The position numbers and the translations under genes are program-made. Below the pieces are notes generated by a model. The model was not told the origin of the DNA. It worked only from the letters and a program-made list of their open reading frames with translations, and searched no databases. Positions 1 to 64,000 of a DNA stretch of 64,000 nucleotides are shown piece after piece. Source of the stretch: a plasmid. Each line of letters begins with the position of its first letter. The first letter of the stretch is position 1. The stretch is taken from sequence record NZ_CP082221.1; one strand, written 5' to 3'.

Positions 1-131
1 TAAAACTTCTAAATGAACTTTTAAACAATTATGATATTAGAAATATCGTAATTAGTGAAAAATAATCAAATATGAATGAATCGGATAGGCTGATTCTATT
101 AATATTGAGCTGATAAGCTTAAGGTGAGTTA

Positions 132-830
132 ATGAAATACTTTATAGCAAATTTATATTTTTATACCCGTAAAGAGCTTCTAGCAATTGCTGATGGAAAA
201 GATGAGCTTGTTGATTTTCTAGATAGAATAAAAGGTTCTGAGTTAGAAAGCGCGAAACTTACAAGTGCAGAACGTGCATTTTTGAATGTTTATCAATCTG
301 CTGTGTCAAATACTTTGGAGATGATGAACATTGATGTATCTACATCTAGCTGGATGATTGGCAATGGTTTTTACGTCCCTTCTATGGTTGAAGATTATAA
401 CAAAACAAATATTTCTATTTTAGAAGTAGTACTGTTTTGTAATATCACAGCATTAAAAACATTGATCAAAACTGATACTGCAATAATCGAAACAAGGTTT
501 GTTGAGTTTCTAATTAAGTACGTTGAAAAAATAGAATCGGTACATTGCTCAGATGATAAAATTTTTAAATTAGAACTAGGAAATAAGTATGAGTTTGAGT
601 TACATCAGGAAGGATACATTTTCGTAGAAAGAATTTCAGATGATGAAATTTTTAATGAACAATTTCTAGATTCAGAAATTTTGATAAGTTTGCTGTATGC
701 GAAAGAAAATGAGAATGAGATTATTCCAGTAGGTACTTTTCACAGTGTCTCAGGGGTATATGATGCACTTGATTTTAAAAGTGCTATTAAACCTCTTTTA
801 CCAGATATTGAGTTGCTGGCATCTTTCTAA
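132..830 (+). CDS. hypothetical leading-region protein (paralog of 1419-2177)
   Basis: ORF preceded by conserved hairpin-SD module (gagctgataagcttaaggtg, 7 nt, ATG); rho-independent terminator follows; shares motifs (W-M/I-x-NGF, GNK-x-EF-x-L-x-x-EGY-x-F) with 1419-2177. Confidence 0.6.
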   Translation: MKYFIANLYFYTRKELLAIADGKDELVDFLDRIKGSELESAKLTSAERAFLNVYQSAVSNTLEMMNIDVSTSSWMIGNGFYVPSMVEDYNKTNISILEVVLFCNITALKTLIKTDTAIIETRFVEFLIKYVEKIESVHCSDDKIFKLELGNKYEFELHQEGYIFVERISDDEIFNEQFLDSEILISLLYAKENENEIIPVGTFHSVSGVYDALDFKSAIKPLLPDIELLASF

Positions 831-832
831 AC

Positions 833-861
833 AAACGGGCAATAATGCCCGTTTTTTTTTT
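833..861 (+). terminator. rho-independent terminator
   Basis: aaacgggca-ataa-tgcccgttt stem followed by T10 run. Confidence 0.7.
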
Positions 862-968
862 AAATTAAATTTATATTAAAACAAAAATATGTTTTTGATG
901 TATAATAATTAAAGGAAGTTGGATAGGCTAACTTCAAAATTTGAGCTGAAAAGCTTATGGTGATTAAT

Positions 969-1352
969 ATGAAAGACAATAATCTAAAAGATTTATTCCA
1001 GTTCCTCTTAAACCATAAAAAACTCATCCAGTGTGGGATTACAGTTAGTCAGGGCAGCTACTCAATTACCGATCTTAATGAAGGTGTTTGTGTTTTGGTT
1101 GAACGAAATGTTCCATTCAAAGAATATTTATCTTTTCTAGAAATTATGGATAAATGGCCTGAGAAAAATAATGATCAAGGTTATACAGTTAGAATTGAAG
1201 GCGAGGATCCCTCAGAGATATACCTTGACTATTATGAGAATAACAAAAACATGTATGGCAATTGTTCATATGGCAAGAAACGATGGGATCTGATTTTATT
1301 TGTCTATCAAGAACTATTGGAAGCAAAGGAAGTCAGCTATTTAGAGGCTTGA
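969..1352 (+). CDS. hypothetical protein
   Basis: ORF; ATG 969 sits 6 nt after hairpin-SD module gagctgaaaagcttatggtg (track start 957 lies inside the module). Confidence 0.5.
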   Translation: MKDNNLKDLFQFLLNHKKLIQCGITVSQGSYSITDLNEGVCVLVERNVPFKEYLSFLEIMDKWPEKNNDQGYTVRIEGEDPSEIYLDYYENNKNMYGNCSYGKKRWDLILFVYQELLEAKEVSYLEA

Positions 1353-1418
1353 ATAAAGCAAAAGCAAAACCCTTTTTGAAACTTTTTAACATGAGCTGAA
1401 GAGCTTAAGGTGGCATAA

Positions 1419-2177
1419 ATGAACTTACAAGACTTAATTAGCGAAAATGAATTTTTTATCAGGAATCTTAATGTAGCTCAGTATGACAGGCTGGATGAGT
1501 TGACAAATTTAGATGAATATAAATCTGAATTTTTGGACAAAATTAGAAAACTCAATTTTGGCAGTAATGAAAACAGACTTTTGCAAATTTTAGCGCAAGA
1601 CGTTTTTGAGGAAGTTTACGAATACTGTGTATATCAAACCTTTGTAGAATGTTGCATGAATACAAAATGGATGACTGCAAATGGTTTTTTCTTTCCAGTT
1701 AATTTTGATCTAAACGAAAAATATTATGAAGATCCAGAAGCGGGATATGTGATAAATACATTCGATGTGATCATTAGTGCAAATCTCCATGCAATATACC
1801 AAGTAAGACATAATGGAAAGGTATATTTTGATGAACATCAAGAAGAGATTCTACAGTTTTGGGCTGACTACCTTATCGATATTTTACGTCGAAATAAGCG
1901 TCAGGCAGACAAGTTTATTATAGGTAATAAACTAGAATTTGATCTTCAAACTGAAGGGTATGTATTTCCGTTAGATATGGATGAAGATACATTTTATCAA
2001 ACATTTAACGAAGCAGAAATTAACTTCTATATCCTTCAGCAGAGTGGAAAAGACTACAAGATAGAGAAGTTTACTAACACGTACAATAACGGTGGAGCAG
2101 AAGAAAGTAAGATGGCTTTTGAATGTTTCTTAAAGTTCTATCCATACACAGACTTAACTTTAATAGCCAATTTTTAA
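1419..2177 (+). CDS. hypothetical leading-region protein (paralog of 132-830)
   Basis: ORF after gagctgaagagcttaaggtg module; conserved blocks shared with 132-830. Confidence 0.6.
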   Translation: MNLQDLISENEFFIRNLNVAQYDRLDELTNLDEYKSEFLDKIRKLNFGSNENRLLQILAQDVFEEVYEYCVYQTFVECCMNTKWMTANGFFFPVNFDLNEKYYEDPEAGYVINTFDVIISANLHAIYQVRHNGKVYFDEHQEEILQFWADYLIDILRRNKRQADKFIIGNKLEFDLQTEGYVFPLDMDEDTFYQTFNEAEINFYILQQSGKDYKIEKFTNTYNNGGAEESKMAFECFLKFYPYTDLTLIANF

Positions 2178-2228
2178 ACTTAAGGGGCTTCCCAACGGAG
2201 GCCCTATTTATTTAACAAAGGTGAAAGT

Positions 2229-2564
2229 ATGAAAGACCTAAATGTACATGAAAATATTGACGAAATTGGTGTCAGAGCTGCTCAATTATCTTCGTTTATA
2301 GTTGTATTAACAGGAGCAGCAATAATCTGTATAAGCGCAACTAAAACGAAAGCTGGATTAAGTGTCGTTATGAAAGATCTGTTCCCATCTAATATATATG
2401 TATTAGTTGCTTTAATGGTGATGAGCTTTATCTTATGTACTTTTTCATTATTGAAAAATAATAAAGATAAGCATGTTTCATTTATTAAAGAGTTCTTTCG
2501 GCACATTGGTATACAAAGTGGAGCAATAATTATCATATTTGGTTTACTTTCAAGAATTTTATAA
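2229..2564 (+). CDS. small membrane protein, hypothetical
   Basis: 111 aa, 3 predicted TM segments, SD aaaggtgaaag upstream. Confidence 0.45.
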   Translation: MKDLNVHENIDEIGVRAAQLSSFIVVLTGAAIICISATKTKAGLSVVMKDLFPSNIYVLVALMVMSFILCTFSLLKNNKDKHVSFIKEFFRHIGIQSGAIIIIFGLLSRIL

Positions 2565-2635
2565 AGATAAAATCTAAAAAAGGGTAACTATAACGTGATA
2601 AAAAATTTCAAATTTATAGCTGTAATTAGATCTAA

Positions 2636-2653
2636 TGGTGCGGATCCGCAACC
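2636..2653. repeat. GC-rich palindrome family member (GCGGATCCGC core)
   Basis: tggtgcggatccgcaacca; directly upstream of the SD of the toxin-like ORF. Confidence 0.8.
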
Positions 2654-2667
2654 ATGAGGATTTAGAT

Positions 2668-2799
2668 ATGAAAATTACAAACAGAAGAAGAAGTGAGATT
2701 AGAAAAAATTTATGGAAATGGTGTTCTATTTGCATAATTTTTTTAAGTTTAATCATCATTTTTTTTAGTTTGAAAGTGGATATTTTCGGAGTTATTTAA
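2668..2799 (+). CDS. 43-aa basic/hydrophobic peptide, type I toxin-like candidate
   Basis: MKITNRRRSEIRKNLWKWCSICIIFLSLIIIFFSLKVDIFGVI; SD gagga 9 nt upstream; stop overlaps next ATG (taATGg); antisense ORF 2574-2759 on opposite strand. Confidence 0.35.
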   Translation: MKITNRRRSEIRKNLWKWCSICIIFLSLIIIFFSLKVDIFGVI

Positions 2800-2867
2800 T
2801 GGATCTGATTATGATGTTTGTTGGGTTTTGTGCTTTTGTTTTATGGATTATTCATGGTGTAAAATAG
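2799..2867 (+). CDS. 22-aa hydrophobic peptide translationally coupled to 2668-2799
   Basis: MDLIMMFVGFCAFVLWIIHGVK; ATG overlaps preceding TAA. Confidence 0.25.
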   Translation: MDLIMMFVGFCAFVLWIIHGVK

Positions 2868-3062
2868 GGCGTTCCCTACGGGCCGGGCTAGTTGGCTTCG
2901 CTCGAACTCCAAGCGAAAAAGAGGATCCATCGAGTTTAAAATCTAGTTTCATGCAAAGCCTGAACCTGATTTTAATACTCGATTCAAATCCTCTTTTTTT
3001 ACGCTTGTATTTCGCCCCTTACGGGCAACATCCCTAACGCAGCATGATCGTGCTGTTTATCT

Positions 3063-3424
3063 TTAAAATTGAATCTAGGGGCAATTAGAGCGATTTAGAG
3101 GGCTATTTGTCGCAACCCTGCGGGATTGCTTTGTTATTACCGGATAAGGTCCAATGGGAGAAGTTTCACTTCTTCGGTCGTCTAGTCAAAATCACAGATT
3201 TTGACTGACTCGCTCGAAGTTTGAAACGGTAATCAAGGAGGGGGATGCTCGCAAATTTCATCAGTTCGCAACGTGGACACGTTGCTCTGCAAATGTATTT
3301 TATAATACGAAAAATTACACTAAATATATGTTTTTTCTTAATAAAAAGACATGAAAATGTAGTATAATTAAGGGGTGAAATCGGATAGGCTGGTTTCTAT
3401 ATATGAGCTGAAAAGCTTAAGGTG
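3063..3424 (+). repeat. structured ~360-bp repeat, copy 1 (candidate ssDNA promoter/ssi or structured leader)
   Basis: near-identical to 59834-60193 and partially to 62240-62442; multiple perfect hairpins (gcaaccctgcgggattgc; agtcaaaatc-acag-gattttgact; gcaacgtg-ga-cacgttgc; long-range ttaccg/cggtaa); ends in tagtataat -10-like box and hairpin-SD module. Confidence 0.7.
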
Positions 3425-3428
3425 TACT

Positions 3429-3743
3429 ATGAAAATTTATACAAAAATTGCCCTTAATTACTTCAGAAATTTAATTTCTGCATGTGGAAAAGAACATGGG
3501 ATATTTTTCTCAGAATCACCACAAAATCCAAAACATTTAGTAGCCAATGACGCTATTTATTTCATTACTCAAATTGATGACTCAATTGTATTTATTGATT
3601 GTAAATATGGTCCAGTTTCAACTTATCGGATAGATGGAATTTTAGATTTTACATCTAATTCTATAGAGGATGCCGCTCAAATTGCTACTAATAATTTTCG
3701 TCTAATCTGTGAAAATCATTACACTATCTTGAATTGTGAATAA
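3429..3743 (+). CDS. hypothetical protein
   Basis: ATG 3429 directly after module gagctgaaaagcttaaggtgtact; track start 3375 lies inside the hairpin module. Confidence 0.5.
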   Translation: MKIYTKIALNYFRNLISACGKEHGIFFSESPQNPKHLVANDAIYFITQIDDSIVFIDCKYGPVSTYRIDGILDFTSNSIEDAAQIATNNFRLICENHYTILNCE

Positions 3744-3778
3744 TAAAAATTTGAGCTGTAAAGCTTATGGAGATCAAA

Positions 3779-4276
3779 ATGAAAAAATGGTTTAGTTCTG
3801 ATGTAAACAACGTTGATGATTTAAAGAATGAATACCGAAAACTTTGCTTTAAACATCATCCAGACATGGGCGGCTCGACTGAAGATATGCAAGCCATAAA
3901 TTCAGAATATGAGCAGCTTTTAAAAGTTCTAATTAATACAAAGGCAGACAGTAACTATTCAGAGAAATCTACTTTTAAAAACCGAGATGAAGAAATTGAT
4001 GCAGAAATTCGTTTGAGAGAAGTTCTAGAAAAGTTAGAAATCTTGGAAGGGTTAGAGATTGAGAGAATAGGACTATGGTTATATGTTTCAGGCAATACAA
4101 AAGCGCATAAGGAAGCATTAAAAGAGGCTGGTTTAAAATGGGCACATGCTAGAAAACTTTGGATATATGTTGGTACAGAATGCAGAGGACGAGGAAACAA
4201 AGATATGGACGAGCTTAGAGCAAAATACGGAAATGAAAAGGTAAAAACTAGAAGCAAAATTAAGAAAATTGCTTAA
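3779..4276 (+). CDS. J-domain (DnaJ-like) protein
   Basis: YRKLCFKHHPDMGG: canonical J-domain helix II-HPD motif; module gagctgtaaagcttatggag upstream; terminator downstream. Confidence 0.6.
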   Translation: MKKWFSSDVNNVDDLKNEYRKLCFKHHPDMGGSTEDMQAINSEYEQLLKVLINTKADSNYSEKSTFKNRDEEIDAEIRLREVLEKLEILEGLEIERIGLWLYVSGNTKAHKEALKEAGLKWAHARKLWIYVGTECRGRGNKDMDELRAKYGNEKVKTRSKIKKIA

Positions 4277-4287
4277 CTATTTTCTAC

Positions 4288-4318
4288 AAAAAAAAGCCGA
4301 CATAATCGGCTTTTTTTT
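4288..4318. terminator. bidirectional rho-independent terminator
   Basis: aaaaaaaagccgacataatcggctttttttt. Confidence 0.7.
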
Positions 4319-4421
4319 ACTTAAAATGTATAATTTCAACAACATAAATGATATAATTTATTTGTGAAATCGGATAGGCTGATTTCGAATTTTTGAGCTG
4401 AAAAGCTTATGGAGTTTTAAG

Positions 4422-4706
4422 ATGTATGCAATAGTTGATTCAAATATGAATGTCATTGATGCTTCGATTTGTAAAATTAAATTAGAATATAAATTGGCTG
4501 ATAAATTGTTTTGGATAGCTCACAATTTTGGTCGTCAAGCTGAAGGAGTTAAGCAAGATGAATTTGAAATAGATGAACTAAGTGATCCAGAAGTATGCAA
4601 TGCTATTCACATGGCTTATCAAAATGCTTTTGACTATAAGAAGAATGAAATTAGTGATAGTTATAAAATCGTAAAATGGGATAGTAAACAGGCAATTTGG
4701 ATTTAA
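4422..4706 (+). CDS. hypothetical protein
   Basis: preceded by tataat box, gaaatcggataggctgatttc hairpin, gagctgaaaagcttatggag module. Confidence 0.5.
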   Translation: MYAIVDSNMNVIDASICKIKLEYKLADKLFWIAHNFGRQAEGVKQDEFEIDELSDPEVCNAIHMAYQNAFDYKKNEISDSYKIVKWDSKQAIWI

Positions 4707-4710
4707 TTTT

Positions 4711-4753
4711 GAAACAAAAAAAAAGCCGTGAATAACGGCTTTTTTTTGTTTCA
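4711..4753. terminator. bidirectional rho-independent terminator
   Basis: gaaacaaaaaaaaagccgtgaataacggctttttttttgtttc extended palindrome. Confidence 0.7.
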
Positions 4754-4851
4754 AAGTGATTGAATAAATTAAGGAAAATGTTATAATTTAATCAAGAAAT
4801 CGGATAGGCTGATTTCTATTTTTTGAGCTGAAAAGCTTATGGAGTTTACAA

Positions 4852-5184
4852 ATGATTAAATCAAATAATATGATCGACATTAAAAATCTTATCAATGAAT
4901 TTCGCAATGAAACTTTATTGGAAAAAGAGAAAGTCTTTATTGATGGTAAAGACAAAAAAAGCGTTATTACTGGTTCTAAAATTTTAACTCTAGCACTTAC
5001 TAAAGAGAATATTATTTATACTATTTATCATATAGAAGTATGCCGTGATGAGGAAGGCAAAACTGTCAAACGTTATAAAATCCATCAAAGAAAATCTTTA
5101 GGTTTTTCAATTCCACTTAGCTTTTTGGTAAAGCGTGAATTTGAAAAAGCTGCACCAGAAACTTTAATAAATGCTTTAATTTGA
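4852..5184 (+). CDS. hypothetical protein
   Basis: same promoter/hairpin/SD module upstream. Confidence 0.5.
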   Translation: MIKSNNMIDIKNLINEFRNETLLEKEKVFIDGKDKKSVITGSKILTLALTKENIIYTIYHIEVCRDEEGKTVKRYKIHQRKSLGFSIPLSFLVKREFEKAAPETLINALI

Positions 5185-5199
5185 TTAGGAGTAGATTCA

Positions 5200-5394
5200 A
5201 TGATTGCTCATCGAATTAATGATTCAACTGAAGAACTAAAACTTGAAGTTTTAAAAAGTGCAGCAGGTTTTTACATTGGAACTTTTGATTATGATTCTGA
5301 TAATTATGGTCCTGTTAGCCGTGTATCGGAATACTTCAAGACCAGTGAGGAAGCAGAATATGCATTAAAGAATAATTGCTGGACACTACGTTAA
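5200..5394 (+). CDS. hypothetical small protein
   Basis: 64 aa, SD aggag upstream, terminator 5393-5427 downstream. Confidence 0.4.
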   Translation: MIAHRINDSTEELKLEVLKSAAGFYIGTFDYDSDNYGPVSRVSEYFKTSEEAEYALKNNCWTLR

Positions 5395-5427
5395 AAAAAA
5401 GCTGGCTTTAAGCCAGCTTTTTTTTAT
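5393..5427. terminator. bidirectional rho-independent terminator
   Basis: aaaaaaaagctggctttaagccagctttttttt. Confidence 0.7.
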
Positions 5428-5753
5428 CCTAATAAAATCTTTTTAATATCGTCCATATGTTTTTTCCAAACTTTTGGAGATATTTCAAGAAGCTTATTTC
5501 TATCTAAAAGTTTAAACAAATCATCTTTTACTTTTAATTTTGCTTGTTCAACTTCTTGAGCAATTTGTTCATCAAGTAGTTCTAATTCCCTTTTCATTTG
5601 CTCTTTTCGTTGAGCTAATTTTTTGCCTTTCGGCGATAAATAATCTGCAATATTACCTGATTCATCTTTTGCTTTTGTTTCATTTGAATTTGTATTGGCT
5701 GCATCATTTTCAGCCTTAACAGATTCGTCATTTGTTTGAGCAACATTATTCAT
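5424..5753 (-). CDS. hypothetical charged coiled-coil protein adjacent to oriT
   Basis: 109 aa, K/E-rich predicted coiled coil; location between leading region and oriT. Confidence 0.4.
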   Translation of the reverse strand: MNNVAQTNDESVKAENDAANTNSNETKAKDESGNIADYLSPKGKKLAQRKEQMKRELELLDEQIAQEVEQAKLKVKDDLFKLLDRNKLLEISPKVWKKHMDDIKKILLG

Positions 5754-5759
5754 ATTTAC

Positions 5760-6250
5760 ACCATCTCAAATTTTAACTAGCAAACAAAACTTCTTTGTTT
5801 GGGGACAACTACATACTAAATATTTTCACCAATCTAGCAACAGAATTTTTTTAAAAAACTTAAGATTGATTAAATGATGCGGGACACCCCGCTCATTTTT
5901 TTTCTCACACACCACGCACCTAACGGTGCTTTTAGCTCAAGCCTTTATGGTGCAAGGTTTTGAGTGGATAAAACACTAGGTAAATATGGTTAACTTTTAT
6001 GATCTATAAACTGTTATATGTTATTAATATATAAAAAGAAATAGGTGTTAACTTTCATTTTATTTAAAGTTAACCAATAAACCCATAAAAACAATGTAAG
6101 AACATGTTTTTAAATAATATATATGGAGTAACCGACTTTATTTTATAAAAACAGAAAGTTTTTGATTTATGTTATTGAAATATATGTAAAAACTATAGTT
6201 ACACAACTATTTTGAACATAAAAATATAAATATTTCCAAAAGAACTAAAA
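5760..6250. promoter_or_regulatory. candidate oriT region
   Basis: AT-rich non-coding block immediately upstream of RHH-traD-traI; hairpin gcacc-taac-ggtgc (5916-5929) resembling R388 IR2 followed on the minus strand by GTGGTGTG; inverted repeat gttaacttt...aaagttaac at about 6045-6073. Confidence 0.5.
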
Positions 6251-6330
6251 TGAAATTTAAAAAAATGCATCAAAGTGCTACAATTTTTTCATCTTTTGTT
6301 TATCCACAGCTCTTGAGGAGTGTCAAACTC

Positions 6331-6801
6331 ATGACCCAAAAGAAAGTTTCAATTGGAGGTAAGGTTAGCCCTGAAATTAAGAAATACTATGATGATATGG
6401 CTAATAGATTAGGAATCTCTACAAGTCAGTTACTTGAAAAAATCTTAATTGAAAACCTTACATTATCTAAAGTCCAAATCTTAATTGATGACTTTGACAA
6501 CAAAGTCAATTATATGGTCGAGCTTATCAATCAGAGTTTTACGAACCAATCTCATTTTATTGATGAAAAATTTGATATCTCAAATTCTAGTTTAGCTAAG
6601 TTGATTTATGAAAACGGTTTGAATAAACAAACTGAAGAGTTCATTGCTACTTTAACTTTCTTGGAAGCTGCTAAATATAAAAATCTGCCATTAGTTAAAG
6701 ACTTTAATAAACGCGAAACCACTGGTGAAGCTCTCTTTTTACAAGCATCAAAAGAAGCTAGAGAGTCAGTTGCTAAACGTCGTAATCAATCAGAGGCTTA
6801 A
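6331..6801 (+). CDS. ribbon-helix-helix relaxosome accessory protein (TrwA/TraY-like)
   Basis: N-terminus KKVSIGGKVSPEIKKYYDDMANRLGISTSQLLEKIL fits an RHH fold; SD gaggag 10 nt before ATG 6331; position oriT-RHH-traD-traI. Confidence 0.5.
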   Translation: MTQKKVSIGGKVSPEIKKYYDDMANRLGISTSQLLEKILIENLTLSKVQILIDDFDNKVNYMVELINQSFTNQSHFIDEKFDISNSSLAKLIYENGLNKQTEEFIATLTFLEAAKYKNLPLVKDFNKRETTGEALFLQASKEARESVAKRRNQSEA

Positions 6802-6805
6802 TTGA

Positions 6806-8965
6806 ATGAAAGCAAAGAATAACTCAAAAGCAATCGAATTTACGAGAGGTTCTGAAATATGGATTCATCAATTTCGAATGTTTATTTCAAGCATGATGAA
6901 TGTCATAGTTTTTGGCCTGATGATTACGATTGGCATTGTATGTGCATTTCTATACATTAAATTAAAGGATGTTCATTTTCTTGCTTTAAGTGTGCAATAC
7001 GATATTTGGTTAAAGTCAGTATTTAATAATCCAGATGCGAGAGTAGCATTGAAGCTAAATGGTGTTGTACGTGATTACACTCTTGATCAAGCTCAGCACA
7101 TTATTAATCCCTATTTTAACCAATTAAAGTTTTATGTTTTTCGAGCATTTATTTTAGGTATTCTTTTAAGCTCATTTCTAGTCGGTGGTCTTATTTATTA
7201 CTGGTTTACTTATGGTAAGGAAGTAATGTCTGATGAACAAATTCGTGGTTCAGAACTAGTTTCTAATGACGCATTAATTTATAAAATCCAAAGTACGAAA
7301 GGATTCAGTCCATATAAAATTTCTAACATACCTATGGTAAAAAATACAGAAGGTACGAATGTTGGTATTTTTGGTGCTCCTGGTTCTGGTAAGTCTCAAA
7401 TTTTTAGAGATCATTTATCTCAGGTTAGAAGCAATAAAAGAAAAGCTATCGTTTATGATCCTTCAGGAGAATTCACTTCAGAATTTTATCGACCAGGTAT
7501 AGATATTATTCTAAATCCATTTGATGAACGTATGCCGTATTGGTCACCATTTTTTGAAATTCGTCATGATGAGCATTTCGATAGTATTGCTAATGCTTTT
7601 GTTCCAGTTGAGGGTAAAGATCCTTATTTTGGCGAAGCTGGTAGAACAGTATTAGCTGAAGTCATGCGTGAATTACATGCTAATGGTATACACTCAAATA
7701 AGACTCTCCATGACACAATTGCACATTTTACTATTGAAGAAATATCGTCTGTGCTTGAGGGAACGGCTGCTTCAAAGCATGTTGATAAAAAAGCTGAAAA
7801 GACGGCACTGGCTGTTCTTACAACAGTACAAAATAAATTAAGAGCATTTCGCTATTTACCAGATTCCGGTACACAGTTTTCTATACGTGATTGGGTAAGT
7901 CGGCCTGAAGAAGACTCATGGATTTTCCTTTCGCTTAGAGAAGAACAGAAAACTACTATTGAACCACTTATTACGTTGTGGTTTTCAATATTCATTAAAG
8001 CCGTAATGAACTTAGAACCAATACATCGTGAACTATTATGGATGTATTGTGATGAGTTCCCAACTCTACCAAAAATGGATGATTTACCTTTATCTCTTAC
8101 AAATACTCGTAAATTCGGTTTATGTCATTTTTTAGGACTACAAGATATTCCTCAACTTGAAGAAAAGTACGGAGAAAAAATTGCTCGTTCAATAATTTCA
8201 GCTTTACAAACGAAAGTGTTCTATCGAGTTAATGAAAATGAAACTGCGAAAAGAATGTCTGAAATTCTTGGACAGATGGAAGTTGCTGAAAAAAATATGT
8301 CTAGAAGTATGGGGGTTAATGATTCAAGAGACGGTGATAGTTTTATTACTCAAAGGAGAGAACGCTTTATTGTTTTACCATCTGAAATTATGAAGTTGCC
8401 AGATCTAACAGGATACTTAAGAGTTCCTGGTGATTATCCAGTTACGAAGATTACTCAGAAATATCATCCTCACTTAAAAAATGTTCCAGCATTTATAGAA
8501 CGAGAAAATATGGGTTTCATTTCTGCGTTTGCGGTTGCTGAAGCTTTAGAATCCCAATCGAATTCTGATGGAAAAGAGCCATTAGTAGAACAACAAAATG
8601 AAGAAGGCAATTTCTTTGGGAATTCTACTGAGCCACTTGTTGGAAATAGTAGTTTCTTTGGGAAATCTAATACAACCTCTGAAATTATTTATGAAAATTC
8701 ACCTTTAGATTTATTTCATTCTCAAACAGAAGATAGTGATTTATCACTTAATGAAAAAAACGGTATTCAACCAGATGAAATAATCCCGGACGAAGATGAA
8801 AAGCCTAAAGTTGTTAATAATGACAGACTACATACTTTTGCCAGCTATCTTGCCGCAACCGATGAATCAAGTGCTCAGAAAAATAATGACGTTACTCCTG
8901 ACACTAATTCAAGTAATGATTCTAATGAATCTAGTTTTAAAGACTTGTTCAATAACAATGATTAG
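6806..8965 (+). CDS. traD: type IV coupling protein TraD/TrwB
   Basis: N-terminal TM helices, Walker A GAPGSGKS, FtsK-like core, acidic disordered C-tail with FFG repeats. Confidence 0.9.
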   Translation: MKAKNNSKAIEFTRGSEIWIHQFRMFISSMMNVIVFGLMITIGIVCAFLYIKLKDVHFLALSVQYDIWLKSVFNNPDARVALKLNGVVRDYTLDQAQHIINPYFNQLKFYVFRAFILGILLSSFLVGGLIYYWFTYGKEVMSDEQIRGSELVSNDALIYKIQSTKGFSPYKISNIPMVKNTEGTNVGIFGAPGSGKSQIFRDHLSQVRSNKRKAIVYDPSGEFTSEFYRPGIDIILNPFDERMPYWSPFFEIRHDEHFDSIANAFVPVEGKDPYFGEAGRTVLAEVMRELHANGIHSNKTLHDTIAHFTIEEISSVLEGTAASKHVDKKAEKTALAVLTTVQNKLRAFRYLPDSGTQFSIRDWVSRPEEDSWIFLSLREEQKTTIEPLITLWFSIFIKAVMNLEPIHRELLWMYCDEFPTLPKMDDLPLSLTNTRKFGLCHFLGLQDIPQLEEKYGEKIARSIISALQTKVFYRVNENETAKRMSEILGQMEVAEKNMSRSMGVNDSRDGDSFITQRRERFIVLPSEIMKLPDLTGYLRVPGDYPVTKITQKYHPHLKNVPAFIERENMGFISAFAVAEALESQSNSDGKEPLVEQQNEEGNFFGNSTEPLVGNSSFFGKSNTTSEIIYENSPLDLFHSQTEDSDLSLNEKNGIQPDEIIPDEDEKPKVVNNDRLHTFASYLAATDESSAQKNNDVTPDTNSSNDSNESSFKDLFNNND

Positions 8966-8976
8966 GTAGGTAGATA

Positions 8977-11900
8977 ATGCTAAGTGTTAACAATGTAGTT
9001 GAATCTGGAAAGGCTTTGTCTTACTACCAATTAGATAATTATTATACTAATGAGCAACAATCATTGGATCAAACTGAATGGTATGGTCGTGGTGCTCAAG
9101 TATTAGGTATTAATGGTGAACAAATTGAGGCAAATACTTTTAAAGACTTGCTAGAAGGTAGAGTAGAAGATCAACAGTTGGGGCGAGTTAGGAAAGATGA
9201 AAATGGTCAAAGTTATATTGATCATAGAGCTGGTATAGATTTAACGTTTAGTGCTCCAAAATCTGTTTCGATAATGGCAGAGGTTTTTGAAAATCAAGAT
9301 GTGCTACAAGCACATCTTGATGCTGTTAAAGATACTATTTCCGCTATTGAAGATCATTACACGCAAACTAGAATCAGTGTTGATGGCACAATTCAAAAAT
9401 CAGAGAGTGATAATTTAGTTGTTGCTCTTTTTAATCACAATACTAGTAGAGCATTGGATCCGCAAACTCATACACATGCAGTTGTTATGAACATGACTTT
9501 AAATGATAAAGATTCATGGACGGCATTAAGTAACGAAGTAATTTATGATAATCAGGCAACCATAGGTTCGATATATAATTCTAATCTCGCTCAAAATTTA
9601 AGAGCTATAGGTCTTGATGTAGAGGTAAAAGATAATCAGGGCAATTTTGAAATTGCCGGCTTTACTCCAGAAATGATACAAGAGTTTTCTCAGCGAAGAA
9701 CTCAGATTATTGAAAGTTTAAAAAGTAGAGGAATTGATATTGAAGATGCACCTGCTAGTTTGAGAGAACAAGCAGCTTTAAAAACACGGGAAAGGAAACA
9801 GGCATTTAATGAGGCTGAATTACGTCAAGTTTGGAAGGAACGTGCAAGTGAACTTGGCATTACACAAAGTTTTGTAGATAAGCTAGAAGATAAAATTAAA
9901 ACGAATCAGATGAATGCGGATCCGCAACCTTCAGAAAAAAACCAAAAAGACATATGGAAAACCGGATCCTCAAAAAATGATCCGAATATATCATTTGAAG
10001 GGAAAACGGAAGTTTCTAGCGATAAATCTAATAACGCTGATAAAGAAGCACCAGATAAACGAATTGACAACTCTGAAACGCAAAATCCGAGCGATAGCGC
10101 CATATCAAATGAAAAAGCTAGTCAAGTATCAGGAAAATCCCAAAAAGAGCCAGAAACGCAAAATATGGGCCAAGAAGCGCATATTCAAGATGAAGTTAGA
10201 TTGGGTAAGAAACAAACTGAACCTAAAGCGAGTAACAATTCAAAAGACCAGACTGTACCTAGAGAACGACCTTATCAAAGAAAGAATCGTGAATCTCAAC
10301 AAGTACTCATAAGCCAAAAAACAAAAGAAGCCGTTTACTACGCTATAGGGCATCACACCGAAAGAGAAATGATGATACCTGAAACAAAGATACTAAATAC
10401 GGCTATGAAATTTGACATACAAGAAGTAACTCATGAACAAGTACGAGCTGAGTTAAATAGACTAGAAAAAGAAAAAATCATCGTCCGGGTAGATGGGAAG
10501 TTAACAACTCAGCGTTTGGCACATAGCGAAGTTTGGTCGTTACAACATATACAAAATGAACAAAAAAGCGTGAGTCCAATAGTGGATGAATCTCAAGTTA
10601 AAACAAGACTCGATCAAGAGGAACAGTTGAGAGGGAGGAAGTTTACACCCGGACAAAGAGCAAGTCTTGAAACAATATTTAGTTCTGAAAGTAGATATAT
10701 AGGCGTAGACGGTTTAGCTGGTACGGGTAAAACTACAATGCTGCATACTTTGAATAAAGTAGCCTCAGAAAACGGTTTTATTGTTAAAGGTATGGCCGCC
10801 ACTGGCGTAGCTGCTAAAAACTTAGAATTGGAAACTGGTATACCCTCAAAAACAATGGCCATGTTTCAGATTAAAGAAAATGAGCTTCAGAAAGAAATTG
10901 AAAAGAATGGGGGAGTAAACCGTAAAAATGAAATCTGGATAGTTGATGAATCTTCATTTGTAAGCCAGACAAACTTCAAAGACATTTTGACTTTGGCTAA
11001 GCAAGCTAATAGTCGTGTTGTTTTTTTAGGGGATAAATTGCAGCTTCAGTCAATTAGTGCAGGAAAACCATTTGAACTTGTACAAAATAGAGGTGTGCTA
11101 AAAACTTCACAAATGCATGACATTATCCGTCAAAAAAACCAGGAACTTAAAGACGTGGTTTCTGTTGTCGTTGCAAAAAACAAAGAAGGTAAAATTGATT
11201 TAAGTAACAACGATAAAGCTTTTGATTTACTTGATAAACAGCAAAGGATTCATGAAGTAGTTGTAGCTGCAAAGGGTACACAACCAGCTCTACATGAGCA
11301 GCATGACTTATTTCAGGAAATTCATGAAGTACATCAAAAATTAGTTGGTGATTATATGAGGCTTAATAAGGAATCAAGAGATAATAGCCTTATCATTACT
11401 CCCTTTAACTCAGATAGAGTAATGCTGAACTCACTTGTAAGAAGCGAAATGAAAAAACTAAATGAATTAGATCATAATGATCATAATTTTGAGATCTTAG
11501 TAAATACCAATTTCACTGAAGCGGAGCGTAAACATATTAATAATTATGAGCCTAATATGACGATACGTTTTGGGAAATCATTTACAGATAAAGACACAGG
11601 AATCAAAATTGAAAAAGGTGACTATCTAAAAGTAATGATGAAAGACAAAGAAGGTAAATTGGTATTAATTGATAAGGATAAAAATAAAATTAAATGGAAC
11701 CCTAAAAAAGGAAGTGTAGAAGTATATAAATCAGAACAAAGAAAGATAGCTAAGGGAGATGTAATAAGAATTACCCGGACAAAAGATGATGAACAGATCA
11801 AGAATGGTGAAAGATATAAAATCAAGGATATTCATGAAGATAAAGTAATAGTAGAAGGCCAGGATGGGAAAGAGAAAAGCCTATCAAGAAGTGGGTTTAA

Positions 11901-12252
11901 ACATTTTGATTACGGCTATAGTAGTACTGTTTATTCCTCTCAGGGCTTAACACAGGGTAATGTATTTTTGTTACTAAATAGCCAAAAATTAGCAAATGAT
12001 CTGAAAAGTGATAAGGCTGCCACCAAAGTTTTAGGTAATACATTTGGAACAAGATCATTTTATGTTGCTGTAACGAGGGAAGAGCATAATTTGCAGATTT
12101 ACACTGATAATAAACAAATGACACGAGAAGCAATTACGTTTAAACAAGATAAAACAAGTTATTTGGATACAGTTAAAGAAGTTGGTCAAAAAGTACCAGA
12201 ACATATCATCGAAAATGAAAAAATTGGTGTAACTAATGAGCTAGAAAGATAG
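8977..12252 (+). CDS. traI: MOBF relaxase-helicase (TrwC/TraI family)
   Basis: N-terminal relaxase with HTHAVVMN histidine triad; ~150-aa low-complexity linker; C-terminal helicase with Walker A GLAGTGKTT. Confidence 0.9.
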   Translation: MLSVNNVVESGKALSYYQLDNYYTNEQQSLDQTEWYGRGAQVLGINGEQIEANTFKDLLEGRVEDQQLGRVRKDENGQSYIDHRAGIDLTFSAPKSVSIMAEVFENQDVLQAHLDAVKDTISAIEDHYTQTRISVDGTIQKSESDNLVVALFNHNTSRALDPQTHTHAVVMNMTLNDKDSWTALSNEVIYDNQATIGSIYNSNLAQNLRAIGLDVEVKDNQGNFEIAGFTPEMIQEFSQRRTQIIESLKSRGIDIEDAPASLREQAALKTRERKQAFNEAELRQVWKERASELGITQSFVDKLEDKIKTNQMNADPQPSEKNQKDIWKTGSSKNDPNISFEGKTEVSSDKSNNADKEAPDKRIDNSETQNPSDSAISNEKASQVSGKSQKEPETQNMGQEAHIQDEVRLGKKQTEPKASNNSKDQTVPRERPYQRKNRESQQVLISQKTKEAVYYAIGHHTEREMMIPETKILNTAMKFDIQEVTHEQVRAELNRLEKEKIIVRVDGKLTTQRLAHSEVWSLQHIQNEQKSVSPIVDESQVKTRLDQEEQLRGRKFTPGQRASLETIFSSESRYIGVDGLAGTGKTTMLHTLNKVASENGFIVKGMAATGVAAKNLELETGIPSKTMAMFQIKENELQKEIEKNGGVNRKNEIWIVDESSFVSQTNFKDILTLAKQANSRVVFLGDKLQLQSISAGKPFELVQNRGVLKTSQMHDIIRQKNQELKDVVSVVVAKNKEGKIDLSNNDKAFDLLDKQQRIHEVVVAAKGTQPALHEQHDLFQEIHEVHQKLVGDYMRLNKESRDNSLIITPFNSDRVMLNSLVRSEMKKLNELDHNDHNFEILVNTNFTEAERKHINNYEPNMTIRFGKSFTDKDTGIKIEKGDYLKVMMKDKEGKLVLIDKDKNKIKWNPKKGSVEVYKSEQRKIAKGDVIRITRTKDDEQIKNGERYKIKDIHEDKVIVEGQDGKEKSLSRSGFKHFDYGYSSTVYSSQGLTQGNVFLLLNSQKLANDLKSDKAATKVLGNTFGTRSFYVAVTREEHNLQIYTDNKQMTREAITFKQDKTSYLDTVKEVGQKVPEHIIENEKIGVTNELER
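9913..9928. repeat. palindrome family member inside traI
   Basis: atgcggatccgcaacc; encodes NADPQ in the traI linker. Confidence 0.8.
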
Positions 12253-12342
12253 GAACAGAGTATTATGAAATTGTGGTATATGGTTTATAAATGCTATATT
12301 AAATTAAGCCTAATGTAGTTATCGGTAAAGGTAAAGGGGATA

Positions 12343-12768
12343 ATGGTGGTAACGAGTAATGCAGTAATGCACAATGTTTCAAAACGTGTGTATGATGAAA
12401 GAGAACCATTTCAGGTCCTACTAAGCCCAACTTTGAAAATGATATTAGGTAACTATCAAAAGTTGAAAAAATTACCCTTTAATTACGTGCTTGGAAAGAT
12501 CTTAGAGGATACAGTAAATAATGAGAAAATTACTGCTGAAGTTAGAAAATTACAACCAGCTTATAAGATGATTAAAGGCTCAAGAACTGTAATAAGAATT
12601 GAAGTAGAAATAGCTAAAAGAATCCGGGAAACAGCAGTACAGAAAAAGGGTGAAACACTATCGAGTTTTACTAATGCTGCGGTCTATTACTTCTTAAAGA
12701 ATGGTGATTTTGAAACATTGCCAGAGCTTAAACAAAGCATTGATGAAATAGAGAATATTGAACTTTAA
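12343..12768 (+). CDS. hypothetical protein with C-terminal RHH-like DNA-binding motif
   Basis: GSRTVIRIEVEIAKRIRETAVQKKGETLSSFTNAAVYYFL resembles Arc/MetJ RHH; terminator follows. Confidence 0.4.
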   Translation: MVVTSNAVMHNVSKRVYDEREPFQVLLSPTLKMILGNYQKLKKLPFNYVLGKILEDTVNNEKITAEVRKLQPAYKMIKGSRTVIRIEVEIAKRIRETAVQKKGETLSSFTNAAVYYFLKNGDFETLPELKQSIDEIENIEL

Positions 12769-12794
12769 AAAAAGCCCATAAGGGCTTTTTATTT
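12767..12794. terminator. rho-independent terminator
   Basis: aaaaaagcccataagggctttttattt. Confidence 0.65.
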
Positions 12795-12821
12795 ATTTCG
12801 GAAAGCTTACATAAAGAAAAA

Positions 12822-13150
12822 TTAAATTTTCCATAAATGCGAGGCTTCTTGGTCTACTTTGTCAATATCTAAATGGAATTGCCACTCACCATACAATTGA
12901 CGCCAGCAACAATAATTAAGAAAGCTATCATCGCGCTTAATCATCCATTCAGCCCATTGAACTTCAAGAATATCGAAAGAATAAGAGCCAAATGCAGAAC
13001 CTATAGCTAAATCGCCCCAATGTGCTATCTCAGGATAAAGATATCTAAGAGTTGTAATGTCCTTTCGATCATCATCATTCCACTCACCGGGATCAGAGCC
13101 GTGGCCTGGTGTCACAAAAGTTTCAGGGTTAAAAATAAAATTAGGCATAT
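12822..13150 (-). CDS. hypothetical protein
   Basis: ORF; likely start MPNFIF with SD ggag 7 nt upstream. Confidence 0.35.
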
Positions 13151-13185
13151 TAAATCTCCAAGCAATCAATTATTTGAAAGGAAAA

Positions 13186-13812
13186 TTAGAATAATCCCTT
13201 AACAAAATTGAGAACGAGCATACCTAAAGTTAATGAAGCGATACTGAAGACAAAATTGAAAATCCCTTTCTTTTTGTCATCAACAACAATTGCATTATCA
13301 GCAGAACTATCGGTAATACTAATAAAAGAATACTCTCTGAAATACTTAAAAGTGTAAGGAGTTAGAATGAAATCAATCATTAAAACTAAACAAAAAGTAC
13401 CAAAAGCACTTTTAGTATTTTCAGAAGAAAAACTTAAATTAGAGAAGGAATAAGAAAAAAATAGGATAAGAAATATAAAAATAAGATTTATAATGATTAC
13501 CCCTAGCTCTTTAAAAGGAAACTGATTAAGACCTTTGGAATATTTTAATAAACCAAAAAGATAAAAACTTTTTCCAAAAGACTGAGCGTTAAGGTAGCAT
13601 AAGAAAAAGATTAAAACTTCTGGCTTGGGGATAAAATTTATATAATAAGCTAAAACAGCAAAGAAAATAAAAACCAAATTTAAAATAAAAGGTTGTACTG
13701 CTCCAAATAAAGTTAAAAAAACTTTAGAGGTCGAATCAAGTTTAGTGTTCATAGATAAATCCTTGTTAAATAGAGAAATAGAATTTAGGGCTTTAAAGCA
13801 AAAACAAAGCAA
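13186..13812 (-). CDS. polytopic membrane protein, hypothetical
   Basis: 208 aa, about 5 hydrophobic helices. Confidence 0.45.
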   Translation of the reverse strand: MLCFCFKALNSISLFNKDLSMNTKLDSTSKVFLTLFGAVQPFILNLVFIFFAVLAYYINFIPKPEVLIFFLCYLNAQSFGKSFYLFGLLKYSKGLNQFPFKELGVIIINLIFIFLILFFSYSFSNLSFSSENTKSAFGTFCLVLMIDFILTPYTFKYFREYSFISITDSSADNAIVVDDKKKGIFNFVFSIASLTLGMLVLNFVKGLF

Positions 13813-13967
13813 TTTGTATTAAGGATAAGTCCAGTGAAAATAAATGCTTGACCAATACCAATATGTCGTCCTTTTCTTATGATAAGGATTCCAAGAATTA
13901 TAATCGCATTGGCGGCAATACATAAAACAGTTGTAAGTTCATTAAATCTAAGATGCATATAATTCAC
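13785..13967 (-). CDS. small membrane protein
   Basis: 60 aa, 2 TM; hairpin-SD module (revcomp gagctgaagagcttaagg) upstream on minus strand. Confidence 0.4.
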   Translation of the reverse strand: MNYMHLRFNELTTVLCIAANAIIILGILIIRKGRHIGIGQAFIFTGLILNTNCFVFALKP

Positions 13968-13995
13968 CTTAAGCTCTTCAGCTCGTATGTTGAAA

Positions 13996-14274
13996 CTATC
14001 CGTATTTTCTTTTTACAACAGAATTGTAAAAATTAATGAGGATATGGATTAAAGAAAAAATTGTAAATAGAATTAAAAATATGATACTTGCTATTTTATT
14101 AATAGAAAGTGTGGTTGTAAAAAAAACTAATGAAGCTTTAATTCCTATTCCACACATTAAACTTAAACCAATTAAAGAAGTATCAAATTCTTCAAAGTCA
14201 TCCTTAAAAAGAAAACTCAGTGATTGCAACAATAAAAAACTTGAAAGATATAGAGTAAGTGTAAAACTATCCAT
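13996..14274 (-). CDS. small membrane protein
   Basis: 92 aa hydrophobic. Confidence 0.35.
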   Translation of the reverse strand: MDSFTLTLYLSSFLLLQSLSFLFKDDFEEFDTSLIGLSLMCGIGIKASLVFFTTTLSINKIASIIFLILFTIFSLIHILINFYNSVVKRKYG

Positions 14275-14288
14275 TGTAATAACCTTCT

Positions 14289-14750
14289 TTATTTACAAGA
14301 GTTTTTAATGGCAAATGATTTAATTACTTCTGATCTTTCGTTGTATTTTTTTGCGAGTGATCCATATTCTGATAGTGTATAACTTCCTTTTACAAATACA
14401 GAATTCAGGATTGGATCATTTACAGTTCTAACTGTTGGTAAAGCAATATCTAAAGCCTGTTGATATGGTTTCATAGCATTATTCAAATGATATGGAAATG
14501 ATAAAAAGCCTATAGTAGTTCCTATAAAAAGAGATAAGGCAATTATATTAATATTTAAGTTTACAAATTTAAAAGTTAGCAATTTTAGTGCTATCAAACT
14601 AATGACTATCGACAATATCATATAACTAGCACAATTCATTGCTACATTAATAGATGTTGGATTCAAAAATGAAGTGTCTGTATTAGGAAGCGTAATAAGA
14701 CAATTGTTAATTAAGTCTAGTGGTTGCAATAATTCCATGTTTAACTCCAT
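14289..14750 (-). CDS. membrane protein, hypothetical
   Basis: 153 aa, TM segments; module revcomp gagctgaaaagcttatggag upstream. Confidence 0.45.
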   Translation of the reverse strand: MELNMELLQPLDLINNCLITLPNTDTSFLNPTSINVAMNCASYMILSIVISLIALKLLTFKFVNLNINIIALSLFIGTTIGFLSFPYHLNNAMKPYQQALDIALPTVRTVNDPILNSVFVKGSYTLSEYGSLAKKYNERSEVIKSFAIKNSCK

Positions 14751-14963
14751 AAGCTTTTCAGCTCTAAAATTTTGGTATTGGTTAATTAATTTGTAATATT
14801 GAAGGCGGAAAATTGGATTGAATTAACATAAATGATAATGCTAACACCGCTGCAAGACATGGTGTCACATGATTATTAAATCTATGGATAAATAATATAT
14901 GCCAGCCCATTAAAATTGAAATTCCTGTTAAATAGAATAATGGACCAATTTATTAACCCTCTC

Positions 14964-15161
14964 TTACTGATTAAATTTAATTGAAAAACCAATGCCATTT
15001 ATACTCAGAAATAGACCGATAATTAAAGTCATATGGCCTACATTTTGAACCCATAAATCATTTTGATACTTTTTAGATTTGTACCAATACAAACCTACCA
15101 AAATAAATAGTACACCTAATGCTGTAATAATTAGCGTAATTAAACTAAATTTAAACCCCAT
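14964..15161 (-). CDS. small membrane protein
   Basis: 65 aa, 2 TM; module variant gagctcaatagcttaagg upstream. Confidence 0.4.
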   Translation of the reverse strand: MGFKFSLITLIITALGVLFILVGLYWYKSKKYQNDLWVQNVGHMTLIIGLFLSINGIGFSIKFNQ

Positions 15162-15303
15162 AGTATATCTCCTTAAGCTATTGAGCTCATTCTTTAAAAA
15201 TCTAGGTTAAGTATCTACAAAATTCAAGAAAAAGTAAATGTAATAATACCGAATTGTATTATTTATTTGATTCAATAACATCTCTTGAACCATTTTTAAT
15301 CTG

Positions 15304-15963
15304 TTACTCCTTTTTATCATTAGTGATATTGTTAGCTTCACCGATACGTTCTCTTGCTTCTAAGATCTTTGATTCCTGTATCGTCTCAAATTCCATATCT
15401 TTGAATCTTTTATAAAAATGTTCTATGAATAAAAATTCATAGTCAAAATAGGATATATACCCTCTTTCTTTCATGATCTTTTCGATTGGTTTTTTTAAAG
15501 GGAGATTATAATTATCTTTCAGATACAATACCTTTTTATACATATCTTCATTGATTTCCTTTTCAATGAGAGCTGAACATCGCTCATAATCTGAAAGTAA
15601 TACTAAGTTAATATACATTGGTCTAGATAATTTAAATTCTTTTTCTTTTGAAGAATAAAAAACTTTTCTTAAAATTATTTCTGTTATTTTTTTATTTAAA
15701 TAGTAATTAATAATGATCGATACAAGTCCGCTAATTGCTATCATAAATGCAGTATCAACATTATTAGATTTTTCATGACTAACTAAACCAACTAACCATA
15801 GGGAACCACCGATTAAAGCAATTATGGATAAAAATATGGCTATAATTGAGAAAGTATCCCATTTTTTCATGAGTCCTAGTTTGGATTTCTTAAGCAGATC
15901 GTCTTTTTGATAAACATCGAATATATCGATTACATCATGCATGTAGATATTTTCATGGATCAT
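15304..15963 (-). CDS. membrane-anchored hypothetical protein
   Basis: 219 aa; 2 TM then soluble domain; module gagctgaaaagcttatggag upstream. Confidence 0.45.
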   Translation of the reverse strand: MIHENIYMHDVIDIFDVYQKDDLLKKSKLGLMKKWDTFSIIAIFLSIIALIGGSLWLVGLVSHEKSNNVDTAFMIAISGLVSIIINYYLNKKITEIILRKVFYSSKEKEFKLSRPMYINLVLLSDYERCSALIEKEINEDMYKKVLYLKDNYNLPLKKPIEKIMKERGYISYFDYEFLFIEHFYKRFKDMEFETIQESKILEARERIGEANNITNDKKE

Positions 15964-16219
15964 TTTTTGTACTCCATAAGCTTTTCAGCTCATTCATAAA
16001 GTTTTATGATGTTATATTGAATCAATATAATTTAATATGTATATTTGGTCAATATAACTCAGCAAGGTTGGCTAGGCCATTTTAGATGCTTAAAATTCTA
16101 TTTTAACCATATATAATTCTGAGGTCTTTTTAACTATACCCAAAAAAGCCATATTGATAGTAAATATGGCAATTATAGTTACCCATGATATTTGTTTATA
16201 AATGTAGGAGTCTGATCTG

Positions 16220-16858
16220 TTGAATAACGTAGCTCGTATTTACATGCGTGTCAGTACAGAGAAACAAGATCTTGAGCGACAAGAGAAGGTGATAAATGAT
16301 GCGCGAAATGCTGGTTATTATATTGCAGCAGTCTATAGGGAAAAAGCTTCAGGTATTACACCTGATCGTCCAGAACTTAATAGGATGATACATGACCTTC
16401 AAGCCGGTGAAGTAGTTATTGCAGAGCGAATTGACCGTATTAGTAGATTACCATTACCTGAAGCCGAGAAGTTAATTGTTGCAATTAAAGAAAAAGGTGC
16501 AAAACTTTCAATACCCGGTGTAATTGATTTATCTGAATTTTCAAAAGATGCTAGTGGAATTTCTAAAATTGTATTAGATCAAGTACAAGACATGTTGCTA
16601 AAAATTGCATTGCAAATGGCACATGAAGATTATTTGTTAATTAAAAAAAGAAGGGAAGAGGGAATTGAACTTCGAAAAAATAAAGGTCTTTACAATGGTA
16701 GAAAAGCTGACAAAAAACTTCACGATAAAATTGTAGAGTTAAGAAAGCAGAATATTAGTATTTCAAAAACGGCATTAATAGCAAATTGTAGTGTTTCTTT
16801 AGTTAAGCTAGTTTGGAAGAGATATAGCGAATCAAATTCATCTCAAGCTTTAAAGTAA
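16220..16858 (+). CDS. serine recombinase (resolvase/invertase family)
   Basis: IYMRVSTEKQDLERQ catalytic Ser motif, C-terminal HTH; AT-rich palindromes upstream (16010-16200) as candidate res site. Confidence 0.8.
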   Translation: MNNVARIYMRVSTEKQDLERQEKVINDARNAGYYIAAVYREKASGITPDRPELNRMIHDLQAGEVVIAERIDRISRLPLPEAEKLIVAIKEKGAKLSIPGVIDLSEFSKDASGISKIVLDQVQDMLLKIALQMAHEDYLLIKKRREEGIELRKNKGLYNGRKADKKLHDKIVELRKQNISISKTALIANCSVSLVKLVWKRYSESNSSQALK

Positions 16859-16860
16859 TT

Positions 16861-16882
16861 GTTGTTGCGGATCCGCAACAAC
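16861..16882. repeat. palindrome family member (22-bp perfect)
   Basis: gttgttgcggatccgcaacaac between convergent resolvase and membrane ORF. Confidence 0.85.
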
Positions 16883-16899
16883 AATTGTTTGAGACTTTT

Positions 16900-17331
16900 T
16901 CATTCTTGTTTAGAAATAAAAGCTTTTATAAATTTTGAATTGCTAATGAACAACATAAATGCAAATAAAGTTATTAGGCTAATATTAAAATTATATAAGG
17001 GAATATTGTTCGTAATCACTTCAGGAGTTCGTGTAGCAACCATCCAAAAACTACCAGTTAAAAGAATTAAGAGATTTTGGAAAGGGGTGTCTGCAATTTT
17101 TTTTAATGAATTGAAAAAAAATTGCCCAACAAAAGTGAAGGTACACAGTAGGAGGGAGAGGTAAAAATTAACGGCAAGGGCTGTAAAAATAGATCCGATC
17201 TCTACGGCATTCATGTTTTTAAATAGCAATTTACCAAATACCATCCCAACAAAGTAACTCAGAATAAATATTCCTAAACTTAATAAAGCTACCAGATAGT
17301 GTCTAAATATATGTTTGACAATACTTTGCAT
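16900..17331 (-). CDS. membrane protein, hypothetical
   Basis: 143 aa, 4 hydrophobic helices; preferred over overlapping + ORF 16859-17164. Confidence 0.4.
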   Translation of the reverse strand: MQSIVKHIFRHYLVALLSLGIFILSYFVGMVFGKLLFKNMNAVEIGSIFTALAVNFYLSLLLCTFTFVGQFFFNSLKKIADTPFQNLLILLTGSFWMVATRTPEVITNNIPLYNFNISLITLFAFMLFISNSKFIKAFISKQE

Positions 17332-17356
17332 CTTGCACTCCTTCTATTCTTATTGT

Positions 17357-17692
17357 TTAGAACAACACTTCATTGGGTGTCTTAACTTTTTCATTTTCAA
17401 ATTTATTGCCACAGTCTTTACATTCCAGATCAATTTTTTTGAAAATCTTTGATGCTTCTGATTCCTTTAATTGAAAACATCCATTTTCAAAATGAATTAC
17501 ATCTGCTGTTTGGTATCTAACGCTGCATATGAGATTCCGACTTTTACATTTAGGACATTTTACTTCGGAATTTAATTCTAATGGTTTTAACGGAGTATTG
17601 AGAGCTGCTTCAACAGTTGATAACTTAACATTCATAATTTTTGACTCATAACTATTAATGAGATTTAAAGAATTTATGCCTTTTTTTGCCAT
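17357..17692 (-). CDS. zinc-ribbon protein, hypothetical
   Basis: CPKC...(37 aa)...CKDC pattern. Confidence 0.4.
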   Translation of the reverse strand: MAKKGINSLNLINSYESKIMNVKLSTVEAALNTPLKPLELNSEVKCPKCKSRNLICSVRYQTADVIHFENGCFQLKESEASKIFKKIDLECKDCGNKFENEKVKTPNEVLF

Positions 17693-17869
17693 TTTTCTTA
17701 AGCTTGTATAAACAAAAAAACAACATTATGGCTTGGGGAGTGTTAAATATCGCTTATTTAACCTCAGCAAGTGTATGCCTATTGTAACAAATAATGTAAA
17801 AATATATTAATGAAATCTATAACATACTGAAATTTATAGATAAAAACAAGCAGTTTTATTTTTAAAAAA

Positions 17870-17900
17870 TTGCAGCACTTTGATGTAATTTTTTAGTATG
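17870..17900 (+). promoter_or_regulatory. conserved sigma70-like promoter motif copy 1 (tra operon)
   Basis: TTGCAG-18 nt-TAGTAT; same 30-nt motif at 44706 and 46119. Confidence 0.5.
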
Positions 17901-17922
17901 ATAATAACATATTAATTCGTAC

Positions 17923-18549
17923 ATGATTGAAGCTATGCAAAGAGCTAAAACTTACAACATACATAACTCAATTATAAAACTTTCAGCAATCGTATTTGGA
18001 GCTTGTGTTACATCAACAACATATGCTGTTTGTTGGGATGAAGCCGCAAGTATGTATGGTACGGATCCTATTTTATTAAAAGCAATTGGATGGAAAGAGA
18101 GTAGAGGCCATGTTGGTGCAGTTGGTTCTTTACTTAAAGATGGCAATAGAGCATTAGGACTAATGCAGATAAATACCATTCATTTACCAGCTTTAAGAAA
18201 ACAAGGAATTACTCGTAATGATTTATTCGATCCTTGTACTTCTCAAAAAATTGCTTCATGGGTTCTTGCTGATTGTTTAAAAAAATTTGGTGAAGTCTGG
18301 AGAGCAGTAGGGTGTTACTACGGAGGACCTGCTTCTAAAGCATATACGGCAATGAATCAATATTCTGCCGATGTTCGAAGATACTTTGAAGGCTATAAAA
18401 GAAAAGCGGGCTTACCAGCAGTTTATACCCCATTACAACCTCAAAGTATAAAAGCTCAGTCAGTTAATTATAACGAAGATATTCCAAATTATTCTTCAGT
18501 GAATCAAACAATTAAGAAAACTTCAAATTTCCAAATAATTCGATTCTAA
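17923..18549 (+). CDS. lytic transglycosylase (VirB1/Orf169-like)
   Basis: SLT domain motifs ES...GLMQI...Y; first gene of tra operon. Confidence 0.8.
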   Translation: MIEAMQRAKTYNIHNSIIKLSAIVFGACVTSTTYAVCWDEAASMYGTDPILLKAIGWKESRGHVGAVGSLLKDGNRALGLMQINTIHLPALRKQGITRNDLFDPCTSQKIASWVLADCLKKFGEVWRAVGCYYGGPASKAYTAMNQYSADVRRYFEGYKRKAGLPAVYTPLQPQSIKAQSVNYNEDIPNYSSVNQTIKKTSNFQIIRF

Positions 18550-18565
18550 CCACACGGAGTATGAA

Positions 18566-18802
18566 ATGAATAGATTTTTTTTGCTTCTACTATGTTGCGG
18601 ATCCGCAACCTTAGCAGTAGCAAAAGAACAAAAAAATGAAACAAAACAGCAGAGTATGAATGAACCTAACCCTATCACCCGATATGTGAATGTTCTTCAA
18701 AAGGGTGAAGGCAGAGAATCAAAATTTGTTCTATGTGATCCAGAAAATAAAAGTTGCGTTCAACAAGAGCGCAGTGAAAAGCATTTGGCAGTAGCCAAAT
18801 AA
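18566..18802 (+). CDS. small secreted protein, hypothetical
   Basis: signal peptide MNRFFLLLLCCGSATLAVA; GCGGATCCGC palindrome encodes CGSAT. Confidence 0.45.
   Translation: MNRFFLLLLCCGSATLAVAKEQKNETKQQSMNEPNPITRYVNVLQKGEGRESKFVLCDPENKSCVQQERSEKHLAVAK
18594..18609. repeat. palindrome family member
   Basis: gttgcggatccgcaac inside the signal peptide of ORF 18566. Confidence 0.8.
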
Positions 18803-18852
18803 ATAACCCCATTTAAGGGGGCAAAACCTAAAACCTTAAGAGGAATAAAAAT

Positions 18853-19206
18853 ATGGAATTAGTTGTTCCAGCTCAAACACATCAAATTTACTTTGATATC
18901 AAAAAACTAAAACGTCCAGTAACAATCGCCTTGATGGTTGTCACAGCAATGCTTATTTGGATGACTTTATCAACCGCAGGTACTGGTACAGGTGTTGGTT
19001 CTACATTTAACACTTGGGCGACAACAGTGGAAGGCTGGATTAAAGGCCCATACGGGAAATTAGCAATTCTTGCGAGTTTATTATTCGCAATTGGTGCATT
19101 CGCTTGGACTCGTGATCTTCGCGTTATTGTAATTCCAGCAGTTGCTGCCGTTGTAGTTGGAATTATTGTGTCGTTAGTAACAGGTTCGTTTACAGCCGTT
19201 ATCTAA
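18853..19206 (+). CDS. traA: pilin precursor (TraA/VirB2-like)
   Basis: 117 aa, long leader, two hydrophobic helices, position before traL. Confidence 0.55.
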   Translation: MELVVPAQTHQIYFDIKKLKRPVTIALMVVTAMLIWMTLSTAGTGTGVGSTFNTWATTVEGWIKGPYGKLAILASLLFAIGAFAWTRDLRVIVIPAVAAVVVGIIVSLVTGSFTAVI

Positions 19207-19221
19207 TAACTTTTTAGTGGG

Positions 19222-19521
19222 GTGGGTATGTCTTCAGGTGTAGAACTTTCTCATTATGTTCCAACGTACATCGATGCTAAATCAAAGTTCTTAATGTTTG
19301 ATCAAGATGTTGCTTTAGCTTCATTTCTGATCTTCATTCTGGGTTTTGTTTTTGGTCATCCCTTCTTGGGATTCTTTGTGGGATTCGCAATAGCTTATTA
19401 CTTCAATAAAGCTAAAGCAGGTCTACATCCTGATTATATGCTCCACCTAACTTACTGGGTGGCTAACTCACCGAAATTAAAGGAGTTGCCTGAATCAAAC
19501 AATCGCCACTTTTTCGGATGA
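19222..19521 (+). CDS. traL: TraL-like pilus assembly protein
   Basis: 99 aa membrane protein, synteny. Confidence 0.65.
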   Translation: MGMSSGVELSHYVPTYIDAKSKFLMFDQDVALASFLIFILGFVFGHPFLGFFVGFAIAYYFNKAKAGLHPDYMLHLTYWVANSPKLKELPESNNRHFFG

Positions 19522-19525
19522 CATT

Positions 19526-20104
19526 ATGGATTCAGAAGTTGGAATAGCATCAAATGAAAGCCTTAATTTAAGAAATAGATCACAGACTTATGTGATCTTT
19601 TCTTTAATAGGCTTACTTACTTTATCAATAATTGCAAATATTGTACTTGCACTGAGTGGCAAAACAATAATTAAACCTTCGGATAATTCAGGCCCAACGT
19701 ATATCTTAGGAAGTACTTCGGCAAATAAAGAATATTATTTAGATTTTTCAAACTATGTAATTAATTATCTATTCAATGTTACACCAATAAATGTATCCAA
19801 GAACTTTGAAAAAATTCTAGGCATTACATGTGAACCATCCTTCCCACAAATTCAAAAATATTTAAGTCAATCTGAAGCACAAATTAAACGTGAGGGCCTT
19901 ACCAGTGTGTGGTCATCTTCAGGTGCTTTCACTTTTCAAGAAGCAGATAAGGCCGTAACCATTGAAGGAACAAGGAAAACCTATTTGGCAGATCGTTTAG
20001 TCTCTGAAAAATCACAAAAGATTCAAACTAAATTTGTGATGAGTAAGGGAACGATATGTCTTTATTCATTAAATGAGGTGAAAGATGAAATTGCAACTCA
20101 GTAA
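19526..20104 (+). CDS. traE: TraE-like (VirB5-family) protein
   Basis: 192 aa, N-terminal TM, synteny. Confidence 0.7.
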   Translation: MDSEVGIASNESLNLRNRSQTYVIFSLIGLLTLSIIANIVLALSGKTIIKPSDNSGPTYILGSTSANKEYYLDFSNYVINYLFNVTPINVSKNFEKILGITCEPSFPQIQKYLSQSEAQIKREGLTSVWSSSGAFTFQEADKAVTIEGTRKTYLADRLVSEKSQKIQTKFVMSKGTICLYSLNEVKDEIATQ

Positions 20105-20807
20105 AATTGCATTGTTTATATCTTCTATCTTCCTGACTACATCTACATTTGCGGCTCAACATATTACTAAAGCTGATCAAGAAACTGTTCAAGTAACTGT
20201 GTCGAATACAGAGCCAAATGTGCTTGTTGTTGATGGAAGACGAATTGTTAATTTAGTGCCATCAGATGTAACAGCTTTGGATACCTTGCCAGATAAAGAG
20301 CAAGGGACTCTCTATTTTAAAATATCTCCATATTTCCAGAATACACCTATAACTCTATTTGTTACTGATGATGAAGGAACCCGTTACAAGCTTGTATTGC
20401 AGCCACGTAGCGTTGGGGCCGAAGAGGTTGTATTAGTTCCGCCAAAACCAGGTGCGGGCACAAGCAAACGATCTCAATCCTATTTACAGCAAATAAAAGA
20501 ATTGATGTATGTCATGGGAGATGATGCCGAAAATCCTCAAGAGACACTTGCCGTAGACGGGATATCCCGTTCGTTCGTAAAAGCAGAAATCCCTTTGTGG
20601 AAAGAGTCTAAATTTGTTTTGTTGCGTCGTTACGATACCGACGGTATGTATGGCGAAATGTATCAACTAACTAATTTAACAAATAAAACAATGAATTTGT
20701 TAGAGCAGGAATTTTATAGAAAAGGTGTAAGTGCTGTTTCTATTCAAAATTTAACACTAAGCCCTGGCAGATCGACATTTGTTTATGTTGTTAGAGAAAA
20801 TAATTAG
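20085..20807 (+). CDS. traK: TraK-like (VirB9/secretin-like)
   Basis: 240 aa, signal peptide, synteny. Confidence 0.7.
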   Translation: MKLQLSKIALFISSIFLTTSTFAAQHITKADQETVQVTVSNTEPNVLVVDGRRIVNLVPSDVTALDTLPDKEQGTLYFKISPYFQNTPITLFVTDDEGTRYKLVLQPRSVGAEEVVLVPPKPGAGTSKRSQSYLQQIKELMYVMGDDAENPQETLAVDGISRSFVKAEIPLWKESKFVLLRRYDTDGMYGEMYQLTNLTNKTMNLLEQEFYRKGVSAVSIQNLTLSPGRSTFVYVVRENN

Positions 20808-20816
20808 GAGATATAA

Positions 20817-22133
20817 ATGAGTAACGATATCGATTTAGAAAATCCTAATGACAAACTCAAGAAAAAACAAATTAAATGGTTGGCCATATTAGGCACAATA
20901 TTATTCATTATTGTTGCTATTTTCTTGTTTTCTGGAAGTCCACCAGAAGAAACGAATAAAACTCAAGCACCTGAAAATGCGGTAAATGTGGAAAAACCGG
21001 GTGATGCTGAAGAGCAAGATAAATGGAGACAAACGGCCGCAATTGATCAAGAAGCTCAAAAAAAGCAAATTGATGATTTAACTCAAACCGTTAACTCTCA
21101 AGTTGCTCAAAATGATGCGTTAAAGTCAGAACTATCAATAATGAACGAGCGTATTAGTCAAATTGCTAATCGTTCCGAATCAAGAGTGGTAGCACAACCA
21201 ACAAATACAAATCCACCAAATCTTGGGGGAATAGCTGGTACATCTTCAGCTTATCCAAATAAACAAGGATTGCATGGACAAAGTATTCTATCAGATCCAA
21301 ATGGAACTGGTATCGATCCTCAGACAGGCGAGCGAATACCTTTACCAAATAATATAGCTCCAGTTAAAACCTTTGGCATTATTGACATGAATAAGTCAAT
21401 TGATGAACAAGGAAATACAACATCTACTTCAGTTAAAAGCCAACGACCTGAGAAAACAACATTTATCCCGGATGGGAGTTTTGTTCGTGTCGTAATGATT
21501 AATGGCGTAGATGCACCAACTGGTGGACAAGCACAGTCGGACCCAATTCCAGTTGTATTCCAAACAGTTGGGAAATTCGATATGCCAAATAATTATAAAA
21601 TGAACATCAAAGGATGTCGTTTTGTAGGAGCCGCTTGGGGTGAATTATCGAGTGAACGTGTTAAAGCAACAATTCAAAGTGGTAACTGCATTATTAATGG
21701 TCAAACAGTACCAATTCAAATTAAAGGTCAAGTCGTTGGAGAAGACGGCAAAACTGGTATTCGTGGCCGTGTAGTAAGTAAACAAGGTCAAATTCTTGCT
21801 AAAGCTGCATTAGCATCCGCAATGGAGGCTATAGGTGGACTGTACGGTAGTACAGTTGGTACAGCAAGCCAATCGGCGCTAGGTACTGTTAGAACGATTT
21901 CAGGAAGTGAACTGAAGCAAGCCGCAGTAGGTGGTGCGATTTCAGGTGGAGCAGAAAAACTTTCTGATTTCTATATGCAACGGGCAAATGACTTATTTCC
22001 TGTTATTGAAGTTAGTGCAGGGCGAACTTTAGAGATTGTTGTTCAACAAGGTGGCACAGTAGCGAATCAATTTTTGATAACTAAAAGTGCAACTCCAATG
22101 AATCAACAAAAACGCATTTTAATGGATGACTAA
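20817..22133 (+). CDS. traB: TraB-like (VirB10 family)
   Basis: 438 aa, N-terminal TM, coiled coil, Gly-rich C-terminal domain. Confidence 0.8.
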   Translation: MSNDIDLENPNDKLKKKQIKWLAILGTILFIIVAIFLFSGSPPEETNKTQAPENAVNVEKPGDAEEQDKWRQTAAIDQEAQKKQIDDLTQTVNSQVAQNDALKSELSIMNERISQIANRSESRVVAQPTNTNPPNLGGIAGTSSAYPNKQGLHGQSILSDPNGTGIDPQTGERIPLPNNIAPVKTFGIIDMNKSIDEQGNTTSTSVKSQRPEKTTFIPDGSFVRVVMINGVDAPTGGQAQSDPIPVVFQTVGKFDMPNNYKMNIKGCRFVGAAWGELSSERVKATIQSGNCIINGQTVPIQIKGQVVGEDGKTGIRGRVVSKQGQILAKAALASAMEAIGGLYGSTVGTASQSALGTVRTISGSELKQAAVGGAISGGAEKLSDFYMQRANDLFPVIEVSAGRTLEIVVQQGGTVANQFLITKSATPMNQQKRILMDD

Positions 22134-22134
22134 T

Positions 22135-22857
22135 ATGAAAAAATTTTTATTAACTTTTGCCGTAGCAATTAGTTCCTATTCAATAGCATATGCAGATGTA
22201 GCAGAAGATATTAAGTCTAATATCCAAAAAAACTATCCGGCAACTACTGTTACTCAAGTGAATAAAACTCCTTTAACCGGCATATATGAAGTCGTAATGG
22301 GTAGAAATGTGGCATATACCGATAAAGATGGTAGATACTTCATTTTTGGAAATTTGTTTGATATGAAAACACAAACAGATTTAACAACGACTCCAACAAG
22401 TTCAAACAAAGTTGAAGTTGGTTTCCCGAATGCTGATCGTTTAAAAGATGCAATTAAAACAGTTAAAGGCAATGGGAAAAGAAAGCTCGTAGTATTTAGC
22501 GATCCTGATTGCCCATATTGCCAACAATTAGAACGTAATTTGCAATCGATTGATAATGTAACGATTTATACATTCCTTTATCCGTTAGAGAGTATTCACC
22601 CAACTGCTAAAACAACAGCAGTATCAATTTGGTGTTCTAAGAATCCTGGTAAAGCATTTCAAGATTACATGATTGAAAATATTAAGCCTTCATCCAAAAA
22701 TTGCGCTCACCCAATAGATCGTAATATTGAATTTGCATCAAGTATGAATATTCAAGGTACACCTTCATTAATATTTGAAGACGGTTCAATGGTGCCTGGA
22801 GCAGTGGGTGTTTCTGAACTAGAACGACTTCTCAATTCATCTCAGAAATCAAAATAA
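22135..22857 (+). CDS. DsbC-like thiol:disulfide interchange protein
   Basis: signal peptide, DCPYCQQ thioredoxin active site. Confidence 0.7.
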   Translation: MKKFLLTFAVAISSYSIAYADVAEDIKSNIQKNYPATTVTQVNKTPLTGIYEVVMGRNVAYTDKDGRYFIFGNLFDMKTQTDLTTTPTSSNKVEVGFPNADRLKDAIKTVKGNGKRKLVVFSDPDCPYCQQLERNLQSIDNVTIYTFLYPLESIHPTAKTTAVSIWCSKNPGKAFQDYMIENIKPSSKNCAHPIDRNIEFASSMNIQGTPSLIFEDGSMVPGAVGVSELERLLNSSQKSK

Positions 22858-22899
22858 AGATAGCTAAAGATAGTGAGCCTCACGGCTTCAGGAGAGTCA

Positions 22900-23160
22900 A
22901 TGAAATATTTAATTATTTGTCCATTCATTCTTTTACTTTCAGGATGCAGTGCTCTAGCAACGAGCCCTTATCAAGAAAAGTGTTTAACAGTCAATAACTC
23001 AAAAAATGTTAATCAAGTAATTTCTAAGCTTGAGGTACATCTTCGTCCACCTGTTAAGACAACTAAGAAGCCGAATGAAGAAACTAAATTCAATGAATCA
23101 ATTTTGGCTTTCCAAAATGAAAAAGCCGTTGATTCACATACAGCATTGGAGAATTTATAA
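22900..23160 (+). CDS. small lipoprotein, hypothetical
   Basis: lipobox LLSGCSA; module gagcctcacggcttcaggag upstream. Confidence 0.45.
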   Translation: MKYLIICPFILLLSGCSALATSPYQEKCLTVNNSKNVNQVISKLEVHLRPPVKTTKKPNEETKFNESILAFQNEKAVDSHTALENL

Positions 23161-23805
23161 ATGAAAAGAAAAGGTATTTTACTTTGCTTGGCAATCAATC
23201 TAAGTGGATGTGCAGCATTTAACGGAGGGTTCGACGGTTTAAATGGTCAAAGCTCATTTTCATGCAAAGCGCCAGATGGAATTTTGTGTGACTCAATGTC
23301 AGGTGTAATGGCGAATTTGAATGCAAACAATTTGCCGTCACAGCAGGTTAAACATGGCAATAGTAAAGAAGTAATTGCAAATACATATATGCAGCGTACA
23401 CGTGCGACTAAAGATAATGCAATGCCAGTAGCTCCATACGCAGATGAACCATTACTACGCCAACCGAAAACTCTCAGAATTTGGGTAGCTCCGTGGGAAT
23501 CTTCGGATAGAACTTTATTCGATCAACAATATTTCTATCTAGTAATCGACAATTGGAAGTGGATGATTGAACACAATTCTCGACGTCTACAAGATGCATA
23601 CGCACCAATTGGAGCCCCAATTTCAAACTATTCAAGTCCAGCCATTACAGTTGCGGATCCGCAATCTACTAAAACAGGTTCAGATGGTCCTATACCAGTA
23701 AATGCTTCAGTTAATAGCCAGCCAAATAGTAAAGAAATTTTGAATGGAATAAATACTGAAATAAAAGACTTGAATGTCGATATCTCTAAGTTTACTAGAC
23801 AGTGA
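23161..23805 (+). CDS. traV: TraV-like lipoprotein
   Basis: lipobox NLSGCA, synteny before traC. Confidence 0.6.
   Translation: MKRKGILLCLAINLSGCAAFNGGFDGLNGQSSFSCKAPDGILCDSMSGVMANLNANNLPSQQVKHGNSKEVIANTYMQRTRATKDNAMPVAPYADEPLLRQPKTLRIWVAPWESSDRTLFDQQYFYLVIDNWKWMIEHNSRRLQDAYAPIGAPISNYSSPAITVADPQSTKTGSDGPIPVNASVNSQPNSKEILNGINTEIKDLNVDISKFTRQ
23651..23664. repeat. palindrome family member inside traV
   Basis: ttgcggatccgcaa. Confidence 0.8.
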
Positions 23806-23814
23806 GATTAACTT

Positions 23815-26541
23815 ATGACTGGAAATAACAAACTAATCAATTTTAGAGCCATGCTCGCAAACTGGTTTAAGGTCCACGTATTAGGTGATGATCCGACAGG
23901 TAAAAAATTCTCAACTGTAGATTTAACGAATAAGATTCTTGAAAGCTACGGCATGTATCAGATATTTAAATACAACATGTTTAATGTGAAAAGAAGTCTT
24001 TATTATAATGATGGCCCTTCCGTAAGCTTTGCTCTAGAAATCATACCGCAGACAGGATCAAATGAGGACTTCGTTTCTCGCATAGTATCTATTATTTCAA
24101 GTTTCCCTGCGGAAACAGGTATTCAGATATTAAACTTCGGTAATACAATTTTTGAAGATGATCTTCAAGAGTACTTGGATTTACGTGTGGCGGAATATCA
24201 GAATGGTAAAGTGTCTGATTTCGCAATAGAATTTGCAAAGAATCGAATCAAACATATCCAGTCTCGTAAAGGACGGCCACAGTTCGGAAGAGACTCATAT
24301 TACGTTATTAAAAAACCAAAAATTATTCTATCAGTTACACGTTCGGGTAGTTATAAAGACCCACAACTAATTAAGCAAATGGAAGAGTTGTTGCATCAGA
24401 CAAGTGCTCAACTACAACAAGCTAAATTACCTAATATTGTTTTAACACCAATGTTACTGCTTAAAATAATTAAGCCAATGCTTGACCCTGAGAGTTTATT
24501 TAGAACCGTTCCACCAGAACATGAATTCCAAGTTTCTCGCTCATACTACAGTGAAGATTATAATCGTCTAGAATCAATAAAAAGTCAGTTAACACCACGT
24601 GGTCATTCAGCAACAGTTGGTGTGTCTGAAATAGTATTTGGTCAACCTATAATTGATAAAACTAAGGGAACTAATAGATCAGTAAGAGTCTATGATTCTG
24701 AATGGATTGAAGAAGATGACGATGAAGATCTAGAAGAAGACAATCGAATTGCATTTCGTGGTTTTGGAGTTATGAGGTATCCAAAATTCAAACATCTTTA
24801 TGAAATGGGAAATGTAATTGGCGATTTTTTTGAAAATTCCCTTCAGTATCCATGCCCTTACATAATTTCGATGGGTATTCATATCTTAGATAAAACATCT
24901 TCTGAAACCAAAGCAAGAATAAAGCAAGCTCGTTCAACACAGAATGCTGAAAGTAAAATGGCAAAATGGCAGCCTGAGTATGCTGAAATTGCTAGAGATT
25001 GGAATGCGATCACATATCACCTACATAAAGGTGGAGGGATGTGCGAGCTCTATCATACAATCGGGATATTCGCTCCAAGATCACAACTAGATAGTTATTC
25101 TGCAAACGTTGACAATTTATGGAAGTCAAACGGCTTTAGCGTAATGCCGTTATCTTGCTTACAACTGCCACTTCTTTATTCATCAATGCCTATGATTTTG
25201 ACAAAAAAGGCAAGAGATGATTTGAAGAAATTAAAGCTGATTACGACTAAAACAACTATTAATGCCGTAGATATGATGCCAATTTTGTCAGAATGGCAAG
25301 GTTTCGGTAAACCGGTAATTATGGTATTTGGCCGCAGAGGAACACCTTGTTTTTTTGATTTATTTTCAAATAAACAGGGGAACTATAATTTTTATATTTG
25401 TGGTACGTCAGGCGCTGGTAAATCTGTTTTCTCTCTTGAAATTTTGGCAGCTTACAAAAGCTTGGGCTTCAAAATATATATTATTGACGTAGGACGCTCA
25501 TTTAAAAACTTCGTAGCGCTCGGTAAAGGACAAGCAATTGATTTCGCAAAGCGCGAAAAGATTTGTATGAATCCTTTCACATGGCTAGAGGTAATTGAAG
25601 ATGAGGAACTTTCGGAAAAAGAAGGAACCTTAAATACATTTGCCCAAGAGATGAAAATGCTCTTGCCTATGTATGCAAAAATGGCTTCACCATCCAAACC
25701 ATTAGACGATTACGATAAAGCTCTCCTTTCAAGAGCTATTAGAGAGACATGGTTAAAATTCCGCAATAACAATGGCGTAGACCAAATCTCTGACTTCTTG
25801 AAAGAAATTAGAGATCAAAACGGAAATATTGATGCACGAGGTTGGGCTCTTGGTACTCAGTTAGAAAATTTCAAAACAAACGGGATGTATGGAAGTTACT
25901 TTAATGGTAAAGCCAACATCGATATGAATAACGAGATGATATATCTCGAACTGGAAGAACTAAAAGACTCACCTGAATTAAAAACGGTTGTGCTTTTCGG
26001 TGTTATGAACCGAATCATGCGAGATATGTATTTATCGCGATCTCAAGGGAAAATCGTGTTTGTAGATGAAGCATGGCAACTACTTGATGATACAGAAGAA
26101 ACAGCAGCTTTTATTGAAGAAGGTTATCGTAGAGCACGTAAATACTTTGGTTCATTTGGCATGGGTACTCAAGGTATTGATGACGCATTTGCGAATGATG
26201 CTGCTAGAGCTGCATATAATTCTTCAGACTGGAAATTCTTCTTACGCCAAGATGAACAAAGCTTTGAAAAGTTACTTCAAGAGAAAAAAGCGAACTTTTC
26301 TGAAGCTGTCATTAAACAAATTAAGTCAATTGAAAGTATCCACGGTTGGTATTCAGAAATTATGGTTACTTCACCAAACGGTCAGCACATCGTAAGACAT
26401 GTTGCGGATCCGTTTTCTTTAGCTATGGCATCAACAAACAAAGACGACTACAACTTCATTGAAGAATGCACGAATAAAGGCATGAGTATGACAGAAGCAA
26501 CATACGCTTTAATGCGTAAAAAAGAGGCTGAAGAAGTATGA
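23815..26541 (+). CDS. traC: TraC (VirB4-family ATPase)
   Basis: 908 aa, Walker A GTSGAGKS, Walker B VFVDEAW. Confidence 0.9.
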   Translation: MTGNNKLINFRAMLANWFKVHVLGDDPTGKKFSTVDLTNKILESYGMYQIFKYNMFNVKRSLYYNDGPSVSFALEIIPQTGSNEDFVSRIVSIISSFPAETGIQILNFGNTIFEDDLQEYLDLRVAEYQNGKVSDFAIEFAKNRIKHIQSRKGRPQFGRDSYYVIKKPKIILSVTRSGSYKDPQLIKQMEELLHQTSAQLQQAKLPNIVLTPMLLLKIIKPMLDPESLFRTVPPEHEFQVSRSYYSEDYNRLESIKSQLTPRGHSATVGVSEIVFGQPIIDKTKGTNRSVRVYDSEWIEEDDDEDLEEDNRIAFRGFGVMRYPKFKHLYEMGNVIGDFFENSLQYPCPYIISMGIHILDKTSSETKARIKQARSTQNAESKMAKWQPEYAEIARDWNAITYHLHKGGGMCELYHTIGIFAPRSQLDSYSANVDNLWKSNGFSVMPLSCLQLPLLYSSMPMILTKKARDDLKKLKLITTKTTINAVDMMPILSEWQGFGKPVIMVFGRRGTPCFFDLFSNKQGNYNFYICGTSGAGKSVFSLEILAAYKSLGFKIYIIDVGRSFKNFVALGKGQAIDFAKREKICMNPFTWLEVIEDEELSEKEGTLNTFAQEMKMLLPMYAKMASPSKPLDDYDKALLSRAIRETWLKFRNNNGVDQISDFLKEIRDQNGNIDARGWALGTQLENFKTNGMYGSYFNGKANIDMNNEMIYLELEELKDSPELKTVVLFGVMNRIMRDMYLSRSQGKIVFVDEAWQLLDDTEETAAFIEEGYRRARKYFGSFGMGTQGIDDAFANDAARAAYNSSDWKFFLRQDEQSFEKLLQEKKANFSEAVIKQIKSIESIHGWYSEIMVTSPNGQHIVRHVADPFSLAMASTNKDDYNFIEECTNKGMSMTEATYALMRKKEAEEV

Positions 26542-26933
26542 AACTTTCAACTATGCAAAAAATGACTCAAGGTTTAGTTTTAACAATCATCGTAATAGTT
26601 ATTGCGGGAGCTATGGATTATTACAATGATATGAAACGTCCAAAGATAGCTACGATCGATATTCTGACACTGGTAAAAGAACATGAGAAAAAGCTAACAG
26701 ACTTGTTATATCAAGGCGTTAAAAATCTTGATTCAGCAAATGTTGATTTAGCTCAACAATCAAAAATAGCAGATATCGAAAATCAAAAATTTACTAAGCA
26801 ACTTAATAGTGCAGTTCAAAAAATCAGTGATGAATGCAAATGTATTTTGGTTAATAAAGCAGCGCTTTTAAGTGATACTAATCGTGTAAAAGATTACACA
26901 CAACAGGTTAGAGAAACAATCTATCAAAAATAA
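26538..26933 (+). CDS. TrbI-like small membrane protein
   Basis: 131 aa, single TM, position between traC and traW as in F. Confidence 0.4.
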   Translation: MKLSTMQKMTQGLVLTIIVIVIAGAMDYYNDMKRPKIATIDILTLVKEHEKKLTDLLYQGVKNLDSANVDLAQQSKIADIENQKFTKQLNSAVQKISDECKCILVNKAALLSDTNRVKDYTQQVRETIYQK

Positions 26934-26980
26934 TTAGACAGATTTTTTGATTAAGGAGCCTGACGGCTTAGGGTGTATTC

Positions 26981-27481
26981 ATGAATAATGAAGTTAAAAG
27001 GTTTAAGGTTGTAAACGTCTTACTAGTGACATTTGTTTTGATGTTGATTGTCAGTGTAGGGCTAATGTTATGCCAAAAATGGTTTATCTATACGGTCAAT
27101 CACACAACAAGCTTGAGTGGGAAAGTATATGTAATTAAAAAAGGTGAGCCTGTACAAAAGGGTGATTTAGTTGGTTTTTTATGGCAAGGCCAGATCAAAT
27201 ATCCTAAAGACGTTATTTTTGTAAAAATTGTATCAGGTGTTGAAGGTGATCGTATCGTTGTTAAAGATCGAGACGTCTTTATAAATGATAAATACATTGG
27301 TAGAGCAAAAAAACAAAGTGCAGATGGAAAGCTTCAGCTCGAAGTTATCTCATCACAAGTAATTCCTAAAAATGAAATATTTGTAAGCACTCCTCATAAA
27401 GACTCGCTTGATAGTCGTTACGCAAAGGTCGGAACAATTAACAAGCAATATATTTTGGGGAAAGCTTATGAAATTTTCTAA
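26981..27481 (+). CDS. S26 signal-peptidase-like protein (IncP TraF-like pilin peptidase?)
   Basis: TM anchor plus beta-rich domain with peptidase S26-like architecture; module gagcctgacggcttagggtg upstream. Confidence 0.45.
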   Translation: MNNEVKRFKVVNVLLVTFVLMLIVSVGLMLCQKWFIYTVNHTTSLSGKVYVIKKGEPVQKGDLVGFLWQGQIKYPKDVIFVKIVSGVEGDRIVVKDRDVFINDKYIGRAKKQSADGKLQLEVISSQVIPKNEIFVSTPHKDSLDSRYAKVGTINKQYILGKAYEIF

Positions 27482-28106
27482 ATATCTTTTTTTATTACCA
27501 ATTTTAGCGATTTCATTTAACTCTAATTCCAAAGATTTAGGGGTTAATGGAGCTGTATATAAAATTCAAGAGCCGGATGCATTAGAGCAAATTTATACGA
27601 AATTAAAGGCTCTTGAGAAAACCGGTGAGTTAAAGCGGAAACAGCAAGAAGCTGTTTCACGTGCCATGAACTCTGCTAAAAACCCAAAACCAGTTGAAAA
27701 TATTTCTACTGTTACAGTAAAGAAGGTCAGGTTATTTGACCCAACCATGCACTTATCTAATGACATAAAAACTGATGAAGGGGTTGTGGTTGCTAGAGCA
27801 GGAACAAGTGTAAATCCATTGGATACCGTGACCATGACTAAAACACTAGTTCTTTTTAAAGGCTCAGATCCAGAACAAGTACAAGCGGTAAAAAAATTAA
27901 CTGAATTGTATAAAAATCGAATTACTCCAATTTTAGTAGATGGCTCTTGGTTCGATTTGACTAGAGCTTGGAAACGTCAAGTCTACTTTGACCAGTACGG
28001 TTATATCTCAAAGCGATTACAAATTACATCTGTACCATCGATTGTTAGACAAAATGGAAAAATGCTTGAGATTAGTGAAGTCCCAGCTAAGGAGTTAGTG
28101 AAATGA
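27468..28106 (+). CDS. traW: TraW-like
   Basis: signal peptide MKFSKYLFLLPILAISFNS, synteny. Confidence 0.65.
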   Translation: MKFSKYLFLLPILAISFNSNSKDLGVNGAVYKIQEPDALEQIYTKLKALEKTGELKRKQQEAVSRAMNSAKNPKPVENISTVTVKKVRLFDPTMHLSNDIKTDEGVVVARAGTSVNPLDTVTMTKTLVLFKGSDPEQVQAVKKLTELYKNRITPILVDGSWFDLTRAWKRQVYFDQYGYISKRLQITSVPSIVRQNGKMLEISEVPAKELVK

Positions 28107-29146
28107 AGAAATTTTTTACTATTTTATTCCTTTTAATTTTCACTAATTTAAGCTTCGCCGCTGACTCTGGATCAAATAATAATGGATCTAAAAGCTTACG
28201 TTGCCCAGGCGAATTTGCTAATCCAATTAGCGATATCTGTTGGTCTTGCATTTTTCCTATCAGCATGGGAGGAATGCCATTGTGGAAAGGTGGACAAGAA
28301 GATAATAGTAATCCATCGCAATTGTTCTGTAGTTGTGCGATCCCAAGAATCTATCTAGGAATTCAAACAGGTTTTTGGGAGCCAGTAAGACGAGTAGATG
28401 TAACTCGTACTCCTTATTGTATGGTTTCATTAGGAACTGAATTGGACGTAGGTGTAGAAGCACCGGAAGGTGAAGTACGTTTGCATGATGACAACAATAG
28501 GCACTCATTTTATCAAGCGCACTGGTATACAGATCCAATCATGATGTGGTTAGAAGTGATCTATGAGCATCCATGTACTGAAACTGGATACTTTGATATC
28601 GGATATATGACTGAGTTGGATCCGATGTGGAATGATGATGAGTTGTCTGCAATTTTATCTCCAGAAGCAGCCTTATTCACAAACCCACTTACACAAGCTG
28701 CATGTGCAGGGGATTGCGTATTAGCATCAGCAGGTTTTGGTTCAAATGGTCTGTTCTGGTGTGCTGGATGTAATGGTTCAATTTATCCATTAAATGGGAA
28801 CGTTGGCGCACATGTTAGTCATATTCAAGCTTCATCACTAATTGCACAACGATTAGCAGCAAAAATGCATCGTCAGTTCCTAACTTGGGGAACCAATGGA
28901 GAAGCTGGATTGTGTGGCGTTTATCCGCAACCAATTATGGATAAAACAGCATATAAATATCAGATGCTCTATCCAGTGGCACAAACTAAAAAAATTAATG
29001 GTAAATGCTGCCAGCCATTCGGCAGAACGACAAGTGTATGGGGTGCCGGGAAATCATGGCCGGTAACTGGCGAACATTTCTCCTATGAATTATTCAGAAA
29101 GAAAAATTGCTGTTTGGGCCCTATTTCACCGTTCTATGTGTATTAA
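28103..29146 (+). CDS. traU: TraU
   Basis: 347 aa, signal peptide, Cys/Trp-rich conserved TraU pattern. Confidence 0.8.
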   Translation: MKKFFTILFLLIFTNLSFAADSGSNNNGSKSLRCPGEFANPISDICWSCIFPISMGGMPLWKGGQEDNSNPSQLFCSCAIPRIYLGIQTGFWEPVRRVDVTRTPYCMVSLGTELDVGVEAPEGEVRLHDDNNRHSFYQAHWYTDPIMMWLEVIYEHPCTETGYFDIGYMTELDPMWNDDELSAILSPEAALFTNPLTQAACAGDCVLASAGFGSNGLFWCAGCNGSIYPLNGNVGAHVSHIQASSLIAQRLAAKMHRQFLTWGTNGEAGLCGVYPQPIMDKTAYKYQMLYPVAQTKKINGKCCQPFGRTTSVWGAGKSWPVTGEHFSYELFRKKNCCLGPISPFYVY

Positions 29147-29160
29147 AAGGAGTAACTAGA

Positions 29161-29868
29161 ATGAAAAAATTAATCCTAGCATCAATTTGTTTGTTGTCTT
29201 GCAATGTACACAGTGCAGATTTTCCTAGCGAACAAGAAATTAAAAAGGAAATGGATAAAGTAAAAAATCAGACTTTCAAAAAGTCTGATTGGGAAATGGC
29301 TCAAGAAAAAGCAAGAAAGCAAATTGAAATTTTAAAAAGTGTTGAGGCACGTCCTAACAACTTTCCAAATATTAATGTTCAAAAACCAAATGGTATAAAT
29401 CTTGATGACATTGCAGCAAGATATAAACGTAAAGCAGAAAATAAGAAAAATGTTGATGGTATTTTAGCTTTTGCAAGCTTATCTATGCCCAAAGATGCTT
29501 TAAACAAACTAGTGACAGATGTTACTAAGGCTGGTGGCGTAGTTGTCTTTAGAGGTTTTAAAGACGGTAACTACATGGAAATGGCGAAAGCCATATCCCA
29601 GATAGGCGTTAAATCAGCCAATATTCAAATTAACCCTAACGCGTTTAAACAATACCGGGTTGATTCAGTACCGGCTATAGTTTTAGTAAAACCACGGGCA
29701 GAAGAAAATCTAGATGAAGAAGGCTGTGTATTACCCGAAAATCATAGCAAAATTACGGGTGATATAAGTCTTGAATATGCCTTAGAACAAATGGAGAAAA
29801 AAGAAACGGCTGAACTGAGTCACATCGCAAAGAGATATCTGACCTTTTTAAAAGGAGCTAATCAATGA
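29161..29868 (+). CDS. trbC: TrbC-like
   Basis: signal peptide MKKLILASICLL, synteny after traU. Confidence 0.6.
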   Translation: MKKLILASICLLSCNVHSADFPSEQEIKKEMDKVKNQTFKKSDWEMAQEKARKQIEILKSVEARPNNFPNINVQKPNGINLDDIAARYKRKAENKKNVDGILAFASLSMPKDALNKLVTDVTKAGGVVVFRGFKDGNYMEMAKAISQIGVKSANIQINPNAFKQYRVDSVPAIVLVKPRAEENLDEEGCVLPENHSKITGDISLEYALEQMEKKETAELSHIAKRYLTFLKGANQ

Positions 29869-31922
29869 TTAAGAAACATCATGTATTAGCAACAATATTG
29901 AGTTTTGCATGTATGTCAAGCGTCATACATGCAAAAACAGCAGAAGAGGAAGGGAGAGATTTTGGCCAAAATTCTATTGAGTCCACATCCTCTTTAGTAA
30001 ATTCTCAAAATGGTCAGAATACAGTACCTAATTTTTCAACTAACGCACCTGAATCCGCCTATTATCAAAATGGAATGGGAAACGTTAATAGTATTGGAAA
30101 CCAGAAAGTTACGAACTGCCAAAACCAAAATATGAGTGGAAGCAATCAACTTAACTTGGAATGTGAGGCTATTAATTTAGTTAATAAAAGTGCTACATCT
30201 AGACCAATTTATGAAATTGATCCAAAAAAAGATCCCCTAGTAAAAGACTCTAAGGAAACGATAAAGGTATCTGGTGAAAGTGCTACACAAGCAAGCATTG
30301 AAGGTTCTACAAATCAGTTTTGCTTCAATAAAGAATTCGATGTTAAACCAGTTTTTGAAAATAAACAGTGCTCAGTATTTTCAACTAGTTCTACAGAAAG
30401 CTGCATAAACAAAATTCTCTTTACTGATTGTATTTCTCCAATAAAAGACATGATTTGTGGAGAAGATGGAAGCGGAATTGATCATACTACTTTAAAAGTG
30501 ACTAAGCCATTTCATAATTCAACAATCACAATGGAAAATGGCTTTTTAAAAATTGGCCTATTTGGAACTGATGGTTCTACTGGAGTACATGCTGCCGAAT
30601 ATAGTTTTGAAGTTAAGAATCTGGAATCTTTGGCTGAATTTCGCCTCACTGATTTTATGAATAACGACGGTTCAAGACTTTATATCAATGGTAAAGAAGC
30701 ATGGAGTTTTAATTGGGGGGGCGCTCATTGTTGCTCAGGAACAACGAATGTGGATCTAAAACCATTCCTCAAAGAAGGCATTAATACAGTTAGACTTGAA
30801 AACTGGAATGCACGCACAGATTGGTGGACAAGTGTAAATATTAAAACAAGAATTGCGTGCGCATGTAAAAAACAGAAGGTTAATGGTTGTTATGATAAAT
30901 ACAACCCGACTATTAAACCATGCAAAGAGATAAAATCAGAATGCAAAAAAACAATCGATGGCGAATGTGTTTATGAAGAAAAACAATTCATGTGTGCGGA
31001 AAAAACTAATGTATCTGATTGTCAAAACTTAATAGATGCTGGTTGTTCTCAAATTAAAAGTGTTTGTTCATCCAAAGACTCAGCAGGTAATTGCTTAACT
31101 TATAGTCAAACATATCAATGCAAAACTTCAGAAGCACGAAAAGAAAATCGAAGAGTATGTGTAGAGGCTAAATGTACTGACGGTAAATGCTATCAAGAAT
31201 CTTCAGAACCGGATAAAGATTTTGGTCAAGCAATTGCAATGATGGAAGCTACGCGAGAAGCGGGCGTGTATGGCGAAAAAGATTCTACAGGTTCCTTGAG
31301 AGTATTCAATGGAGAAGGGGGAACATGTACTGTAAAGCTATTAGCTGGTCATAACATCATGAGCTGTTGTAAAGAAATAAAAGTTGACGTTTCTAAAGCT
31401 TCAAACAATGCAACTGGAAGTAAGCAAACTCAAGCTATGGGTAATAACCCGGAACAAGCAGCTCAGCAAACAGAAGGCTCAACTTATCAATATGATGATT
31501 TATATAACGATGATTCAATGATGAAAAACCTTCAGGGAGATCTGACTGGTGGATGGCTTCAATGTAACGAAGAAGAACGGGACTTGGCCGTAAAACGTGG
31601 CGGTAGTTTATGTACTCATGCGCGGACATGGTGCTCATCAAAAACCATTTTTGGTTGTACTGAAGAGAGTCGTTCCTATTGCTGTTTCAAAAGTATCTTG
31701 GCAAAGATAATTAACCGAGAGGGCAGAAAACAGCTTGGTCTTTCATTAGAAACTTGTGAAGGAATTACTGTTGAGCAATTGCAAAAATTAGATTTCTCTA
31801 AAATTGATATGACTGAATTTCAAAACTCAGTAGTGCCAAAAAACGTTGATTTGGGAGATAAAGCAGAAAAGATTAGAGAACGGGTAAATAAGCAAGCCGT
31901 CGGAGGTTATTACAGTGAATAA
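29865..31922 (+). CDS. traN: TraN (mating pair stabilization)
   Basis: 685 aa, signal peptide, many conserved Cys. Confidence 0.8.
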   Translation: MIKKHHVLATILSFACMSSVIHAKTAEEEGRDFGQNSIESTSSLVNSQNGQNTVPNFSTNAPESAYYQNGMGNVNSIGNQKVTNCQNQNMSGSNQLNLECEAINLVNKSATSRPIYEIDPKKDPLVKDSKETIKVSGESATQASIEGSTNQFCFNKEFDVKPVFENKQCSVFSTSSTESCINKILFTDCISPIKDMICGEDGSGIDHTTLKVTKPFHNSTITMENGFLKIGLFGTDGSTGVHAAEYSFEVKNLESLAEFRLTDFMNNDGSRLYINGKEAWSFNWGGAHCCSGTTNVDLKPFLKEGINTVRLENWNARTDWWTSVNIKTRIACACKKQKVNGCYDKYNPTIKPCKEIKSECKKTIDGECVYEEKQFMCAEKTNVSDCQNLIDAGCSQIKSVCSSKDSAGNCLTYSQTYQCKTSEARKENRRVCVEAKCTDGKCYQESSEPDKDFGQAIAMMEATREAGVYGEKDSTGSLRVFNGEGGTCTVKLLAGHNIMSCCKEIKVDVSKASNNATGSKQTQAMGNNPEQAAQQTEGSTYQYDDLYNDDSMMKNLQGDLTGGWLQCNEEERDLAVKRGGSLCTHARTWCSSKTIFGCTEESRSYCCFKSILAKIINREGRKQLGLSLETCEGITVEQLQKLDFSKIDMTEFQNSVVPKNVDLGDKAEKIRERVNKQAVGGYYSE

Positions 31923-32727
31923 ATTAATCTTAGCTTCAATGGTTGTATTTAGTGGGCTAACTCAGCTAACAAAAGCCAATAATGTATTGGATTATGACTC
32001 TGTTTGGAATTGTGATCGAACTAAAGTCAACTGGTATTGTAATAAGCCAAAAGAAGAAACGCCGGTTCAGGAAGTAAAAAAGGAAACTCCTAAACAAGCT
32101 CCTTTATTTGATCCTATTACTGATTTAAATAAATTAAAGACTGCGACTGAACTTCGAGCTGAGTTAAAAAAACGAGAAGATATAGCAGTCATGTATCCGA
32201 CAGAACAGAACATCAAAAATTATCTTGATGCATGGCATCTTGTACAAAACAAAGCAACTGTATTTACAGACCAATGGAGACGAGTAGTTTATCAGAATCC
32301 AGACTATGATTATTCATTAAGAAACCCATCTAATAATGCAGCGATTAAAGTTCAAGCACAGGCAAAGCAAACGCAAATTGATGGATATCTTAAGAACTTA
32401 AGTAAAGAACAAGGATTGATATTCTTCTTCAGATCAGATTGTCCGTACTGTCATCAAATGGCTCCAATACTTAAACAATTATCACAAATGTATGGTTTTG
32501 AAGTGCTTGGCGTTAGTGTTGATGGAGCTGGATTACCTGACTTTCCAAATCCTGTAGATGGCCGTGCAGTGGTACAAAAATGGGGTATTGAAAAAGTACC
32601 CGCTACCTTTATTGCATCTAAAAAAACTAAAGATCACGCACCGATCGGATTTGGTGTAATGTCTTTAAATGAAGTCATAGAAAGAATTTGGGTACTTACA
32701 AATACCCAACCAGGTCAAGATTTTTAA
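31915..32727 (+). CDS. traF: TraF/TrbB-family thioredoxin-fold protein
   Basis: signal peptide, DCPYCHQ motif. Confidence 0.7.
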   Translation: MNKLILASMVVFSGLTQLTKANNVLDYDSVWNCDRTKVNWYCNKPKEETPVQEVKKETPKQAPLFDPITDLNKLKTATELRAELKKREDIAVMYPTEQNIKNYLDAWHLVQNKATVFTDQWRRVVYQNPDYDYSLRNPSNNAAIKVQAQAKQTQIDGYLKNLSKEQGLIFFFRSDCPYCHQMAPILKQLSQMYGFEVLGVSVDGAGLPDFPNPVDGRAVVQKWGIEKVPATFIASKKTKDHAPIGFGVMSLNEVIERIWVLTNTQPGQDF

Positions 32728-32761
32728 ACTTAATTAGAGCCGAAGGGCTTATGGTGTCTCT

Positions 32762-33091
32762 ATGAAAGCAAAATTAATAGTAATTTCCTTATCTTTGATT
32801 TGTTCTGGCCCTATGTTCGCTGGCTCAAACTCAATGCAAGATGTTTTTTTGAAGATTAATAGTGAAAGAGAAACAGCTCATTCACTTCAGAAAAATAGAT
32901 TAATCAAAGTTGAATCTGGCCGTTTTTGTAATGAACATAAAGAATTAACATCTAGTAAAACTAAGATTGCGGATCCGCAACATTTACATTCTAGTTCATT
33001 AAACGAAAGGAGCAGAAAACTTAAAAAACCAGAATTAAGTGGTACTAAAACCTCTGATGAGAATTGCGATAAACCAATTCAAGTATCTTAA
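32762..33091 (+). CDS. small secreted protein, hypothetical
   Basis: signal peptide; palindrome encodes ADPQ; module gagccgaagggcttatggtg upstream. Confidence 0.4.
   Translation: MKAKLIVISLSLICSGPMFAGSNSMQDVFLKINSERETAHSLQKNRLIKVESGRFCNEHKELTSSKTKIADPQHLHSSSLNERSRKLKKPELSGTKTSDENCDKPIQVS
32967..32982. repeat. palindrome family member
   Basis: attgcggatccgcaac inside ORF 32762-33091. Confidence 0.8.
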
Positions 33092-33124
33092 TAATAAAGG
33101 AGCCTCACGGCTTAAGGTGATGTT

Positions 33125-34552
33125 ATGAAAATTAAAGCATTAATTATAGGTGTTCTATTTGGTATTACGGTTTCTGCAAATGCCGATCCAGCCTCAATGC
33201 AAGAAGTTTTTGACCAAATAAATGCGCGTGGAAATGTTACTCAGCCAACCGCAATCCAGGGCCAGACTATGAATTATATGACAGGTGGGAGTTTGTTTAT
33301 GCGAACTCCCAACACCACATATAATCTAGCTGCTATTACCCCTCCTTCAGCTAATGCTGGTTGTGGCGGCATTGACTTGTATATGGGTGGCTTCAGCTTT
33401 GTAAATAAAGAACAATTTGTAGCCATGCTAAAAAATATCGGCTCAAATGCATTGGGATATGGCTTTAAATTAGCTTTACAAAATTTATGTCCGACTTGCG
33501 ATAACGTTCTGCAAGCTCTTCAATCTGCCTCTCAACAAATTAATAGAATGAACATTGATTCGTGTGAGGCAGCGAAAGGGATTGTTAATGCAGCAACTTC
33601 TACTGTTGCATTGCGTGGACGCGAACAATCTTCAATGAATTTTGGAACAATAAAAAATATCTTCAGTGATATGACAGAAGCATGGACCAAGAATAAGGGA
33701 AATTCACAACAAACAAATCAAACTTTAGATAATTTATCTAATCAAGATCCAAATATGAAAAATCATATACCGGATGGTAACTTGACTTGGAAAGCATTAT
33801 CAAAAATTTCAGCATTACCTACAGACCAAAAATACTTAATCATGGCAATGGTGGGTACAGTAGTTATAACTGAAGATCCAACCAATGGAACGCCTAAAAT
33901 AGTCGCTTATCCGCGAAGAATCGATAATATTTCTACACTCATTGGTACTAGTGCAAGTTCACAAGCACAATTTCCAGTTTGGCGTTGTGTCGATGGTACA
34001 CGTGAAGATGAATGTACATCTCTTGTTCAAGACAACTTAACAACTAATGAAACATTCTATTCGCTAGTAGATGAAAAGATGAGATTACTAGCGGATGCTA
34101 TTTCGCAACGTCGCCCAATTACTGATGCTGGTGGAATCATTCAATTCATCAATTTAACAGATATTCCGATCTATAAAATCATAGCACTGAATACTCGATA
34201 TGGTGGTGATAGTACTGCTGCAATGATGGCCTTAGACCAGTACAAAGAACTGATAGCAGCAAAATATGCTCTTGCGTACTTTGAAATAACTTCAAAGATG
34301 GTTGAAGCTGCTTTAGGCAATATTATTGCTGGAACGGCTGATGCTGTAACTGCTCAAGAAGTTACTAAGATTAGAGAAACCTTAGATAAAACAAGAGCAG
34401 ACTTGAACCAAAGCACGCAAGTTGCTTACGCACGTTCCAATGTCTCATTTAATATCGCCCAGGAAGTTCAGCATATGGAGCGAACTTTACATTCAAATTT
34501 AGCTCCAGCTTTAAGACAGTCAATTGTCTTCGCTAACACATTAGATAAATAA
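33125..34552 (+). CDS. traH: TraH
   Basis: 475 aa, signal peptide, synteny. Confidence 0.8.
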   Translation: MKIKALIIGVLFGITVSANADPASMQEVFDQINARGNVTQPTAIQGQTMNYMTGGSLFMRTPNTTYNLAAITPPSANAGCGGIDLYMGGFSFVNKEQFVAMLKNIGSNALGYGFKLALQNLCPTCDNVLQALQSASQQINRMNIDSCEAAKGIVNAATSTVALRGREQSSMNFGTIKNIFSDMTEAWTKNKGNSQQTNQTLDNLSNQDPNMKNHIPDGNLTWKALSKISALPTDQKYLIMAMVGTVVITEDPTNGTPKIVAYPRRIDNISTLIGTSASSQAQFPVWRCVDGTREDECTSLVQDNLTTNETFYSLVDEKMRLLADAISQRRPITDAGGIIQFINLTDIPIYKIIALNTRYGGDSTAAMMALDQYKELIAAKYALAYFEITSKMVEAALGNIIAGTADAVTAQEVTKIRETLDKTRADLNQSTQVAYARSNVSFNIAQEVQHMERTLHSNLAPALRQSIVFANTLDK

Positions 34553-34567
34553 GTAGGGATAATAATT

Positions 34568-37500
34568 ATGGACTTTACAATTGAAACGTACTGGAACGTT
34601 GAAAGTACCTACTTAATCCTTAATGCTGTTGCATCTCTCATGGGAAGTAGCGACTGGGTAGGGGCTTTAAAATTCATCTTTTTAACTGCGATCATGGCTT
34701 CGCTTTTTGTATTTGCTTTAGATAGAGATTTAGGAAAGTTTGTTAGAAATTTTGGTTGGGCTTACTTTATTGTAGTAATCATTATGGCGCCGGTTAGTTC
34801 AGTGGCCGTAGTTGATAAACTTAAGCAAGAGCCTCCAAAAATTGTGGGTAATGTTCCCTGGCTGTTAGCAATGGGAGCATTCACAACAAATTTCACAACG
34901 GGATGGATAACTAAAGAATATGAAACACTTACTTCCGTACCTAGCAGCCTAAGTTTAACAGGAACTGGTGATATGGGCTTTGGTCAAGCCCTAATAAGAA
35001 ACACAAATAAAATGAGTATCACTAGTCCTAGTTTGCGTGCTGATATTATGCAATATATCAAAGAATGTTCAATTTACGACATGCAAGATGGGGTATTGAA
35101 TGCTGAAGATTTGATGCAGAAAACAGATAGTTGGAACAAGCTATTTTCCAATACAAATCCAGCGCGATTTGTAACTCTGGGTATTTTGAAAGGTGCACCT
35201 GAAACCGTCACATGTGTCGAAGGAGCAACAAGATTAAAGCAACAAGTTAACGATGGTATTGCAGCAGCAATGCGCTATTACGGAAAAAATGCATTTATAG
35301 ATTTTAATGAAGCGACTGCTTTATCTATGTATACAAATGCTGTTGGAACAAGTTATAGCTGGATACTTGGAGCTAATCAAAGTGCTTCTGATGCTGTTAA
35401 ACAAAGTATGTTTAATAACATTATGAAAGATGCAAATACTGAATTACCGGCACTTATTAATGATCAAACTCGTATACAAGAATTAATGGCATCGGCAGGT
35501 GCAGCAGCAGCTTCAGAACAAATGAAAGGTGCAGCCGCAGTTTTATCAAAATTAGCATTTGAAGTCATTCCGATAGTGAGAAATTGGCTAGAAGTTGTTC
35601 TATATGCAACATTCCCAATAGCGGTCATGTTAATAGTTTTAAAACCGAGTACGGCAGTAAATATTTTATCCGGTTACTTTACAAGCTTTTTAACGCTTGG
35701 CCTTTTTCCTCTAATTTTCGCATTAATTAATCATGCTTCAATGCTATATCTAAGACGGAAAGCAGAAGCTCTAGATTTTAGTGAGGGCATTCCCTTTACT
35801 AAAATGGGGGTATTAGACTCCACAGTCGTTGATATTCAAACTGTTATTGGATTATTTGTAATTCTAACTATACCTCTAGCTGCATGGATAGCACGAGGAT
35901 TTTATGGTGATATAGCTGCAATTGGAAATCAAATAGTTGGGCGCTTTACATCAGCAGGTTCGTCGATCGGCAGTTCAATGGCAATGGGTAATATGACATT
36001 GGGTGAAACTAATATTGATTCATCTTCAGTCAACAACACTTCAATGAACAAATATGATAGCAATCTTTCACAAAGCCGAGGTTTAACAACTTTAACAAAT
36101 GAGTATGGAACTAGCCATACACTAACCCCATCTGGAGTTATGAATACTCAAAAGCTTGAAGATACAACAGCGCAATCTCTTCATACAGGCCAATCAATAA
36201 GCAGAAGCAACGAAAACCGATATGGACAGAGTACAGATTCTGTATATGGCGTTGGTGCGACATATGACAAAGCAACCGGTTCAACGAATACAAACTCATA
36301 TAACAGATCTGAAACATATGGCTTAACGGATGAGAGAGGTGTATCTAATTCTTCATTAACAGGAGTTGGAAATTCGAAAGGGTATACGACTGGAACGAAC
36401 CAAAACGAATCAGATACTACACATACGGGTGTTTCATTAAGTAAGACAGATTATACGGCCATGTCTGCCGGAGCAAACGGAAATTTAGGCTTAGGTGGTG
36501 GTGCCGGAAGTGGTGGTGGAGGCTCTGAAGAAAAACGTGTTGCTGGCTCTCCAACTAATCCAGGGAATGTTCAACCTGTATCTAAAGGAGAAGGTGGTAA
36601 AGGTGGTAAAGGTGGTAAAGCTGGAGTTGGTATTCAAGCTGGTGTTGGAGTCTATGCACAAGGTCAGAAAGGTATTAACTGGAGTGGTACACAAGATGAA
36701 GGTCAAAACAGAACTTCAGCAGTTGATGAGTATCGCGGTGTATCTACCGGAGTTAATTATCGTAATGATCTAGAACATAACAAACATGAAAGTCAAAATG
36801 AAACTCACACCTCATCAAATGGTCATGAACGTTCGGCCAGCCTTTATGAAAATAATAGTTATGCAGAAAATAGAAATGCACAATTAAGTTCAAGAAATGA
36901 AGAAGCACGTAGTACTTCTTTTGCAAGCTCTCATTCAATGGAAAGTGGTTATAACTTTGCACAAGATCCTAAGTTTAAAAAAGAAGTTGCTCAACATTTT
37001 GGCCTAGACCAGATTCAATTTAGTAATTTAAGTCCGCAGCAACAAACCCAATACATGCAAGATTATTTAGCTAATGAAACTGCACGAATTAAAGAGACTC
37101 CAAGCACATATGCTGACGGAAAGCCAATTGAATTTAATTTGCCAAGTGACTTTAGATCAAATAAAGGCAATGTGGGAAGCCGAAGTGGGATCAGTGCGGA
37201 TTTTGCTAAAAATTCTAGCAATATTGGTACTGGAATTAAACAAGTGTCAGTGAATACGGGGCCATCTTCAGCAATTAGTGGTGTGAAAAATAGTCTGGAT
37301 GATATTGAAGGTAATATGTCAGTTATTCAGCAGAATCAACATAATAAAACTGAGCACACAAAAGATAGAAACTTTGAGCTTGAAGAAAAAGTAGGAGAAT
37401 GGAAACGTAAAGATATTAAGGACACGATTGATTTTGATCCTATTGGTCATGCGAAAGAAGCATTTACCGAGTTGAAAGAAAAGGTTATGCCAAAAAATGA

Positions 37501-37570
37501 AACCCATATAAACAGTAATGGTGCTTCATTTGGCCAGTGGAACAGAAGAGATATTGACCCAAAAAAGTAA
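34568..37570 (+). CDS. traG: TraG (F-type; pilus assembly/mating pair stabilization)
   Basis: 1000 aa, N-terminal polytopic membrane domain, low-complexity Gly-rich C-terminal region. Confidence 0.85.
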   Translation: MDFTIETYWNVESTYLILNAVASLMGSSDWVGALKFIFLTAIMASLFVFALDRDLGKFVRNFGWAYFIVVIIMAPVSSVAVVDKLKQEPPKIVGNVPWLLAMGAFTTNFTTGWITKEYETLTSVPSSLSLTGTGDMGFGQALIRNTNKMSITSPSLRADIMQYIKECSIYDMQDGVLNAEDLMQKTDSWNKLFSNTNPARFVTLGILKGAPETVTCVEGATRLKQQVNDGIAAAMRYYGKNAFIDFNEATALSMYTNAVGTSYSWILGANQSASDAVKQSMFNNIMKDANTELPALINDQTRIQELMASAGAAAASEQMKGAAAVLSKLAFEVIPIVRNWLEVVLYATFPIAVMLIVLKPSTAVNILSGYFTSFLTLGLFPLIFALINHASMLYLRRKAEALDFSEGIPFTKMGVLDSTVVDIQTVIGLFVILTIPLAAWIARGFYGDIAAIGNQIVGRFTSAGSSIGSSMAMGNMTLGETNIDSSSVNNTSMNKYDSNLSQSRGLTTLTNEYGTSHTLTPSGVMNTQKLEDTTAQSLHTGQSISRSNENRYGQSTDSVYGVGATYDKATGSTNTNSYNRSETYGLTDERGVSNSSLTGVGNSKGYTTGTNQNESDTTHTGVSLSKTDYTAMSAGANGNLGLGGGAGSGGGGSEEKRVAGSPTNPGNVQPVSKGEGGKGGKGGKAGVGIQAGVGVYAQGQKGINWSGTQDEGQNRTSAVDEYRGVSTGVNYRNDLEHNKHESQNETHTSSNGHERSASLYENNSYAENRNAQLSSRNEEARSTSFASSHSMESGYNFAQDPKFKKEVAQHFGLDQIQFSNLSPQQQTQYMQDYLANETARIKETPSTYADGKPIEFNLPSDFRSNKGNVGSRSGISADFAKNSSNIGTGIKQVSVNTGPSSAISGVKNSLDDIEGNMSVIQQNQHNKTEHTKDRNFELEEKVGEWKRKDIKDTIDFDPIGHAKEAFTELKEKVMPKNETHINSNGASFGQWNRRDIDPKK

Positions 37571-37635
37571 AGGACCCCCAACTCTATAGGCAGTATGAAA
37601 AAACAGGAGGATTTCTAATTCAAGCTGCTAGGGAA

Positions 37636-38160
37636 GTGGGGGTGGACCCTCAGAAAGTTATTTTAATTTCGGGTTTAGAGAGCTCGTTCAAAGAAGATGC
37701 TGTATCAGCAACTAAAGCAACCGGCTTAGGCCAATTTGTAGCTGGAACGTTTGCTGAACGAATTGCTAAATCGAGACATCCTGAACTGCGAGCACTAAGA
37801 GGTTTATCTAGAGAAGAGCTACTTGAAAAAAGGAAGGATCCAAGAATTGGAGCACTAGCTTTAGCTGAACATATTAAAGATGCAGAAGACCGTGTTAAAT
37901 CTGCTTTTAAAGCCAATGGTATAAGAGATAACGTAACACTTGCAGATATTTATACAGTCCATAACATTGGTAATCCAAGCATGGCTGTAGCAGCAAGACA
38001 AGGTAAAATGGCTTTAGCCGGTGTATCTGTGAAGGCTATGAGAAACAATGCACAACTTTACGAAAATGGAATTAATACGACGGCAAAACAGTATATGGAA
38101 ACGGTCGATCGAAAGTTTGTTGTTATCGATGCTAAGTTAAGGAACGGAAAGAGAAATTAA
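37636..38160 (+). CDS. SLT-domain lytic transglycosylase-like protein
   Basis: ESSF...GLGQF..T motifs; GTG start; reading frame stays open upstream back to the traG stop; terminator downstream. Confidence 0.5.
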   Translation: MGVDPQKVILISGLESSFKEDAVSATKATGLGQFVAGTFAERIAKSRHPELRALRGLSREELLEKRKDPRIGALALAEHIKDAEDRVKSAFKANGIRDNVTLADIYTVHNIGNPSMAVAARQGKMALAGVSVKAMRNNAQLYENGINTTAKQYMETVDRKFVVIDAKLRNGKRN

Positions 38161-38162
38161 AT

Positions 38163-38193
38163 AAAATGCCCTCAAAATTGAGGGCATTTTTTT
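38163..38193. terminator. bidirectional rho-independent terminator
   Basis: aaaatgccctcaaaattgagggcattttttt. Confidence 0.7.
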
Positions 38194-39250
38194 AAGAAAT
38201 TCTACATTTAGCAGTTCGTCTTATTTCATCTGACCATTCAAACAATTTCTCTTCAGATAAAGGAATTTTGCTATTCATAGCAGCCTTGATAAAACACATT
38301 GTTCCATGCTCAGGATCATCGGAACTTCTTTCAGCTCTATAGTTATATAGTGAATTTACTAAGGAATTATAATTATTGTGATCAGCTTTTATTTTCCAGT
38401 ATCCGATAGCAAAAATATCAGAGACGGCTTCACGCCAGAGTTGTGTTTGTTCAGATCTCTCATTAAGCAAATATGATTGCAGATCAGTAACTTTATTAGC
38501 TTGGTCGGGAGCGATGGACAGAGTGGACAATGGGTTCAAAGAGTTTTTGTTAGGTAAATCTCTTGACCTATCAAGACAATGAGCAAATTCATGCATCATG
38601 ATTCCTTGAACCCACAAGTCCTTATCGACTAAAGAAGGTGCAGTATTTAAGACATTTTGGGGTGATAGATTTAAAATGCAATAACCCGATGCTGCTTGCA
38701 TAGAAGCCGGAGAAGCATTAGGGATATTAAGTGTTGTTAATGCCCAACTATCATTTATGTCGCCAAGCTCAACCACAGTTTTATAATTTTTAAAAGCGTA
38801 ATCTTTTAAGATTTTAAACCCGGTTGCAGAACTTAGAAATTCTTGCCTTTGATCATCAAATTGCTTTTGCGAATAGAGTTTTAATGAATTACCTACTATA
38901 ACGGCTATCAATGCAATCAACAGCGTAAAACTTGCAGAAAGAGAACCTGAAATTATGAATTGTTTTAATTTACTAGTAACCGGATGAGGACCCTTTTTAA
39001 TTTGACTATTTAATAAAAAAAATAAGGGAGTCATCGTCATCAAAGAAAGTATAGTTAAACCGATTACCGGGTAATGCAACGGAATTATGAAGCCCAACAG
39101 AGGCCATATCATGATAGAAATCACAAATAGAATGAAAAGGACGGGGATAGTCAAATCATTCAAGTTAATTTTGTGATTAGACATTTTTATATCCTGGTAA
39201 TTAGTTTCAAGCGTTGCGGATCCGCAAATAATTATTATAACTAACGACAA
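38192..39250 (-). CDS. membrane-anchored HExxH metallopeptidase-like protein (paralog A)
   Basis: N-terminal TM helices; IMMHEFAHCLD zinc-binding motif; paralog of 41467-42492. Confidence 0.5.
   Translation of the reverse strand: MSLVIIIICGSATLETNYQDIKMSNHKINLNDLTIPVLFILFVISIMIWPLLGFIIPLHYPVIGLTILSLMTMTPLFFLLNSQIKKGPHPVTSKLKQFIISGSLSASFTLLIALIAVIVGNSLKLYSQKQFDDQRQEFLSSATGFKILKDYAFKNYKTVVELGDINDSWALTTLNIPNASPASMQAASGYCILNLSPQNVLNTAPSLVDKDLWVQGIMMHEFAHCLDRSRDLPNKNSLNPLSTLSIAPDQANKVTDLQSYLLNERSEQTQLWREAVSDIFAIGYWKIKADHNNYNSLVNSLYNYRAERSSDDPEHGTMCFIKAAMNSKIPLSEEKLFEWSDEIRRTAKCRIS
39213..39228. repeat. palindrome family member
   Basis: gttgcggatccgcaaa in the 5' end of the minus-strand HExxH gene. 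Confidence 0.8.
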
Positions 39251-39349
39251 TCAATGTCGTTGTAATGATTTTAAAGAATTTTTTTAATTTGCTTTTTTTA
39301 AGACTCAGCTCTACCATTTATTTTGAATTTGTAACATTTTCAAGATAGC

Positions 39350-40642
39350 ATGAAAGAGCATGTCTTCGCCCTAATCGATATTAATAACTGCTATGCTAGT
39401 ATTGAGCGGTTTTTTAATCCACAACTTATTGATAAACCAGTTATTGTCTTGTCAAATGGGGATGCCACGGTAGTAGCCCGTTCAAATGAGGCGAAATTGC
39501 TTGGAATTCAGATGGGCGTTCCGCTCTTTAAGATAAAAGATATTATTAAGCGTAATAACGTTGTGATGTTGTCTAGTAATTATACAGTTTATGGTGAAAT
39601 GAGTAGACGCTTTCATTCTATTATAAATCAATTTGTTACTGATCAAGAAATGGAAGTCTATAGTATAGATGAAGCTTGGCTCTTACTAACTAATTACGAG
39701 AGTTTATTTGATCTAACTGAATATGCACATACTATAAAAAAAGAAATCTTTCGATTAATTGGTTTGCCCGTCTCAGTTGGATTGGGTAGATCAAAAACAG
39801 AGGCTAAATTAGGTAATTTTCTAGCAAAAAAGATGAAACATTTCAATGGAGTATGCGATTTAGTTAACATGGATCCACTCATAAAAGAAGACATTTTTCA
39901 GGATATTCCCTTGAATGAAGTGTGGGGAGTTGGAAGGCGAATAGCAAAGCAATTAAATAATTTTGGGTTTTCTTCAGTTTATGACTTAGCTGTTGCTAAT
40001 CCAGTATGGATAAAAAAACAATTTAGTGTGGTATTAGCAAGAACAGTAATGGAGCTGCGAGGAATCCCATGTATTGAGATTGAGCATAGTCCACCAAGTC
40101 AAAAGCAAATAATATCATCAAAATCTTTTGGTCAGCGTGTCACAGCATTGGAAGACTTACAAGAAGCAATTTCTCGATATACTCAAGATGCGTTTAGAAG
40201 GCTTAGAAAAGCTAATTTGCTTTGTGGTTGTATCATTGTATTCGCACACTCTAATCCATTTGATAATAAAAGAAAGTACTACTATAAGAGCTCTACAAGT
40301 GGTTTTGTTATTCCTACTGATAATGTTTTAACTTTGGTTGAAGCTGCGGTAAAGCTAATCGAGAAAGTGTATACAGAAGGGATAGAATATAAAAAGTGCG
40401 GGCTTATATTAACCGGGCTGGAACCAAAGTCACTTTTCACATATGACTTATTAACAGATATGGATGATATAGCAAAACAAGAAAATCTCATGTTAGCGTT
40501 CGAGTCGATCACTAATAAATTTGGTAAAAAAAAGCTTGCAGTTGGTACATGTATGTTCCCGGATCGGAAATGGACCATGTGCCGTAATAGCCTAAGCCAA
40601 AATTATTTTTCATGGGATGGGCTATTAAAAATTAACAATTAA
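39350..40642 (+). CDS. umuC: Y-family DNA polymerase UmuC
   Basis: N-terminus FALIDINNCYASIERFFNPQL, 430 aa typical UmuC length and motifs; no umuD adjacent. Confidence 0.85.
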   Translation: MKEHVFALIDINNCYASIERFFNPQLIDKPVIVLSNGDATVVARSNEAKLLGIQMGVPLFKIKDIIKRNNVVMLSSNYTVYGEMSRRFHSIINQFVTDQEMEVYSIDEAWLLLTNYESLFDLTEYAHTIKKEIFRLIGLPVSVGLGRSKTEAKLGNFLAKKMKHFNGVCDLVNMDPLIKEDIFQDIPLNEVWGVGRRIAKQLNNFGFSSVYDLAVANPVWIKKQFSVVLARTVMELRGIPCIEIEHSPPSQKQIISSKSFGQRVTALEDLQEAISRYTQDAFRRLRKANLLCGCIIVFAHSNPFDNKRKYYYKSSTSGFVIPTDNVLTLVEAAVKLIEKVYTEGIEYKKCGLILTGLEPKSLFTYDLLTDMDDIAKQENLMLAFESITNKFGKKKLAVGTCMFPDRKWTMCRNSLSQNYFSWDGLLKINN

Positions 40643-40656
40643 AAGTCGAAATTTAA

Positions 40657-40941
40657 TTATTCTGGACTCGTAAACAGGAAATCAATAGAAATTTTTGGAG
40701 CTTCCTCAATATAAACAGGAATAGTATTTAAACCAAGTGCTAGCGCTGCCCTAAATCGGTTTTCCCCAAGATTAACAATGAATTCTCCTGTTTTATCGGG
40801 ATTCATTCGCACGCTGATAGGGAGTAAAAAGCCATCTTTCTTTATGCTCAATACAAGAGCTTCAATATTTTCGTATACATCATCTTTTTTACTTGATGAG
40901 ATCAATTTCAGTGGCATTTGGATAATTTCTTTGGTTTTCAT
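40657..40941 (-). CDS. ParB N-terminal-domain-like mini protein
   Basis: 94 aa; GENRFRAA motif as in ParB/Srx fold GERRxRA box. Confidence 0.45.
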   Translation of the reverse strand: MKTKEIIQMPLKLISSSKKDDVYENIEALVLSIKKDGFLLPISVRMNPDKTGEFIVNLGENRFRAALALGLNTIPVYIEEAPKISIDFLFTSPE

Positions 40942-40966
40942 ACTTTTTCCAATTAGCTACGATGGT

Positions 40967-41194
40967 TTACTTTATTACGAATATAGCCGAGTCCATTTTC
41001 CTTTGGAATCGCTCAGAATCGGATAATTTGATGAAGCAAAACTTACCAGTTGGAACCATAGATTTAATAACACATTGATGCATATTTGCTAATTTTTCAT
41101 TTATAGATTGTTGCCATTGATCTAAAGTTAGACCAGCTTCATTAGCCCTTTTCATTTGTAAATCAAGTGGCATATTTAAAAGATTTTTCTTCAC
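40967..41194 (-). CDS. hypothetical small protein
   Basis: 75 aa ORF upstream of and same strand as the ParB-like ORF. Confidence 0.3.
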   Translation of the reverse strand: MKKNLLNMPLDLQMKRANEAGLTLDQWQQSINEKLANMHQCVIKSMVPTGKFCFIKLSDSERFQRKMDSAIFVIK

Positions 41195-41466
41195 TAGGAA
41201 CCTCTTTTTTTAGGAGTTCAGCAAACTAATATAAAAAATACCCTCTAGATTGCGTTCATTTACTGTTTAAGCCCTAACTTAAGATTAAGACCTATGTTCA
41301 TACAGATCAATTAAAATGCTCATATACGCGAATCTATGAAGTAAAGGCGCGGTGAAAATACAGGAATTTAAAAATATAAGTTGATTTTTTACCTTATAAG
41401 CACAATATATTGTGATTTTAGTATCATCTCTCCTAAACATACACAAGATATACGGTTCAAACAACA

Positions 41467-42492
41467 ATGAAGTCAATTTCGCATATGATCCTGCTATTTC
41501 TAGCACAAATTGGATTAGTAATATCATCAATATTTATTGTCATTCTGAATTTTTATATACAACCTAATAATAATTTTTTGGGGTTAAATGTTTGTATAGC
41601 CATAATATCAGTAGCTTATATATTGTATTTTATTTGGAAAAATTTTTCAGAAGTATTGAAAGGATGGGATATAAAACTTGTATATGGTGCTCTATCATTG
41701 ATTTTTTTAGTTATTGTAGGCACTTCAGGAACATTTCTTCATTTGTACTCAATTAGAGATCAGCAAAAGTTTACAAAAACAAATGAACAAGATGCTAAGA
41801 GTAAAGAATTCGGAATTATTCAAAAGCTTGGTCATGAAAATGATGTATATATTAAACTTGGAAATACAAGGACAAGTTGGGCTCTAACAAGATTAGTAGT
41901 TGTACCAGATGCATCAGGCGCATCAATGTATTTAATGAACGGATATTGTGCATTAAATTATTCTGATGTTTCGAGCCAAGATATGAAGCAAGAAATGATA
42001 AAAAATATATCAAAAGATAAGCTTGCAAAGGAAAGACTTGATATTCCAAAGATGGCAATAATGATGCATGAGTTTGCACATTGTATTGATATTAAGAGAG
42101 ATTATTTAACATTCAATATAAATGCAGCAAATTCAGATAAGACAACAATTTTAGGTACAAACGCTATAGCACCAAAATTTAGATCCCACGTAAAAGATCT
42201 AATGAGTTACCAAGAGCTTGGTAGCGCCTCTACATTGTGGAAAGAAGTTTTTGCGGATCTTTATATGGCGGGTTATCTGTATGTAAATCATCCTAGCATT
42301 GCAGACCAAGCTGTTAATAATTGGAGTAAATTAAGAGCAAAAAATACAAAAGACGATGAAGGGCATTCAACAAGTTGTTGGTTGAATATTGCTCAGACAT
42401 TGCCAAAACCAAGATCGAATAACGAATTAATAAATTGGGCAGATAATATTAGGTCGACCAGTAAATGCAAAAGTGATTTTTATAAGTCTTAG
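41467..42492 (+). CDS. membrane-anchored HExxH metallopeptidase-like protein (paralog B)
   Basis: TM helices; SWALTRL...ASGASM...GYCALN...IMMHEFAHCID blocks shared with 38192-39250. Confidence 0.5.
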   Translation: MKSISHMILLFLAQIGLVISSIFIVILNFYIQPNNNFLGLNVCIAIISVAYILYFIWKNFSEVLKGWDIKLVYGALSLIFLVIVGTSGTFLHLYSIRDQQKFTKTNEQDAKSKEFGIIQKLGHENDVYIKLGNTRTSWALTRLVVVPDASGASMYLMNGYCALNYSDVSSQDMKQEMIKNISKDKLAKERLDIPKMAIMMHEFAHCIDIKRDYLTFNINAANSDKTTILGTNAIAPKFRSHVKDLMSYQELGSASTLWKEVFADLYMAGYLYVNHPSIADQAVNNWSKLRAKNTKDDEGHSTSCWLNIAQTLPKPRSNNELINWADNIRSTSKCKSDFYKS

Positions 42493-42653
42493 AAAAAATC
42501 TAAAGCTAAACTTCTTATATTTTTGTAATAAAATGCCAAGAGAGTTTTAATAACTATTCTTGGCATTTTTTTATAAAACAAAAGGTTATGACATTTAATT
42601 ACTTTTATCCAGGAGCTGCTGAAGGAGAATGGCCATGGAATATTTTGCAACTT

Positions 42654-43157
42654 TTATCTAGGTTCATTTTCTGTGATTTCTTTAACTTTTATTACATTAA
42701 ATTCTTCAATAAATTTACACAGCTCTAAACTAGTATCGATGTTTAAGACACTCTTAGGTTGAACTTTAAAAGCTTCAGTTTTATCAAGATGTTTTTGCAT
42801 GTCAGTTTTATAAGAATCTAAAGCATAGTGATAATCAAACCCTCTAATATAACCTTTATTTGGATACATACATGGCACTAGAATACGATTTACAAGACCG
42901 TTAGACCCAACACCGGCTTTTGCTTGTTGAATTAAAAGAGTTTTAATATTTTCCTGTAATGCAAAGGGTAGTGGTGCTGCATTTATGCTCAACCAAGCAA
43001 TTAAAGTAAGAAAGAATGATAAGCTGAATGAATTATAGAAAATTGGACGTTTTTTTAATGCAAAGAAAATTAAACTAGCTAGCATTAACATCAAGAAAAA
43101 TATAAACACAAGGGAATAAAAATCTCCTAGATAAAGGAGCTCAAGCAAATTAATCAT
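42654..43157 (-). CDS. membrane-anchored hypothetical protein
   Basis: 167 aa, two N-terminal TM. Confidence 0.4.
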   Translation of the reverse strand: MINLLELLYLGDFYSLVFIFFLMLMLASLIFFALKKRPIFYNSFSLSFFLTLIAWLSINAAPLPFALQENIKTLLIQQAKAGVGSNGLVNRILVPCMYPNKGYIRGFDYHYALDSYKTDMQKHLDKTEAFKVQPKSVLNIDTSLELCKFIEEFNVIKVKEITENEPR

Positions 43158-43194
43158 TTATTAACCCGAAAAAATGAAGGACCGTGTTTAGAGG

Positions 43195-43860
43195 TTATTG
43201 TTTGAAGTCATATTTAATTTGTAAAAAATCATCGAACGTTATACGGATATTATTCCAATATTCATTAATTTCTTGGTTTTCAATGTTTTCCAGAAAATAC
43301 TCAACTCGATCAAGAAATACTTCAGTATCTTTCTGTATTGTTTTGAAAATAGTAATAACTCGAATAGTATCAGACTTATACTTCATCAATTCAAAGTAGC
43401 AATGTATTAAATCGCTTATAAATCTGTCATTTAGAGATTTTAACTGAATTATGGAGCTATTTTTTTGCGCTTTAAGGTTATGTTCTGATATCAATGATTT
43501 GATTTTAGATAAATCTTTCAATTGATTCGGATCTATGGATTTAAGAAAGTCTGTTATTGCATTAATTGGCCGCTTCCAAAAATAAAAATTCTTTCTTTGT
43601 CTTGCAGCGATCACAAAAAGTTCTTTTATGGTTGACGGAATATTATCATTTGAAAGTAATTCCATTGCGCCCGGGATAAATCTTAATGCACTGGGCTTCC
43701 GTAATTCTTCAAAATAAAGTCTTTGGTAAGTGTCATCAATTTGATAAAAGAACTCATTCTTTATTGGTCCTTCAATATAGGACAATAATGTATAAGAAGA
43801 GGTAGCATTTAGATGAACAACTTCACGGATATAACTTTCAACTCTATCTGAGATTTGCAT
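43195..43860 (-). CDS. hypothetical protein
   Basis: 221 aa; module gagcctcacggcttcaggag upstream on minus strand. Confidence 0.45.
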   Translation of the reverse strand: MQISDRVESYIREVVHLNATSSYTLLSYIEGPIKNEFFYQIDDTYQRLYFEELRKPSALRFIPGAMELLSNDNIPSTIKELFVIAARQRKNFYFWKRPINAITDFLKSIDPNQLKDLSKIKSLISEHNLKAQKNSSIIQLKSLNDRFISDLIHCYFELMKYKSDTIRVITIFKTIQKDTEVFLDRVEYFLENIENQEINEYWNNIRITFDDFLQIKYDFKQ

Positions 43861-43901
43861 TATTGACTCCTGAAGCCGTGAGGCTCAAAAATGTGTTTTG
43901 G

Positions 43902-44201
43902 TTATTTGCTTGAAGTAAAAAATGGAGGCGCAAAAGGAGCATATTTGTATGATGTACTAGGATCGCACGGAACAAAATACACTTCTCTTTCTAGAAATTT
44001 ATGAGCTCTTAAAGCTGGATCCTTAACAATTAATCCATAAATAACAAGTAAAATAATTAAAGGAATTATATTGTTAATCATGTAGCTAAGTGTGGAGCCC
44101 ATAATTGCAAATAAAAGAAATAACAAAAATTTCATAAACTTATTTTCAATCATTTTATTCTCCAATAGGTACAACACATACATGAAGTACCGTGTTGGCA
44201 A
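43902..44201 (-). CDS. small membrane protein
   Basis: 99 aa, 2 TM. Confidence 0.35.
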   Translation of the reverse strand: MPTRYFMYVLYLLENKMIENKFMKFLLFLLFAIMGSTLSYMINNIIPLIILLVIYGLIVKDPALRAHKFLEREVYFVPCDPSTSYKYAPFAPPFFTSSK

Positions 44202-44220
44202 AGTCTAAACAATTATCAAA

Positions 44221-44454
44221 TTATTGTTGCTCGATGATAATTGATCTACCTGTTTGTGTTCCAAAGTAACCTACTACTTTCCATCCCAAATCATAAATTT
44301 GTTGGATAGTTAAACGATCTTTTTGGCTAATGGCAGGGCACATATATGTTGAGTTATCACGGGAATAACATTCGCCTCCTTTTTTTTGAGCAAAAGCAGC
44401 ATTTGAAGCAGCAAGTGTTAAACCCAAAGTTAAAGATAAAAAGATTTTTTTCAT
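44221..44454 (-). CDS. small secreted protein
   Basis: signal peptide MKKIFLSLTLGLTLAASNAAFA. Confidence 0.4.
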   Translation of the reverse strand: MKKIFLSLTLGLTLAASNAAFAQKKGGECYSRDNSTYMCPAISQKDRLTIQQIYDLGWKVVGYFGTQTGRSIIIEQQ

Positions 44455-44705
44455 AATGGTTTCCTTGTAATGAGTGGGATTTTTTAAATCAAGTGTATGT
44501 TTAGATCATATGATAACCATATACAAAAAAAAAGTTAAGTTTAAAAATTCAACATTTTTAGTGAATGATTTATTTAAAGATGAATACGCAGAGTGATGCA
44601 CTAGAATAAGGTTACTAAGGCTAGAGTTGAAAAATGTAATTTGTGATAAAAAATAAATTTAAAATTGTGGATAACTAAAATATTTTGTGCTATAAAATAC
44701 GAAAA

Positions 44706-44740
44706 GTTGTAGCACTTTGATGATTTTTTTTGATTAGAAA
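44706..44740 (+). promoter_or_regulatory. conserved promoter motif copy 2 (upstream of rep)
   Basis: ttgtagcactttgatgatttttttt, variant of the motif at 17870 and 46119. Confidence 0.4.
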
Positions 44741-44924
44741 AATGCTATGCTTAAAAAGACGAAAGACTGAACGCGCCAACGTTCAGTCTCTCTGGTTGTT
44801 GTCAAGATCCTTCGCAGGGCATACTTAACAACGGTTATTTGTATAACGTAGATTCATAGTACATCTACTTCATATCTTTTGCAACCCTTTTATATGCGAA
44901 AGATCATTATAATAACCAAGAAAA

Positions 44925-46118
44925 GTGTGTCCAAATTGTACAATGGGCATACTTATGACTGTAAACTTTGTTAATTTAAATTCTAAAAAAGACTTTATAA
45001 TCAATAGATTATATGAAAACCTACCAAAAAAACCTTACTGTACCAGTGACTTCTTCGGATTAAAGATTCGTGACAAGAAACAAGCTATACGTCACTCACA
45101 TATACAAATTAATCATCCGAATTTTAAAAGATATATAGTTATTGATGCTGATTATCCAGGCGCAGCAACAGCTTGGCGGTATGATTTTGATGACAATATT
45201 CCAGTACCAAATTTAATTGTAGTTAATCCAGAAAATACTCATTGCCATTTTTACTATGAACTTGAAGCTCCAGTAAGTTTTACTGAAAGTTCCAGCAAGA
45301 GAGCTCAAGAATTTTATAATTCAGTTTCTAAAAAGCTCACTGAAGTATTAAAAGGTGACAGCAAGTACGTGGGACTAATAGCAAAGAATCCTGCACATGA
45401 AAAATGGATTGTAGAAGTACCACGATTAGAAAAGTATTCATTGCATGAACTTGTTGAACATTTAGAACTTAAGCCACATGAATACAGAAATATAAATTCA
45501 GAAAAACCCGGTATAGAGAAATTTGTAATTAACGGCCGTAATGATCATCTATTTAACGAAATACGGCATCAAGCATATATCGACATTAGAAGTTATAGAA
45601 GTAAAACATTTGTTGAGTGGTTTGATCATGTAAAAAGCTTATTAATAAATGCAAATAAGAATTTTAGCGTTCCGCTACCATATTCAGAAGTTTGTGCTAC
45701 AGCAAAATCAATCGCAAAATATTGTTGGAAAAAAGATAGCTACTGCTTTCAAGAGTTTTGTGAAAGGCAACATATTAAAGCAAAGAAAGGTGGACGTGCA
45801 AAATCCGATAAATATGTTGAAATGAGGCGCACGGCTGCGCGTTTATTGCGTTCTGGTAAAACTAAAACCTATATATCAGAATTACTTCAAGTATCGTACA
45901 GAAGCGTTCTCCGTTGGCTTCAAGGCATAAAAGTACAAGCTGCAATAATGCATTTATCAGAATTAAAAAAGTTATGTGACAATGCCCAAAATCAGATATT
46001 AGCCTGCTTCATTGCTTCTTTAATCGTTATTATTTTAGATGAGCACATTTATGATTTTAATGAATCTGAAGAATTAAAAATTACCATCAAATTCAAATTA
46101 AAAGTTCCAATTCAATAA
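44925..46118 (+). CDS. rep: replication initiator, Replicase/PriCT-type (primase-like Rep)
   Basis: GRNDHLFN matches the RN..LF signature of the replicase family; C-terminal HTH; perfect 9-bp hairpin (44762-44787) about 140 bp upstream; alternative starts at 44943 and 44955. Confidence 0.55.
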   Translation: MCPNCTMGILMTVNFVNLNSKKDFIINRLYENLPKKPYCTSDFFGLKIRDKKQAIRHSHIQINHPNFKRYIVIDADYPGAATAWRYDFDDNIPVPNLIVVNPENTHCHFYYELEAPVSFTESSSKRAQEFYNSVSKKLTEVLKGDSKYVGLIAKNPAHEKWIVEVPRLEKYSLHELVEHLELKPHEYRNINSEKPGIEKFVINGRNDHLFNEIRHQAYIDIRSYRSKTFVEWFDHVKSLLINANKNFSVPLPYSEVCATAKSIAKYCWKKDSYCFQEFCERQHIKAKKGGRAKSDKYVEMRRTAARLLRSGKTKTYISELLQVSYRSVLRWLQGIKVQAAIMHLSELKKLCDNAQNQILACFIASLIVIILDEHIYDFNESEELKITIKFKLKVPIQ

Positions 46119-46151
46119 TTGCAGCACTTTGATTGATTTTTTTTAGTATAG
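46119..46151 (+). promoter_or_regulatory. conserved promoter motif copy 3
   Basis: TTGCAG-N-TAGTAT, near-identical to 17870-17900. Confidence 0.45.
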
Positions 46152-46189
46152 TATGTTCATTGCTTACGATGTTTTACGGTGAACTATAG

Positions 46190-46429
46190 ATGGAAAATCT
46201 TTATTTTTTTAACGAGAGAAATAAATATCTTAAAGATATCAAATATTTAATATTTTTACTTCTACAAAATTCTATTGAAGATGCCTCTATTGAGCATCAA
46301 AAATTGATATCTATGTCAGTAAGGATATTAAATAACGGTGTCCTATATAAGATGGACTTTTCTAGTCTAATTTCTTTTAAAAATGAACTTATAAATCTAA
46401 ATAAGGAACTCAATAATGGTAACAAATAA
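46190..46429 (+). CDS. hypothetical small protein (antitoxin-position ORF)
   Basis: 79 aa, overlaps start of next ORF by 14 nt. Confidence 0.35.
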   Translation: MENLYFFNERNKYLKDIKYLIFLLLQNSIEDASIEHQKLISMSVRILNNGVLYKMDFSSLISFKNELINLNKELNNGNK

Positions 46430-47498
46430 TTTTGAAAATTCTCTAAATTCTAGTTTGAATTCGGAAGAAAGCATTAATCAACAATTTACTCAATTTGTAG
46501 ATAAGTATTTTAGTTTTTCTAAAGCTTTAGCTGTTAGTCAAGAAACTCCAACAGCTATATTAACTGTGGGTACTCATGATTCAGGTAAAGACGTAATCGT
46601 TGCACAAGCACAAGATGAATTAAATAAAAAAGGTGGTTCAATTTTAATTGACCAATCAATTTTTAAAGTTGCGGATCCGCAACAAGATAAAGACCATTCA
46701 ATTCATCAATTGATTTCTACTATTAGTAATGAAAAATATAATTTGCTTTTAAATCATGAATTTAAAAATGAAAATGTTTTAAATGATATTACTGAATCGC
46801 TTAAGAGTAAAAATTATACGATTGAAATCAGAGCAGTATCTTCATTCCCCCCTAATGAAAACTCTTTAGATAAAAATACACATCCTGAAACTTTAAGAGC
46901 AATAGAAGAATTAGAAAATTCAAAAGTTGTGGATAGTTTTAAAGTTTATGATCGTGTTGGTAAAGAAATTTACTCAAACATGCGTAATGATGAAGGGGTA
47001 TGGAACCAAAAAAAAGCTGGTTTAAATATCTATAATCAAGAAACGAATAAAACTTTATCTAAAACGGAGGCTGATTATAATTTGCTGACGCAACAACAAT
47101 TAAAAGAAATTGAAAATGCTCATCTAACAATTAATCCACGTGAAAACCAAAATAAAAATATAAACGGGAAATCAGAAAAGAACTTAGAAATAAATTTAGA
47201 CCCACCAAAGATTATTAAAGATCCTGGTTCATTTAGAGATGTAGTACATGGTATCGTGACGGATGAGTCTGAAAGGGATTTTACACTCAAAATCAATAAC
47301 TTGGTTGGAATAAAATACAGTAAAGATCAATTAAAGGATCAACTCGAAAAAGACAATAACTTTTATCGTGGACGAGAGTTATTTATTAATCATGCTGGGG
47401 ATATACCGCAATTAATGAATGAAAAGGAAATACAAGATTTTCATATTACTCAAGAACAAAGCTTACAACATGATGTTGGCGTAGAACTAGACAGATAA
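46416..47498 (+). CDS. hypothetical protein with zeta-toxin-like N-terminal pattern (degenerate P-loop)
   Basis: PTAILTVGTHDSGKDVIV...GGSILIDQSIFK resembles the zeta/PezT layout, but the Walker A is GxxxxGKD rather than GK[ST]. Confidence 0.35.
   Translation: MVTNNFENSLNSSLNSEESINQQFTQFVDKYFSFSKALAVSQETPTAILTVGTHDSGKDVIVAQAQDELNKKGGSILIDQSIFKVADPQQDKDHSIHQLISTISNEKYNLLLNHEFKNENVLNDITESLKSKNYTIEIRAVSSFPPNENSLDKNTHPETLRAIEELENSKVVDSFKVYDRVGKEIYSNMRNDEGVWNQKKAGLNIYNQETNKTLSKTEADYNLLTQQQLKEIENAHLTINPRENQNKNINGKSEKNLEINLDPPKIIKDPGSFRDVVHGIVTDESERDFTLKINNLVGIKYSKDQLKDQLEKDNNFYRGRELFINHAGDIPQLMNEKEIQDFHITQEQSLQHDVGVELDR
46668..46683. repeat. palindrome family member
   Basis: gttgcggatccgcaac inside ORF 46416-47498. 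Confidence 0.8.
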
Positions 47499-47513
47499 TT
47501 TGGAGTTACTAAT

Positions 47514-48779
47514 ATGAAACTATTATTTGGTGAAGATGTAATTAGTAGTGATTTTGAAGGACTACAATCATTATTAAAACAATACTATGAGAAGCGGAAA
47601 CGTCCACTTTGTTTATGTACTAATAATGGTGTTGAAATGTACATAGCAAAAATAAATGAAAGTTATATTCTAAAAAGAATGCCTAAAACAGGTGGAAGAC
47701 ATTCACCAGTCTGTTTAAGTTTTGAGCCTCCTGAAGAACTTTCCGGGCTTGGAGAGGTACAAGGACAGGCAATACAAGAAAATCCTGAAGATGGTACTAC
47801 AAATTTAAAATTAGATTTCAGTTTAACTAAAATGCCAGGTAAAGCTCCGCCAGCCCCTTCTGGAGCAGATAGTGACTCGGTAAGAACTGATGGAAAAAAA
47901 CTTACATTACGTGGATTACTTCATTATCTTTTTGAAGAAGCTAAGTTAAATTATTTCAATCCAGACATTCCGAAGAGAAATTGGTATACAGTAAGAAAAG
48001 CACTGCTTAATGCTAGTGATTCTAAAATCGCCAAAAGAGCTTCATTAACCGATAATCTCTATATTCCTGAAACATATAATGATCAGAAGAAAAAAGAAAT
48101 AATAGCAAGAAGAAATGAAAAAATGGCCCATATGAATACGGGCAAAGCATCACAAAACCTCATGATTTTAATAGGAATAGTTAAAGAAATTTCAGAAGCC
48201 AGATACGATTTCAAAATGGTTATAAAGCATTGTCCAGATTTCCATTTTTTTATGAATAAGGATCTACATAAAAGAATATTTAAACGGTTCCAAGAGGACT
48301 TAGAGCTTTGGGGTGCTCACGAAAACTCTCAATTAATTACTATCTCAACTTTTACTAGAGGAATTTCTGGTGTAGCTAATTTAGAAGAAGTTAGTTTAAT
48401 TGTTGTAAATGAACAGTGGATTCCTTATGAGAATATGTATGAATATGATCTTATAAATGAAATGATCAGAGAAAATAGACCTTTTATTAAAGGGTTGCGT
48501 TACAATCTGGATAGAAAAAAACCGTTGTCGAGTTTAGTGGCTCTTGATACTTTGCCTGTTCCTACGGCAATGTATATCATTCCGGCAGCACAATCTCACA
48601 CGTATAAAGAAAGTGTAGTTAATTTGATTGAAGCTAGTGAATATGAAGGTTGGATATGGGAGGCTGAAATGGCGATGCCTGATCTTCCAAAACTTGGATT
48701 ATTAACTACAGATTCAGAAATTTTAGAGGACAATTTAAAACCAAATGAGCAGTTATTCGATACAAATCGGACAAGTTAA
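47514..48779 (+). CDS. hypothetical protein
   Basis: 421 aa ORF with SD ggag. Confidence 0.45.
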   Translation: MKLLFGEDVISSDFEGLQSLLKQYYEKRKRPLCLCTNNGVEMYIAKINESYILKRMPKTGGRHSPVCLSFEPPEELSGLGEVQGQAIQENPEDGTTNLKLDFSLTKMPGKAPPAPSGADSDSVRTDGKKLTLRGLLHYLFEEAKLNYFNPDIPKRNWYTVRKALLNASDSKIAKRASLTDNLYIPETYNDQKKKEIIARRNEKMAHMNTGKASQNLMILIGIVKEISEARYDFKMVIKHCPDFHFFMNKDLHKRIFKRFQEDLELWGAHENSQLITISTFTRGISGVANLEEVSLIVVNEQWIPYENMYEYDLINEMIRENRPFIKGLRYNLDRKKPLSSLVALDTLPVPTAMYIIPAAQSHTYKESVVNLIEASEYEGWIWEAEMAMPDLPKLGLLTTDSEILEDNLKPNEQLFDTNRTS

Positions 48780-49269
48780 GGGTTTATATGATGTATTTCT
48801 CGAAACTTGTGTACCAAAAAATTCTCCCCAATATCCAGAGCTTCAGAAAATCGGTGATGATTTTCTAAATAAAGTCGTGATGGAGGACCCTGATTATCAT
48901 AATAGTCAGGTCTTCACTATTTTGAGTCAAGTAGCTGTTCCCGAAATTCAAAATAGACTTAAACGTCTTGAGTCCAAAGCAAAAAATAAAGATTTTGAAA
49001 AAAATTATTTTGATTGGAATTATATTGAGAGAGGGGTTGTTCAAGAAAGAAAGGACTTTATTAATGCTATCCATCTAAAGCAAATATATGAAAAAACAAA
49101 AAAACTTTATGAAGCTCAGAATGGTGAAGAGCTTACAAGTAGTATATATGCAGATCTCTTGAACGCGAATCCTCAAAATCTCAGAAGAATGCTTACACAT
49201 AAAAGAGAAATTGATACTCGTCTATTAGAAGAGGCAAAAAAGTGTCTTGAAAAACTTTCTACTAAATAA
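48745..49269 (+). CDS. hypothetical protein
   Basis: ORF; true start uncertain. Confidence 0.3.
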   Translation: MSSYSIQIGQVKGLYDVFLETCVPKNSPQYPELQKIGDDFLNKVVMEDPDYHNSQVFTILSQVAVPEIQNRLKRLESKAKNKDFEKNYFDWNYIERGVVQERKDFINAIHLKQIYEKTKKLYEAQNGEELTSSIYADLLNANPQNLRRMLTHKREIDTRLLEEAKKCLEKLSTK

Positions 49270-49314
49270 TTTTTTTTGGTATGATTTACTCGTATGATTT
49301 AGATTAGAAATATC

Positions 49315-49695
49315 ATGGTTGATGAAACTCGTTATATTCCGGTTAAAGTTTTAAGACAGGGCAATATTTATTATTTAAATTGCGAAGCGTTTGATATTGT
49401 AGAAAAATCAAGCAATTTACTACATTGTATTGAACAAATGAAAAACAGGATTATCGAAAAAGTGGTCGCTCTGCACCATGCTGGAGAAAAATTACCAGTA
49501 TTTGATCTTTACAAAAGTTTAAAAAGTGGCGGGATTTTATTAGAAATTCCGAGTAGTTGCTTTGATGATACATTAGAAAGAGTTACTTTAACTTTACCTA
49601 AGAGTGTTATTACTGGAATTGATGCCGTTTCTCCAAATAGAAGCGCAAAGTTTACACAATTGGCTAAAGAATTTATTGACGGAGATAATAAGTAA
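49315..49695 (+). CDS. HicB-like antitoxin-fold protein (orphan)
   Basis: N-terminal YIPVKVLRQGNIYYLNCEAFDIV resembles HicB/UPF0150; C-terminal TLTLPKSVITGIDAVSPNRSAKFTQLAKEFI is RHH-like. Confidence 0.35.
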   Translation: MVDETRYIPVKVLRQGNIYYLNCEAFDIVEKSSNLLHCIEQMKNRIIEKVVALHHAGEKLPVFDLYKSLKSGGILLEIPSSCFDDTLERVTLTLPKSVITGIDAVSPNRSAKFTQLAKEFIDGDNK

Positions 49696-49702
49696 AAGTA
49701 GC

Positions 49703-49722
49703 TGTTGCGGATCCGCAACAGT
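49703..49722. repeat. palindrome family member (20-bp perfect)
   Basis: ctgttgcggatccgcaacag, 8 nt after the stop of 49315-49695, followed by a T-run. Confidence 0.85.
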
Positions 49723-49848
49723 TATTTTTTTTGTTTAAATATACAGAACCGTCTGTTAGTATAGCTAAATAATAAACAGTTTGTTTTAAGTATGTTTTAG
49801 TAGTATAATCTACGCAATTAATGAGCAGAAATGCTTAAGGAGTTCAAG

Positions 49849-50223
49849 ATGGTAGAAACCATTCAATTTCTAGCTTTCCCAGATAATATCCTAAATTTTA
49901 AAAGTCACTTAGACTTTGAAACCCTCATTCTTAATTTGCCTGAAAAAATAGTTCAGGACTTAGATCAGAGTATTGCGAAGCTGAAAAGCTTGGAATCCTG
50001 TTTCTTCACTACATATCGTATACCTGAAATCAATTTACATAACTTCATTCATTTACGCCTTCTTAACTTCAAAGGTCCTATTGATTTAGAAGATGTCAAA
50101 ATTTTAGTTAATTCAAAGGGAGTATATGCAGAAATAATTGCTAGTGTAGAAGGTAAGTTTAATTACTGGTTCGTTGAGTTAAAGCTATTTAACACAGAGG
50201 TGGACCATGAAAATGACTGTTAA
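49849..50223 (+). CDS. hypothetical protein
   Basis: module gagcagaaatgcttaaggag then ATG 49849. Confidence 0.45.
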   Translation: MVETIQFLAFPDNILNFKSHLDFETLILNLPEKIVQDLDQSIAKLKSLESCFFTTYRIPEINLHNFIHLRLLNFKGPIDLEDVKILVNSKGVYAEIIASVEGKFNYWFVELKLFNTEVDHENDC

Positions 50224-50394
50224 GCATATATTGAAATTTAATTGTATTCCAAAGAAACGGATAAAAAACCATAGGGTTTTTTATTACATAGACTTTGGCT
50301 ATAAAAAAATCCGAATTAGCCAGTCCTACTACAATTTGATTTTAAACTTCAGCAAAAACAAACAATCCTTGAATTGAATTTAAAAGGGTAACTG

Positions 50395-50991
50395 ATGAGC
50401 TCAAAAACAGACACTATTAACAAATCTAAAGTTATAAATTTCTACCTCAGTCGTTATTCAGAGGGTGGCTTTAATAAGATTTTTTCGGATATCGAAGCGA
50501 CTAAGAAGAAGCAAGTAAATTTAATACTACTTTGTTTACTAGTAATTTTAGCAGCATATGCTGGGTATTCTGGATTAACGAGTGATAACTCCACGTTAGG
50601 ATATTACTTTCTTACAGCAATATTTGCTCTTTCCACAGTTATCTTAAAGCTTTGGTCAAATAGTTGGTCTATCCGCACAAAACTAAACAATTTCAAGGTG
50701 TTGGAAGATAACTTAAATATTATTGAGCATTTCCTTTTTAATGAAATGAATTGCATTAAATCAAAAACTTTGATCGGTTGCTCTCTAGATCCTAATTCTT
50801 CAAATGAAAGTGTTTTTATACTTTCAGCTAATGAAGAAAATAAGTTCTATGCATCTATTTACAATTCAAAAATTGTAGATAAGAAACCACATCTTACTGA
50901 AGTGATTTTATCAGAGTCGCAGCAATCATCGTTTTTTAAATGTTTAGAAGATTCAAACTTGATGACCGAGATAAATGAGGTCTGGAGTTGA
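50395..50991 (+). CDS. membrane protein, hypothetical
   Basis: 198 aa, 2 TM near N-terminus. Confidence 0.45.
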   Translation: MSSKTDTINKSKVINFYLSRYSEGGFNKIFSDIEATKKKQVNLILLCLLVILAAYAGYSGLTSDNSTLGYYFLTAIFALSTVILKLWSNSWSIRTKLNNFKVLEDNLNIIEHFLFNEMNCIKSKTLIGCSLDPNSSNESVFILSANEENKFYASIYNSKIVDKKPHLTEVILSESQQSSFFKCLEDSNLMTEINEVWS

Positions 50992-51188
50992 AGGCTATGA
51001 CTAATAAAGGCTTGTTTGAACAATATTTTTCAACCTTAGATTTTACTGAAGATCAAGATGGTAATTACCTTAATGAGGATACGAAAACTACTTGGCAAGT
51101 ATTTCAAAAACTGCAACAAGATTTTCTATTTATCAAAAGAGACAATTTACCTAAGCCCTTGTTAGAACATTTTCAGGCTATGAGTTAA
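50988..51188 (+). CDS. hypothetical small protein
   Basis: 66 aa, start overlaps upstream stop. Confidence 0.35.
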   Translation: MKAMTNKGLFEQYFSTLDFTEDQDGNYLNEDTKTTWQVFQKLQQDFLFIKRDNLPKPLLEHFQAMS

Positions 51189-51209
51189 TAGAAGAAAGGG
51201 TGATAAGAA

Positions 51210-51377
51210 ATGAAAATTATCGGAATACTTGCTCCTTTAGTAATTTCATTAGCTCTCGTATTTTTAGTGAGTAAGCAGGTTATTAAACATGCTTGTGAAA
51301 GCGGATCTAGCTATGTTGGTGAAACAACTTGTGAAGAAAATGGCTTTAAAAAAAGATCTTTAATTTCTAGTAATTGA
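51210..51377 (+). CDS. 55-aa membrane peptide, hypothetical
   Basis: MKIIGILAPLVISLALVFLV...; SD aaagggtga upstream; not in ORF track (too short). Confidence 0.3.
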   Translation: MKIIGILAPLVISLALVFLVSKQVIKHACESGSSYVGETTCEENGFKKRSLISSN

Positions 51378-51406
51378 TCCAAAACAGATGAGGGTGAGAA
51401 AAAATT

Positions 51407-51622
51407 ATGAATGGTGAAATAATTCAGTTCCCTAAGACTTGCTCGATTTGTGACCAAAATTCACATATTTTTCAAGAAATTGAGCAAGATGAAAATTGTT
51501 TTAATAAAGAATATATATGCCAGGATTGCATTGATCTAGCTAACGGAATAGATATTCTTGAAAAACAAATGCTTGAAGATCATCATAAAACAAAAAAACT
51601 ATATATTGTTAGCGGAAACTGA
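51407..51622 (+). CDS. small zinc-finger protein
   Basis: CSIC...CQDC pattern. Confidence 0.4.
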   Translation: MNGEIIQFPKTCSICDQNSHIFQEIEQDENCFNKEYICQDCIDLANGIDILEKQMLEDHHKTKKLYIVSGN

Positions 51623-51626
51623 CCTT

Positions 51627-52103
51627 ATGAAAGTAACTGGAATAAAGATATTTTTAGGTAGCTTATTGTTAGTAAGTAACATTGCTAACGCAGACTTTGT
51701 TGCAAGAGTAATTGGTGTAACTGATGGAGATACAATAACAGTTTTAGACAGATCAAATAATCAAATAAAGGTGCGTCTAGCAGATATTGATGCACCAGAA
51801 AAAAGCCAGCCATTTGGAGCAAAGGCTAAGCAAGCTTTATCAGATTTAACTTTTAATAGAAATGTTTATATCCAGGAAAAAGGGTATGACAAGTATCATC
51901 GATTGATAGGAACTGTTCTAGTAGGTGTGGATCCTATTAATAGGATAATGGTTAAAAATGGTATGGCATGGGCCTTTCGTGAATATTTAGATGATCCAAT
52001 AATGCTGGATCTAGAGTCATACGCGCGAAAAAATAAAATTGGTCTTTGGCAAGATGCTAAGCCGGTATATCCGAGTATGTGGCGAAAGAATCAATCACAG
52101 TAG
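51627..52103 (+). CDS. nuc: secreted thermonuclease (SNase family)
   Basis: signal peptide; GVTDGDTITV...VRLADIDAPE SNase signature. Confidence 0.8.
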   Translation: MKVTGIKIFLGSLLLVSNIANADFVARVIGVTDGDTITVLDRSNNQIKVRLADIDAPEKSQPFGAKAKQALSDLTFNRNVYIQEKGYDKYHRLIGTVLVGVDPINRIMVKNGMAWAFREYLDDPIMLDLESYARKNKIGLWQDAKPVYPSMWRKNQSQ

Positions 52104-52121
52104 TTATTAGTAGAGAAAGAA

Positions 52122-52141
52122 TGTTGCGGATCCGCAACAAG
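52122..52141. repeat. palindrome family member
   Basis: atgttgcggatccgcaacaa, after the nuc stop. Confidence 0.85.
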
Positions 52142-52168
52142 TAATTAATGTTTAATAAAGAGGTGAAT

Positions 52169-52495
52169 ATGTCGCAAATTAGTGAATTATCAATTGAAGA
52201 GTTAAAAGATCTTCAGCTTGAAGCAGCCAAATTAATTGAAATCAAAAAAGAACAAGCCATTGAGGATGCTTATTTGAAAATAATTTCAATTGCAGAAAGC
52301 GTAGGATATTCAGTAGAGGATCTTTTGAAAGTAGGCGCAGCGAACTCTAAAAAGAAAGCTCGTAAATCTGTAAAACCGCGCTATCGTAGTAAAGCAAACG
52401 AACAAGATACTTGGACTGGACGCGGTAAACAACCACGTTGGTTAGTAGCCGAAATTGAAAAAGGTGCGAAACTTGAAGATTTACGTATCAACTAA
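52169..52495 (+). CDS. hns: H-NS family nucleoid protein
   Basis: C-terminal TWTGRGKQPRW matches the H-NS DNA-binding motif; SD aaagaggtg. Confidence 0.8.
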   Translation: MSQISELSIEELKDLQLEAAKLIEIKKEQAIEDAYLKIISIAESVGYSVEDLLKVGAANSKKKARKSVKPRYRSKANEQDTWTGRGKQPRWLVAEIEKGAKLEDLRIN

Positions 52496-52508
52496 AAAGG
52501 ATCAAATT

Positions 52509-52697
52509 ATGAAAAATGTAATGATTGTAGATGTCGGTTGTACATTTTGGACACTTGAAAAAATCTTCCAAAATGCTCATCAAAATAATGGTTTTGTGGT
52601 TTTACCAGCTAAGGATATTAAACCATTAAGTACAGTTAGAAAATTTGGCCAAAGTGGTTATCTGGCAGAACAAAATATGTCTGACATTAAATCCTAA
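52509..52697 (+). CDS. hypothetical small protein
   Basis: 62 aa, SD aaagga. Confidence 0.35.
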   Translation: MKNVMIVDVGCTFWTLEKIFQNAHQNNGFVVLPAKDIKPLSTVRKFGQSGYLAEQNMSDIKS

Positions 52698-52764
52698 AAA
52701 CTAAGGAGGAATTAAATAAAAGTCTTTTTGTCTAATTCCTCTAATTGTAAAAAGAGAAATTTGA

Positions 52765-53061
52765 ATGAATATTAAAAATCAAAATAAACACTCACTCAAA
52801 GAACAAATTACACCAGAAATAAAATTGTTCGGTCGCTATTCTATTAGTCCGATCAATCTAATACTACAGATTGTTTGGCTAATCGCATGGGTGTGGAAGG
52901 TAATTCAAGATTTACAAACTTTACACTCTTATGAAAACCCTCTATTAGTGTATTCCATAGGTATGATTTTCTGGATTTTCGTTCTATATCTTGGCATCTA
53001 CGTTATGACTGTTGTTTCAAATAAGCTTAATAAATTAATTTATATGAGGCAAATATCATGA
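52765..53061 (+). CDS. small membrane protein
   Basis: 98 aa, 2 TM. Confidence 0.4.
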   Translation: MNIKNQNKHSLKEQITPEIKLFGRYSISPINLILQIVWLIAWVWKVIQDLQTLHSYENPLLVYSIGMIFWIFVLYLGIYVMTVVSNKLNKLIYMRQIS

Positions 53062-53195
53062 TTGATATTACAAGTAAAATTCTTGATTTAAAATTATTTG
53101 AAGCAGAAGTGATCGACATTGATGAAACTAATCATTGGGAAAATAGTGATCAAATTACTCTGCGACAAAGTGAAGGTGCCTTGATTGTTTTAAGA
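53058..53195 (+). pseudogene. 5' part of small ORF disrupted by Tn2006
   Basis: reading frame continues in frame at 58001-58204 across the 9-bp TSD (..GALIVLR / VLRINYESEKK..). Confidence 0.7.
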
Positions 53196-53213
53196 CTCTG
53201 TACACGACAAATT

Positions 53214-53660
53214 TCACAGAACCCTTATCCTATCAGGATTCTGCCTTCTTAAAATTGCCAAAATTTCCTTAAACTCTTCTTTTTTCCCAAAACCAATTAA
53301 ACGCTGAATCGCCATTTGAACATAGTCTAAACCATAGCGAAATAAACTCATTGAGAGTCGTCCATGCTTCTTTATTTTTATCGCTTTTTTTTGATCATGT
53401 TGCCATTCACCCGTTAAGTAACACCAACAGAAGCTTATAGCTAACACCGCAATCAATTTTTTCACTCGTCTAGGGTCTGTCAAGCGCGTATTTCCAAGAT
53501 TAAACCCGCGTCCTTTGAGACAACTGAATAAGGTTTCAATTTCCCAGCGTAATGCATAATCCTGAATAGCATTGGCATTAAACTGAGGAGAAACGACGAG
53601 TAAAAGCTCTCCATTTTCTAACTGTAGTGCACTTATATATAGTTTCACCCGACCAACCAA
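53214..53660 (-). CDS. ISAba1 transposase OrfB portion
   Basis: differs from copy 2 by one residue (GFNLGNT vs GFNLENT). Confidence 0.8.
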   Translation of the reverse strand: MVGRVKLYISALQLENGELLLVVSPQFNANAIQDYALRWEIETLFSCLKGRGFNLGNTRLTDPRRVKKLIAVLAISFCWCYLTGEWQHDQKKAIKIKKHGRLSMSLFRYGLDYVQMAIQRLIGFGKKEEFKEILAILRRQNPDRIRVL

Positions 53661-53734
53661 AATCCGTCGTTTACGACATTCAATTTGACCAACTTTAAGA
53701 TGGCGAAATAAATCACTAATTTTATGATTCTTTC

Positions 53735-54304
53735 CTAAATGATTGGTGACAATGAAGTTTTTTTAACACGAATGCAGAAGTTGATGTCTTGTTCAATTAA
53801 CCATGTAAACCACTGCTCACCGATAAACTCTCTGTCTGCGAACACATTCACAATACGGTCTTTACCAAAAATGGCTATAAAGCGTTGAATCAAAGCAATG
53901 CGCTCTTTCGTATCTGAATTTCCACGTTTATTAAGCAATGTCCAAAGGATAGGTATCGCTATTCCACGATAAACGATTGCGAGCATCAGGATATTAATAT
54001 TTCGTTTTCCCCATTTCCAATTGGTTCTATCTAAAGTCAGTTGCACTTGGTCGAATGAAAACATATTGAAAATCAACTGAGAAATTTGACGATAATCAAA
54101 ATACTGACCTGCAAAGAAGCGCTGCATACGTCGATAAAATGATTGTGGTAAGCACTTGATGGGCAAGGCTTTAGATGCAGAAGAAAGATTACATGTTTGC
54201 TTTAAAATAATCACAAGCATGATGAGCGCAAAGCACTTTAAATGTGACTTGTTCCATTTTAGAGATTTGTTTAAGATAAGATATAACTCATTGAGATGTG
54301 TCAT
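53735..54304 (-). CDS. ISAba1 transposase OrfA
   Basis: 189 aa, identical to OrfA of copy 2. Confidence 0.85.
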   Translation of the reverse strand: MTHLNELYLILNKSLKWNKSHLKCFALIMLVIILKQTCNLSSASKALPIKCLPQSFYRRMQRFFAGQYFDYRQISQLIFNMFSFDQVQLTLDRTNWKWGKRNINILMLAIVYRGIAIPILWTLLNKRGNSDTKERIALIQRFIAIFGKDRIVNVFADREFIGEQWFTWLIEQDINFCIRVKKTSLSPII

Positions 54305-54349
54305 AGTATTCGTCGTTAGAAAACAATTATTATGACATTATTTCAATGA

Positions 54350-55231
<882 letters not shown>

Positions 55232-55335
55232 GAGCTTGACAGAAACTCTAATTTTATAAAAAGCCCATTTGAGATAAATGGGCCTTTTATAATCTGACTA
55301 ATAATGAAACCTGTTAATTTTTCTAGTTTAAAATT

Positions 55336-55977
55336 TTACAGTGCTTTTAGTTGTTGTGATCCAATCCAGTGTTTAGAGAACTGATAGGCGGCACGTCCTG
55401 ACCGTTGACCACGTGCCTGACACCAGCGTAGGGCTTCAGCATGGGCTTCGTCATTCATTGGCATATCTGTTTTAGCAAGATAGTGTTCTACAATGGTTAA
55501 ATACAGGTTTTGATCCATTGGATAGAATGAAAGCCACATTCCAAAACGATCCGAGAGTGAAATTTTTTCCTCAATGGCTTCTTGTGGATGCAACTCGGTA
55601 TATTGCGGTACATCTACACGAGTCACTGGCGTGTTCTCATGCATAAATTCTGGTAACAGATGTCGACGGTTGCTGGTTGCATAAATAATAAAATTACTTG
55701 TACCTGACTGTAATGAGCCATCAAGTACACTTTTTAAGCTGCGATAGTTTTCATCTTCAGCATTAAAGGCCAGATCATCGCAGTAGACAATGAACTTTTC
55801 CGGACGCTTCTGGATGAGCTTCTGGATTTCAGGAAGATCGGACAGATCATCACGTTCAATTTCAATTAAACGTAATCCTTGATCTTTATACTCGGTTAAA
55901 AGGGCACGGACAATTGAAGATTTTCCTGTGCCGCGTGAACCAGTAAGGAGAACATCATTGGCTGGCAGATTCTGCAA
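55336..55977 (-). CDS. AAA-type ATPase (Tn2006)
   Basis: Walker A GSRGTGKS; Tn2006 context. Confidence 0.75.
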   Translation of the reverse strand: MQNLPANDVLLTGSRGTGKSSIVRALLTEYKDQGLRLIEIERDDLSDLPEIQKLIQKRPEKFIVYCDDLAFNAEDENYRSLKSVLDGSLQSGTSNFIIYATSNRRHLLPEFMHENTPVTRVDVPQYTELHPQEAIEEKISLSDRFGMWLSFYPMDQNLYLTIVEHYLAKTDMPMNDEAHAEALRWCQARGQRSGRAAYQFSKHWIGSQQLKAL

Positions 55978-56450
55978 AAATTGTCGTGTATTTTGACTAA
56001 TGTATTATTAAATACATGATCTTCAAGCTCTTCAAAAGCAAATCTTAGTGTGGCATGTGTACATACTAAAATTTGATCTGTACCTTCCATAAAGTGTTTA
56101 AAGGCTTTTACTTTGCTTTTATCGCCACCAGCAGTACATAAGTTGTTTTCAGGTTTGATATCCCAATCTGCAAAAAAGCCACTTTCGCTTAGTTTTGTGC
56201 TAGCAAATGAACCGCCAATTGAGCGTTCAGGTACAGCTACAATAACTTTGCTTAACCCTTGGTTGTGTATCTTGTCTAAACCCAAAAACATTAATGCACG
56301 AGATTTACCTGATGCAGGAGGGGCTTTTAAGAGCAAATACTGACTATTACGAGATTCGAAGGCGCGAGCTTGCATAGCTCGCATCCCCATATTATTAACT
56401 GAGGTGCTTTCTCCAGTTTGTTGATAATTTACTTCTACTAAATTTTTCAT
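55896..56450 (-). CDS. DEAD/DEAH helicase N-terminal fragment (Tn2006)
   Basis: Walker A APPASGKS; truncated. Confidence 0.65.
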   Translation of the reverse strand: MKNLVEVNYQQTGESTSVNNMGMRAMQARAFESRNSQYLLLKAPPASGKSRALMFLGLDKIHNQGLSKVIVAVPERSIGGSFASTKLSESGFFADWDIKPENNLCTAGGDKSKVKAFKHFMEGTDQILVCTHATLRFAFEELEDHVFNNTLVKIHDNFCRICQPMMFSLLVHAAQENLQLSVPF

Positions 56451-56457
56451 TTTTATC

Positions 56458-56850
56458 TCAATTTAACATTGTTTCGTAGTAGTGGAATAATCGCTCTAGA
56501 CGCTCTTCATCTGTCTTAAAATCACTTGATTTATATAGTTTTTCCACTAACGAATCATTCTCTTTATGAGCTTGTTTTAAGTCAAAAGGCATTTTTTCAG
56601 GATCATAAAGTTGAGCCAAACTTAAATGTGAATAGGATTCACGTACAGCTAGTATTTTAAAAGCAGATTCATTTAACTTAAATATCGATGCTTTCATGAG
56701 CTTTGGCACAGGAAAAGTGTTATAGCAAATTGCTGAAGTGTAACGAATACGTTCCTCTAACTTTCCTGCAATAGTTTTAACCCAAACCATGTGCATTTTC
56801 GATTGAAGCAATGCAAATACCTCTGTACACGACAAAAATAGATAACTCAT
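56458..56850 (-). pseudogene. yeeA-like methyltransferase fragment (Tn2006)
   Basis: 130-aa C-terminal fragment abutting the ISAba1 IR. Confidence 0.5.
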
Positions 56851-56891
56851 TGAAATAATGTCATAATAATTGTTTTCTAACGACGAATACT

Positions 56892-57461
56892 ATGACACAT
56901 CTCAATGAGTTATATCTTATCTTAAACAAATCTCTAAAATGGAACAAGTCACATTTAAAGTGCTTTGCGCTCATCATGCTTGTGATTATTTTAAAGCAAA
57001 CATGTAATCTTTCTTCTGCATCTAAAGCCTTGCCCATCAAGTGCTTACCACAATCATTTTATCGACGTATGCAGCGCTTCTTTGCAGGTCAGTATTTTGA
57101 TTATCGTCAAATTTCTCAGTTGATTTTCAATATGTTTTCATTCGACCAAGTGCAACTGACTTTAGATAGAACCAATTGGAAATGGGGAAAACGAAATATT
57201 AATATCCTGATGCTCGCAATCGTTTATCGTGGAATAGCGATACCTATCCTTTGGACATTGCTTAATAAACGTGGAAATTCAGATACGAAAGAGCGCATTG
57301 CTTTGATTCAACGCTTTATAGCCATTTTTGGTAAAGACCGTATTGTGAATGTGTTCGCAGACAGAGAGTTTATCGGTGAGCAGTGGTTTACATGGTTAAT
57401 TGAACAAGACATCAACTTCTGCATTCGTGTTAAAAAAACTTCATTGTCACCAATCATTTAG
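56892..57461 (+). CDS. ISAba1 transposase OrfA
   Basis: 189 aa. Confidence 0.85.
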   Translation: MTHLNELYLILNKSLKWNKSHLKCFALIMLVIILKQTCNLSSASKALPIKCLPQSFYRRMQRFFAGQYFDYRQISQLIFNMFSFDQVQLTLDRTNWKWGKRNINILMLAIVYRGIAIPILWTLLNKRGNSDTKERIALIQRFIAIFGKDRIVNVFADREFIGEQWFTWLIEQDINFCIRVKKTSLSPII

Positions 57462-57535
57462 GAAAGAATCATAAAATTAGTGATTTATTTCGCCATCTTA
57501 AAGTTGGTCAAATTGAATGTCGTAAACGACGGATT

Positions 57536-57982
57536 TTGGTTGGTCGGGTGAAACTATATATAAGTGCACTACAGTTAGAAAATGGAGAGCTTTTACTCGT
57601 CGTTTCTCCTCAGTTTAATGCCAATGCTATTCAGGATTATGCATTACGCTGGGAAATTGAAACCTTATTCAGTTGTCTCAAAGGACGCGGGTTTAATCTT
57701 GAAAATACGCGCTTGACAGACCCTAGACGAGTGAAAAAATTGATTGCGGTGTTAGCTATAAGCTTCTGTTGGTGTTACTTAACGGGTGAATGGCAACATG
57801 ATCAAAAAAAAGCGATAAAAATAAAGAAGCATGGACGACTCTCAATGAGTTTATTTCGCTATGGTTTAGACTATGTTCAAATGGCGATTCAGCGTTTAAT
57901 TGGTTTTGGGAAAAAAGAAGAGTTTAAGGAAATTTTGGCAATTTTAAGAAGGCAGAATCCTGATAGGATAAGGGTTCTGTGA
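57536..57982 (+). CDS. ISAba1 transposase OrfB portion
   Basis: 148 aa. Confidence 0.8.
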   Translation: MVGRVKLYISALQLENGELLLVVSPQFNANAIQDYALRWEIETLFSCLKGRGFNLENTRLTDPRRVKKLIAVLAISFCWCYLTGEWQHDQKKAIKIKKHGRLSMSLFRYGLDYVQMAIQRLIGFGKKEEFKEILAILRRQNPDRIRVL

Positions 57983-58000
57983 AATTTGTCGTGTACAGAG

Positions 58001-58204
58001 GTTTTAAGAATAAATTATGAGTCTGAAAAGAAAGAATCATATAGTGTCAGTCTAGAGGTTGATGAGCTTGATTCTTATGGTGAATGTTATCTAAATGATT
58101 CTATTTGGACGTTGTATGGCTGTGAAAATGATATTCTTGAAAGAATTGTAAAACAGGATTGGAGTCTTAAGAATTTTGGTTCTTATAACCATTATTTTAA
58201 ATAG
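58001..58204 (+). pseudogene. 3' part of ORF disrupted by Tn2006
   Basis: in-frame continuation of 53058-53195 after the TSD gttttaaga. Confidence 0.7.
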
Positions 58205-58460
58205 AGATTTAGAGAATATGAATCAAGAAAAACAACCTCTTTTTATTATTAAAAATGATTTTGAAGTTATCATTTTAATTTTAATTGGTTTATTAGTTGG
58301 TTATGGTTTAATTGAGCTATGTAACAAGATTGATAACTTGTTATTAATAATTGTGGTGCCATGTTTGGTTTTGGCTGAATTTCTTTGGATTGGCTTGATT
58401 CTTTCATCAAGGGATAGAAGTTCCTCTAAAGAGCATGAAGATGATAAACAAAGTAATTGA
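58176..58460 (+). CDS. small membrane protein
   Basis: 94 aa, 2 TM. Confidence 0.4.
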   Translation: MVLITIILNRDLENMNQEKQPLFIIKNDFEVIILILIGLLVGYGLIELCNKIDNLLLIIVVPCLVLAEFLWIGLILSSRDRSSSKEHEDDKQSN

Positions 58461-58544
58461 GCTATTTAATTAGAAAGGTTTTTATTGTTAAGAAGATTTA
58501 GTAAATCTTATCTCAACTGAGCAGAAATGCTTAAGGAGCCAAAA

Positions 58545-59234
58545 ATGGAAGATATGCAAACTATCATAGATAAAATTAGTAAGTGTCTAGCATTATCAAA
58601 AAGTGCCAATGAGCATGAAGCAGCCGTTGCACTTAAGCAAGCACAGACATTGATGCAGAAGTACAAAATAAGTGAAAAACAGATACTAATTAGTGATATT
58701 AAAGAGCGAATTATTCAGACAAAAACTCAAAGAACTAAAGATATTGAAAGACGGCTTAAAGTAATGATCGCAAATGTCTTTGAATGCGGAAGTTACTCAG
58801 GTTTTTACACTTTAGAAGGTGTGAAATATCAACAACATGTTTTTTATGGAGTTGAACCAAATGTGTCTATTGCAACATATGCATATAATGTTTTACTCCC
58901 TATTTTGATTAAAAATAAACAAAGTTATTTAGCCACTTTACATGGAAATACTAAACTTAAATCTAAGAGACGTTTAGGCATAAGCTATCATAGAGGGTGG
59001 ATACTTGGAGTTGAAAAAAAGTGTAGGAACTTAAATCCAGATAAAGAGCTAAAGGAAAAACTGAGCGAATATGAGAAAACTCTTAATCTTATATATTGCG
59101 AAGTTAAAAGTGTTAAACATTATAATAAAGATATGCTTAATCAAGCACGAGTAAAAGGGTATTCGGACGGGAGTAAGGTGAACTTACATCATGCTATTGA
59201 TCCTAATGAAACGAAAAAGATTTTCTTGAGCTGA
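58545..59234 (+). CDS. hypothetical protein
   Basis: module gagcagaaatgcttaaggag upstream. Confidence 0.5.
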   Translation: MEDMQTIIDKISKCLALSKSANEHEAAVALKQAQTLMQKYKISEKQILISDIKERIIQTKTQRTKDIERRLKVMIANVFECGSYSGFYTLEGVKYQQHVFYGVEPNVSIATYAYNVLLPILIKNKQSYLATLHGNTKLKSKRRLGISYHRGWILGVEKKCRNLNPDKELKEKLSEYEKTLNLIYCEVKSVKHYNKDMLNQARVKGYSDGSKVNLHHAIDPNETKKIFLS

Positions 59235-59238
59235 TTGA

Positions 59239-59475
59239 ATGAGTAATGCTGATCCTCAACTTGAGCATGTTGATCCAGCTCATCCTGTTGCACCAGATGC
59301 TTATATTAGAGTTCTGAACTGTAAGAGTAATTATGTAAATATATTGGCTGGATGGTTTCTAAAAGATGGCGAGAAGAAGTTTTATATCGCAGAAGTAAGA
59401 GGCAATGACGTTGAAGCTGGTTTTAACAGGCTTGATTGGTTGACAGAGTTTGACACAATTTATAAGGGCAAATAG
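59239..59475 (+). CDS. hypothetical small protein
   Basis: 78 aa ORF, 4 nt after upstream stop. Confidence 0.4.
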   Translation: MSNADPQLEHVDPAHPVAPDAYIRVLNCKSNYVNILAGWFLKDGEKKFYIAEVRGNDVEAGFNRLDWLTEFDTIYKGK

Positions 59476-59480
59476 GTTTT

Positions 59481-59687
59481 CTATTTGTCCTTACTTTTTT
59501 TATTCTTTTTACGGTTTTCAATAGTTTGTTGAACATCTTCAAAGCTAATCGTATTTATATACCTTTGAACTAATGTTTCAACAATATCTGAAGTTTTAAC
59601 CATTTGACGTTGCTCTTGTTGCATATCTAATGCGGTATCCATAACAAGTTGAGCTGTTGGATCCCGGAGACGTACTGTAGATCCCAT
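59481..59687 (-). CDS. hypothetical small protein (possible RHH regulator)
   Basis: 68 aa ORF with N-terminal beta-strand-like MGSTVRLRDP and a basic tail. Confidence 0.35.
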   Translation of the reverse strand: MGSTVRLRDPTAQLVMDTALDMQQEQRQMVKTSDIVETLVQRYINTISFEDVQQTIENRKKNKKSKDK

Positions 59688-59833
59688 AACAAATCCTCCT
59701 TTCAGTAATTTATTATATGTGATTTATTTAATTTATATACAAAAAATATTACAAGTTTAATTTTGTTTTTGATCATATTTGTTAATTCTAGCCATGTTTT
59801 ATTTCTTTGGTAGTTAGGCTACCTTGTTTCTAT

Positions 59834-60193
59834 AAAATTGAATCTAGGAGCAAATAGAGCGATTTAGAGGGCTATTTGTCGCAACCCTGCGGGATTGCTT
59901 TGTTATTACCGGATAAGGTCCAATGGGAGAAGTTTCACTTCTTCGGTCGTCTAGTCAAAATCACAGATTTTGACTGACTCGCTCGAAGTTTGAAACGGTA
60001 ATCAAGGAGGGGGATGCTCGCAAATTTCATCAGTTCGCAACGTGGACACGTTGCTCTGCAAATGTATTTTATAATACGAAAAATTACACTAAATATATGT
60101 TTTTTCTTAATAAAAAGACATGAAAATGTAGTATAATTGAGGGGTGAAATCGGGTAGGCTGGTTTCTATATATGAGCTGAAAAGCTTAAGGTG
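59834..60193 (+). repeat. structured ~360-bp repeat, copy 2
   Basis: about 97 percent identical to 3063-3424, including the tagtataat box and hairpin-SD module. Confidence 0.75.
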
Positions 60194-60199
60194 AATTGA

Positions 60200-61291
60200 A
60201 TGAAAAATAATGCTTTATATAAAGAGCTTGATAGACATGATGATGTGAATGTTATTCCTAATGTATTAAAAAATGCTATAGGACAGGCACTTGCATCTGA
60301 AGGTAAGTTGTTCTCTGTCTCAGAAATAGATTTAGATATTTATGATTTAATTATCGTCAGTATGAGTGGCGGAAAAGATAGTATTGCTTCTTTGCTCTAT
60401 TTAATAGAGAAAGGCGTGGACATGTCAAAGGTTGAATTGTGGCATAACCTTGTTGACGGTAAGAGTGAGCCGTTTATGGATTGGCTGTTTATGGATAGCT
60501 ACAACAAACAGCTTGCCAAAGCATTTAATTTACCAATTTATAATAGCTGGTTAATGCATGGCTTCGAGGGGGAGATGCTAAAAAATAATTCCATAAGCCA
60601 TGAATATGAGATTGAAACACCGAGTGGGAATATCATTATTCCAAGAAAACGAGCAAAAGCTGGAACGAGATTGCGGTTTCCTCAACAATCAGCAGATCTC
60701 CGTATTAGATGGTGTTCTTCAGCTCTGAAGATCGAGGTAGGGCGTAGAGCTTTATCAAACCAGGAGCGTTTTAATAACTCTAAAGTTTTATTTGTTACTG
60801 GAGAGCGTCGAGAAGAAAGTCCTAATCGAGCAAAATACTTCCAATTAGAAACACATTTTTGTGATAATCGTAATGGGAAAAAAGGTCGTCTAATTGATGC
60901 ATATCGACCAGTTCTTGATTTTACAGAACGTCAAGTGTGGGAAATTTTAGAGCGTCATAATGTCGCAGCGCCAGTACCATATCGCTTAGGATGGTCGAGA
61001 TCAAGCTGTATGACTTGTATCTATAATAGCCCGAAAGTTTGGGCAACCATCAAACATTATTTTCCCAATCGTATTGATCGAATTTTTAAATACGAAGAAC
61101 AATTTGCAACTACAATTAGTCGAAAAAAAATCAATGTCATAAATATAAGTGAGGGTATTCAGCCTTTTAATATCAATGATTTAGTAGCTTTGGATCAGGC
61201 AATGAGAAAAGAATATACCTTGCCTATATTTACAAAAAACTGGGAGCTACCTATGGGGGCCTTTAATAAAGAGGGATGCGGTTCAGATTAA
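60200..61291 (+). CDS. PAPS reductase / PP-loop ATP pyrophosphatase family protein
   Basis: SGGKDS PP-loop, GERREES motif, C-terminal CxxC. Confidence 0.7.
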   Translation: MKNNALYKELDRHDDVNVIPNVLKNAIGQALASEGKLFSVSEIDLDIYDLIIVSMSGGKDSIASLLYLIEKGVDMSKVELWHNLVDGKSEPFMDWLFMDSYNKQLAKAFNLPIYNSWLMHGFEGEMLKNNSISHEYEIETPSGNIIIPRKRAKAGTRLRFPQQSADLRIRWCSSALKIEVGRRALSNQERFNNSKVLFVTGERREESPNRAKYFQLETHFCDNRNGKKGRLIDAYRPVLDFTERQVWEILERHNVAAPVPYRLGWSRSSCMTCIYNSPKVWATIKHYFPNRIDRIFKYEEQFATTISRKKINVINISEGIQPFNINDLVALDQAMRKEYTLPIFTKNWELPMGAFNKEGCGSD

Positions 61292-61348
61292 AAATTATAA
61301 AAGGCTAAAACAATTGAGATTCGAGCAGAAATGCTTAAGGTGAAATTA

Positions 61349-62122
61349 ATGAAATCATATTATCAAATTAGCTTTAGTGGTGGACGTACTTCAGCATATT
61401 TAACCTGGTACTTGCTTAATAACTATAGCCACCTTTATAACTTTATAGTCACATTTGCAAATACAGGCATTGAGCATGAGAAAACTTTAGAGTTTGTCGA
61501 TAAATGTGATAAATATTTTAATTTCAATACAGTTTGGTTAGAAGCAGTTATTCACCCTAAAAAAAGAGTAGGTACGACGCATAAAGTTGTCAATTTTAAG
61601 ACAGCTACCAGGGGGCCAGTACTTTTTGAACAGATGATTGAGAAATACGGAATTCCTAATAAAGTTTATAAGCATTGCACCCGTGAATTAAAAATAAGAC
61701 CAATGGATTCATATATTCGTAGTATTGGGATGAAACCTAAAGATATCCCTACTGCAATCGGTATCCGGGCTGATGAATCTAAACGTTGTGCTAAGGATGC
61801 AGAAGCAAATAACTTTATTTATCCATTAGTCACAGAACATCCAGTGGATAAGCAATTCATATTAGATTGGTGGTCAAAGCAAGCGTTTGATCTAGAGCTA
61901 AATGAATGGGATGGAAATTGTAATATGTGTTTTGAGAAATCATTTCCAAAATTATTGAAGCAGCTTGAATCAAATCCGTTTGCTTTAGAGTTTCATTTAC
62001 GAATGGAAAGGATCCACGGGCAAACTAACAATCAACCAGGCAGGCCTGATAGAGTTTTTTTTCGTCAAAATACTTCAGCAATTGATATCTTAAATATGTT
62101 TAACCAAGCGAATGTAGCTTAG
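61349..62122 (+). CDS. second PAPS reductase-family protein
   Basis: SGGRTS PP-loop, GIRADESKR motif; ATG 61349 follows module gagcagaaatgcttaaggtg. Confidence 0.65.
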   Translation: MKSYYQISFSGGRTSAYLTWYLLNNYSHLYNFIVTFANTGIEHEKTLEFVDKCDKYFNFNTVWLEAVIHPKKRVGTTHKVVNFKTATRGPVLFEQMIEKYGIPNKVYKHCTRELKIRPMDSYIRSIGMKPKDIPTAIGIRADESKRCAKDAEANNFIYPLVTEHPVDKQFILDWWSKQAFDLELNEWDGNCNMCFEKSFPKLLKQLESNPFALEFHLRMERIHGQTNNQPGRPDRVFFRQNTSAIDILNMFNQANVA

Positions 62123-62239
62123 ACATGTGTTATGTGATTTTTAAAGTAGGTGTAGGTAAGTATATCTATCCCTAACACACTAGAATATTAAAAAATGCTG
62201 TCAGTTCCATTAATTAACTAGAGTGGATGAACCTAAAAT

Positions 62240-62442
62240 CAATTAGATTCGCAATTTAGAAGCGCAACCCTGCGGGATTGCTTTGTTACTCCCGGATAAG
62301 CTCCAATGGGAGAAGTTTCACTTCTTCGGTCGTCTAGTCAAAATCACAGATTTTGACTGACTCGCTCGAAGTTTGAAACGGTAATCAAGTAGGGAGATGC
62401 TCGCAAATTCCTTCAGTTCGCAACGTGGACACGTTGCTCTGT
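62240..62442 (+). repeat. structured repeat, partial and diverged copy 3
   Basis: retains the gcaaccctgcgggattgc, agtcaaaatcacagattttgact and gcaacgtggacacgttgc hairpins. Confidence 0.65.
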
Positions 62443-62602
62443 TAGTAATGTTTAATTCGAAAATATATTTCATTAAATTAATGTTTTTTAACAATATTAA
62501 CGTTTAAAGATCTTGATTAAAATACATCATTGTATTACAATTTTGGTTAGAAATCGGATAGGCTGATTTCGTATTTTGAGCTGAAAAGCTTATGGTGAAA
62601 AA

Positions 62603-63100
62603 ATGAATAATTATTTTAATGTATTAATCATAACTGATTTAAAAATTGGTCGTTTAAAGACTCCATCACATTGTGCATGTGCTGTTGGCCATATTGATAT
62701 TATGAAGCCATCTTTTGAATACAATACTGGCTTAGTTGCCTTATCTACTACTATGTATGATTGTAAGGACTTTAATGTTTATACATTAAGTACAAAAGAG
62801 TCATTTAATAAGTTTATTTCAACATTAAAAGTTCTTGAAGAATTGATTGGTATTCCTTGTCCTTTCTTAACCGCTATTCAAGAAACATATGAGTTCTATG
62901 GTGACTTCATTTTTGAATGTTTGACCTGGTTTAATAATAACGCAGATATATTATTCAGACCTGACCACTTGGGAGAATTCACTAAAACAGCAGATGAGTC
63001 TCTTAATTTCCAATTAATGTATTTCAAAGTCTTAGAAACTTTTCGTAAAGCCGGTTTAAATGGTTTTATACAATTCAATACATTGAAAACTATTAATTGA
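62603..63100 (+). CDS. hypothetical protein
   Basis: module with gaaatcggataggctgatttc hairpin upstream. Confidence 0.5.
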   Translation: MNNYFNVLIITDLKIGRLKTPSHCACAVGHIDIMKPSFEYNTGLVALSTTMYDCKDFNVYTLSTKESFNKFISTLKVLEELIGIPCPFLTAIQETYEFYGDFIFECLTWFNNNADILFRPDHLGEFTKTADESLNFQLMYFKVLETFRKAGLNGFIQFNTLKTIN

Positions 63101-63128
63101 TTGAGCTGAAGAGCTTGCGGAGAAAAAA

Positions 63129-63905
63129 GTGAATTCAAAAGTTAACATTGGTAAAACTTATAGTGTTTTGAAAAGTGAGTTTATACATACCTTAAAAAGT
63201 ATCGACCAATCTAAAAACATTTATGAAATATTTCATGACTTTGTTTTTTGTTCAGCAGCAGCATTAAGAAACTCAATTGGTCATAGATATCAAAATTTGT
63301 TTAACCACAATATTGAAAATGAATATCTTCAACGTATCAATCGTTACGACGTTAGTGGACGTTTAAAAATAAAAAAATTGTTTTATCTGTTGGTGGATTT
63401 ATGCGAAGCAAAGGGTGAGCCATATGATGTGTTAGGTAGCATTTACATGGAATTAGAAATTGGGAATGATCATATCGGCCAATATTTTACACCAAGTGAG
63501 GTATCAAATTTATGTGCTCAAGTTGTAATGACCGACCTTAAAAAACAACTTGAGGAAGAGGGGGTGATTTCGATTTCCGATCCAGCTTGTGGAGCTGGCT
63601 CAACTTTACTTTCAACTGTAAAACTCTGTTTGGAATCTAAGATACAAGTGCAAGATCACTTGTATATTGAGGCAGCAGACATTGATAGAAACGTTGCTTT
63701 AATGTGTTATATACAACTAAGTTTGTGGGCAGTGCCTTGCCGTATTTTTGTTGGTGATACCCTCAAGTTAAAGTATCGTGAATGCTGGTGTAGCTTAATG
63801 TATTACGTAAAAGGGTGGGACATAAAATTGCATAGTCAAAAATTAAAGGAAATTGTACATAAAGCTGAAGATTATGTGCCTAATTTCATTTTAATTAATG
63901 ATTGA
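63129..63905 (+). CDS. N6-adenine methyltransferase-like protein (HsdM-type N-terminal half, lacks NPPF/Y)
   Basis: GQYFTP and DPACGAGSTLLS (motif I) present; ORF stops at ..VPNFILIND right where the NPPF catalytic motif is expected; GTG start after the hairpin-SD module. Confidence 0.5.
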   Translation: MNSKVNIGKTYSVLKSEFIHTLKSIDQSKNIYEIFHDFVFCSAAALRNSIGHRYQNLFNHNIENEYLQRINRYDVSGRLKIKKLFYLLVDLCEAKGEPYDVLGSIYMELEIGNDHIGQYFTPSEVSNLCAQVVMTDLKKQLEEEGVISISDPACGAGSTLLSTVKLCLESKIQVQDHLYIEAADIDRNVALMCYIQLSLWAVPCRIFVGDTLKLKYRECWCSLMYYVKGWDIKLHSQKLKEIVHKAEDYVPNFILIND

Positions 63906-63936
63906 TTTTTTTATATGCATAGATGTAACTTACACA

Positions 63937-63962
63937 AGCTTAGGTTGTTGCGGATCCGCAAC
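63937..63962. repeat. palindrome family member (26-bp perfect)
   Basis: taggttgttgcggatccgcaacaaccta after the MTase-like ORF. Confidence 0.85.
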
Positions 63963-64000
63963 AACCTATTTAAGACAAATTGGCGCTATAAAATTTAATC

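Follow-up and report, generated by a model that had tools for sequence, protein, structure and literature searches.

A conserved folded non-coding element in Acinetobacter conjugative plasmids, a possible single-stranded DNA initiation signal

We analysed a stretch of 64,000 nucleotides from plasmid record NZ_CP082221.1 (hereafter the window; all coordinates refer to it unless another record is named). The window derives from a RepAci6/pACICU2-type conjugative plasmid of Acinetobacter baumannii. About 200 A. baumannii and A. seifertii plasmids of approximately 70 kb each, among them pACICU2 (NC_010606.1) and p1AB5075, are >99% identical to the region and are typed as conjugative, MOBF/MPF_F. 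GC skew (G>C) is positive over the whole window. The features relevant here are the following:

2876-3062, + strand: GC-richer segment with a long imperfect hairpin (about 2917-2996) followed by T7, then a second small hairpin/terminator (3039-3056)
3039-3056 and 59809-59823: terminator-like hairpins with T-runs, preceding the 5' extension
3060-3108, + strand, and 59829-59877: 5' extension, present in copies 1 and 2 only
3109-3289 (or to 3290), + strand: core copy 1 (nhmmer and BLAST, helix coordinates, covariation)
3291-3345, + strand: AT-rich, poorly conserved spacer between core and promoter/leader module
3346-3428, + strand: promoter/leader module, copy 1 (D2/D3 repeat families, motif counts); equivalents at 60115-60199 and 62519-62602
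3360-3368, + strand: -10 box TAGTATAAT of the promoter/leader module
3377-3397, + strand: leader hairpin GAAATC-GGATAGGCT-GGTTTC
3405-3418, + strand: hairpin GAGCT-GAAA-AGCTT
3419-3424, + strand: SD AAGGTG, with the ATG at 3429
5900-5933, - strand: predicted oriT nic region of R388-like IR2-nic architecture, just upstream of T4CP/MobF
6806-8965: T4CP gene
8977-12252: MobF relaxase gene
44925-46118: prim-pol type Rep (Replicase + PriCT_1)
54401-55231: beta-lactamase-type (Transpeptidase-domain) gene flanked by transposase (DDE) ORFs, which we read together as an OXA-23/Tn2006-type unit
59878-60058 (or to 60059), + strand: core copy 2, same sequence as core copy 1
62262-62442, + strand: core copy 3 (nhmmer and BLAST)

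On the - strand, positions 5933-5900 read AAAAGCACC-GTTA-GGTGCGT-GGTGTGT/GAGAAAA, with the predicted nic at about 5906/5907. The R388 nic substrate, GCGCACC-GAAA-GGTGCGT-ATTGTCT/ATAG (PMC4176350), has the same IR2-nic architecture, and its proximal arm GGTGCGT is identical to that of the window. Since this R388-like nic lies on the - strand, we infer that the - strand is the one transferred; its 5' end would lead, and transfer would proceed toward lower coordinates. Judged from the sequence, leading-region genes templated by the transferred strand would then comprise the + strand genes below 5400 together with the genes at the window's far end. The genes that follow the cores (two PAPS-reductase-like, an orphan N6 methylase and a J-domain protein) are of establishment or anti-defence types. 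In p1AB5075 of strain AB5075, the core sits upstream of ABUW_RS19340.

The initial annotation had proposed three copies of a 360-bp structured repeat, each upstream of a + strand gene pointing toward oriT. The number and places of the copies agreed with the repeat families, the core identities and the count of the palindrome GTCAAAATCACAGATTTTGAC, which occurs three times on the + strand (0.03 expected). The D1 repeat family comprises 3060-3359, 59829-60128 (99%) and 62212-62511 (70% ungapped). Within it lie cores of about 180 nt, 100% identical between copies 1 and 2 and 95.1% in copy 3, while the flanks of copy 3 reach just 53-67%. Copies 1 and 2 belong to a larger recent duplication (3060-3428 versus 59829-60199, 97.6% identical); what copy 3 has in common with them is the core (95%) and, more loosely, the promoter/leader module. 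The proposed position was likewise borne out: + strand start codons follow the three copies at 3429, 60200 and 62603, and each of these genes is directed toward the predicted nic near 5906 of the - strand.

As one element, the 360-bp repeat did not hold. It combines the core with an independent module in which a -10 box, the leader hairpin with loop GGATAGGCT, a GAGCU-GNRA-AGCUU hairpin, SD and ATG follow each other in this order. Seven such modules are present in the window (at 83, 921, 3383, 4372, 4802, 60152 and 62556), only three of them with a core upstream, and the SD-adjacent hairpin occurs 17 times in the window versus 0.08 expected. The module is an ordinary promoter/leader and separable from the core. 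The -10-like box TAGTATAAT, taken initially as the end of the repeat, is real but belongs to this module and lies outside the conserved fold; GC content over spacer and module (3290-3428) is 0.27. Similarly, the GC-rich structured segment noted before copy 1 (2876-3062) exists, with a GC content of 0.45 versus 0.34 for the window, but it is a different unit outside the repeat, with conservation limited to the two MOBF plasmid families.

The core itself contains the following predicted helices and junctions:

3112-3129 (copy 1) and 62264-62281 (copy 3): P1
3138-3159 (copy 1) and 62290-62311 (copy 3): P2, better paired in copy 3 (TCCC/GGGA)
3163-3227 (copy 1) and 62315-62379 (copy 3): composite hairpin P3-P4-P5, with the apical loop ACA within invariant CACAG
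3228-3244 (copy 1): invariant junction GGTAATCAAGGAGGGGG
3244-3262 (copy 1): P6, weak
3268-3285 (copy 1) and 62420-62437 (copy 3): P7; the core of copy 1 ends in GCTCTG

For covariation analysis, 58 distinct copies were aligned with MAFFT and compared with a hand-drawn structure consisting of P1, P2, the long-range helix P3 enclosing P4 and the P5 hairpin, and P7; partners slid by 1-3 columns and 500 shuffles served as controls. Across the 58 copies, 90.1% of the cells were paired (35-52% in the slid controls), both sides had changed in 29 of 44 pairs (13-20), and the covariation score was 0.305 (0.05-0.11). None of the 500 shuffles reached the observed values. Single pairs occurred with up to four Watson-Crick types, for example GC, UA, AU and CG at 99:151. 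The 58 homologues, which come from at least five Acinetobacter plasmid backbones, thereby support a predicted nested fold (P2-P7) of the core, with GTTTCACTTC (3163-3172) and GAAGTTTGAAAC (3216-3227) forming its long-range helix. Beside the covarying helices lie unpaired stretches that are invariant or nearly so: CGGTC, CACAG, TCGCT, AACGGTAATCA, CAGTTCGC, GACAC and GCTCT. The hairpins described initially are present, but not as perfect as had been thought: P1 (gcaaccc-tgc-gggattgc) contains a bulged A, ACA forms the 3-nt loop of the second, and the third consists of 7 bp with a 4-nt loop. The proposed long-range pairing ttaccg...cggtaa had to be abandoned, since its 5' partner is not retained in copy 3 or other families and CGGTAATCA is invariant and, by covariation, unpaired. 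A small ORF within the core was also dismissed; indels between families break the frame, and the 39-codon ORF exists in the window only.

When both strands of 3060-3430 were folded, each proved to be strongly structured, as the initial annotation had assumed, and folded better than shuffles (z = -3.39 and -3.45). Folded as RNA, 10 of 14 representatives were slightly more stable on the + strand, a small advantage that is expected from the plasmid-wide G>C skew. The helices are nearly pure Watson-Crick: P3, P5b and P7 together comprise 866 Watson-Crick, two G.T and four A.C cells, P1 comprises 252, one and two, respectively, and P2 shows as many T.G as C.A cells. In the 58-sequence alignment, seven G.U cells fall within the three best helices, which have 33 pairs. 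Wobble pairs are thus uninformative as to the active strand, and so is the minimum free energy, as the z-scores of the two strands do not differ. The pairing pattern, as read from the alignment, looks DNA-like rather than RNA-like, or like the outcome of selection on both strands.

Using distant blastn, we detected the core in 357 PLSDB plasmid records, 347 of them from Acinetobacter; 350 are typed as conjugative and seven are not. The backbones comprise the two MOBF/MPF_F families, pNDM-BJ01-type MOBQ/MPF_T plasmids, pH7-48, the Low-GC MOBP/MPF_T family and small traA-virB6 plasmids. Members of the Low-GC family include pHHV216, pAVAci14 and pM175-3.2. A pattern scan of species-representative genomes yielded 33 confirmed loci, nearly all on plasmid-like contigs of Acinetobacter, and a metagenome scan yielded 47 further loci. 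The pattern scan also returned a few MAGs labelled otherwise and two random matches. Matches lie on plasmids or on contigs of at most about 67 kb, except for a 3.17-Mb scaffold record of Acinetobacter ihumii (L037/L039). Occurrence in one genus, on MOBF, MOBQ and MOBP backbones that are typed as conjugative, suggests a host factor and a transfer-linked role. Rfam gave no real match, neither for the whole window at gathering thresholds nor for 2500-3600 at E<=10, and a literature search by sequence strings and plasmid names retrieved no description of the core. By comparison with Rfam and the literature, the core appears to be an undescribed conserved structured element.

In every family, a sigma-70 promoter lies downstream of the core at a distance of about 40-300 nt. 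It reads TTGTAC-17-TATAAT in pNDM-AB, pH7-48 and L027, and TTGAAT-17-TATAAT with an operator-like palindrome in the Low-GC family, where TTAGTCATGACTAA and GTCCACAGGTGGAC follow the two copies. In one module, an antisense gene is placed between core and promoter. The 5' edge of the core adjoins a terminator-like hairpin or the stop codon of the upstream gene, and b-type copies carry a canonical hairpin with a T8 run in place of P1. We found no terminator after P7 and no convincing promoter upstream of the core, divergent contexts included. The operator palindrome upstream of the Low-GC b-copy was rejected as a core promoter, as it fits the promoter of the divergent gene. The scan match TGGACA-16-TATTTT (3274-3301) around P7 was dismissed as a rebuilt -35/-10 pair, as it is window-specific. 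Among approximately 95 non-redundant contexts, the upstream and downstream genes were oriented relative to the core as (+,+) in 33, (+,-) in 16, (-,+) in 13 and (-,-) in seven cases; about one third of the contexts have no co-oriented downstream gene. The core sits in untranscribed spacers ahead of leading-region operons.

With its sigma-70 promoters consistently downstream in all families, and a terminator-like hairpin in most cases directly ahead of it, the core is unlikely to be the structured RNA leader that had initially been offered as the alternative. More generally, the core might function within a + strand transcript, as a cis-regulatory leader, a 3'UTR/intergenic element or an sRNA (antiterminator, stability, protein platform). 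Co-orientation with a neighbour in most contexts (33/16/13), the combination of conserved unpaired stretches with covarying helices known from ribo-regulators, and the slightly better + strand folds would agree with such a function. We nevertheless consider it unlikely. Apart from the downstream promoters and the terminator-like hairpins or stop codons at the 5' end, it conflicts with the absence of a terminator after P7 and of a convincing upstream promoter in divergent contexts, with the near absence of G.U pairs and with the lack of an Rfam match, and the + strand advantage is of the kind that the skew predicts. Seven contexts are antisense to both neighbours. As a weak additional point, the Hi-GRIL-seq tables of AB5075 contain no plasmid sRNA for p1AB5075.

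To a similar degree we doubt that the core is a double-stranded cis element of the downstream promoter, in which an extruded hairpin/cruciform or a protein platform would insulate or tune zygotically induced promoters. Watson-Crick-only pairing is expected if both strands pair, and the element occupies an untranscribed spacer just upstream of repressor-controlled promoters, with TTAGTCATGACTAA and GTCCACAGGTGGAC after both Low-GC copies. The Low-GC a and b paralogues are, moreover, each co-oriented with their own operon, on opposite strands. Zygotic induction under repressor control has been described for Reg576 of p576 and KorA/KorB of IncP (PMC6294495); the promoters downstream of the core also carry operator-like palindromes and head establishment operons, but this mechanism accounts for these promoters and not for the structured core. 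Four of the seven promoter/leader modules in the window do without a core, the distance between core and promoter varies from 40 to >700 nt, sometimes with an antisense gene between them, and for a third of the copies no co-oriented gene follows. A branched fold with internal loops is, moreover, poorly suited to form a cruciform.

The orientation of the core relative to transfer differed between plasmid families. In the MOBF families, all intact copies (three in the window, four in pTG22182_1 and three in TJAB1) point to T4CP/MobF and oriT, and the four copies of pTG22182_1 lie 2.6, 7.6, 19.6 and 22 kb from the predicted nic. The only inverted MOBF copy, at 59311-59447 of TJAB1 (NZ_MT849282.1), is rearranged, decaying and fused to an ORF; we did not count this remnant as a case against a transferred-strand rule. 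Low-GC plasmids have their oriT in the parB-mobC interval (PMC7031236). Here, the a-copy heads the leading operon and points at oriT, while the b-copy, of opposite polarity, heads the T4SS operon across rep/oriV and is an old paralogue with fully compensated P3 and P5. In pNDM-AB (copy a) and L027, a second copy is inverted and sits where two genes converge, so that no gene lies downstream of it, and in the small-plasmid clade the core is antisense within the virB6-traA operon, between virB6 and a 157-aa gene that precedes traA. That is, the single orientation toward oriT proposed initially applies to the window, pTG22182_1, TJAB1 and the Low-GC a-copy, but not to the intact inverted copies of pNDM-AB, the Low-GC family, L027 and the small-plasmid clade, in which polarity was judged against the inferred transferred strand. 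Such copies in pNDM-AB, the Low-GC family and the small-plasmid clade go part of the way toward what the initial annotation had named as a refutation, namely random orientation far from oriT in related plasmids.

In pNDM-AB and L008, a repeat, GTTTCTC-N3-GAGAAAC, is located directly upstream of traA (MobA_MobL + AAA_30). We take it to match the RSF1010 oriT repeat and thus presumably to mark the resident oriT. Relative to this oriT, copy b of pNDM-AB would be in Frpo-like polarity and copy a would not. The core itself, whose AAC-GGTAA resembles the RSF1010 nic region, was rejected as an oriT, as resident oriTs are found elsewhere (5900-5933 in the window) and the GCGCCC motif is absent. In RepAci6, TJAB1, Low-GC and pNDM-AB plasmids, whose oriT is placed by sequence or literature, all intact copies fall within the first quarter to third of the entering DNA. 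This early-entering location is compatible with priming sites anywhere on the entering strand.

In single-stranded DNA promoters, the transferred strand folds into a large stem-loop and thereby restores -35 and -10 boxes; these promoters lie upstream of early operons, are active only as single strands, also act as primers and form several unrelated classes (PMC11541004; PMC12672017). Like the Frpo/ssi elements of F and ColIb-P9 (classes 1-3 of pESBL/F), the core is multi-copy, occupies the leading region ahead of genes that have the transferred strand as template, and is directed toward oriT. It is likewise strongly folded, restricted in host range and found near anti-defence or establishment genes. 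However, it shares no sequence similarity with them, and no F-like plasmid was among the 357-364 BLAST matches (blastn word-11), all of which fell on plasmids of Acinetobacter type. Frpo is one long stem of about 300 nt, whereas the core is a branched multi-helix fold of about 180 nt, has a normal double-stranded promoter downstream and occurs as inverted intact copies in other plasmids. We also considered whether P3-P5 rebuilds a -35/-10 pair. The - strand arm of the window reads TTGACT-16-GAAACT, but the candidate hexamers are not conserved across families (TTGACT/TTGTCG/TTTTAA and GAAACT/GCAACT/TAAACT), and by our reading of the alignment the -11 position covaries (A or C), with C in most families. 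The box TAGTATAAT is unpaired in the - strand fold. What remains of the initially suggested likeness to Frpo/ssi is a conserved structured non-coding unit in leading-region position and orientation, of unrelated sequence and with no conserved -35/-10 in its stem. Membership of the core in the Frpo family is therefore rejected, while a Frpo-like mode of action is possible.

Other folded single strands offer further comparisons. The sso elements (ssoA/ssoU of rolling-circle plasmids, sso1 of ICEBs1) and the G4/phiX-type ssi are orientation- and host-specific folded single-stranded DNAs that start complementary-strand synthesis, and like the core they display conserved unpaired motifs beside hairpins. 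The ssoA motif CS-6, TAGCGT, is not found in the core on direct reading of 3109-3289, and the plasmids with the core have Gram-negative hosts and replicate in theta mode. Integron attC sites are likewise folded single strands with near-pure Watson-Crick stems, are located between gene modules and conserve structure above sequence. In contrast to the core, which is branched, highly conserved in sequence and has no linked integrase, attC is a single imperfect hairpin with R/L boxes that needs an integrase. Inspection for marks of MITEs, IS200-IS605 or attC revealed no terminal repeats, target duplication or linked recombinase, and the flanks of independent copies share no repeat or target.

Taken together, we tentatively favour, at somewhat less than even odds, that the core is a genus-specific initiation signal in folded single-stranded DNA for complementary-strand priming and perhaps early transcription, an analogue but not a homologue of ssi/sso/Frpo. 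Its action as single-stranded DNA, its active strand and the enzyme used are points that we infer, and our confidence is limited by the varying polarity of the copies and by the absence of an evident motif for enzyme recognition. In such a scheme, the transferred strand (here -) would enter the recipient and the core would fold into the P3-P4-P5 hairpin, flanked by AACGGTAATCA-RGGARGG, P6 and P7. Host RNA polymerase or a primase/primosome might then start RNA on the folded core, at the base of the main hairpin. This RNA would be extended in + direction over the promoter/leader module and the establishment genes toward oriT, and the establishment genes might thereby become double-stranded, or be directly transcribed, very early. 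Against this reading stand the lack of a conserved -35/-10 in the stem, with TAGTATAAT unpaired in the - strand fold, the intact copies of opposite polarity in Low-GC, pNDM-AB, L027 and the small-plasmid clade, and the third of contexts without a co-oriented downstream gene; wobble pairs and folding give no strand call.

Plasmids of the pACICU2/p1AB5075 RepAci6, pNDM-BJ01 and Low-GC types spread OXA-23, NDM-1 and aminoglycoside resistance in Acinetobacter, and early events after DNA entry decide plasmid establishment. To our knowledge, single-stranded DNA promoters have so far been defined only in enterobacterial IncF/IncI plasmids. If our preferred reading were true, a genus-specific element unrelated to Frpo would extend their biology to another major pathogen and help to explain host range. 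Even if not, the core is a conserved structured element that has apparently not been described before, and over 50 distinct variants of it are available for modelling.

The mixed polarity might also mean that the core is a new folded-DNA signal read in either orientation, in which, given the pure Watson-Crick covariation, both strands would have to fold. DNA or RNA synthesis would then be nucleated on the single strand that happens to be exposed, which is the transferred strand after entry into a recipient and the lagging-strand template during vegetative replication. Such a reading would explain both polarities, the untranscribed spacers and the presence in one genus over unrelated backbones; we give it a low probability. 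Just as improbable in our view is a signal for priming or restart on the lagging-strand template in vegetative replication, with the + (alignment) strand as the active form. For all origins that can be placed, the core is oriented in agreement with fork movement: the Low-GC a and b copies flank rep/oriV and are both directed away from it, the four RepAci6 copies all lie within 30 kb downstream of rep, the + copies of TJAB1 are on the rightward side of rep, and GC skew is positive over the window. However, this correlation is automatic if genes are co-oriented with replication, the core is almost absent from non-conjugative Acinetobacter plasmids (7/357 records), and neither iteron plasmids nor plasmids with a prim-pol Rep require special priming sites.

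Least probable is a role in shuffling gene modules between plasmids, with the core as a folded recombination site or simply a repeated stretch of homology and no part in expression. In favour of this role, similarity among copies and plasmids often ends where the core does, the pTG22182_1 copy breaks off at core position 229 ahead of a toxin-antitoxin module, copies a and b of pNDM-AB have just the core and 27 nt in common, the same methylase recurs in different backbones and the decaying TJAB1 copy is rearranged. It is countered by strong purifying selection on structure across old paralogues, by the invariant unpaired motifs and by the absence of terminal inverted repeats, target duplications, chromosomal spread and an associated recombinase. 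Regarding the genes themselves, the methylase found in different backbones is the same protein, and in pH7-48 an ArdC-like gene lies downstream of the core. The J-domain genes downstream of the core in RepAci6 and Low-GC plasmids are homologues with 44% identity.

A promoter/leader module occurs seven times in the window and consists of a TG-N3-TATAAT box lying 5' of a leader hairpin. The hairpin loop, GGAUAGGCU, is conserved and the stems covary (GAAATC/GGTTTC, GAAGTT/AACTTC). Because this loop holds GGA, it is a possible candidate site for an RNA-binding protein. An analogous AGGTCG-loop-CGACCT hairpin is found in other plasmid families.

83-91, 921-929, 3383-3391, 4372-4380, 4802-4810, 60152-60160, 62556-62564: leader hairpin with loop GGAUAGGCU

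Many start codons are preceded by a second, small hairpin, GAGCU-GNRA-AGCUU, which has a G.U closing pair and is located directly 5' of the SD sequence (AAGGUG or AUGGUG). Motif counting in the window gave 17 matches versus 0.08 expected, and compensatory variants exist (GAGCA/UGCUU, GAGCC/GGCUU). The hairpin has the appearance of a motif for translation initiation that acts at the RNA level and is conserved in this plasmid family.

107-124, 943-960, 3405-3422, 4395-4412, 49823-49840, 60174-60191, 63103-63120: SD-adjacent hairpin, example sites
14747-14764, minus strand: SD-adjacent hairpin, example site

The GC-richer segment is present as a single copy within the window. Its conservation is >95% among RepAci6 plasmids and 83% in the TJAB1/MDR-TJ family, where each record matches it at two places.

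2876-3062: GC-richer non-coding segment with an imperfect ~30 bp hairpin, AAAAAGAGGATCCATCGAG...CTCGATTCAAATCCTCTTTTTTT, plus a second terminator-like hairpin

At module boundaries the palindrome (GT)TGCGGATCCGCAA(C), a possible terminator or operator, is recurrent (~2640-2655 and ~63950-63965 in the window; flanks of the TJAB1 loci L007 and L044). It also stands immediately upstream of two TJAB1 copies of the core, the ~180-nt folded repeat, which are preceded by repeated operator-like palindromes CATAGA-N8-10-TCTATG (L007 ~9850-9990; L044 ~17640-17790). A further TJAB1 copy is degenerate and inverted: it lacks helices P1 and P2 and has become fused with an ORF of 36 codons. Flanking it is an inverted copy of the operator-rich region found ahead of the other TJAB1 cores, so that the locus is a footprint of rearrangement at the core element.

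L095 29311-29447 (59311-59447 of the TJAB1 record), minus strand: degenerate inverted core copy

Plasmids of the Low-GC family have the palindromes TTAGTCATGACTAA and GTCCACAGGTGGAC in the promoters that lie downstream of their two core copies, which suggests that one repressor governs both the establishment and the T4SS operons and that zygotic induction would proceed via de-repression.

L004 ~10230-10290 and ~5880-5940; L006 10210-10480: Low-GC promoter palindromes

Two oriT candidates were detected. By its motif, the nic site of the window plasmid is probably at ~5906/5907. The second candidate, GTTTCTC-N3-GAGAAAC, which resembles the RSF1010/R1162 oriT repeat, is probably the oriT of pNDM-BJ01-type plasmids.

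5900-5933, minus strand: R388-like IR2-nic motif GCACC-GTTA-GGTGCGT-GGTGTGT/G, upstream of a trwA-like gene, T4CP and MobF
L045 (pNDM-AB) ~440-500; L008 (traA-bearing plasmid) ~3520-3560: inverted repeat GTTTCTC-N3-GAGAAAC, immediately 5' of the relaxase-helicase gene traA

The RepAci6 initiator combines Replicase and PriCT_1 domains and is therefore a Rep of the primase-polymerase type. Over the entire 64-kb window GC skew is positive, consistent with the one-directional run of nearly all genes and possibly of replication too.

44925-46118: RepAci6 initiator gene, domains Replicase (PF03090) and PriCT_1

Follow-up and report, generated by a model that had tools for sequence, protein, structure and literature searches.

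The same small RNA hairpin stands before the Shine-Dalgarno (SD) sequence of 22-29 genes on a group of clinically important conjugative plasmids of Acinetobacter and constitutes a real, previously undescribed gene-expression module. The window analysed here is a stretch of 64,000 nt (NZ_CP082221.1) of a RepAci6 conjugative plasmid of the pACICU2/pAb-G7-2 type. The structure of the hairpin is conserved and under selection, the module is strand-locked to the genes both in leaders and in intercistronic spacers, and indels between relatives end at it. We give about an even chance to the reading in which the module is a lineage-specific cis-acting RNA leader of the RepAci6/pABTJ1 plasmids that sets translation initiation and mRNA stability and at the same time acts as a portable joint. 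We note that the setting is the leading region of a MOB-F conjugative plasmid, where the genes point to oriT and include many ORFans and genes of the anti-restriction type.

Sequence and geometry of the module

The motif GAGC-N6-GCTT (GAGCNNNNNNGCTT) has 22 matches in the window, against 1.06 expected and a maximum of 5 in any of 100 shuffles; all 22 hairpin-plus-SD sites listed in the initial annotation are thus present (Table 1). A position-weight scan of the window was bimodal, i.e. the 22 copies score at least 24.8 bits and everything else at most 8 bits. The core hairpin (hairpin 2, 14 nt) consists of five base pairs (G.U, A-U, G-C, C-G and a closing pair N-N') with a 4-nt loop and adjoins a good SD. 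The three paired stem versions described earlier are real, with T-A as the closing pair in 14 window copies, C-G in five and A-T in three. Nearly all copies have an A/U-rich stretch of 6 nt on the 5' side of the hairpin.

Each of the 22 copies has the orientation of its downstream ORF, five of them being on the strand opposite to the other 17, and the layout after GCTT is always the same: 2 nt, GG[A/U]G, a spacer of 4-8 nt (mode 6) and the start codon. The spacing had been given as 5-9 nt, which has to be corrected. The dinucleotide that follows GCTT is AA (10 copies), AT (8), CA (2), AG (1) or GC (1), and the SD core is GGTG in one half of the copies and GGAG in the other (11 each). Of the proposed consensus [A/T][A/T]GG[A/T]G, the GG[A/T]G part is therefore correct, but the two leading positions hold for 18 of 22 copies only. 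Two minus-strand starts were also misplaced: 13967 and 14750 fall inside the SD, and the real ATGs are at 13958 and 14738. The label "small membrane genes" is reasonable for the minus-strand ORFs at 13-16 kb, since these carry TM-like segments. The calculated SD strength is -7.6 kcal/mol at the module genes as compared to -6.4 kcal/mol at the others, a modest gain only, and about 70 plasmid genes, among them most of the tra genes, have no module.

Table 1. Positions of hairpin 2 with its SD and start codon, and of the upstream elements of the longer cassettes, in the 64,000-nt window.
Position	Strand	Elements	Gene and context
78..96	+	hairpin 1 (GAAUC-GGAUAGGCU-GAUUC); -10 box not clear-cut	cassette at 107
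107..134	+	hairpin 2 (GAGCU-GAUA-AGCUU), AAGGUG SD, ATG	ORF 132-830
901..935	+	TATAAT (901-906), 8 nt, hairpin 1 (915-935; compensated stem GAAGUU/AACUUC)	
943..971	+	hairpin 2, AUGGUG SD, ATG	ORF 969-1352
1393..1421	+	hairpin 2 (loop GAAG), SD, ATG	ORF 1419-2177; intercistronic, upstream stop 40 nt away
3363..3397	+	TATAAT (3363-3368), 8 nt, hairpin 1 (3377-3397; G.U variant)	
3405..3431	+	hairpin 2, SD, ATG	ORF 3429-3743; pABTJ1 orthologue (47% aa identity) has the module too
3753..3781	+	hairpin 2 (GAGCU-GUAA-AGCUU), SD, ATG	J-domain ORF 3779-4276; upstream stop 9 nt away
4352..4386	+	extended -10 TGnTATAAT (TATAAT 4352-4357), 8 nt, hairpin 1 (4366-4386)	
4395..4424	+	hairpin 2, SD, ATG	ORF 4422-4706 (index copy of the initial annotation); unit is an indel between two cassettes
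4782..4816	+	extended -10 TGnTATAAT (TATAAT 4782-4787; top promoter-scan match), 8 nt, hairpin 1 (4796-4816)	
4825..4854	+	hairpin 2, SD, ATG	ORF 4852-5184
13956..13984	-	hairpin 2, AAGGUG SD, ATG (start 13958)	57-aa TM-like ORF
14736..14764	-	hairpin 2, AUGGAG SD, ATG (start 14738)	149-aa TM-like ORF
15159..15188	-	hairpin 2 (loop CAAU), SD, ATG	65-aa TM-like ORF
15961..15991	-	hairpin 2, SD, ATG	219-aa ORF
22875..22902	+	hairpin 2 (GAGCC-UCAC-GGCUU), CAGGAG SD, ATG	86-aa tra-operon ORF; upstream stop 17 nt away
26956..26983	+	hairpin 2 (GAGCC-UGAC-GGCUU), SD, ATG	S26 signal peptidase; orthologue AAGCU-GAAA-AGCUU
32737..32764	+	hairpin 2 (GAGCC-GAAG-GGCUU), SD, ATG	ORF 32762-33091; pABTJ1 homology stops within module
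33100..33127	+	hairpin 2, SD, ATG	traH; upstream stop 8 nt away
43858..43886	-	hairpin 2 (GAGCC-UCAC-GGCUU), SD, ATG	221-aa ORF
49804..49851	+	TATAAT (49804-49809), 13 nt, hairpin 2 (GAGCA-GAAA-UGCUU), SD, ATG	ORF 49849-50223
58519..58547	+	hairpin 2 (A-U closing pair), SD, ATG	DUF2786/DUF7168 ORF
60132..60166	+	TATAAT, 8 nt, hairpin 1 (loop variant GGGUAGGCU)	
60174..60202	+	hairpin 2, SD, ATG	PAPS-reductase-domain ORF 60200-61291
61323..61351	+	hairpin 2 (A-U closing pair), SD, ATG	second PAPS-reductase-domain ORF; orthologue C-G closing
62536..62570	+	TACAAT, 8 nt, hairpin 1	
62578..62605	+	hairpin 2, SD, ATG	ORF 62603-63100; orthologue GAGCC-GAAA-GGCUU
63103..63131	+	hairpin 2, GCGGAG SD, GTG	N6-methylase ORF; upstream stop 2 nt away

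Conservation of the pairing

A covariance model was built on the module, and the pairing statistics were calculated over 51 copies from two lineages, i.e. the 22 copies of the window and 29 of pABTJ1. The 5-bp stem is paired in 98.4% of the cells, and none of 500 shuffles reached the observed values. The loop and the closing pair vary freely, whereas the base of the stem is nearly invariant. The closing pair is UA in 26 copies, CG in 18, AU in three and UG in three, and is never unpaired; there are 17 different 4-nt loops (such as UCAC, AUAC, UAGC and GCAU), and none of the 22 distinct combinations of closing pair and loop is unpaired. On the other hand, the four remaining stem pairs, the flanking U...A and the 2-nt GCUU-NN-GG junction hardly change in either lineage, stem pair 3 showing one G-C to A-U change.

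The two lineages are well separated, traH being about 25% different at the nucleotide level. At orthologous genes whose products share 41-85% amino acid identity the closing pair switches by double substitutions, e.g. from U-A at 3753 to C-G (GAGCC-GACA-GGCUU) before the orthologue of the J-domain ORF, and the module is retained at orthologous sites even where protein identity is as low as 41-55%. The differences from a close relative are located in the loops, or are switches between wobble and Watson-Crick pairs; the G.U and U.G wobbles are workable on the sense strand only. Taken together, the pairing of the 51 copies, the 22 variants with none unpaired and the double substitutions at orthologues bear out the earlier suggestion that selection acts on the structure and that the similarity is not due to chance.

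A longer cassette with a -10 box and a second hairpin

In seven copies (107, 943, 3405, 4395, 4825, 60174 and 62578) the module is part of a longer cassette in the order -10 box, hairpin 1, hairpin 2, SD, which confirms the upstream TATAAT-like box and second hairpin that had been noticed before. The distance between the -10 box and the stem of hairpin 1 is exactly 8 nt in six of the seven. Overall, a -10 box (TATAAT or TACAAT) is seen in 7-8 of the 22 copies, two of them with a TGn extension, and the -35 region is poorly conserved; a promoter is lacking from the other copies. Hairpin 1 (21 nt) has a covarying 8-bp stem; judged by the 8-nt spacing, the usual transcription start position would fall at the base of this stem, i.e. 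hairpin 1 is at the predicted 5' end of the transcript. Its 9-nt segment GGAUAGGCU is conserved while the stem covaries, and the predicted fold has a paired GG and the loop AUAGG. At 49823 it is hairpin 2 that lies about 6 nt from the promoter-predicted 5' end.

A separate, GC-rich hairpin repeat of 190 nt lies upstream of three cassettes. It may be the counterpart of the Frpo/ssp-type single-strand promoters; on inspection for -35 and -10 boxes no convincing ones were found in it.

Predicted folding and accessibility

In silico, hairpin 2 forms in its native context with a median probability of 0.97. Disruption of the 5' arm raised the calculated opening energy of the SD-to-start region from 4.64 to 5.51 kcal/mol (p=2e-4), and the compensatory double change brought it to 4.40 kcal/mol. 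The calculated gain in accessibility is small (about 0.9 kcal/mol) and partly dependent on the design of the mutants. The opposite arrangement, a fourU-type thermometer or another hairpin that sequesters the SD, can be discarded: pairing of the SD is predicted in some copies only and is not conserved. When the helix is extended to columns 1-6 and 21-26, 32-66% of the copies pair per column pair in either register, mostly by U.G, and this SD-pairing extension shows no excess covariation. Hairpin 2 is never followed by a U-run and is thus not an intrinsic terminator or attenuator. Nor does hairpin 1 qualify as a leader terminator, as the scan flags three sites only and the U-run, seen in 2-3 copies, is missing from most.

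Gene context and indels

Ten copies are located 2-40 nt past a co-directional stop codon and have no promoter. Co-directional gaps of 26-60 nt contain the module in 8 of 12 cases (9 of 13 with the GTG-start gene at 63129, overlooked by the start-picking script), and shorter gaps in 0 of 33. The promoter spacing and this intercistronic position suggest that the hairpins lie within the transcript. In comparison to pABTJ1, ORF 4422-4706 and ORF 32762-33091 are indels bounded by copies of the module. Such gains and losses between the lineages agree with the initial annotation, in which the module was suggested as a possible mark of the recruitment of modular genes.

Distribution

A covariance-model scan, as proposed at the outset, identified 29 further copies in the diverged pABTJ1 lineage (25 of them at annotated starts, according to our reading of the matches) and 27 in a full pAb-G7-2-type plasmid. 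The module is thus plasmid-wide and linked to start codons in related replicons as well, as had been supposed. It is not a general motif of Acinetobacter or of bacteria: among species-representative genomes the scan gave 21 unrelated singletons, approximately the number estimated for chance, and none in Acinetobacter. A phage origin was rejected, as BLAST against 50,697 phage records gave no matches and the viral contigs had none either. No real cassette was seen among the loci, at least 120, listed in the metagenome scan.

The module does not belong to a known RNA family. Rfam 15 gave no match at or above the gathering threshold over the window, and a permissive Rfam scan of positions 1-6300 returned nothing but noise below the threshold, at places other than the modules. 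In the searchable literature we found no description of the motif, of a RepAci6 stem-loop or of p1AB5075 transcription starts, so the claim that no equivalent has been described stands for Rfam and the searchable literature.

Relatives from A. soli and A. seifertii have an analogous cassette of promoter, GNRA hairpin and SD at orthologous genes, with a different sequence; the copies of this pAS-type cassette are almost identical to one another. The plasmids also use other repeated DNA palindromes. One of these, GTTGCGGATCCGCAAC, adjoins some pABTJ1 copies and was considered as a part of the module, but 7 of its 11 sites in the window lie within coding regions and it is therefore a separate DNA-level feature.

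Comparison with known systems

The PeSL cassettes of T4-type phages are mobile units of a sigma-70-type promoter and a stem-loop (Arbiol et al. 2010, PMC2839356; Comeau et al. 2014, PMC4122927). Like the plasmid module, they are short repeated intergenic cassettes in which a stem-loop and an SD lead up to the start codon of the following gene, with a promoter that the plasmid has in 7-8 of the 22 copies; they occur in dozens of copies per genome, mainly before small ORFan genes in plastic regions, and form the ends of indels and replacements between relatives. However, in PeSL the stem-loop serves as a terminator or attenuator with G/C tracts and is placed within or close to the promoter, whereas both plasmid hairpins are downstream of the -10 box and lack a conserved U-run, hairpin 2 adjoining the SD. 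Moreover, two thirds of the plasmid copies are purely intercistronic and without promoter, the host replicon is a plasmid and not a phage, and there is no sequence similarity.

The ompA-type 5' UTR stabiliser, studied in the Belasco laboratory, reportedly combines a 5'-terminal stem-loop with a second hairpin near the ribosome-binding site. The seven full cassettes resemble it in having a hairpin at the predicted 5' end, a short single-stranded spacer and a hairpin abutting the SD; the ompA leader, however, is chromosomal, occurs once and measures about 130 nt, while the plasmid has a 55-nt unit in seven copies and 15 half-units. REP/BIME elements are also short repeated palindromic hairpins in the intercistronic spacers of operons and can affect mRNA stability or translation. 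In contrast to the plasmid-restricted, strand-locked module with its fixed distance to the downstream SD, REPs are chromosome-wide, occur in both orientations, mostly go with the 3' end of the preceding gene and have no SD attached. A lambda-type boxB hairpin would be expected to combine its 5-bp stem with a conserved GNRA-like loop read by the protein, which is not the case here given the diversity of the loops.

Frpo/ssp single-strand promoters are DNA hairpins of 150-330 nt with a -35 and a -10 box (Samuel et al. 2024, PMC11541004), and in MOB-F plasmids the leading region is under selection for efficient translation (Shaw et al. 2026, PMC13478746). These studies share with ours the setting and the pressure for fast expression after entry; the module, on the other hand, is a 14-nt RNA-sense hairpin at the SD. 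Both report codon adaptation and no repeated ribosome-binding-site structure, and neither covers Acinetobacter (PMC11541004, PMC13478746).

Possible modes of action

If the module is a cis-acting leader, folded hairpin 2 would hold the bases that immediately precede the SD in a small fixed structure. The SD and the start codon would then stay exposed regardless of the upstream sequence, i.e. the hairpin would insulate the ribosome-binding site. It may also stack on the SD/anti-SD helix, since UAAGGAG can pair up to the 3' terminal A of the 16S rRNA, and may, as a structured 5' edge, protect the downstream cistron from 5'-end-dependent decay. In the promoter-proximal copies of the leading region the 8-bp hairpin 1 would be at the extreme 5' end of the mRNA, a position typical of a 5'-terminal stabiliser. 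Being self-contained and repeated, the module would in addition serve as a joint for the insertion, deletion and swap of gene blocks. We infer an action in cis and in RNA, on translation and on stability. The small gain in accessibility, the modest SD advantage and the many genes that do without the module count against this reading, as does the low resistance that a hairpin of 5 bp offers to nucleases.

Also against it, the near-invariant stem and GCUU-NN-GG junction point to sequence-specific recognition by some factor, as drift would be expected if any stable hairpin sufficed. It is possible, though doubtful, that the module is the operator of a post-transcriptional regulon, in which a trans factor (an ORFan protein of the plasmid, an RNA-binding protein of the host or a small RNA) would read the GAGC/GCUU stem base with the SD, perhaps also the top of hairpin 1, and coordinately repress or activate about 27 genes of establishment, membrane and transfer functions at the level of translation, for instance in a burst after conjugative entry followed by shut-off. 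The constancy of the stem pairs, of the U...A flank and of the SD junction next to a free loop and closing pair speaks for such a factor, and so does the conserved segment of hairpin 1. Loop-based recognition of hairpin 2, the usual mode for proteins, is nevertheless at odds with 17 different loops. CsrA/RsmA in particular does not fit, as 11 of the 22 SDs are GGUG and not GGA and the GG of hairpin 1 is paired in the predicted fold. A Pfam search of 50 plasmid ORFs gave no RNA-binding, CsrA, FinO/ProQ, Hfq or RNase domain, the search for such proteins yielding only an SNase homologue and H-NS, so a plasmid-encoded RNA-binding protein or RNase was not found at this level; a novel binder could still hide among the ORFs because most of them have no recognisable domain. 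Motif scans of the plasmid revealed no extra antisense copy able to encode a complementary small RNA, and the species-representative Acinetobacter chromosomes lack the motif, which is thus not part of a host regulon. That one dedicated factor, probably an ORFan protein, switches the approximately 27 genes together after entry as a plasmid-wide translational regulon we consider unlikely.

We think it rather improbable that the module is an RNA processing site, at which a host endonuclease such as RNase E would cut the A/U-rich stretch just 5' of hairpin 2 and split the long leading-region and tra transcripts into units, each starting with a hairpin that protects it and a strong ribosome-binding site. 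The intercistronic position of many copies and the natural context at 49823, where hairpin 2 is near a predicted 5' end, agree with this, but A/U-rich flanks are the background of a plasmid with 66% A+T, the flanking columns vary and contain no conserved cleavage motif. Processing also overlaps with the stability part of the cis leader model and does not exclude it. A DNA-level element, whether it bound a dimeric protein as an operator, served in recombination or formed a hairpin in the transferred single strand, is very improbable. The inverted repeat RAGC-N6-GCTT, the indels that end at the module and the use of other DNA palindromes by these plasmids would suit it, yet the copies are always gene-oriented on both strands, keep a fixed spacing to SD and start codon, and occur inside operons without a promoter. 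Furthermore, the spacer positions that a dimer would ignore are always complementary, the G.U and U.G pairs are A/C mismatches on the other strand, and no single transferred strand has all copies hairpin-competent because five oppose the other 17. Finally, a functionless repeat, copied along with genes as a segment containing a ribosome-binding site by duplication or recombination and kept uniform by gene conversion, might explain why the copies are very similar, why those of the pAS type are almost identical and why indels are bounded by them. We disfavour it as hardly credible: the module persists at orthologous sites of proteins with only 41-55% identity, the loops diverge without pairing ever being lost, and the differences from the close relative avoid stem disruption.

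Implications

One conserved RNA structure precedes 22-29 genes, many of which are in the leading region and are the earliest expressed in a new host. The module is therefore a handle on how the plasmid obtains fast, context-independent expression, and a possible single point of intervention by antisense or RNA-binding agents. In epidemic A. baumannii the pACICU2, pAb-G7-2, p1AB5075 and pABTJ1 types (approximately 230 records) are main vehicles of blaOXA-23 and aphA6. The module is also a practical marker of true start codons; judged by it, several of the starts set by longest ORF or by PGAP seem to be misplaced. A plasmid-wide regulon, if true, would match at the post-transcriptional level the global transcriptional circuits of KorA/KorB type known from other plasmids. 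In terms of evolution, the module marks the joints where accessory genes are swapped, and the analogous A. soli/A. seifertii cassette with its different sequence suggests that standardised leader parts may be a recurrent design in this plasmid superfamily. The module adds a counterpart at the level of the ribosome-binding site to the tuning of leading regions for translational efficiency (PMC13478746).

Occurrence and layout of the module

The pattern GAGCNNNNNNGCTT has 22 matches in the window, as compared to a mean of 1.06 and a maximum of 5 in dinucleotide-preserving shuffles. In a weight-matrix scan the 22 copies scored 24.8-37.4 bits and everything else in the 128 kb of both strands at most 8 bits; this sharply bimodal distribution indicates a discrete family without a degenerate tail. 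By both measures, all 22 hairpin-plus-SD sites that the initial annotation had placed before ORFs exist. Each copy is oriented like the next ORF and follows the order (U)GAGC-N-NNNN-N'-GCUU (hairpin 2), 2 nt, SD core, 4-8 nt (mode 6) and start codon. The dinucleotide between GCUU and the SD core is AA (10), AU (8), CA (2), AG (1) or GC (1), the SD core is GGUG or GGAG (11 copies each), and the start codon is ATG in 21 cases and GTG in one. The start coordinates proposed earlier stand except for 13967 and 14750, which are trinucleotides within the SD; the correct starts are 13958 and 14738.

We note that the longest-ORF starts 957, 3375, 3767, 13967 and 14750 conflict with the module-placed starts, i.e. 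the start codons 4-8 nt beyond the SD of the module. The same is true of four of the starts that PGAP assigned in the pABTJ1-type record (among them ~37294(-) in its piece L025, and ~36640 and ~32940 in its piece L024).

Conservation of the stem pairing

Trained on the 22 copies, a covariance model recovers all of them and finds 29 more in a pABTJ1-type plasmid, whose rep cluster differs from that of the window and whose traH is 74.6% identical to the window's at the nucleotide level. In our reading of the annotation, PGAP-annotated starts adjoin 25 of the 29, i.e. the motif precedes start codons in a related replicon as well, as the initial annotation would have it. Over the 51 copies of the two lineages the five stem pairs are formed in 98.4% of the cells. 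None of 500 shuffles reached the observed pairing or covariation, and shifting the pairing partner by 1-3 columns abolishes the signal. The closing pair is U-A in 26 copies, C-G in 18, A-U in 3 and U.G in 3, and is never unpaired; the basal pair is G.U in 44 and A-U in 2, and pair 3 shows one double change, G-C to A-U. Because copy-and-paste between loci could mimic covariation, distinct variants were counted: there are 22 hexamers of closing pair plus loop, with 17 loops, and the closing position is unpaired in none.

As judged by comparison of sequences, the strongest evidence for selected pairing comes from orthologous genes. At genes whose products share 41-85% amino acid identity across the lineages the module is kept, and the closing pair shows double substitutions from U-A to C-G (3753, 62578), A-U to C-G (49823, 61323) and C-G to U-A (26956). 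The earlier claim that covariation reflects selection on structure is borne out by the pairing statistics, the distinct variants and these substitutions. Within modules, the differences from a close relative are loop changes or wobble/Watson-Crick switches. Wobble pairs are present on the sense strand only, which, together with the pairing evidence, the strand-locking and the intercistronic position, argues for a selected structure in the mRNA; the wobbles, strand-locking and position speak against both a double-stranded operator and an element of the transferred strand. In some copies the predicted fold pairs the SD with the U-rich stretch 5' of hairpin 2. Such fourU-thermometer-like pairs are formed in 32-66% per column pair over the 51 copies, in either register, and are mostly U.G, a level that A/U-rich flanks give, so this candidate was rejected. 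The conserved structure is limited to the 5-bp core of hairpin 2.

Two architectures

Seven copies belong to a full cassette with the order -10 box, 8 nt, hairpin 1, 6-8 nt, hairpin 2 and SD. The -10 box is TATAAT in five and TACAAT in one; in 6/7 cassettes exactly 8 nt separate its end from the stem of hairpin 1, so that the usual transcription start would be predicted to coincide with the base of hairpin 1. The TATAAT-like box and second hairpin described earlier for many leading-region copies are thus confirmed in these seven. The predicted fold of hairpin 1 is a stem of 8 bp capped by an AUAGG loop, and its stem variants are compensated (GAAAUC/GAUUUC, GAAGUU/AACUUC, GGAAUC/GAUUCC, GAAAUU/AAUUUC). 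A terminator scan flags hairpin 1 at three sites; a role as terminator was rejected, the U-run being absent from the other copies.

The remaining copies consist of hairpin 2 and SD alone. Ten lie 2-40 nt beyond the stop codon of a co-directional gene, four in the tra operon. At copy 49823 a TATAAT 13 nt upstream would place hairpin 2 itself ~6 nt from the predicted 5' end. The module is found in 8 of 12 co-directional gaps of 26-60 nt (9 of 13 including the GTG-start gene 63129, absent from the automated start picking behind the first count) and in 0 of 33 gaps too short to hold it. In effect, it is the standard spacer between non-overlapping genes.

Coordinates of cassettes, repeats and other features
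Feature	Replicon	Position	Strand	Remark
Full cassettes	window	107, 943, 3405, 4395, 4825, 60174, 62578		hairpin 2 coordinate
Analogous cassettes, examples	pAS566-3	4221, 4851, 6806, 8320, 9193, 9965, 12560, 13913, 15417, 16697, 17187, 22797, 32836	(-)	
Palindrome TGCGGATCCGCA	window	2639, 9915, 16866, 18596, 23652, 32968, 39215, 46670, 49706, 52125, 63949		first base
~190-nt repeat	window	3100-3290, 59870-60058, 62240-62443		near-identical copies
Terminator-like hairpins	window	833-854, 2184-2205, 4283-4318		after ORFs 132-830, 1419-2177, 3779-4276 respectively
111-aa ORF	window	17357-17692	(-)	weak zinc-ribbon matches; without module
UmuC-like Y-family polymerase gene	window	39350-40642		IMS domains; without module
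Inverted IS pair	window	53214-57982		
273-aa ORF	window	54410-55231		OXA-23 size; between the IS copies

Plasmid setting and block boundaries

More than 200 Acinetobacter plasmids match the first 20 kb of the window (G+C 33.8%) with 99.9% identity; they are typed MOB-F/MPF-F, conjugative, and include TYTH-1, ACICU and AB5075-size plasmids. On its sequence, the window belongs to the RepAci6 (pACICU2/pAb-G7-2) family. All genes at 58.5-64 kb and 0-5.4 kb are directed toward where oriT is presumed to lie, ahead of the genes for the coupling protein and MobF, which fits leading-region genes. Leading regions of MOB-F plasmids are reportedly tuned for translational efficiency (PMC13478746). In Pfam scans the module genes are mostly ORFans; the others encode a J-domain protein, a DUF2786/DUF7168 protein, an N6-methylase, an S26 peptidase, TraH and two PAPS-reductase-domain proteins.

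Strong terminator-like hairpins flanked by A- and T-runs follow three ORFs, so the leading region looks like a series of units that end in a terminator and have a promoter-leader cassette of their own. The 111-aa ORF lies directly upstream of the tra operon and is divergent from it. The ends of the inverted IS pair match the ISAba1 copies of pABTJ1 with 100% identity; from these ends and the ORF size, the segment is probably a Tn2006-type blaOXA-23 transposon.

Homology to pABTJ1 stops at 32757, within the first traF-traH module, and restarts in traH, which makes ORF 32762-33091 plus the second module an indel with a module copy at either boundary. ORF 4422-4706 is a similar case: the two cassettes that flank it correspond to a single cassette of pABTJ1. 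Indels are likewise bounded by cassettes in the PeSL cassettes of T4-type phages (PMC2839356, PMC4122927). A window-specific block at ~60.06-62.26 kb, variable leading-region cargo, contains one full cassette and the PAPS-reductase-domain genes 60200-61291 and 61349-62122. The pAb-G7-2-type relative lacks this block, whereas orthologues are present in the pABTJ1 and pAS lineages; two copies of the separate 190-nt repeat form its boundaries.

Distribution and an analogous cassette

The 75-nt cassette matched 230 plasmid records, 229 from Acinetobacter and 229 typed conjugative, and no phage record. The module occurs 27 times in a full pAb-G7-2-type plasmid. When one genome per species was scanned for the exact pattern, there were 21 singletons in unrelated taxa (~17 estimated by chance), none in Acinetobacter. 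Viral contigs lacked the exact pattern, and no real cassette was among the matches listed from metagenomes (at least 120 loci). No Rfam family matches the module and no paper on the motif was found in the searched literature, in keeping with the initial view that no equivalent had been described.

The covariance model found no copies in A. soli/A. seifertii or Moraxella relatives, and the window motif is absent from the more distant A. soli plasmid pAS566-3. That plasmid has ~14 copies of an analogous cassette of different sequence: TTGAAA, palindrome TATAACCTAGGTTATA, TATAAT, ~20 nt, AUGCC-GAAA-GGCUU, directly GGAGUC, and start codon. All copies share the GCC-GAAA/GUAA-GGC hairpin, UUGGAG and the start codon; most have the -35 TTGAAA and TATAAT with TATAACCTAGGTTATA in between, and copy 22797 has neither palindrome nor TATAAT. 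The operator-like palindrome in these promoters suggests a common repressor. Some cassettes precede orthologues of the window's module genes, so the design predates the sequence; both versions have the core GC(N)-loop-(N')GCUU in front of the SD.

Other repeats

The palindrome (GT)TGCGGATCCGCA(AC), 14-16 nt, has 11 copies in the window, 7 of them inside unrelated coding regions, and ~18 in pABTJ1, sometimes 6-8 nt upstream of hairpin 2. TTGCG-N4-CGCAA variants occur in pMOV1 (TTTGCGTCGACGCAAA) and pAS566-3 (GTTGCGTTACCGCAAC). It looks like a dispersed putative DNA-binding site, possibly for a plasmid ParB/KorB-like protein. The ~190-nt repeat (G+C 46-48% vs 34% overall; 4 copies in pABTJ1) lies ~70-110 nt upstream of a full cassette in each case. 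As ssDNA it is predicted to form an extended, imperfect hairpin, with z of -3.7 on one strand and -4.6 on the other, and no convincing -35/-10 pair was found in it. The repeat may represent an ssi/Frpo-type single-strand promoter or priming site of the leading region.

Possible function

Concerning function we infer a simplest model, to which we give an even chance, in which the hairpin leader would act in cis through the host machinery. Hairpin 2 is predicted to form in its native context with a median probability of 0.97; its disruption in silico makes opening the SD-to-start stretch 0.9 kcal/mol more costly, and a compensatory change restores this. UAAGGAG is complementary to the last seven bases of 16S rRNA if the gamma-proteobacterial 3' end is CCUCCUUA, as assumed here. 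With this ending hairpin 2 would abut the SD/anti-SD helix and could stack on it, and this would account for the constant 2-nt junction. Lying where the mRNA is predicted to begin, hairpin 1 may act as a 5'-terminal stabiliser; its position fits the layout of ompA-type leaders, the classic arrangement of this kind. The leading-region location of many module genes is in line with the model. The chief difficulty for a model based on structure in cis only is the near-invariance of four stem pairs and of the junction beside a freely varying loop, which leaves room for a sequence-specific partner. A trans-regulated regulon in which such a partner recognises the module seems rather improbable to us. 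Pfam scans of 50 ORFs for RNA-binding or RNase domains gave only H-NS and an SNase homologue.

We conclude that the element is real, strongly non-random and undescribed, and that its structure is under selection. In kind it belongs with repeated regulatory leader cassettes and with SD-proximal or 5'-terminal mRNA hairpins, and the module could serve to correct start-codon annotation across this plasmid family.

Follow-up and report, generated by a model that had tools for sequence, protein, structure and literature searches.

The intergenic region that precedes the transfer genes of this plasmid contains a short GC-rich hairpin, which raises the question of whether conjugative transfer starts there and, if so, which strand is nicked and which side of the plasmid enters the recipient first. 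A preliminary description of the sequence had proposed that the hairpin is the IR2 of an R388-type origin of transfer (oriT). The present analysis of the whole 64,000-nt stretch of NZ_CP082221.1 (hereafter the window) leads to a closely similar reading: positions 5879-5960 very probably constitute the oriT core of a RepAci6 plasmid, of MOBF class, and the hairpin together with its adjoining bases is almost certainly, on comparison with related plasmids, the nicking site from which conjugative transfer is initiated. The proposal of an oriT is thus supported, by the gene topology, by the homology of the nic region to those of R388 and F, by the invariance of the core among relatives, and by compensatory changes in its stems.

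Plasmid identity and gene neighbourhood

As judged from its sequence, the window belongs to a RepAci6 (pACICU2-like) conjugative plasmid of Acinetobacter baumannii. In PLSDB, 203 records are at least 90% identical to positions 5400-6400 of the window, 202 of these 203 at a level of at least 95%, and all 203 are typed as conjugative; the related records that were inspected in detail are typed as MOBF with an F-type mating-pair system. In A. baumannii, RepAci6 plasmids are among the main carriers of blaOXA-23 and aphA6. A Tn2006-like composite transposon, with two copies of ISAba1 around blaOXA-23, occupies positions 53196-58000 and is 99.96% identical to the copy in the small plasmid pS32-1, which makes the window part of a carbapenem-resistance plasmid. 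For another RepAci6 plasmid, pS32-2 (NZ_MG954379.1), MOB-suite gives the type 'MOBF,MOBP', a hint that some members of the family carry a second relaxase-like gene.

The hairpin lies inside a 578-bp intergenic region (5754-6330) that is bounded on the left by a minus-strand ORF of 109 aa and followed on the right, on the plus strand, by an ORF of 156 aa and the genes for a type IV coupling protein (T4CP) and a relaxase:

5424..5753, minus strand: 109-aa ORF that opens the predicted leading region and points away from the predicted oriT
6256..6284, plus strand: promoter-like site TTTAAA-17-TACAAT preceded by TG, which would serve the accessory/T4CP/relaxase operon (consensus match only)
6331..6801, plus strand: candidate relaxosome accessory protein, 156 aa, positional equivalent of TrwA in an R388-like gene order
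6806..8965, plus strand: type IV coupling protein of TrwB/TraD type (PF10412, E = 5.7e-114)
8977..12252, plus strand: MOBF relaxase-helicase of TrwC type, 1091 aa (PF08751, E = 1.5e-81)

The relaxase domain matches the structure of TrwC (1OMH, E = 2.9e-50), and the catalytic residues of the protein are intact, in that it retains the tyrosine pairs Y16/Y17 and Y22/Y23, D88, and the histidine triad H154/H165/H167. Its gene adjoins that of the coupling protein and is located about 3 kb from the hairpin, after the accessory gene and the coupling-protein gene. The accessory gene itself fills the space between the predicted oriT and the T4CP gene at 6806. The mechanically called ORF begins with an ATG at 6250, and the promoter-like site at 6256-6284 would sit within this longer ORF; the RefSeq start is at 6331, with GAGGAG 10 nt upstream, and the ATG at 6331, not that at 6250, is most likely the true start. 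An Rfam scan of positions 1-7000 gave no match in 5754-6331, and elsewhere gave sub-threshold matches at terminator hairpins.

The predicted nic and its counterparts in R388 and F

The hairpin GCACC-TAAC-GGTGC is found at 5916-5929, where the preliminary description had placed it, and is the sole occurrence of GCACC-N4-GGTGC in the 64-kb window; a broader definition (5-bp stems with at least four G/C pairs and a loop of 3-6 nt) yields 11 hairpins in the window, including those at 5879 and 5916. The stretch 5879-5965 has a G+C content of 49% and is set inside an intergenic region of 27% G+C. Read 5' to 3' on the minus strand, the core comprises a conserved block with an imperfect IR1, then IR2, the sequence GTGGTGTGT/GA (here and below a slash marks the nic), an A/T tract, and IR3. 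It is located about 425 nt upstream of the accessory/T4CP/relaxase operon, on the opposite strand:

5935..5960, minus strand: conserved block 5' of IR2, an imperfect IR1 (CCTT...AAGG) followed by AAGGCTTGAG, recognized from distant blastn matches and alignments
5916..5929, minus strand: IR2-type hairpin GCACC-GTTA-GGTGC, the predicted relaxase recognition hairpin, directly 5' of the nic
5905..5917, minus strand: invariant 13-mer GCGTGGTGTGTGA, which contains the predicted nic
5893..5904, no strand assigned: A/T-rich homopolymer spacer from the nic region to IR3, A/T-rich in all relatives
5879..5892, minus strand: GCGGG-GTGT-CCCGC, the GC-rich hairpin IR3, which follows the predicted nic at a distance of about 14 nt on its 3' side

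The minus strand from 5929 down to 5895 reads GCACCGTTAGGTGCGTGGTGTGTGAGAAAAAAAAT. According to computed folding, IR2 forms a hairpin as single-stranded DNA, and past this hairpin the minus strand continues as GTGGTGTGT/GAG.

The resemblance to the IR2 of R388 (reference NC_028464.1) that had been pointed out is borne out and extends from the hairpin to the nic. The arms GCACC and GGTGC are identical in the window and in the R388 IR2 core, the loop has the form G..A in both, and alignment of R388 GCACCGAAAGGTGCGTATTGTCT/ATAG with the minus strand of the window, GCACCGTTAGGTGCGTGGTGTGT/GAGA, gives identity at 18 of the 23 positions between IR2 and nic. The distance from the end of the hairpin to the nic is 9 nt in R388 and likewise 9 nt to the homology-predicted nic in the window, with GT..TGT.T conserved. 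The R388-derived pattern GCACCGNNAGGTGCGTNNTGTNT has a single match in the window, at 5907-5929 on the minus strand, and matches in none of 100 dinucleotide-preserving shuffles; a search with the exact R388 23-mer, allowing up to three mismatches, finds no match in the window because the window differs from R388 at five positions. The topology is also shared. In R388, the nicked strand carries GCGCACCGAAAGGTGCGTATTGTCT/ATAG and is the complement of the trwA-trwB-trwC coding strand, with IR2 adjoining trwA and the nic distal to it, and the window has an identical topology if its minus strand is the one nicked; the gene order oriT-accessory-T4CP-relaxase is common to both. There are also differences: the nic is about 425 nt from the accessory gene in the window and about 156 nt from it in R388, the mating-pair system is of type F in the window and of type T in R388, and folding of the R388 sequence reveals no GC-rich hairpin resembling IR3 directly 3' of the nic.

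Past the hairpin, the single-stranded nic region of the window, GTGGTGTGT, is nearer to that of F (reference NC_002483.1) than to GTATTGTCT of R388. The F nic region, TTTGCGTGGGGTGT/GGTGC, is identical to the window at 11 of 14 positions (F GCGTGGGGTGT/GG against GCGTGGTGTGT/GA in the window), and the 13-mer of the window aligns with GTGGGGTGT/GG of F and with GTATTGTCT/AT of R388. The 5' hairpin of F, GCAAAAAC-TT-GTTTTTGC, has arms unrelated to those of the window IR2 and ends 9 nt 5' of the nic, as in the window and R388, and a second inverted repeat shortly 3' of the F nic is analogous to IR3. The F-type mating-pair system is common to the window and F, and in F, as in a minus-strand model of the window, it is the complement of the transfer-gene coding strand that is nicked. 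Unlike the window, F has its relaxase gene at the opposite end of the tra operon, some 30 kb away from oriT, and its accessory proteins are TraY and TraM; the relaxase of the window, with 1091 aa and a TrwC-like architecture, is shorter than F TraI and nearer to TrwC. Taken base by base, the element resembles R388 in its hairpin arms and F in its single-stranded nic region.

Because the alignments with R388 and with F both place it there, nic is predicted to lie between T5907 and G5906 of the minus strand, a position that derives entirely from homology. This point falls within the interval 5905-5909 given in the preliminary description, but the junction written there, GTGGTGTG/TGAG, is one base off the homology-based GTGGTGTGT/GAG. 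A pattern scan detected no second R388- or F-like nic motif within the 64-kb window.

By analogy with TrwC of R388 and TraI of F, the N-terminal domain of the relaxase would bind the proximal arm of IR2 or the hairpin, plus the nine single-stranded bases beyond it. Its first catalytic tyrosine, Y16, would cleave the minus strand at T5907/G5906, with the relaxase remaining on the 5' end; the helicase domain would unwind in the 5' to 3' direction while the coupling protein passes the strand to the F-type secretion system, and the second tyrosine would rejoin the regenerated IR2-nic junction. The two GC hairpins around the A/T-rich nic region probably help to expose the nic as single-stranded DNA.

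Conservation of the core and other readings of it

Alignment with the oriT regions of related plasmids, which had been named as a check, shows that the core is invariant among diverged relatives. When 5840-5990 is used in a sensitive blastn search, only about 5905-5960 is retained in diverged MOBF plasmids and in small plasmids without a relaxase. Four diverged types of MOBF plasmid have the match at an equivalent site flanked by the same genes (pAS62-4/pAS51-3, p2BJAB0868/pABAY10001_1C, and pBDT201-3), and the arrangement of a site upstream of the operon on the complementary strand recurs in four diverged Acinetobacter plasmid types and in Burkholderia. In 15 distinct diverged sequences from Acinetobacter, the 13-mer GCGTGGTGTGTGA does not vary at all, and its flanks diverge.

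The stems, in turn, covary. Stem position 4 of IR2 has undergone a compensatory change from C:G to T:A in 10 of 15 relatives (GCACC/GGTGC to GCATC/GATGC) and to A:T in Burkholderia. IR3, for which the single-stranded fold has z = -6.2, shows compensatory changes at three stem pairs around an invariant TGT at the loop centre, and its stems in relatives (CCGGC/GCCGG, CTCGCC/GGCGAG, GCCGGTA/TACCGGC, and GTCGGTA/TACCGAC) are all complementary. Altogether, four stem pairs carry compensatory changes, 91% of cells are paired compared with 28-42% when the partners are slid, and the observed covariation score was reached by none of 500 shuffles. One row of the covariation alignment, that of the contig CAZNMO010000173.1, is misaligned in one arm, the effect of which is only to lower these numbers. 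The small relaxase-less plasmids have a degenerate distal IR2 arm (TCATC or TTATC), which means that a perfect hairpin is not strictly conserved.

Outside the genus, the closest relaxase is that of Burkholderia glumae p79s2p, at 47.5% identity. The core of p79s2p reads CTTGC-gga-GCAAG GCTTTTAG ... GCAAC-gga-GTTGC GTGGTGTGT/GA ... GTGGGGC-ctcg-GCCCCAC, the first of these hairpins being at the position of IR1, and it occupies the same strand, with about 440 nt between it and the accessory gene downstream. The 13-mer GCGTGGTGTGTGA is identical there, the hairpin arms differ, and the layout of three hairpins is the same. A scan of species-representative genomes with the core motif returned 3 loci only, so that the exact core has a narrow distribution. 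An exact copy of the Acinetobacter-type IR2/nic/IR3 core also occurs at 2073-2097 of the 10-kb contig CAZNMO010000173.1, assigned to a metagenome-assembled genome of an 'uncultured Clostridiaceae', and this is likely a mis-binned plasmid contig.

Several other readings of the same bases have to be considered. The hairpins at 5879-5892 and 5916-5929, both of which precede a T-run on the plus strand, might be tandem intrinsic terminators and not transfer signals, and a consensus scan does indeed find both to be terminator-like on that strand, two being found against 0.3 expected from shuffles. However, no plus-strand gene ends just upstream, since the last one ends at 5394 and has its own hairpin and T-run at about 5400-5427, and 5424-5753 is occupied by an ORF on the minus strand. 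The run past the first hairpin is A in pAS62-4, p2BJAB0868, the CAZNMO010000173.1 contig, and others, and terminators would leave unexplained both the invariant 13-mer between the hairpins and the match to the R388 and F nic regions. This very improbable reading was rejected because the T-run is not conserved and there is no co-oriented gene upstream.

The palindromic hairpin exists on both strands, which would allow an oriT nicked on the plus strand, with rightward transfer and the tra genes entering first. We give this only the slimmest chance, because it is the minus-strand side of the hairpin that is invariant among relatives, whereas the nine bases past the hairpin on the plus strand, TTTTAGCTC, are unlike any MOBF nic region and vary among relatives, and because R388 and F are both nicked on the complement of the coding strand. 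It is extremely unlikely, too, that the core is an operator or partition-type protein-binding site for divergent promoters, with the real oriT elsewhere on the plasmid. The intergenic region does part divergent genes and does hold repeats, and the function of the accessory protein is unconfirmed; yet the same core is present in hundreds of small plasmids without the flanking genes, the window offers no other candidate nic motif, and MOBF plasmids with the same gene order have their oriT upstream of the accessory gene.

IR3 was noted at 15 loci beside the window and is kept even in relaxase-less plasmids and in the Burkholderia plasmid. The spacer run next to it is T in some relatives and A in others, which favours a role in melting or bending and disfavours a terminator tail. 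At the position of IR1, 10 of 15 relatives have a 4-6 bp hairpin and the other 5 have no stem of at least 4 bp, and the IR1 of the window is a 4-bp stem only; it is treated here as a conserved block and putative hairpin. A tentative and rather doubtful extension of these observations is that this MOBF clade has an oriT built as a unit of three hairpins (IR1; IR2 with nic and A/T tract; IR3) in which IR3 is a functional element. The IR3 side of the nic is the first to be transferred under the minus-strand model. If such a unit exists, IR3 would have a structure-specific role that needs no sequence-specific duplex-binding protein, for example in nic melting in supercoiled DNA, in helicase loading, or in action on the incoming strand in the recipient.

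Candidate accessory sites, small plasmids with the core, and predicted transfer polarity

Between the core and the accessory gene there are repeats that are candidates for binding of the accessory protein, as had been suggested:

5989-5997 (plus strand), 6047-6055 (plus strand), and 6066-6074 (minus strand): three copies of GTTAACTTT, the last two forming an inverted repeat with a 10-nt spacer

The inverted repeat gttaacttt-N10-aaagttaac is therefore present with the N10 spacing that had been claimed. Three of the four copies of GTTAACTTT in the window fall within 86 bp, when 1.37 copies are expected in the whole window. Other repeats are found at the same place in relatives, namely TGTACA-N8-TGTACA in pAS62-4 (4107-4283 of the locus compared) and three copies of GTGCTACCA plus an inverted repeat in pBDT201-3 (4090-4296), and the accessory proteins of these two plasmids are only 21-32% identical to that of the window. 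Such plasmid-specific repeats would look like the pattern expected of sites that co-evolve with an accessory protein. The 156-aa protein probably binds the GTTAACTTT repeats, bending the DNA and aiding its melting.

The preliminary description had also taken this protein to be of the ribbon-helix-helix (RHH) type. It has no match in Pfam, in NCBIfam, or among PDB sequences, BLASTP reveals no significant similarity to TrwA, and its homologues number seven, all from Acinetobacter. For the N-terminus, SIGGKVSPEIKKYYDDMANRLGISTSQLLEKILIE, hhalign gives a low-confidence alignment (probability 22%) to residues 6-40 of TrwA, in the RHH region of that protein. The single-sequence AlphaFold model is poor (pLDDT 43.7) and unfit for a fold search; its helices, at residues 14-26 and then from 31 onward, would suit the two-helix portion of an RHH domain. 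For positional orthologues, as for TrwA itself, the only NikA-like matches are sub-threshold. An RHH fold is therefore plausible but unproven.

The core is also present in small plasmids that lack a relaxase, for example p1ATCC19606 and a family of 8.7-kb plasmids. In PLSDB, 476 Acinetobacter plasmids carry the small-plasmid core, and MOB-suite types 345 of the 476 as 'non-mobilizable' (e.g., NZ_CP027529.1 and NZ_MG954378.1); these 345 are probably mobilisable in trans. In pS32-1 the arrangement of IR2, nic, and IR3 is the same, TCATC-GTTA-GATGC GTGGTGTGTGA ... CCGGC-ATGT-GCCGG, and, Tn2006 aside, a 32-bp match at 5897-5928 is all that this plasmid has in common with the window. According to Blackwell and Hall (2019; Plasmid 103:36), as described in PMC7315799, pS32-1, which is without mobilisation genes, is mobilised by RepAci6 plasmids and has a 32-bp match to the R388 oriT in sequence and organisation; a 73-bp aligned region is also mentioned in PMC7315799. 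pS32-1 and the Tn2006-bearing RepAci6 plasmids share 4.8 kb of Tn2006, so that with certain combinations of donor plasmids part of the mobilisation could be due to cointegrates. The window shares this 4.8 kb of Tn2006 homology with pS32-1, a small plasmid reportedly mobilised by RepAci6 plasmids.

The oriT region described here is already known, as the same intergenic region was proposed for this plasmid family in 2019. More recently, positions 33,345-33,924 of pS32-2 were listed as a candidate region under the name oriT_Pse5 (bioRxiv 10.1101/2024.01.30.577996). That segment coincides exactly with the interval separating the same two genes as in the window; its identity to 5753-6331 is 99.5%, and the two cores do not differ. 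On this comparison of sequences, the window oriT is the same element as the published RepAci6 oriT and oriT_Pse5, and nothing substantive differs. No transfer of oriT_Pse5 was seen in a heterologous RP4-based assay (bioRxiv 10.1101/2024.01.30.577996); because the RP4-based system is not the cognate one, this null result is weak evidence. Biochemical mapping of the nic of the RepAci6 oriT was not found in the accessible literature. What is added here is modest, namely a base-level prediction of the nic (5907/5906, minus strand) and the covariation of IR2 and IR3, and further the Burkholderia counterpart with the same layout and the plasmid-specific candidate sites for accessory proteins. Knowledge of the RepAci6 oriT would explain the transfer of hundreds of small plasmids classed as 'non-mobilizable', a point that is already in the literature.

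The polarity of transfer may be deduced by analogy. It had been argued that the minus strand is the T-strand, that transfer proceeds leftward, and that the tra genes enter last, and the argument holds by the topology of R388 and F and by gene orientation. Positions 5906 down to 1 would then enter the recipient first and the transfer genes last, including the genes for the F-type mating-pair system, which are located downstream of the relaxase gene on the plus strand. On the leading side, the following region is predicted:

132..5394, plus strand: predicted leading region of co-oriented ORFs (orientation; ArdA-type genes in a relative)

Every sizeable ORF in 132-5394 is on the plus strand, which makes the incoming minus T-strand their template, and the one exception in the stretch from 5400 to 1 together with the oriT flank is the minus-strand ORF at 5424-5753. 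In a near-identical plasmid with fuller annotation, about 19 kb upstream are co-oriented except for one toxin-antitoxin pair, and pBDT201-3 has ArdA and another antirestriction gene in equivalent position and orientation. A minus-strand ORF is present at the position of 5424-5753 in all relatives, and the 109-aa product of that in the window has no family match. The first leading gene is transcribed away from oriT in F as in the window, and the remaining leading genes of the window run toward oriT, as does one further F gene that was retrieved. Apart from a J-domain, the leading-region ORFs gave no family matches, so that the assignment of the region rests on orientation and on the ArdA-type genes in a relative.

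Two minor features of this side of the plasmid may be mentioned. The ORF at 3767-4276 encodes a J-domain (DnaJ-like) protein (PF00226, E = 4e-5, below the Pfam cut-off; 'J domain-containing' in RefSeq), which is unusual cargo for an early-entering region. In addition, the hairpin agctggc-tttaa-gccagct at 5400-5427, flanked by a T-run and, on its other side, by an A/T-rich stretch, is located between the convergent ORF ends at 5394 (plus strand) and 5424 (minus strand) and is probably a bidirectional terminator.

Follow-up and report, generated by a model that had tools for sequence, protein, structure and literature searches.

Palindromic sites in the window

The window, i.e., the whole stretch of 64,000 nucleotides of plasmid DNA that was analysed, contains a MobF relaxase gene, the tra genes and genes encoding a resolvase-type recombinase, a zeta-toxin-family protein, a Y-family DNA polymerase, a thermonuclease, a plasmid H-NS and an N6-DNA-methylase. 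The parA-parB operon begins approximately 100 bp past its 3' end. More than 130 RepAci6-type (MOBF/MPF_F) conjugative plasmids of A. baumannii match the window at ~100% identity, and more than 200 related, near-identical plasmids were found in PLSDB. The plasmid pTG22182_1 (NZ_CP039994.1, 71,233 bp) was used as an annotated stand-in for the window; a comparison of the two revealed ~4.9 kb of extra DNA in the window, namely blaOXA-23 between two inverted ISAba1-type IS4 copies.

A 16-bp palindrome, GTTGCGGATCCGCAAC, is the repeated unit of this OXA-23-carrying Acinetobacter conjugative plasmid, with one copy per ~5 kb. In the form TGCGGATCCGCA it occurs 11 times within the window, and nine of these copies are exact TTGCGGATCCGCAA; in the other two, at 2638 and 9914, the outermost base alone deviates from TTGCGGATCCGCAA. 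The sites are as follows (copies are intergenic unless a host gene is named):

Site 1, 2639–2650: ggTGCGGATCCGCAac; intergenic, 72 bp past a 111-aa ORF; one arm deviates at position 7; located inside a longer imperfect hairpin (RNA fold z -3.45)
Site 2, 9915–9926: aaTGCGGATCCGCAac; within the MobF relaxase gene (8977–12252), translated NADPQP
Site 3, 16857–16886: perfect 30-bp palindrome AATTGTTGTTGCGGATCCGCAACAACAATT between convergent genes; begins 5 bp past the stop codon of the resolvase-type recombinase gene; terminator-like on the + strand
Site 4, 18594–18609: GTTGCGGATCCGCAAC; 31 bp into a 78-aa ORF that follows a lytic transglycosylase gene at the head of the tra operon; translated CCGSAT in a lipoprotein-like signal peptide; located in a ~46-nt imperfect dyad
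Site 5, 23651–23664: TTGCGGATCCGCAA; within traV (23161–23805), translated VADPQS in a variable linker
Site 6, 32967–32980: TTGCGGATCCGCAA; within a 109-aa ORF between traF and traH, translated IADPQH
Site 7, 39214–39227: TTGCGGATCCGCAA; divergent intergenic region between a gene for a 330-aa protein (- strand) and the Y-family DNA polymerase gene (+ strand, start at 39350)
Site 8, 46668–46683: GTTGCGGATCCGCAAC; within the zeta-toxin-family gene (46416–47498), translated VADPQQ
Site 9, 49702–49721: 20-bp palindrome CTGTTGCGGATCCGCAACAG, 8 bp past a stop codon, with a T-run after it; terminator-like on both strands (fold z -7.9)
Site 10, 52122–52139: 18-bp palindrome TGTTGCGGATCCGCAACA between the thermonuclease and H-NS genes, 30 bp before the H-NS start
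Site 11, 63941–63968: perfect 28-bp palindrome TAGGTTGTTGCGGATCCGCAACAACCTA, flanked by the N6-DNA-methylase gene and, ~135 bp downstream and just outside the window, by the start of parA; a promoter-like TTGCAA-18-TATAAT follows ~52 bp downstream of the site; candidate primary parS/operator of parAB
Partial copy, 26402–26413: TTGCGGATCCGT; left half and centre of the motif, within traC; possibly a decayed site

The initial annotation had spoken of at least 12 full copies, but both its own list of positions and our count give 11; the motif was found at each of the listed positions, and GCGGATCCGC is present at 11 of 11. Its view that this number is not random was borne out, since 100 dinucleotide-preserving shuffles yielded 0.00 exact copies of TTGCGGATCCGCAA and 0.02 copies with no more than two mismatches. 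No degenerate copies were found in the window, the next-best 14-mer matches already having three mismatches. A complete relative with ~100% identity carries 13 copies, two of them outside the window, and in an unbiased census of perfect palindromes on the complete plasmid no other palindrome recurred beyond a handful.

The length of the symmetric arms varies. Arms of 20–26 bp had been noted for some copies; long arms do exist, but the longest palindromes are in fact those of 30 and 28 bp at sites 3 and 11, while the palindrome at intragenic copies is 12–16 bp long. Of four half-sites reported earlier, those near 26402 (TTGCGGATCCG) and 9456 (GGATCCGCAA) are long partial copies, the only two of this kind. 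As a class, half-sites are at chance frequency: seven 7-base half-sites occur outside the full copies versus ~4 expected from an estimate based on base composition, which is not significant. The location of four copies just past stop codons (16867, 49707, 52126 and 63950) was verified, and so was the translation of the intragenic copies as ADPQ or CGSAT. Of the intragenic sites in the window, five in number, four share one reading frame, ADPQ, and lie in low-complexity linkers. For the complete plasmid, 7 of 13 sites are intergenic, whereas intergenic DNA makes up 12.9% of the sequence (binomial P = 5e-4); the remaining six are intragenic.

Conservation and plasmid specificity of the sites

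The motif was then followed in plasmids with a diverged backbone. The plasmid pBJ83 (NZ_CP018422.1), a member of another rep cluster, shares ~76% identity with the window plasmid in parAB DNA and 61% in the ParB protein, and it contains 18 copies of the identical 12-mer. A third relative is a MAG contig mis-binned as Clostridiaceae, with 65–74% identity and five syntenic copies. Thus, the relatives keep the motif unchanged though the backbone is just 65–76% identical.

At least eight site positions are common to pBJ83 and the window plasmid. These are located within the zeta-toxin gene (site 8, also kept in the MAG contig), past a stop codon together with the T-run (site 9), upstream of the H-NS gene (site 10), upstream of parA, equally far (~940 nt) into mobF (site 2), at the head of the tra operon (site 4, also in the MAG contig), in traV (site 5, retained despite flanks that are ~67% identical and contain indels) and upstream of the Y-family polymerase gene (site 7, with a further syntenic copy in the MAG contig). 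In the alignments with pBJ83 the motif stands out as an island of 100% conservation between flanks that are 65–70% identical and carry indels. Judged from these alignments, the motif is under purifying selection as a DNA sequence.

A total of 72 half-sites (36 sites from three lineages) were pooled to define the conserved unit. Positions 1–6 are invariant, so that a 12-bp core is the same in all of them; positions 7–8 are 88–92% conserved, position 9 is weakly T, and conservation is nil past position 9. This makes the 16-bp palindrome GTTGCGGATCCGCAAC the conserved unit.

At some intergenic sites the arms reach 13–15 bp and their symmetry is kept by compensatory changes, which a 16-bp dimer site does not need.

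Outside these plasmids the motif was hardly found. A chromosome sample was made up of ten 20.6-kb stretches from three A. baumannii chromosomes (205.7 kb, loci reached through ISAba1); it contained no copies, even of the 10-mer core, compared with ~37 expected at the plasmid density. Among the first 120 matches listed for species-representative genomes, there were almost only single chance matches to the 16-mer in GC-rich genomes, plus the related MAG contig, and viral contigs gave 17 single chance matches. The 22-mer form GTTGTTGCGGATCCGCAACAAC was present in just two contigs of the metagenome collection, both 97–99% identical to the plasmid. The metagenome and viral scans revealed no further lineages with the motif. 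All carriers of the motif have one common backbone, and any other conserved DNA-binding protein of this backbone would correlate with it equally.

In the openly searchable literature, nothing was found on these sites in RepAci6-type plasmids; matches to the literal sequence were BamHI-tailed PCR primers only.

The parAB operon and the probable binder

The parA-parB operon (record positions 14261–16294) encodes ParA (AAA_31/CbiA) and ParB (ParB_N and KorB domains). The gene directly upstream of the parA-proximal site is that of the N6 methylase in all lineages, and the annotation shows neither KorA nor a TrfB-like gene beside parA. The third gene, after parB, encodes a 409-aa protein with no family match.

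ParB (WP_000096599.1) consists of 418 aa, and Pfam assigned ParB_N and KorB domains to it (PF08535, E 4.8e-10, above its cutoff). The best PDB sequence match was KorB of RK2 (8qa8, E 1e-13). An AlphaFold model of ParB, with pLDDT of ~80 in the N-terminal and HTH domains and a mean of 58.5, was adequate for those domains, and its best fold matches were the KorB structures 8qa8 and 8qa9, followed by ParB/Noc CTPases. No Pfam match was obtained for the C-terminal 180 aa, so that PF06613, the dimerisation domain at the C-terminus of KorB, went undetected; this part is predicted by the model to be helical and not KorB_C-like. The CTP box reads GHYRYLAH, compared with the usual GERRxRA and with GARRYRG in KorB: the Gly and the fourth-position Arg are kept and the other two Arg residues are missing, so clamp behaviour is uncertain. 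The ENLFR motif is present. The ParB family comprises eight clusters at E < 1e-10 among 5.8 billion proteins, and both GHYRYLAH and ENLFR are invariant across its eight members. The DNA-binding region of ParB is conserved best (~78% versus 61% overall) and the linker worst (~20%), and the conservation of the former agrees with the invariant site.

The motif is physically linked to parAB. A long-armed copy lies ~140 bp (135–145) upstream of parA in plasmid A (the 13-site plasmid), pBJ83 and the lineages L136 and L138, and a copy abuts the parB stop codon in pBJ83, L135 and L136. Contigs encoding ParB relatives with 61–66% identity have a copy with 15-bp arms upstream of parA, a copy next to the parB stop, or both. 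A family member with a 44% identical ParB is located on a 1.6-kb contig without flanks and has no say on the motif.

The same palindrome census was carried out on three control plasmids, namely R751, an IncC plasmid and the Acinetobacter plasmid pYH16056-2. For R751 (IncP-1), which encodes KorB itself, the census gave the KorB operator TTTAGCSGCTAAA in ten copies. For the IncC plasmid, with a ParB 31% identical to that of the window plasmid, it gave ten copies of TTTCACATGTGAAA, the published parS core. For pYH16056-2 (ParB 34% identical), a different palindrome, TTTCGTTAACGAAA, was found in six copies, one of which abuts parB; this plasmid has no copy of the present motif, and a TrfB-related gene stands where the window plasmid has the N6 methylase gene. 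Thus, in four systems with a KorB-domain ParB a single repeated palindrome adjoins parAB and varies with the protein. Among the in-silico results, this co-variation speaks most strongly for ParB as the binder.

We propose that the motif is a specific binding and loading site (parS or O_B-like) of the plasmid's own KorB-family ParB, and we consider this reading likely. The initial annotation had proposed a binding array whose ParB/KorB-type protein would be encoded by another part of the replicon. As far as sequence comparison goes, this proposal gained support from the KorB-domain ParB encoded past the window edge, from the long-armed copy upstream of parA in four diverged lineages and from a palindrome that varies with ParB.

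The following mechanism can be suggested. ParB dimers would recognise the palindrome via the KorB-type helix-turn-helix domain and, if they behave like RK2 KorB and further ParB CTPases, could close into CTP-dependent clamps that slide to adjacent DNA. The copy upstream of parA would act as the centromere and as a site of autoregulation. With the 12 other copies distributed over the 71-kb backbone at unusually even distances, no gene would be further than ~4.7 kb from a loading site. ParB could thereby occupy the whole plasmid, for assembly of the partition complex and probably also to damp the promoters of tra, H-NS, the Y-family polymerase gene and parAB in the manner of KorB. No convincing core promoter is overlapped by a site, the parA-proximal one standing ~52 bp upstream of the -35 element; therefore, the operator role is putative. 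Scans for sigma-70-like promoters gave fewer matches than shuffles in this AT-rich DNA, and so they cannot class sites as operators. A few intergenic copies with long arms and T-runs may double as transcription terminators.

Another plasmid DNA-binding protein could in principle own the sites, which would then form a ParB-independent global regulon of a backbone regulator, a small ParB_N-only protein or the 409-aa product of the gene that follows parB. Much of the backbone consists of genes without annotation, the ORF after parB is without a family match, the motif tracks the whole backbone and not ParB alone, and some genes (H-NS, the Y-family polymerase and a 60-aa ORF) have a site shortly before their start. 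However, a perfect 16-bp palindrome that adjoins parAB in every lineage is the signature of parS, the only repeated palindrome of each of the three control plasmids either is the ParB/KorB site or adjoins parB, and no alternative candidate binder emerged. We regard this explanation as unlikely.

It is quite improbable that the copies serve mainly as nucleic-acid hairpins, i.e., as terminators, as RNA-stabilising stem-loops or as hairpins that form in the single strand while it is transferred in conjugation. The copies at 16867 and 49707 are terminator-like with T-runs, 5 of 11 sites lie in stable extended hairpins (z below -3.4), and the parA-proximal arms are symmetric in four lineages via compensatory changes at positions 12 and 14. 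Selection for hairpins would nevertheless act on pairing and not on one exact 12–16-bp sequence at 36 sites in three lineages. The remaining 6 of 11 sites fold weakly (-5 to -9 kcal/mol, z above -2.3), five sites in the window are intragenic, where termination would be harmful, and the copy at 52126 is terminator-like solely on the non-coding strand. Terminator features (a stem-loop and a T-tract) were found neither at the five intragenic copies nor at the remaining intergenic ones. As for the long arms, we infer that they could be lengthened neutrally in unconstrained DNA, where template switching would "perfect" a quasi-palindrome whose core is under selection. The earlier suggestion that post-stop copies act as terminators or RNA hairpins may thus hold for two or three copies at most, as a side role.

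A target of DNA modification or restriction is very improbable. The motif does contain GATC and the BamHI site GGATCC, the N6-adenine methylase gene is kept directly upstream of the parA-proximal copy in all lineages, and the chromosome sample has few GGATCC sites (six in 205.7 kb). However, methylase and restriction targets of 4–8 bp would not fix a 16-bp palindrome, and the window contains 13 further GGATCC sites without the flanking arms.

A REP/CRP- or MITE-like mobile palindrome, or a host-wide Acinetobacter sequence frequent on the plasmid by accident, is scarcely credible: scattered GC-rich palindromes in AT-rich DNA look superficially REP-like, but the chromosome sample lacked the motif, which leaves neither the mobile nor the host-wide alternative of the initial annotation standing, the copies have 16 bp in common between unrelated flanks with nothing conserved past 16–18 bp, the intragenic ones are in frame, and the orthologous positions in plasmids diverged to 65–70% identity mean that the copies are old and not recently mobile.

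Three other known kinds of element were rejected as well. A DNA-uptake sequence was ruled out by the absence of the motif from the sampled chromosome, a XerC/D pdif site has a different architecture (11-6-11), and an oriT nick region would be one locus and not an array.

Thus, the array is genuine, conserved and plasmid-specific, and in all probability its copies are the parS or operator sites of a ParB of the KorB family.

Site spacing and comparison with known partition systems

Analysis of the distances between sites showed that their distribution is unusually even. For plasmid A, with one site per 5.5 kb, the largest gap is 9.3 kb, whereas simulations gave 17.4 kb on average (P = 0.003); the coefficient of variation (CV) of the spacing is 0.41 compared with 0.90 in simulations (P < 0.001). 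This was reproduced on pBJ83 in spite of a ParB of 61% identity (largest gap 7.3 kb, P = 0.003; CV 0.46, P likewise ~0.003 or less). The KorB sites of R751 are unevenly spaced in the same test (CV 1.09), so the KorB analogy alone leaves the regular spacing unexplained. The even spacing is a genuine departure from the KorB archetype and the most interesting unexplained feature of the array.

The near-regular tiling may itself be selected, although we put this forward as a doubtful extension of the ParB reading. ParB-CTP clamps would be loaded plasmid-wide and would form a ParB "chromatin" that silences the backbone, with or against the plasmid H-NS, and lowers the cost of carriage. Such an array would differ from that of RK2, where sites cluster at control regions. 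If this were true, RepAci6-type and pBJ83-type plasmids, which have different replicases and identical sites, should therefore be partition-incompatible, and a single 16-mer could let small elements hijack the system. The even spacing also provides a natural test of the distance over which ParB/KorB clamps have to slide.

In carbapenem-resistant A. baumannii, much of the conjugative spread of blaOXA-23 and aphA6 is due to RepAci6-type plasmids, which are major vehicles of both genes, and their maintenance and regulatory circuitry is almost wholly unannotated. The 16-bp site and its probable binder offer a testable account of stability and of incompatibility between replicon types, as well as a candidate global regulator of the transfer genes. 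In addition, the motif is a marker of the RepAci6-type backbone in fragmented assemblies. Titration of the centromere is a possible approach to plasmid curing; the centromere of IncC plasmids is titrated by SGI1.

Three groups of known systems were compared with the array. In chromosomes, parS has the sequence TGTTNCACGTGAAACA, and secondary replicons, e.g., Vibrio chrII and Burkholderia replicons, have multi-site parS arrays. The present site resembles them in being a 16-bp perfect palindrome with TGTT...AACA outer bases; in these systems, too, each replicon has its own parS and some sites are intragenic. However, the central bases differ, chromosomal parS sites cluster near the origin and are not replicon-wide, and the ParB described here belongs to the KorB-HTH subgroup, unlike chromosomal ParB.

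The IncP-1 plasmids RK2 and R751 are closer in terms of the protein, KorB being the best PDB match of ParB by both sequence and fold. The O_B operator is likewise one short palindrome with 10–12 scattered copies, intragenic and promoter-distal ones included, and it is both a centromere and a site of long-range repression via CTP-dependent sliding clamps. The operator sequence is different (13-bp TTTAGCSGCTAAA versus GTTGCGGATCCGCAAC), and TTTAGCSGCTAAA was not among the repeated palindromes that the census found on the complete plasmid. KorB has the PF06613 C-terminal domain and an arginine-rich CTP box, whereas ParB is without PF06613 and its box is GHYRYLAH. Furthermore, IncP-1 plasmids have a KorA/TrbA partner, and none is evident here; the R751 sites cluster, while those described here are evenly spread (CV 1.09 versus 0.41–0.46).

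The IncA/IncC plasmids are similar in both the protein and the surrounding genes. Their ParB, also composed of ParB_N and KorB, shares 31% identity in a stretch that comprises the N-terminal and HTH parts (42% of the length), and it has been shown by EMSA for the R55/pVCR94 type that this protein binds ~14 palindromic sites scattered over the R55 backbone, mostly in intergenic regions (Nucleic Acids Res 2024, PMC10954446). The parA-parB operon with a site just upstream of parA is a common trait, as are the N6 methylase next to parAB, the thermonuclease, PAPS reductase, H-NS and MPF_F transfer. The IncC site is a 22-bp inverted repeat with the core TTTCACATGTGAAA and AAAC/GTTT flanks, compared with GTTGCGGATCCGCAAC here, and it overlaps the -10 box of PparA, whereas a distance of ~52 bp separates the present site from the predicted -35 downstream of it. 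The operon's third gene encodes a 90-aa HTH protein in IncC and the 409-aa protein without a family here. The hosts of IncC plasmids are Enterobacterales, while the present plasmid is an Acinetobacter plasmid. Thus, the array would work like the ParB-parS system of IncC and the KorB-O_B system of IncP-1, yet it is a member of neither, because its site sequence differs from both, its ParB has no KorB C-terminal domain and an atypical CTP box, and no KorA is evident.

Intragenic sites, site spacing and GGATCC counts

Four of the five intragenic copies of the 16-bp palindrome in the window share one reading frame and are translated as (N/V/I)ADPQ. These four are located in low-complexity, indel-rich linkers of proteins that are otherwise unrelated, which suggests that the palindrome can be placed in any gene whose product has a hydrophilic loop able to absorb these residues. 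The longest gap between sites in the window (52126 to 63950) is due to a Tn2006-like insertion, in which blaOXA-23 (NCBIfam score of 649 bits, cutoff 600) is flanked by two inverted ISAba1-type IS4 copies. This insertion also accounts for the extra ~4.9 kb of the window compared to the near-identical plasmid pTG22182_1.

Palindrome sites and insertion (window coordinates)
9915–9926: intragenic site read as (N/V/I)ADPQ
23651–23664: intragenic site read as (N/V/I)ADPQ
32967–32980: intragenic site read as (N/V/I)ADPQ
46668–46683: intragenic site read as (N/V/I)ADPQ
about 53214–57982: Tn2006-like insertion
54401–55231: blaOXA-23

Outside the palindrome, GGATCC was found 13 times in the window versus about 5.4 expected, while ten stretches of three A. 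baumannii chromosomes (205.7 kb in total) contained only 6 copies versus about 26 estimated from base composition. Thus, BamHI-type sites appear to be depleted in the host chromosome sample and not on the plasmid.

The 300-nt repeat and its leader

A second repeat system, unrelated to the palindrome, consists of a 300-nt direct repeat and a leader of ~80 nt. The repeat is present in three copies in the window, with further copies elsewhere on the plasmid, and each copy is followed by the repeated leader. The leader combines a TATAAT-like box with the hairpin GAAATCGGATAGGCTGATTTC and with TTTGAGCTGAAAAGCTTAAGGTGA, and ends just 5' of the ATG of many small genes. This system could represent a promoter/5'UTR cassette that recurs in the leading region, possibly Frpo/ssi-like. 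In the diverged relative pBJ83, three palindrome sites fall within a repeated unit, which is located immediately 5' of elements of this kind.

Repeat and leader elements (window coordinates)
3060–3359, 59829–60128, 62212–62511: 300-nt direct repeat
884, 1392, 3346, 3694, 60115, 61322, 62519, 63102: leaders
4365, 4795: hairpins of this system

Genes near the ParB system and comparison with other plasmids

In the RepAci6-type record L001 and in three contigs encoding related ParB proteins (L135, L136 and L138), parB is always followed by a conserved ORF of 409–411 aa, giving the order parA-parB-orf410. Pfam and NCBIfam searches with this ORF gave no match. The plasmid also carries a second ParB-fold gene, whose product has only the N-terminal domain and no HTH.

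ParB-associated genes
window 40657–40941, minus strand: ParB_N-type protein, 94 aa
L001 16430–17659 (record coordinates, outside the window): ORF following parB (orf410)

The IncP-like Acinetobacter plasmid pYH16056-2 (NZ_CP094547.1) has the gene order TrfB-related, ParA, ParB and six dispersed copies of a 14-bp palindrome, TTTCGTTAACGAAA (2969, 6166, 11844, 20483, 41112 and 48383), one of which abuts the parB stop. This looks like another undescribed set of KorB-type sites.

The parA-parB-orf410 arrangement resembles the three-gene parAB-053 operon of IncC plasmids, although the last gene of each operon differs in size with no relation between the two. Genes for a PAPS-reductase-family protein, a thermonuclease, an N6 methylase adjoining parAB and H-NS, as well as, in pBJ83, a cytosine methyltransferase, are common to the backbones of RepAci6 and IncC plasmids (L001/L002 and L161/L162). 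This unusual set of accessory backbone genes suggests a distant common ancestry of the two backbones.
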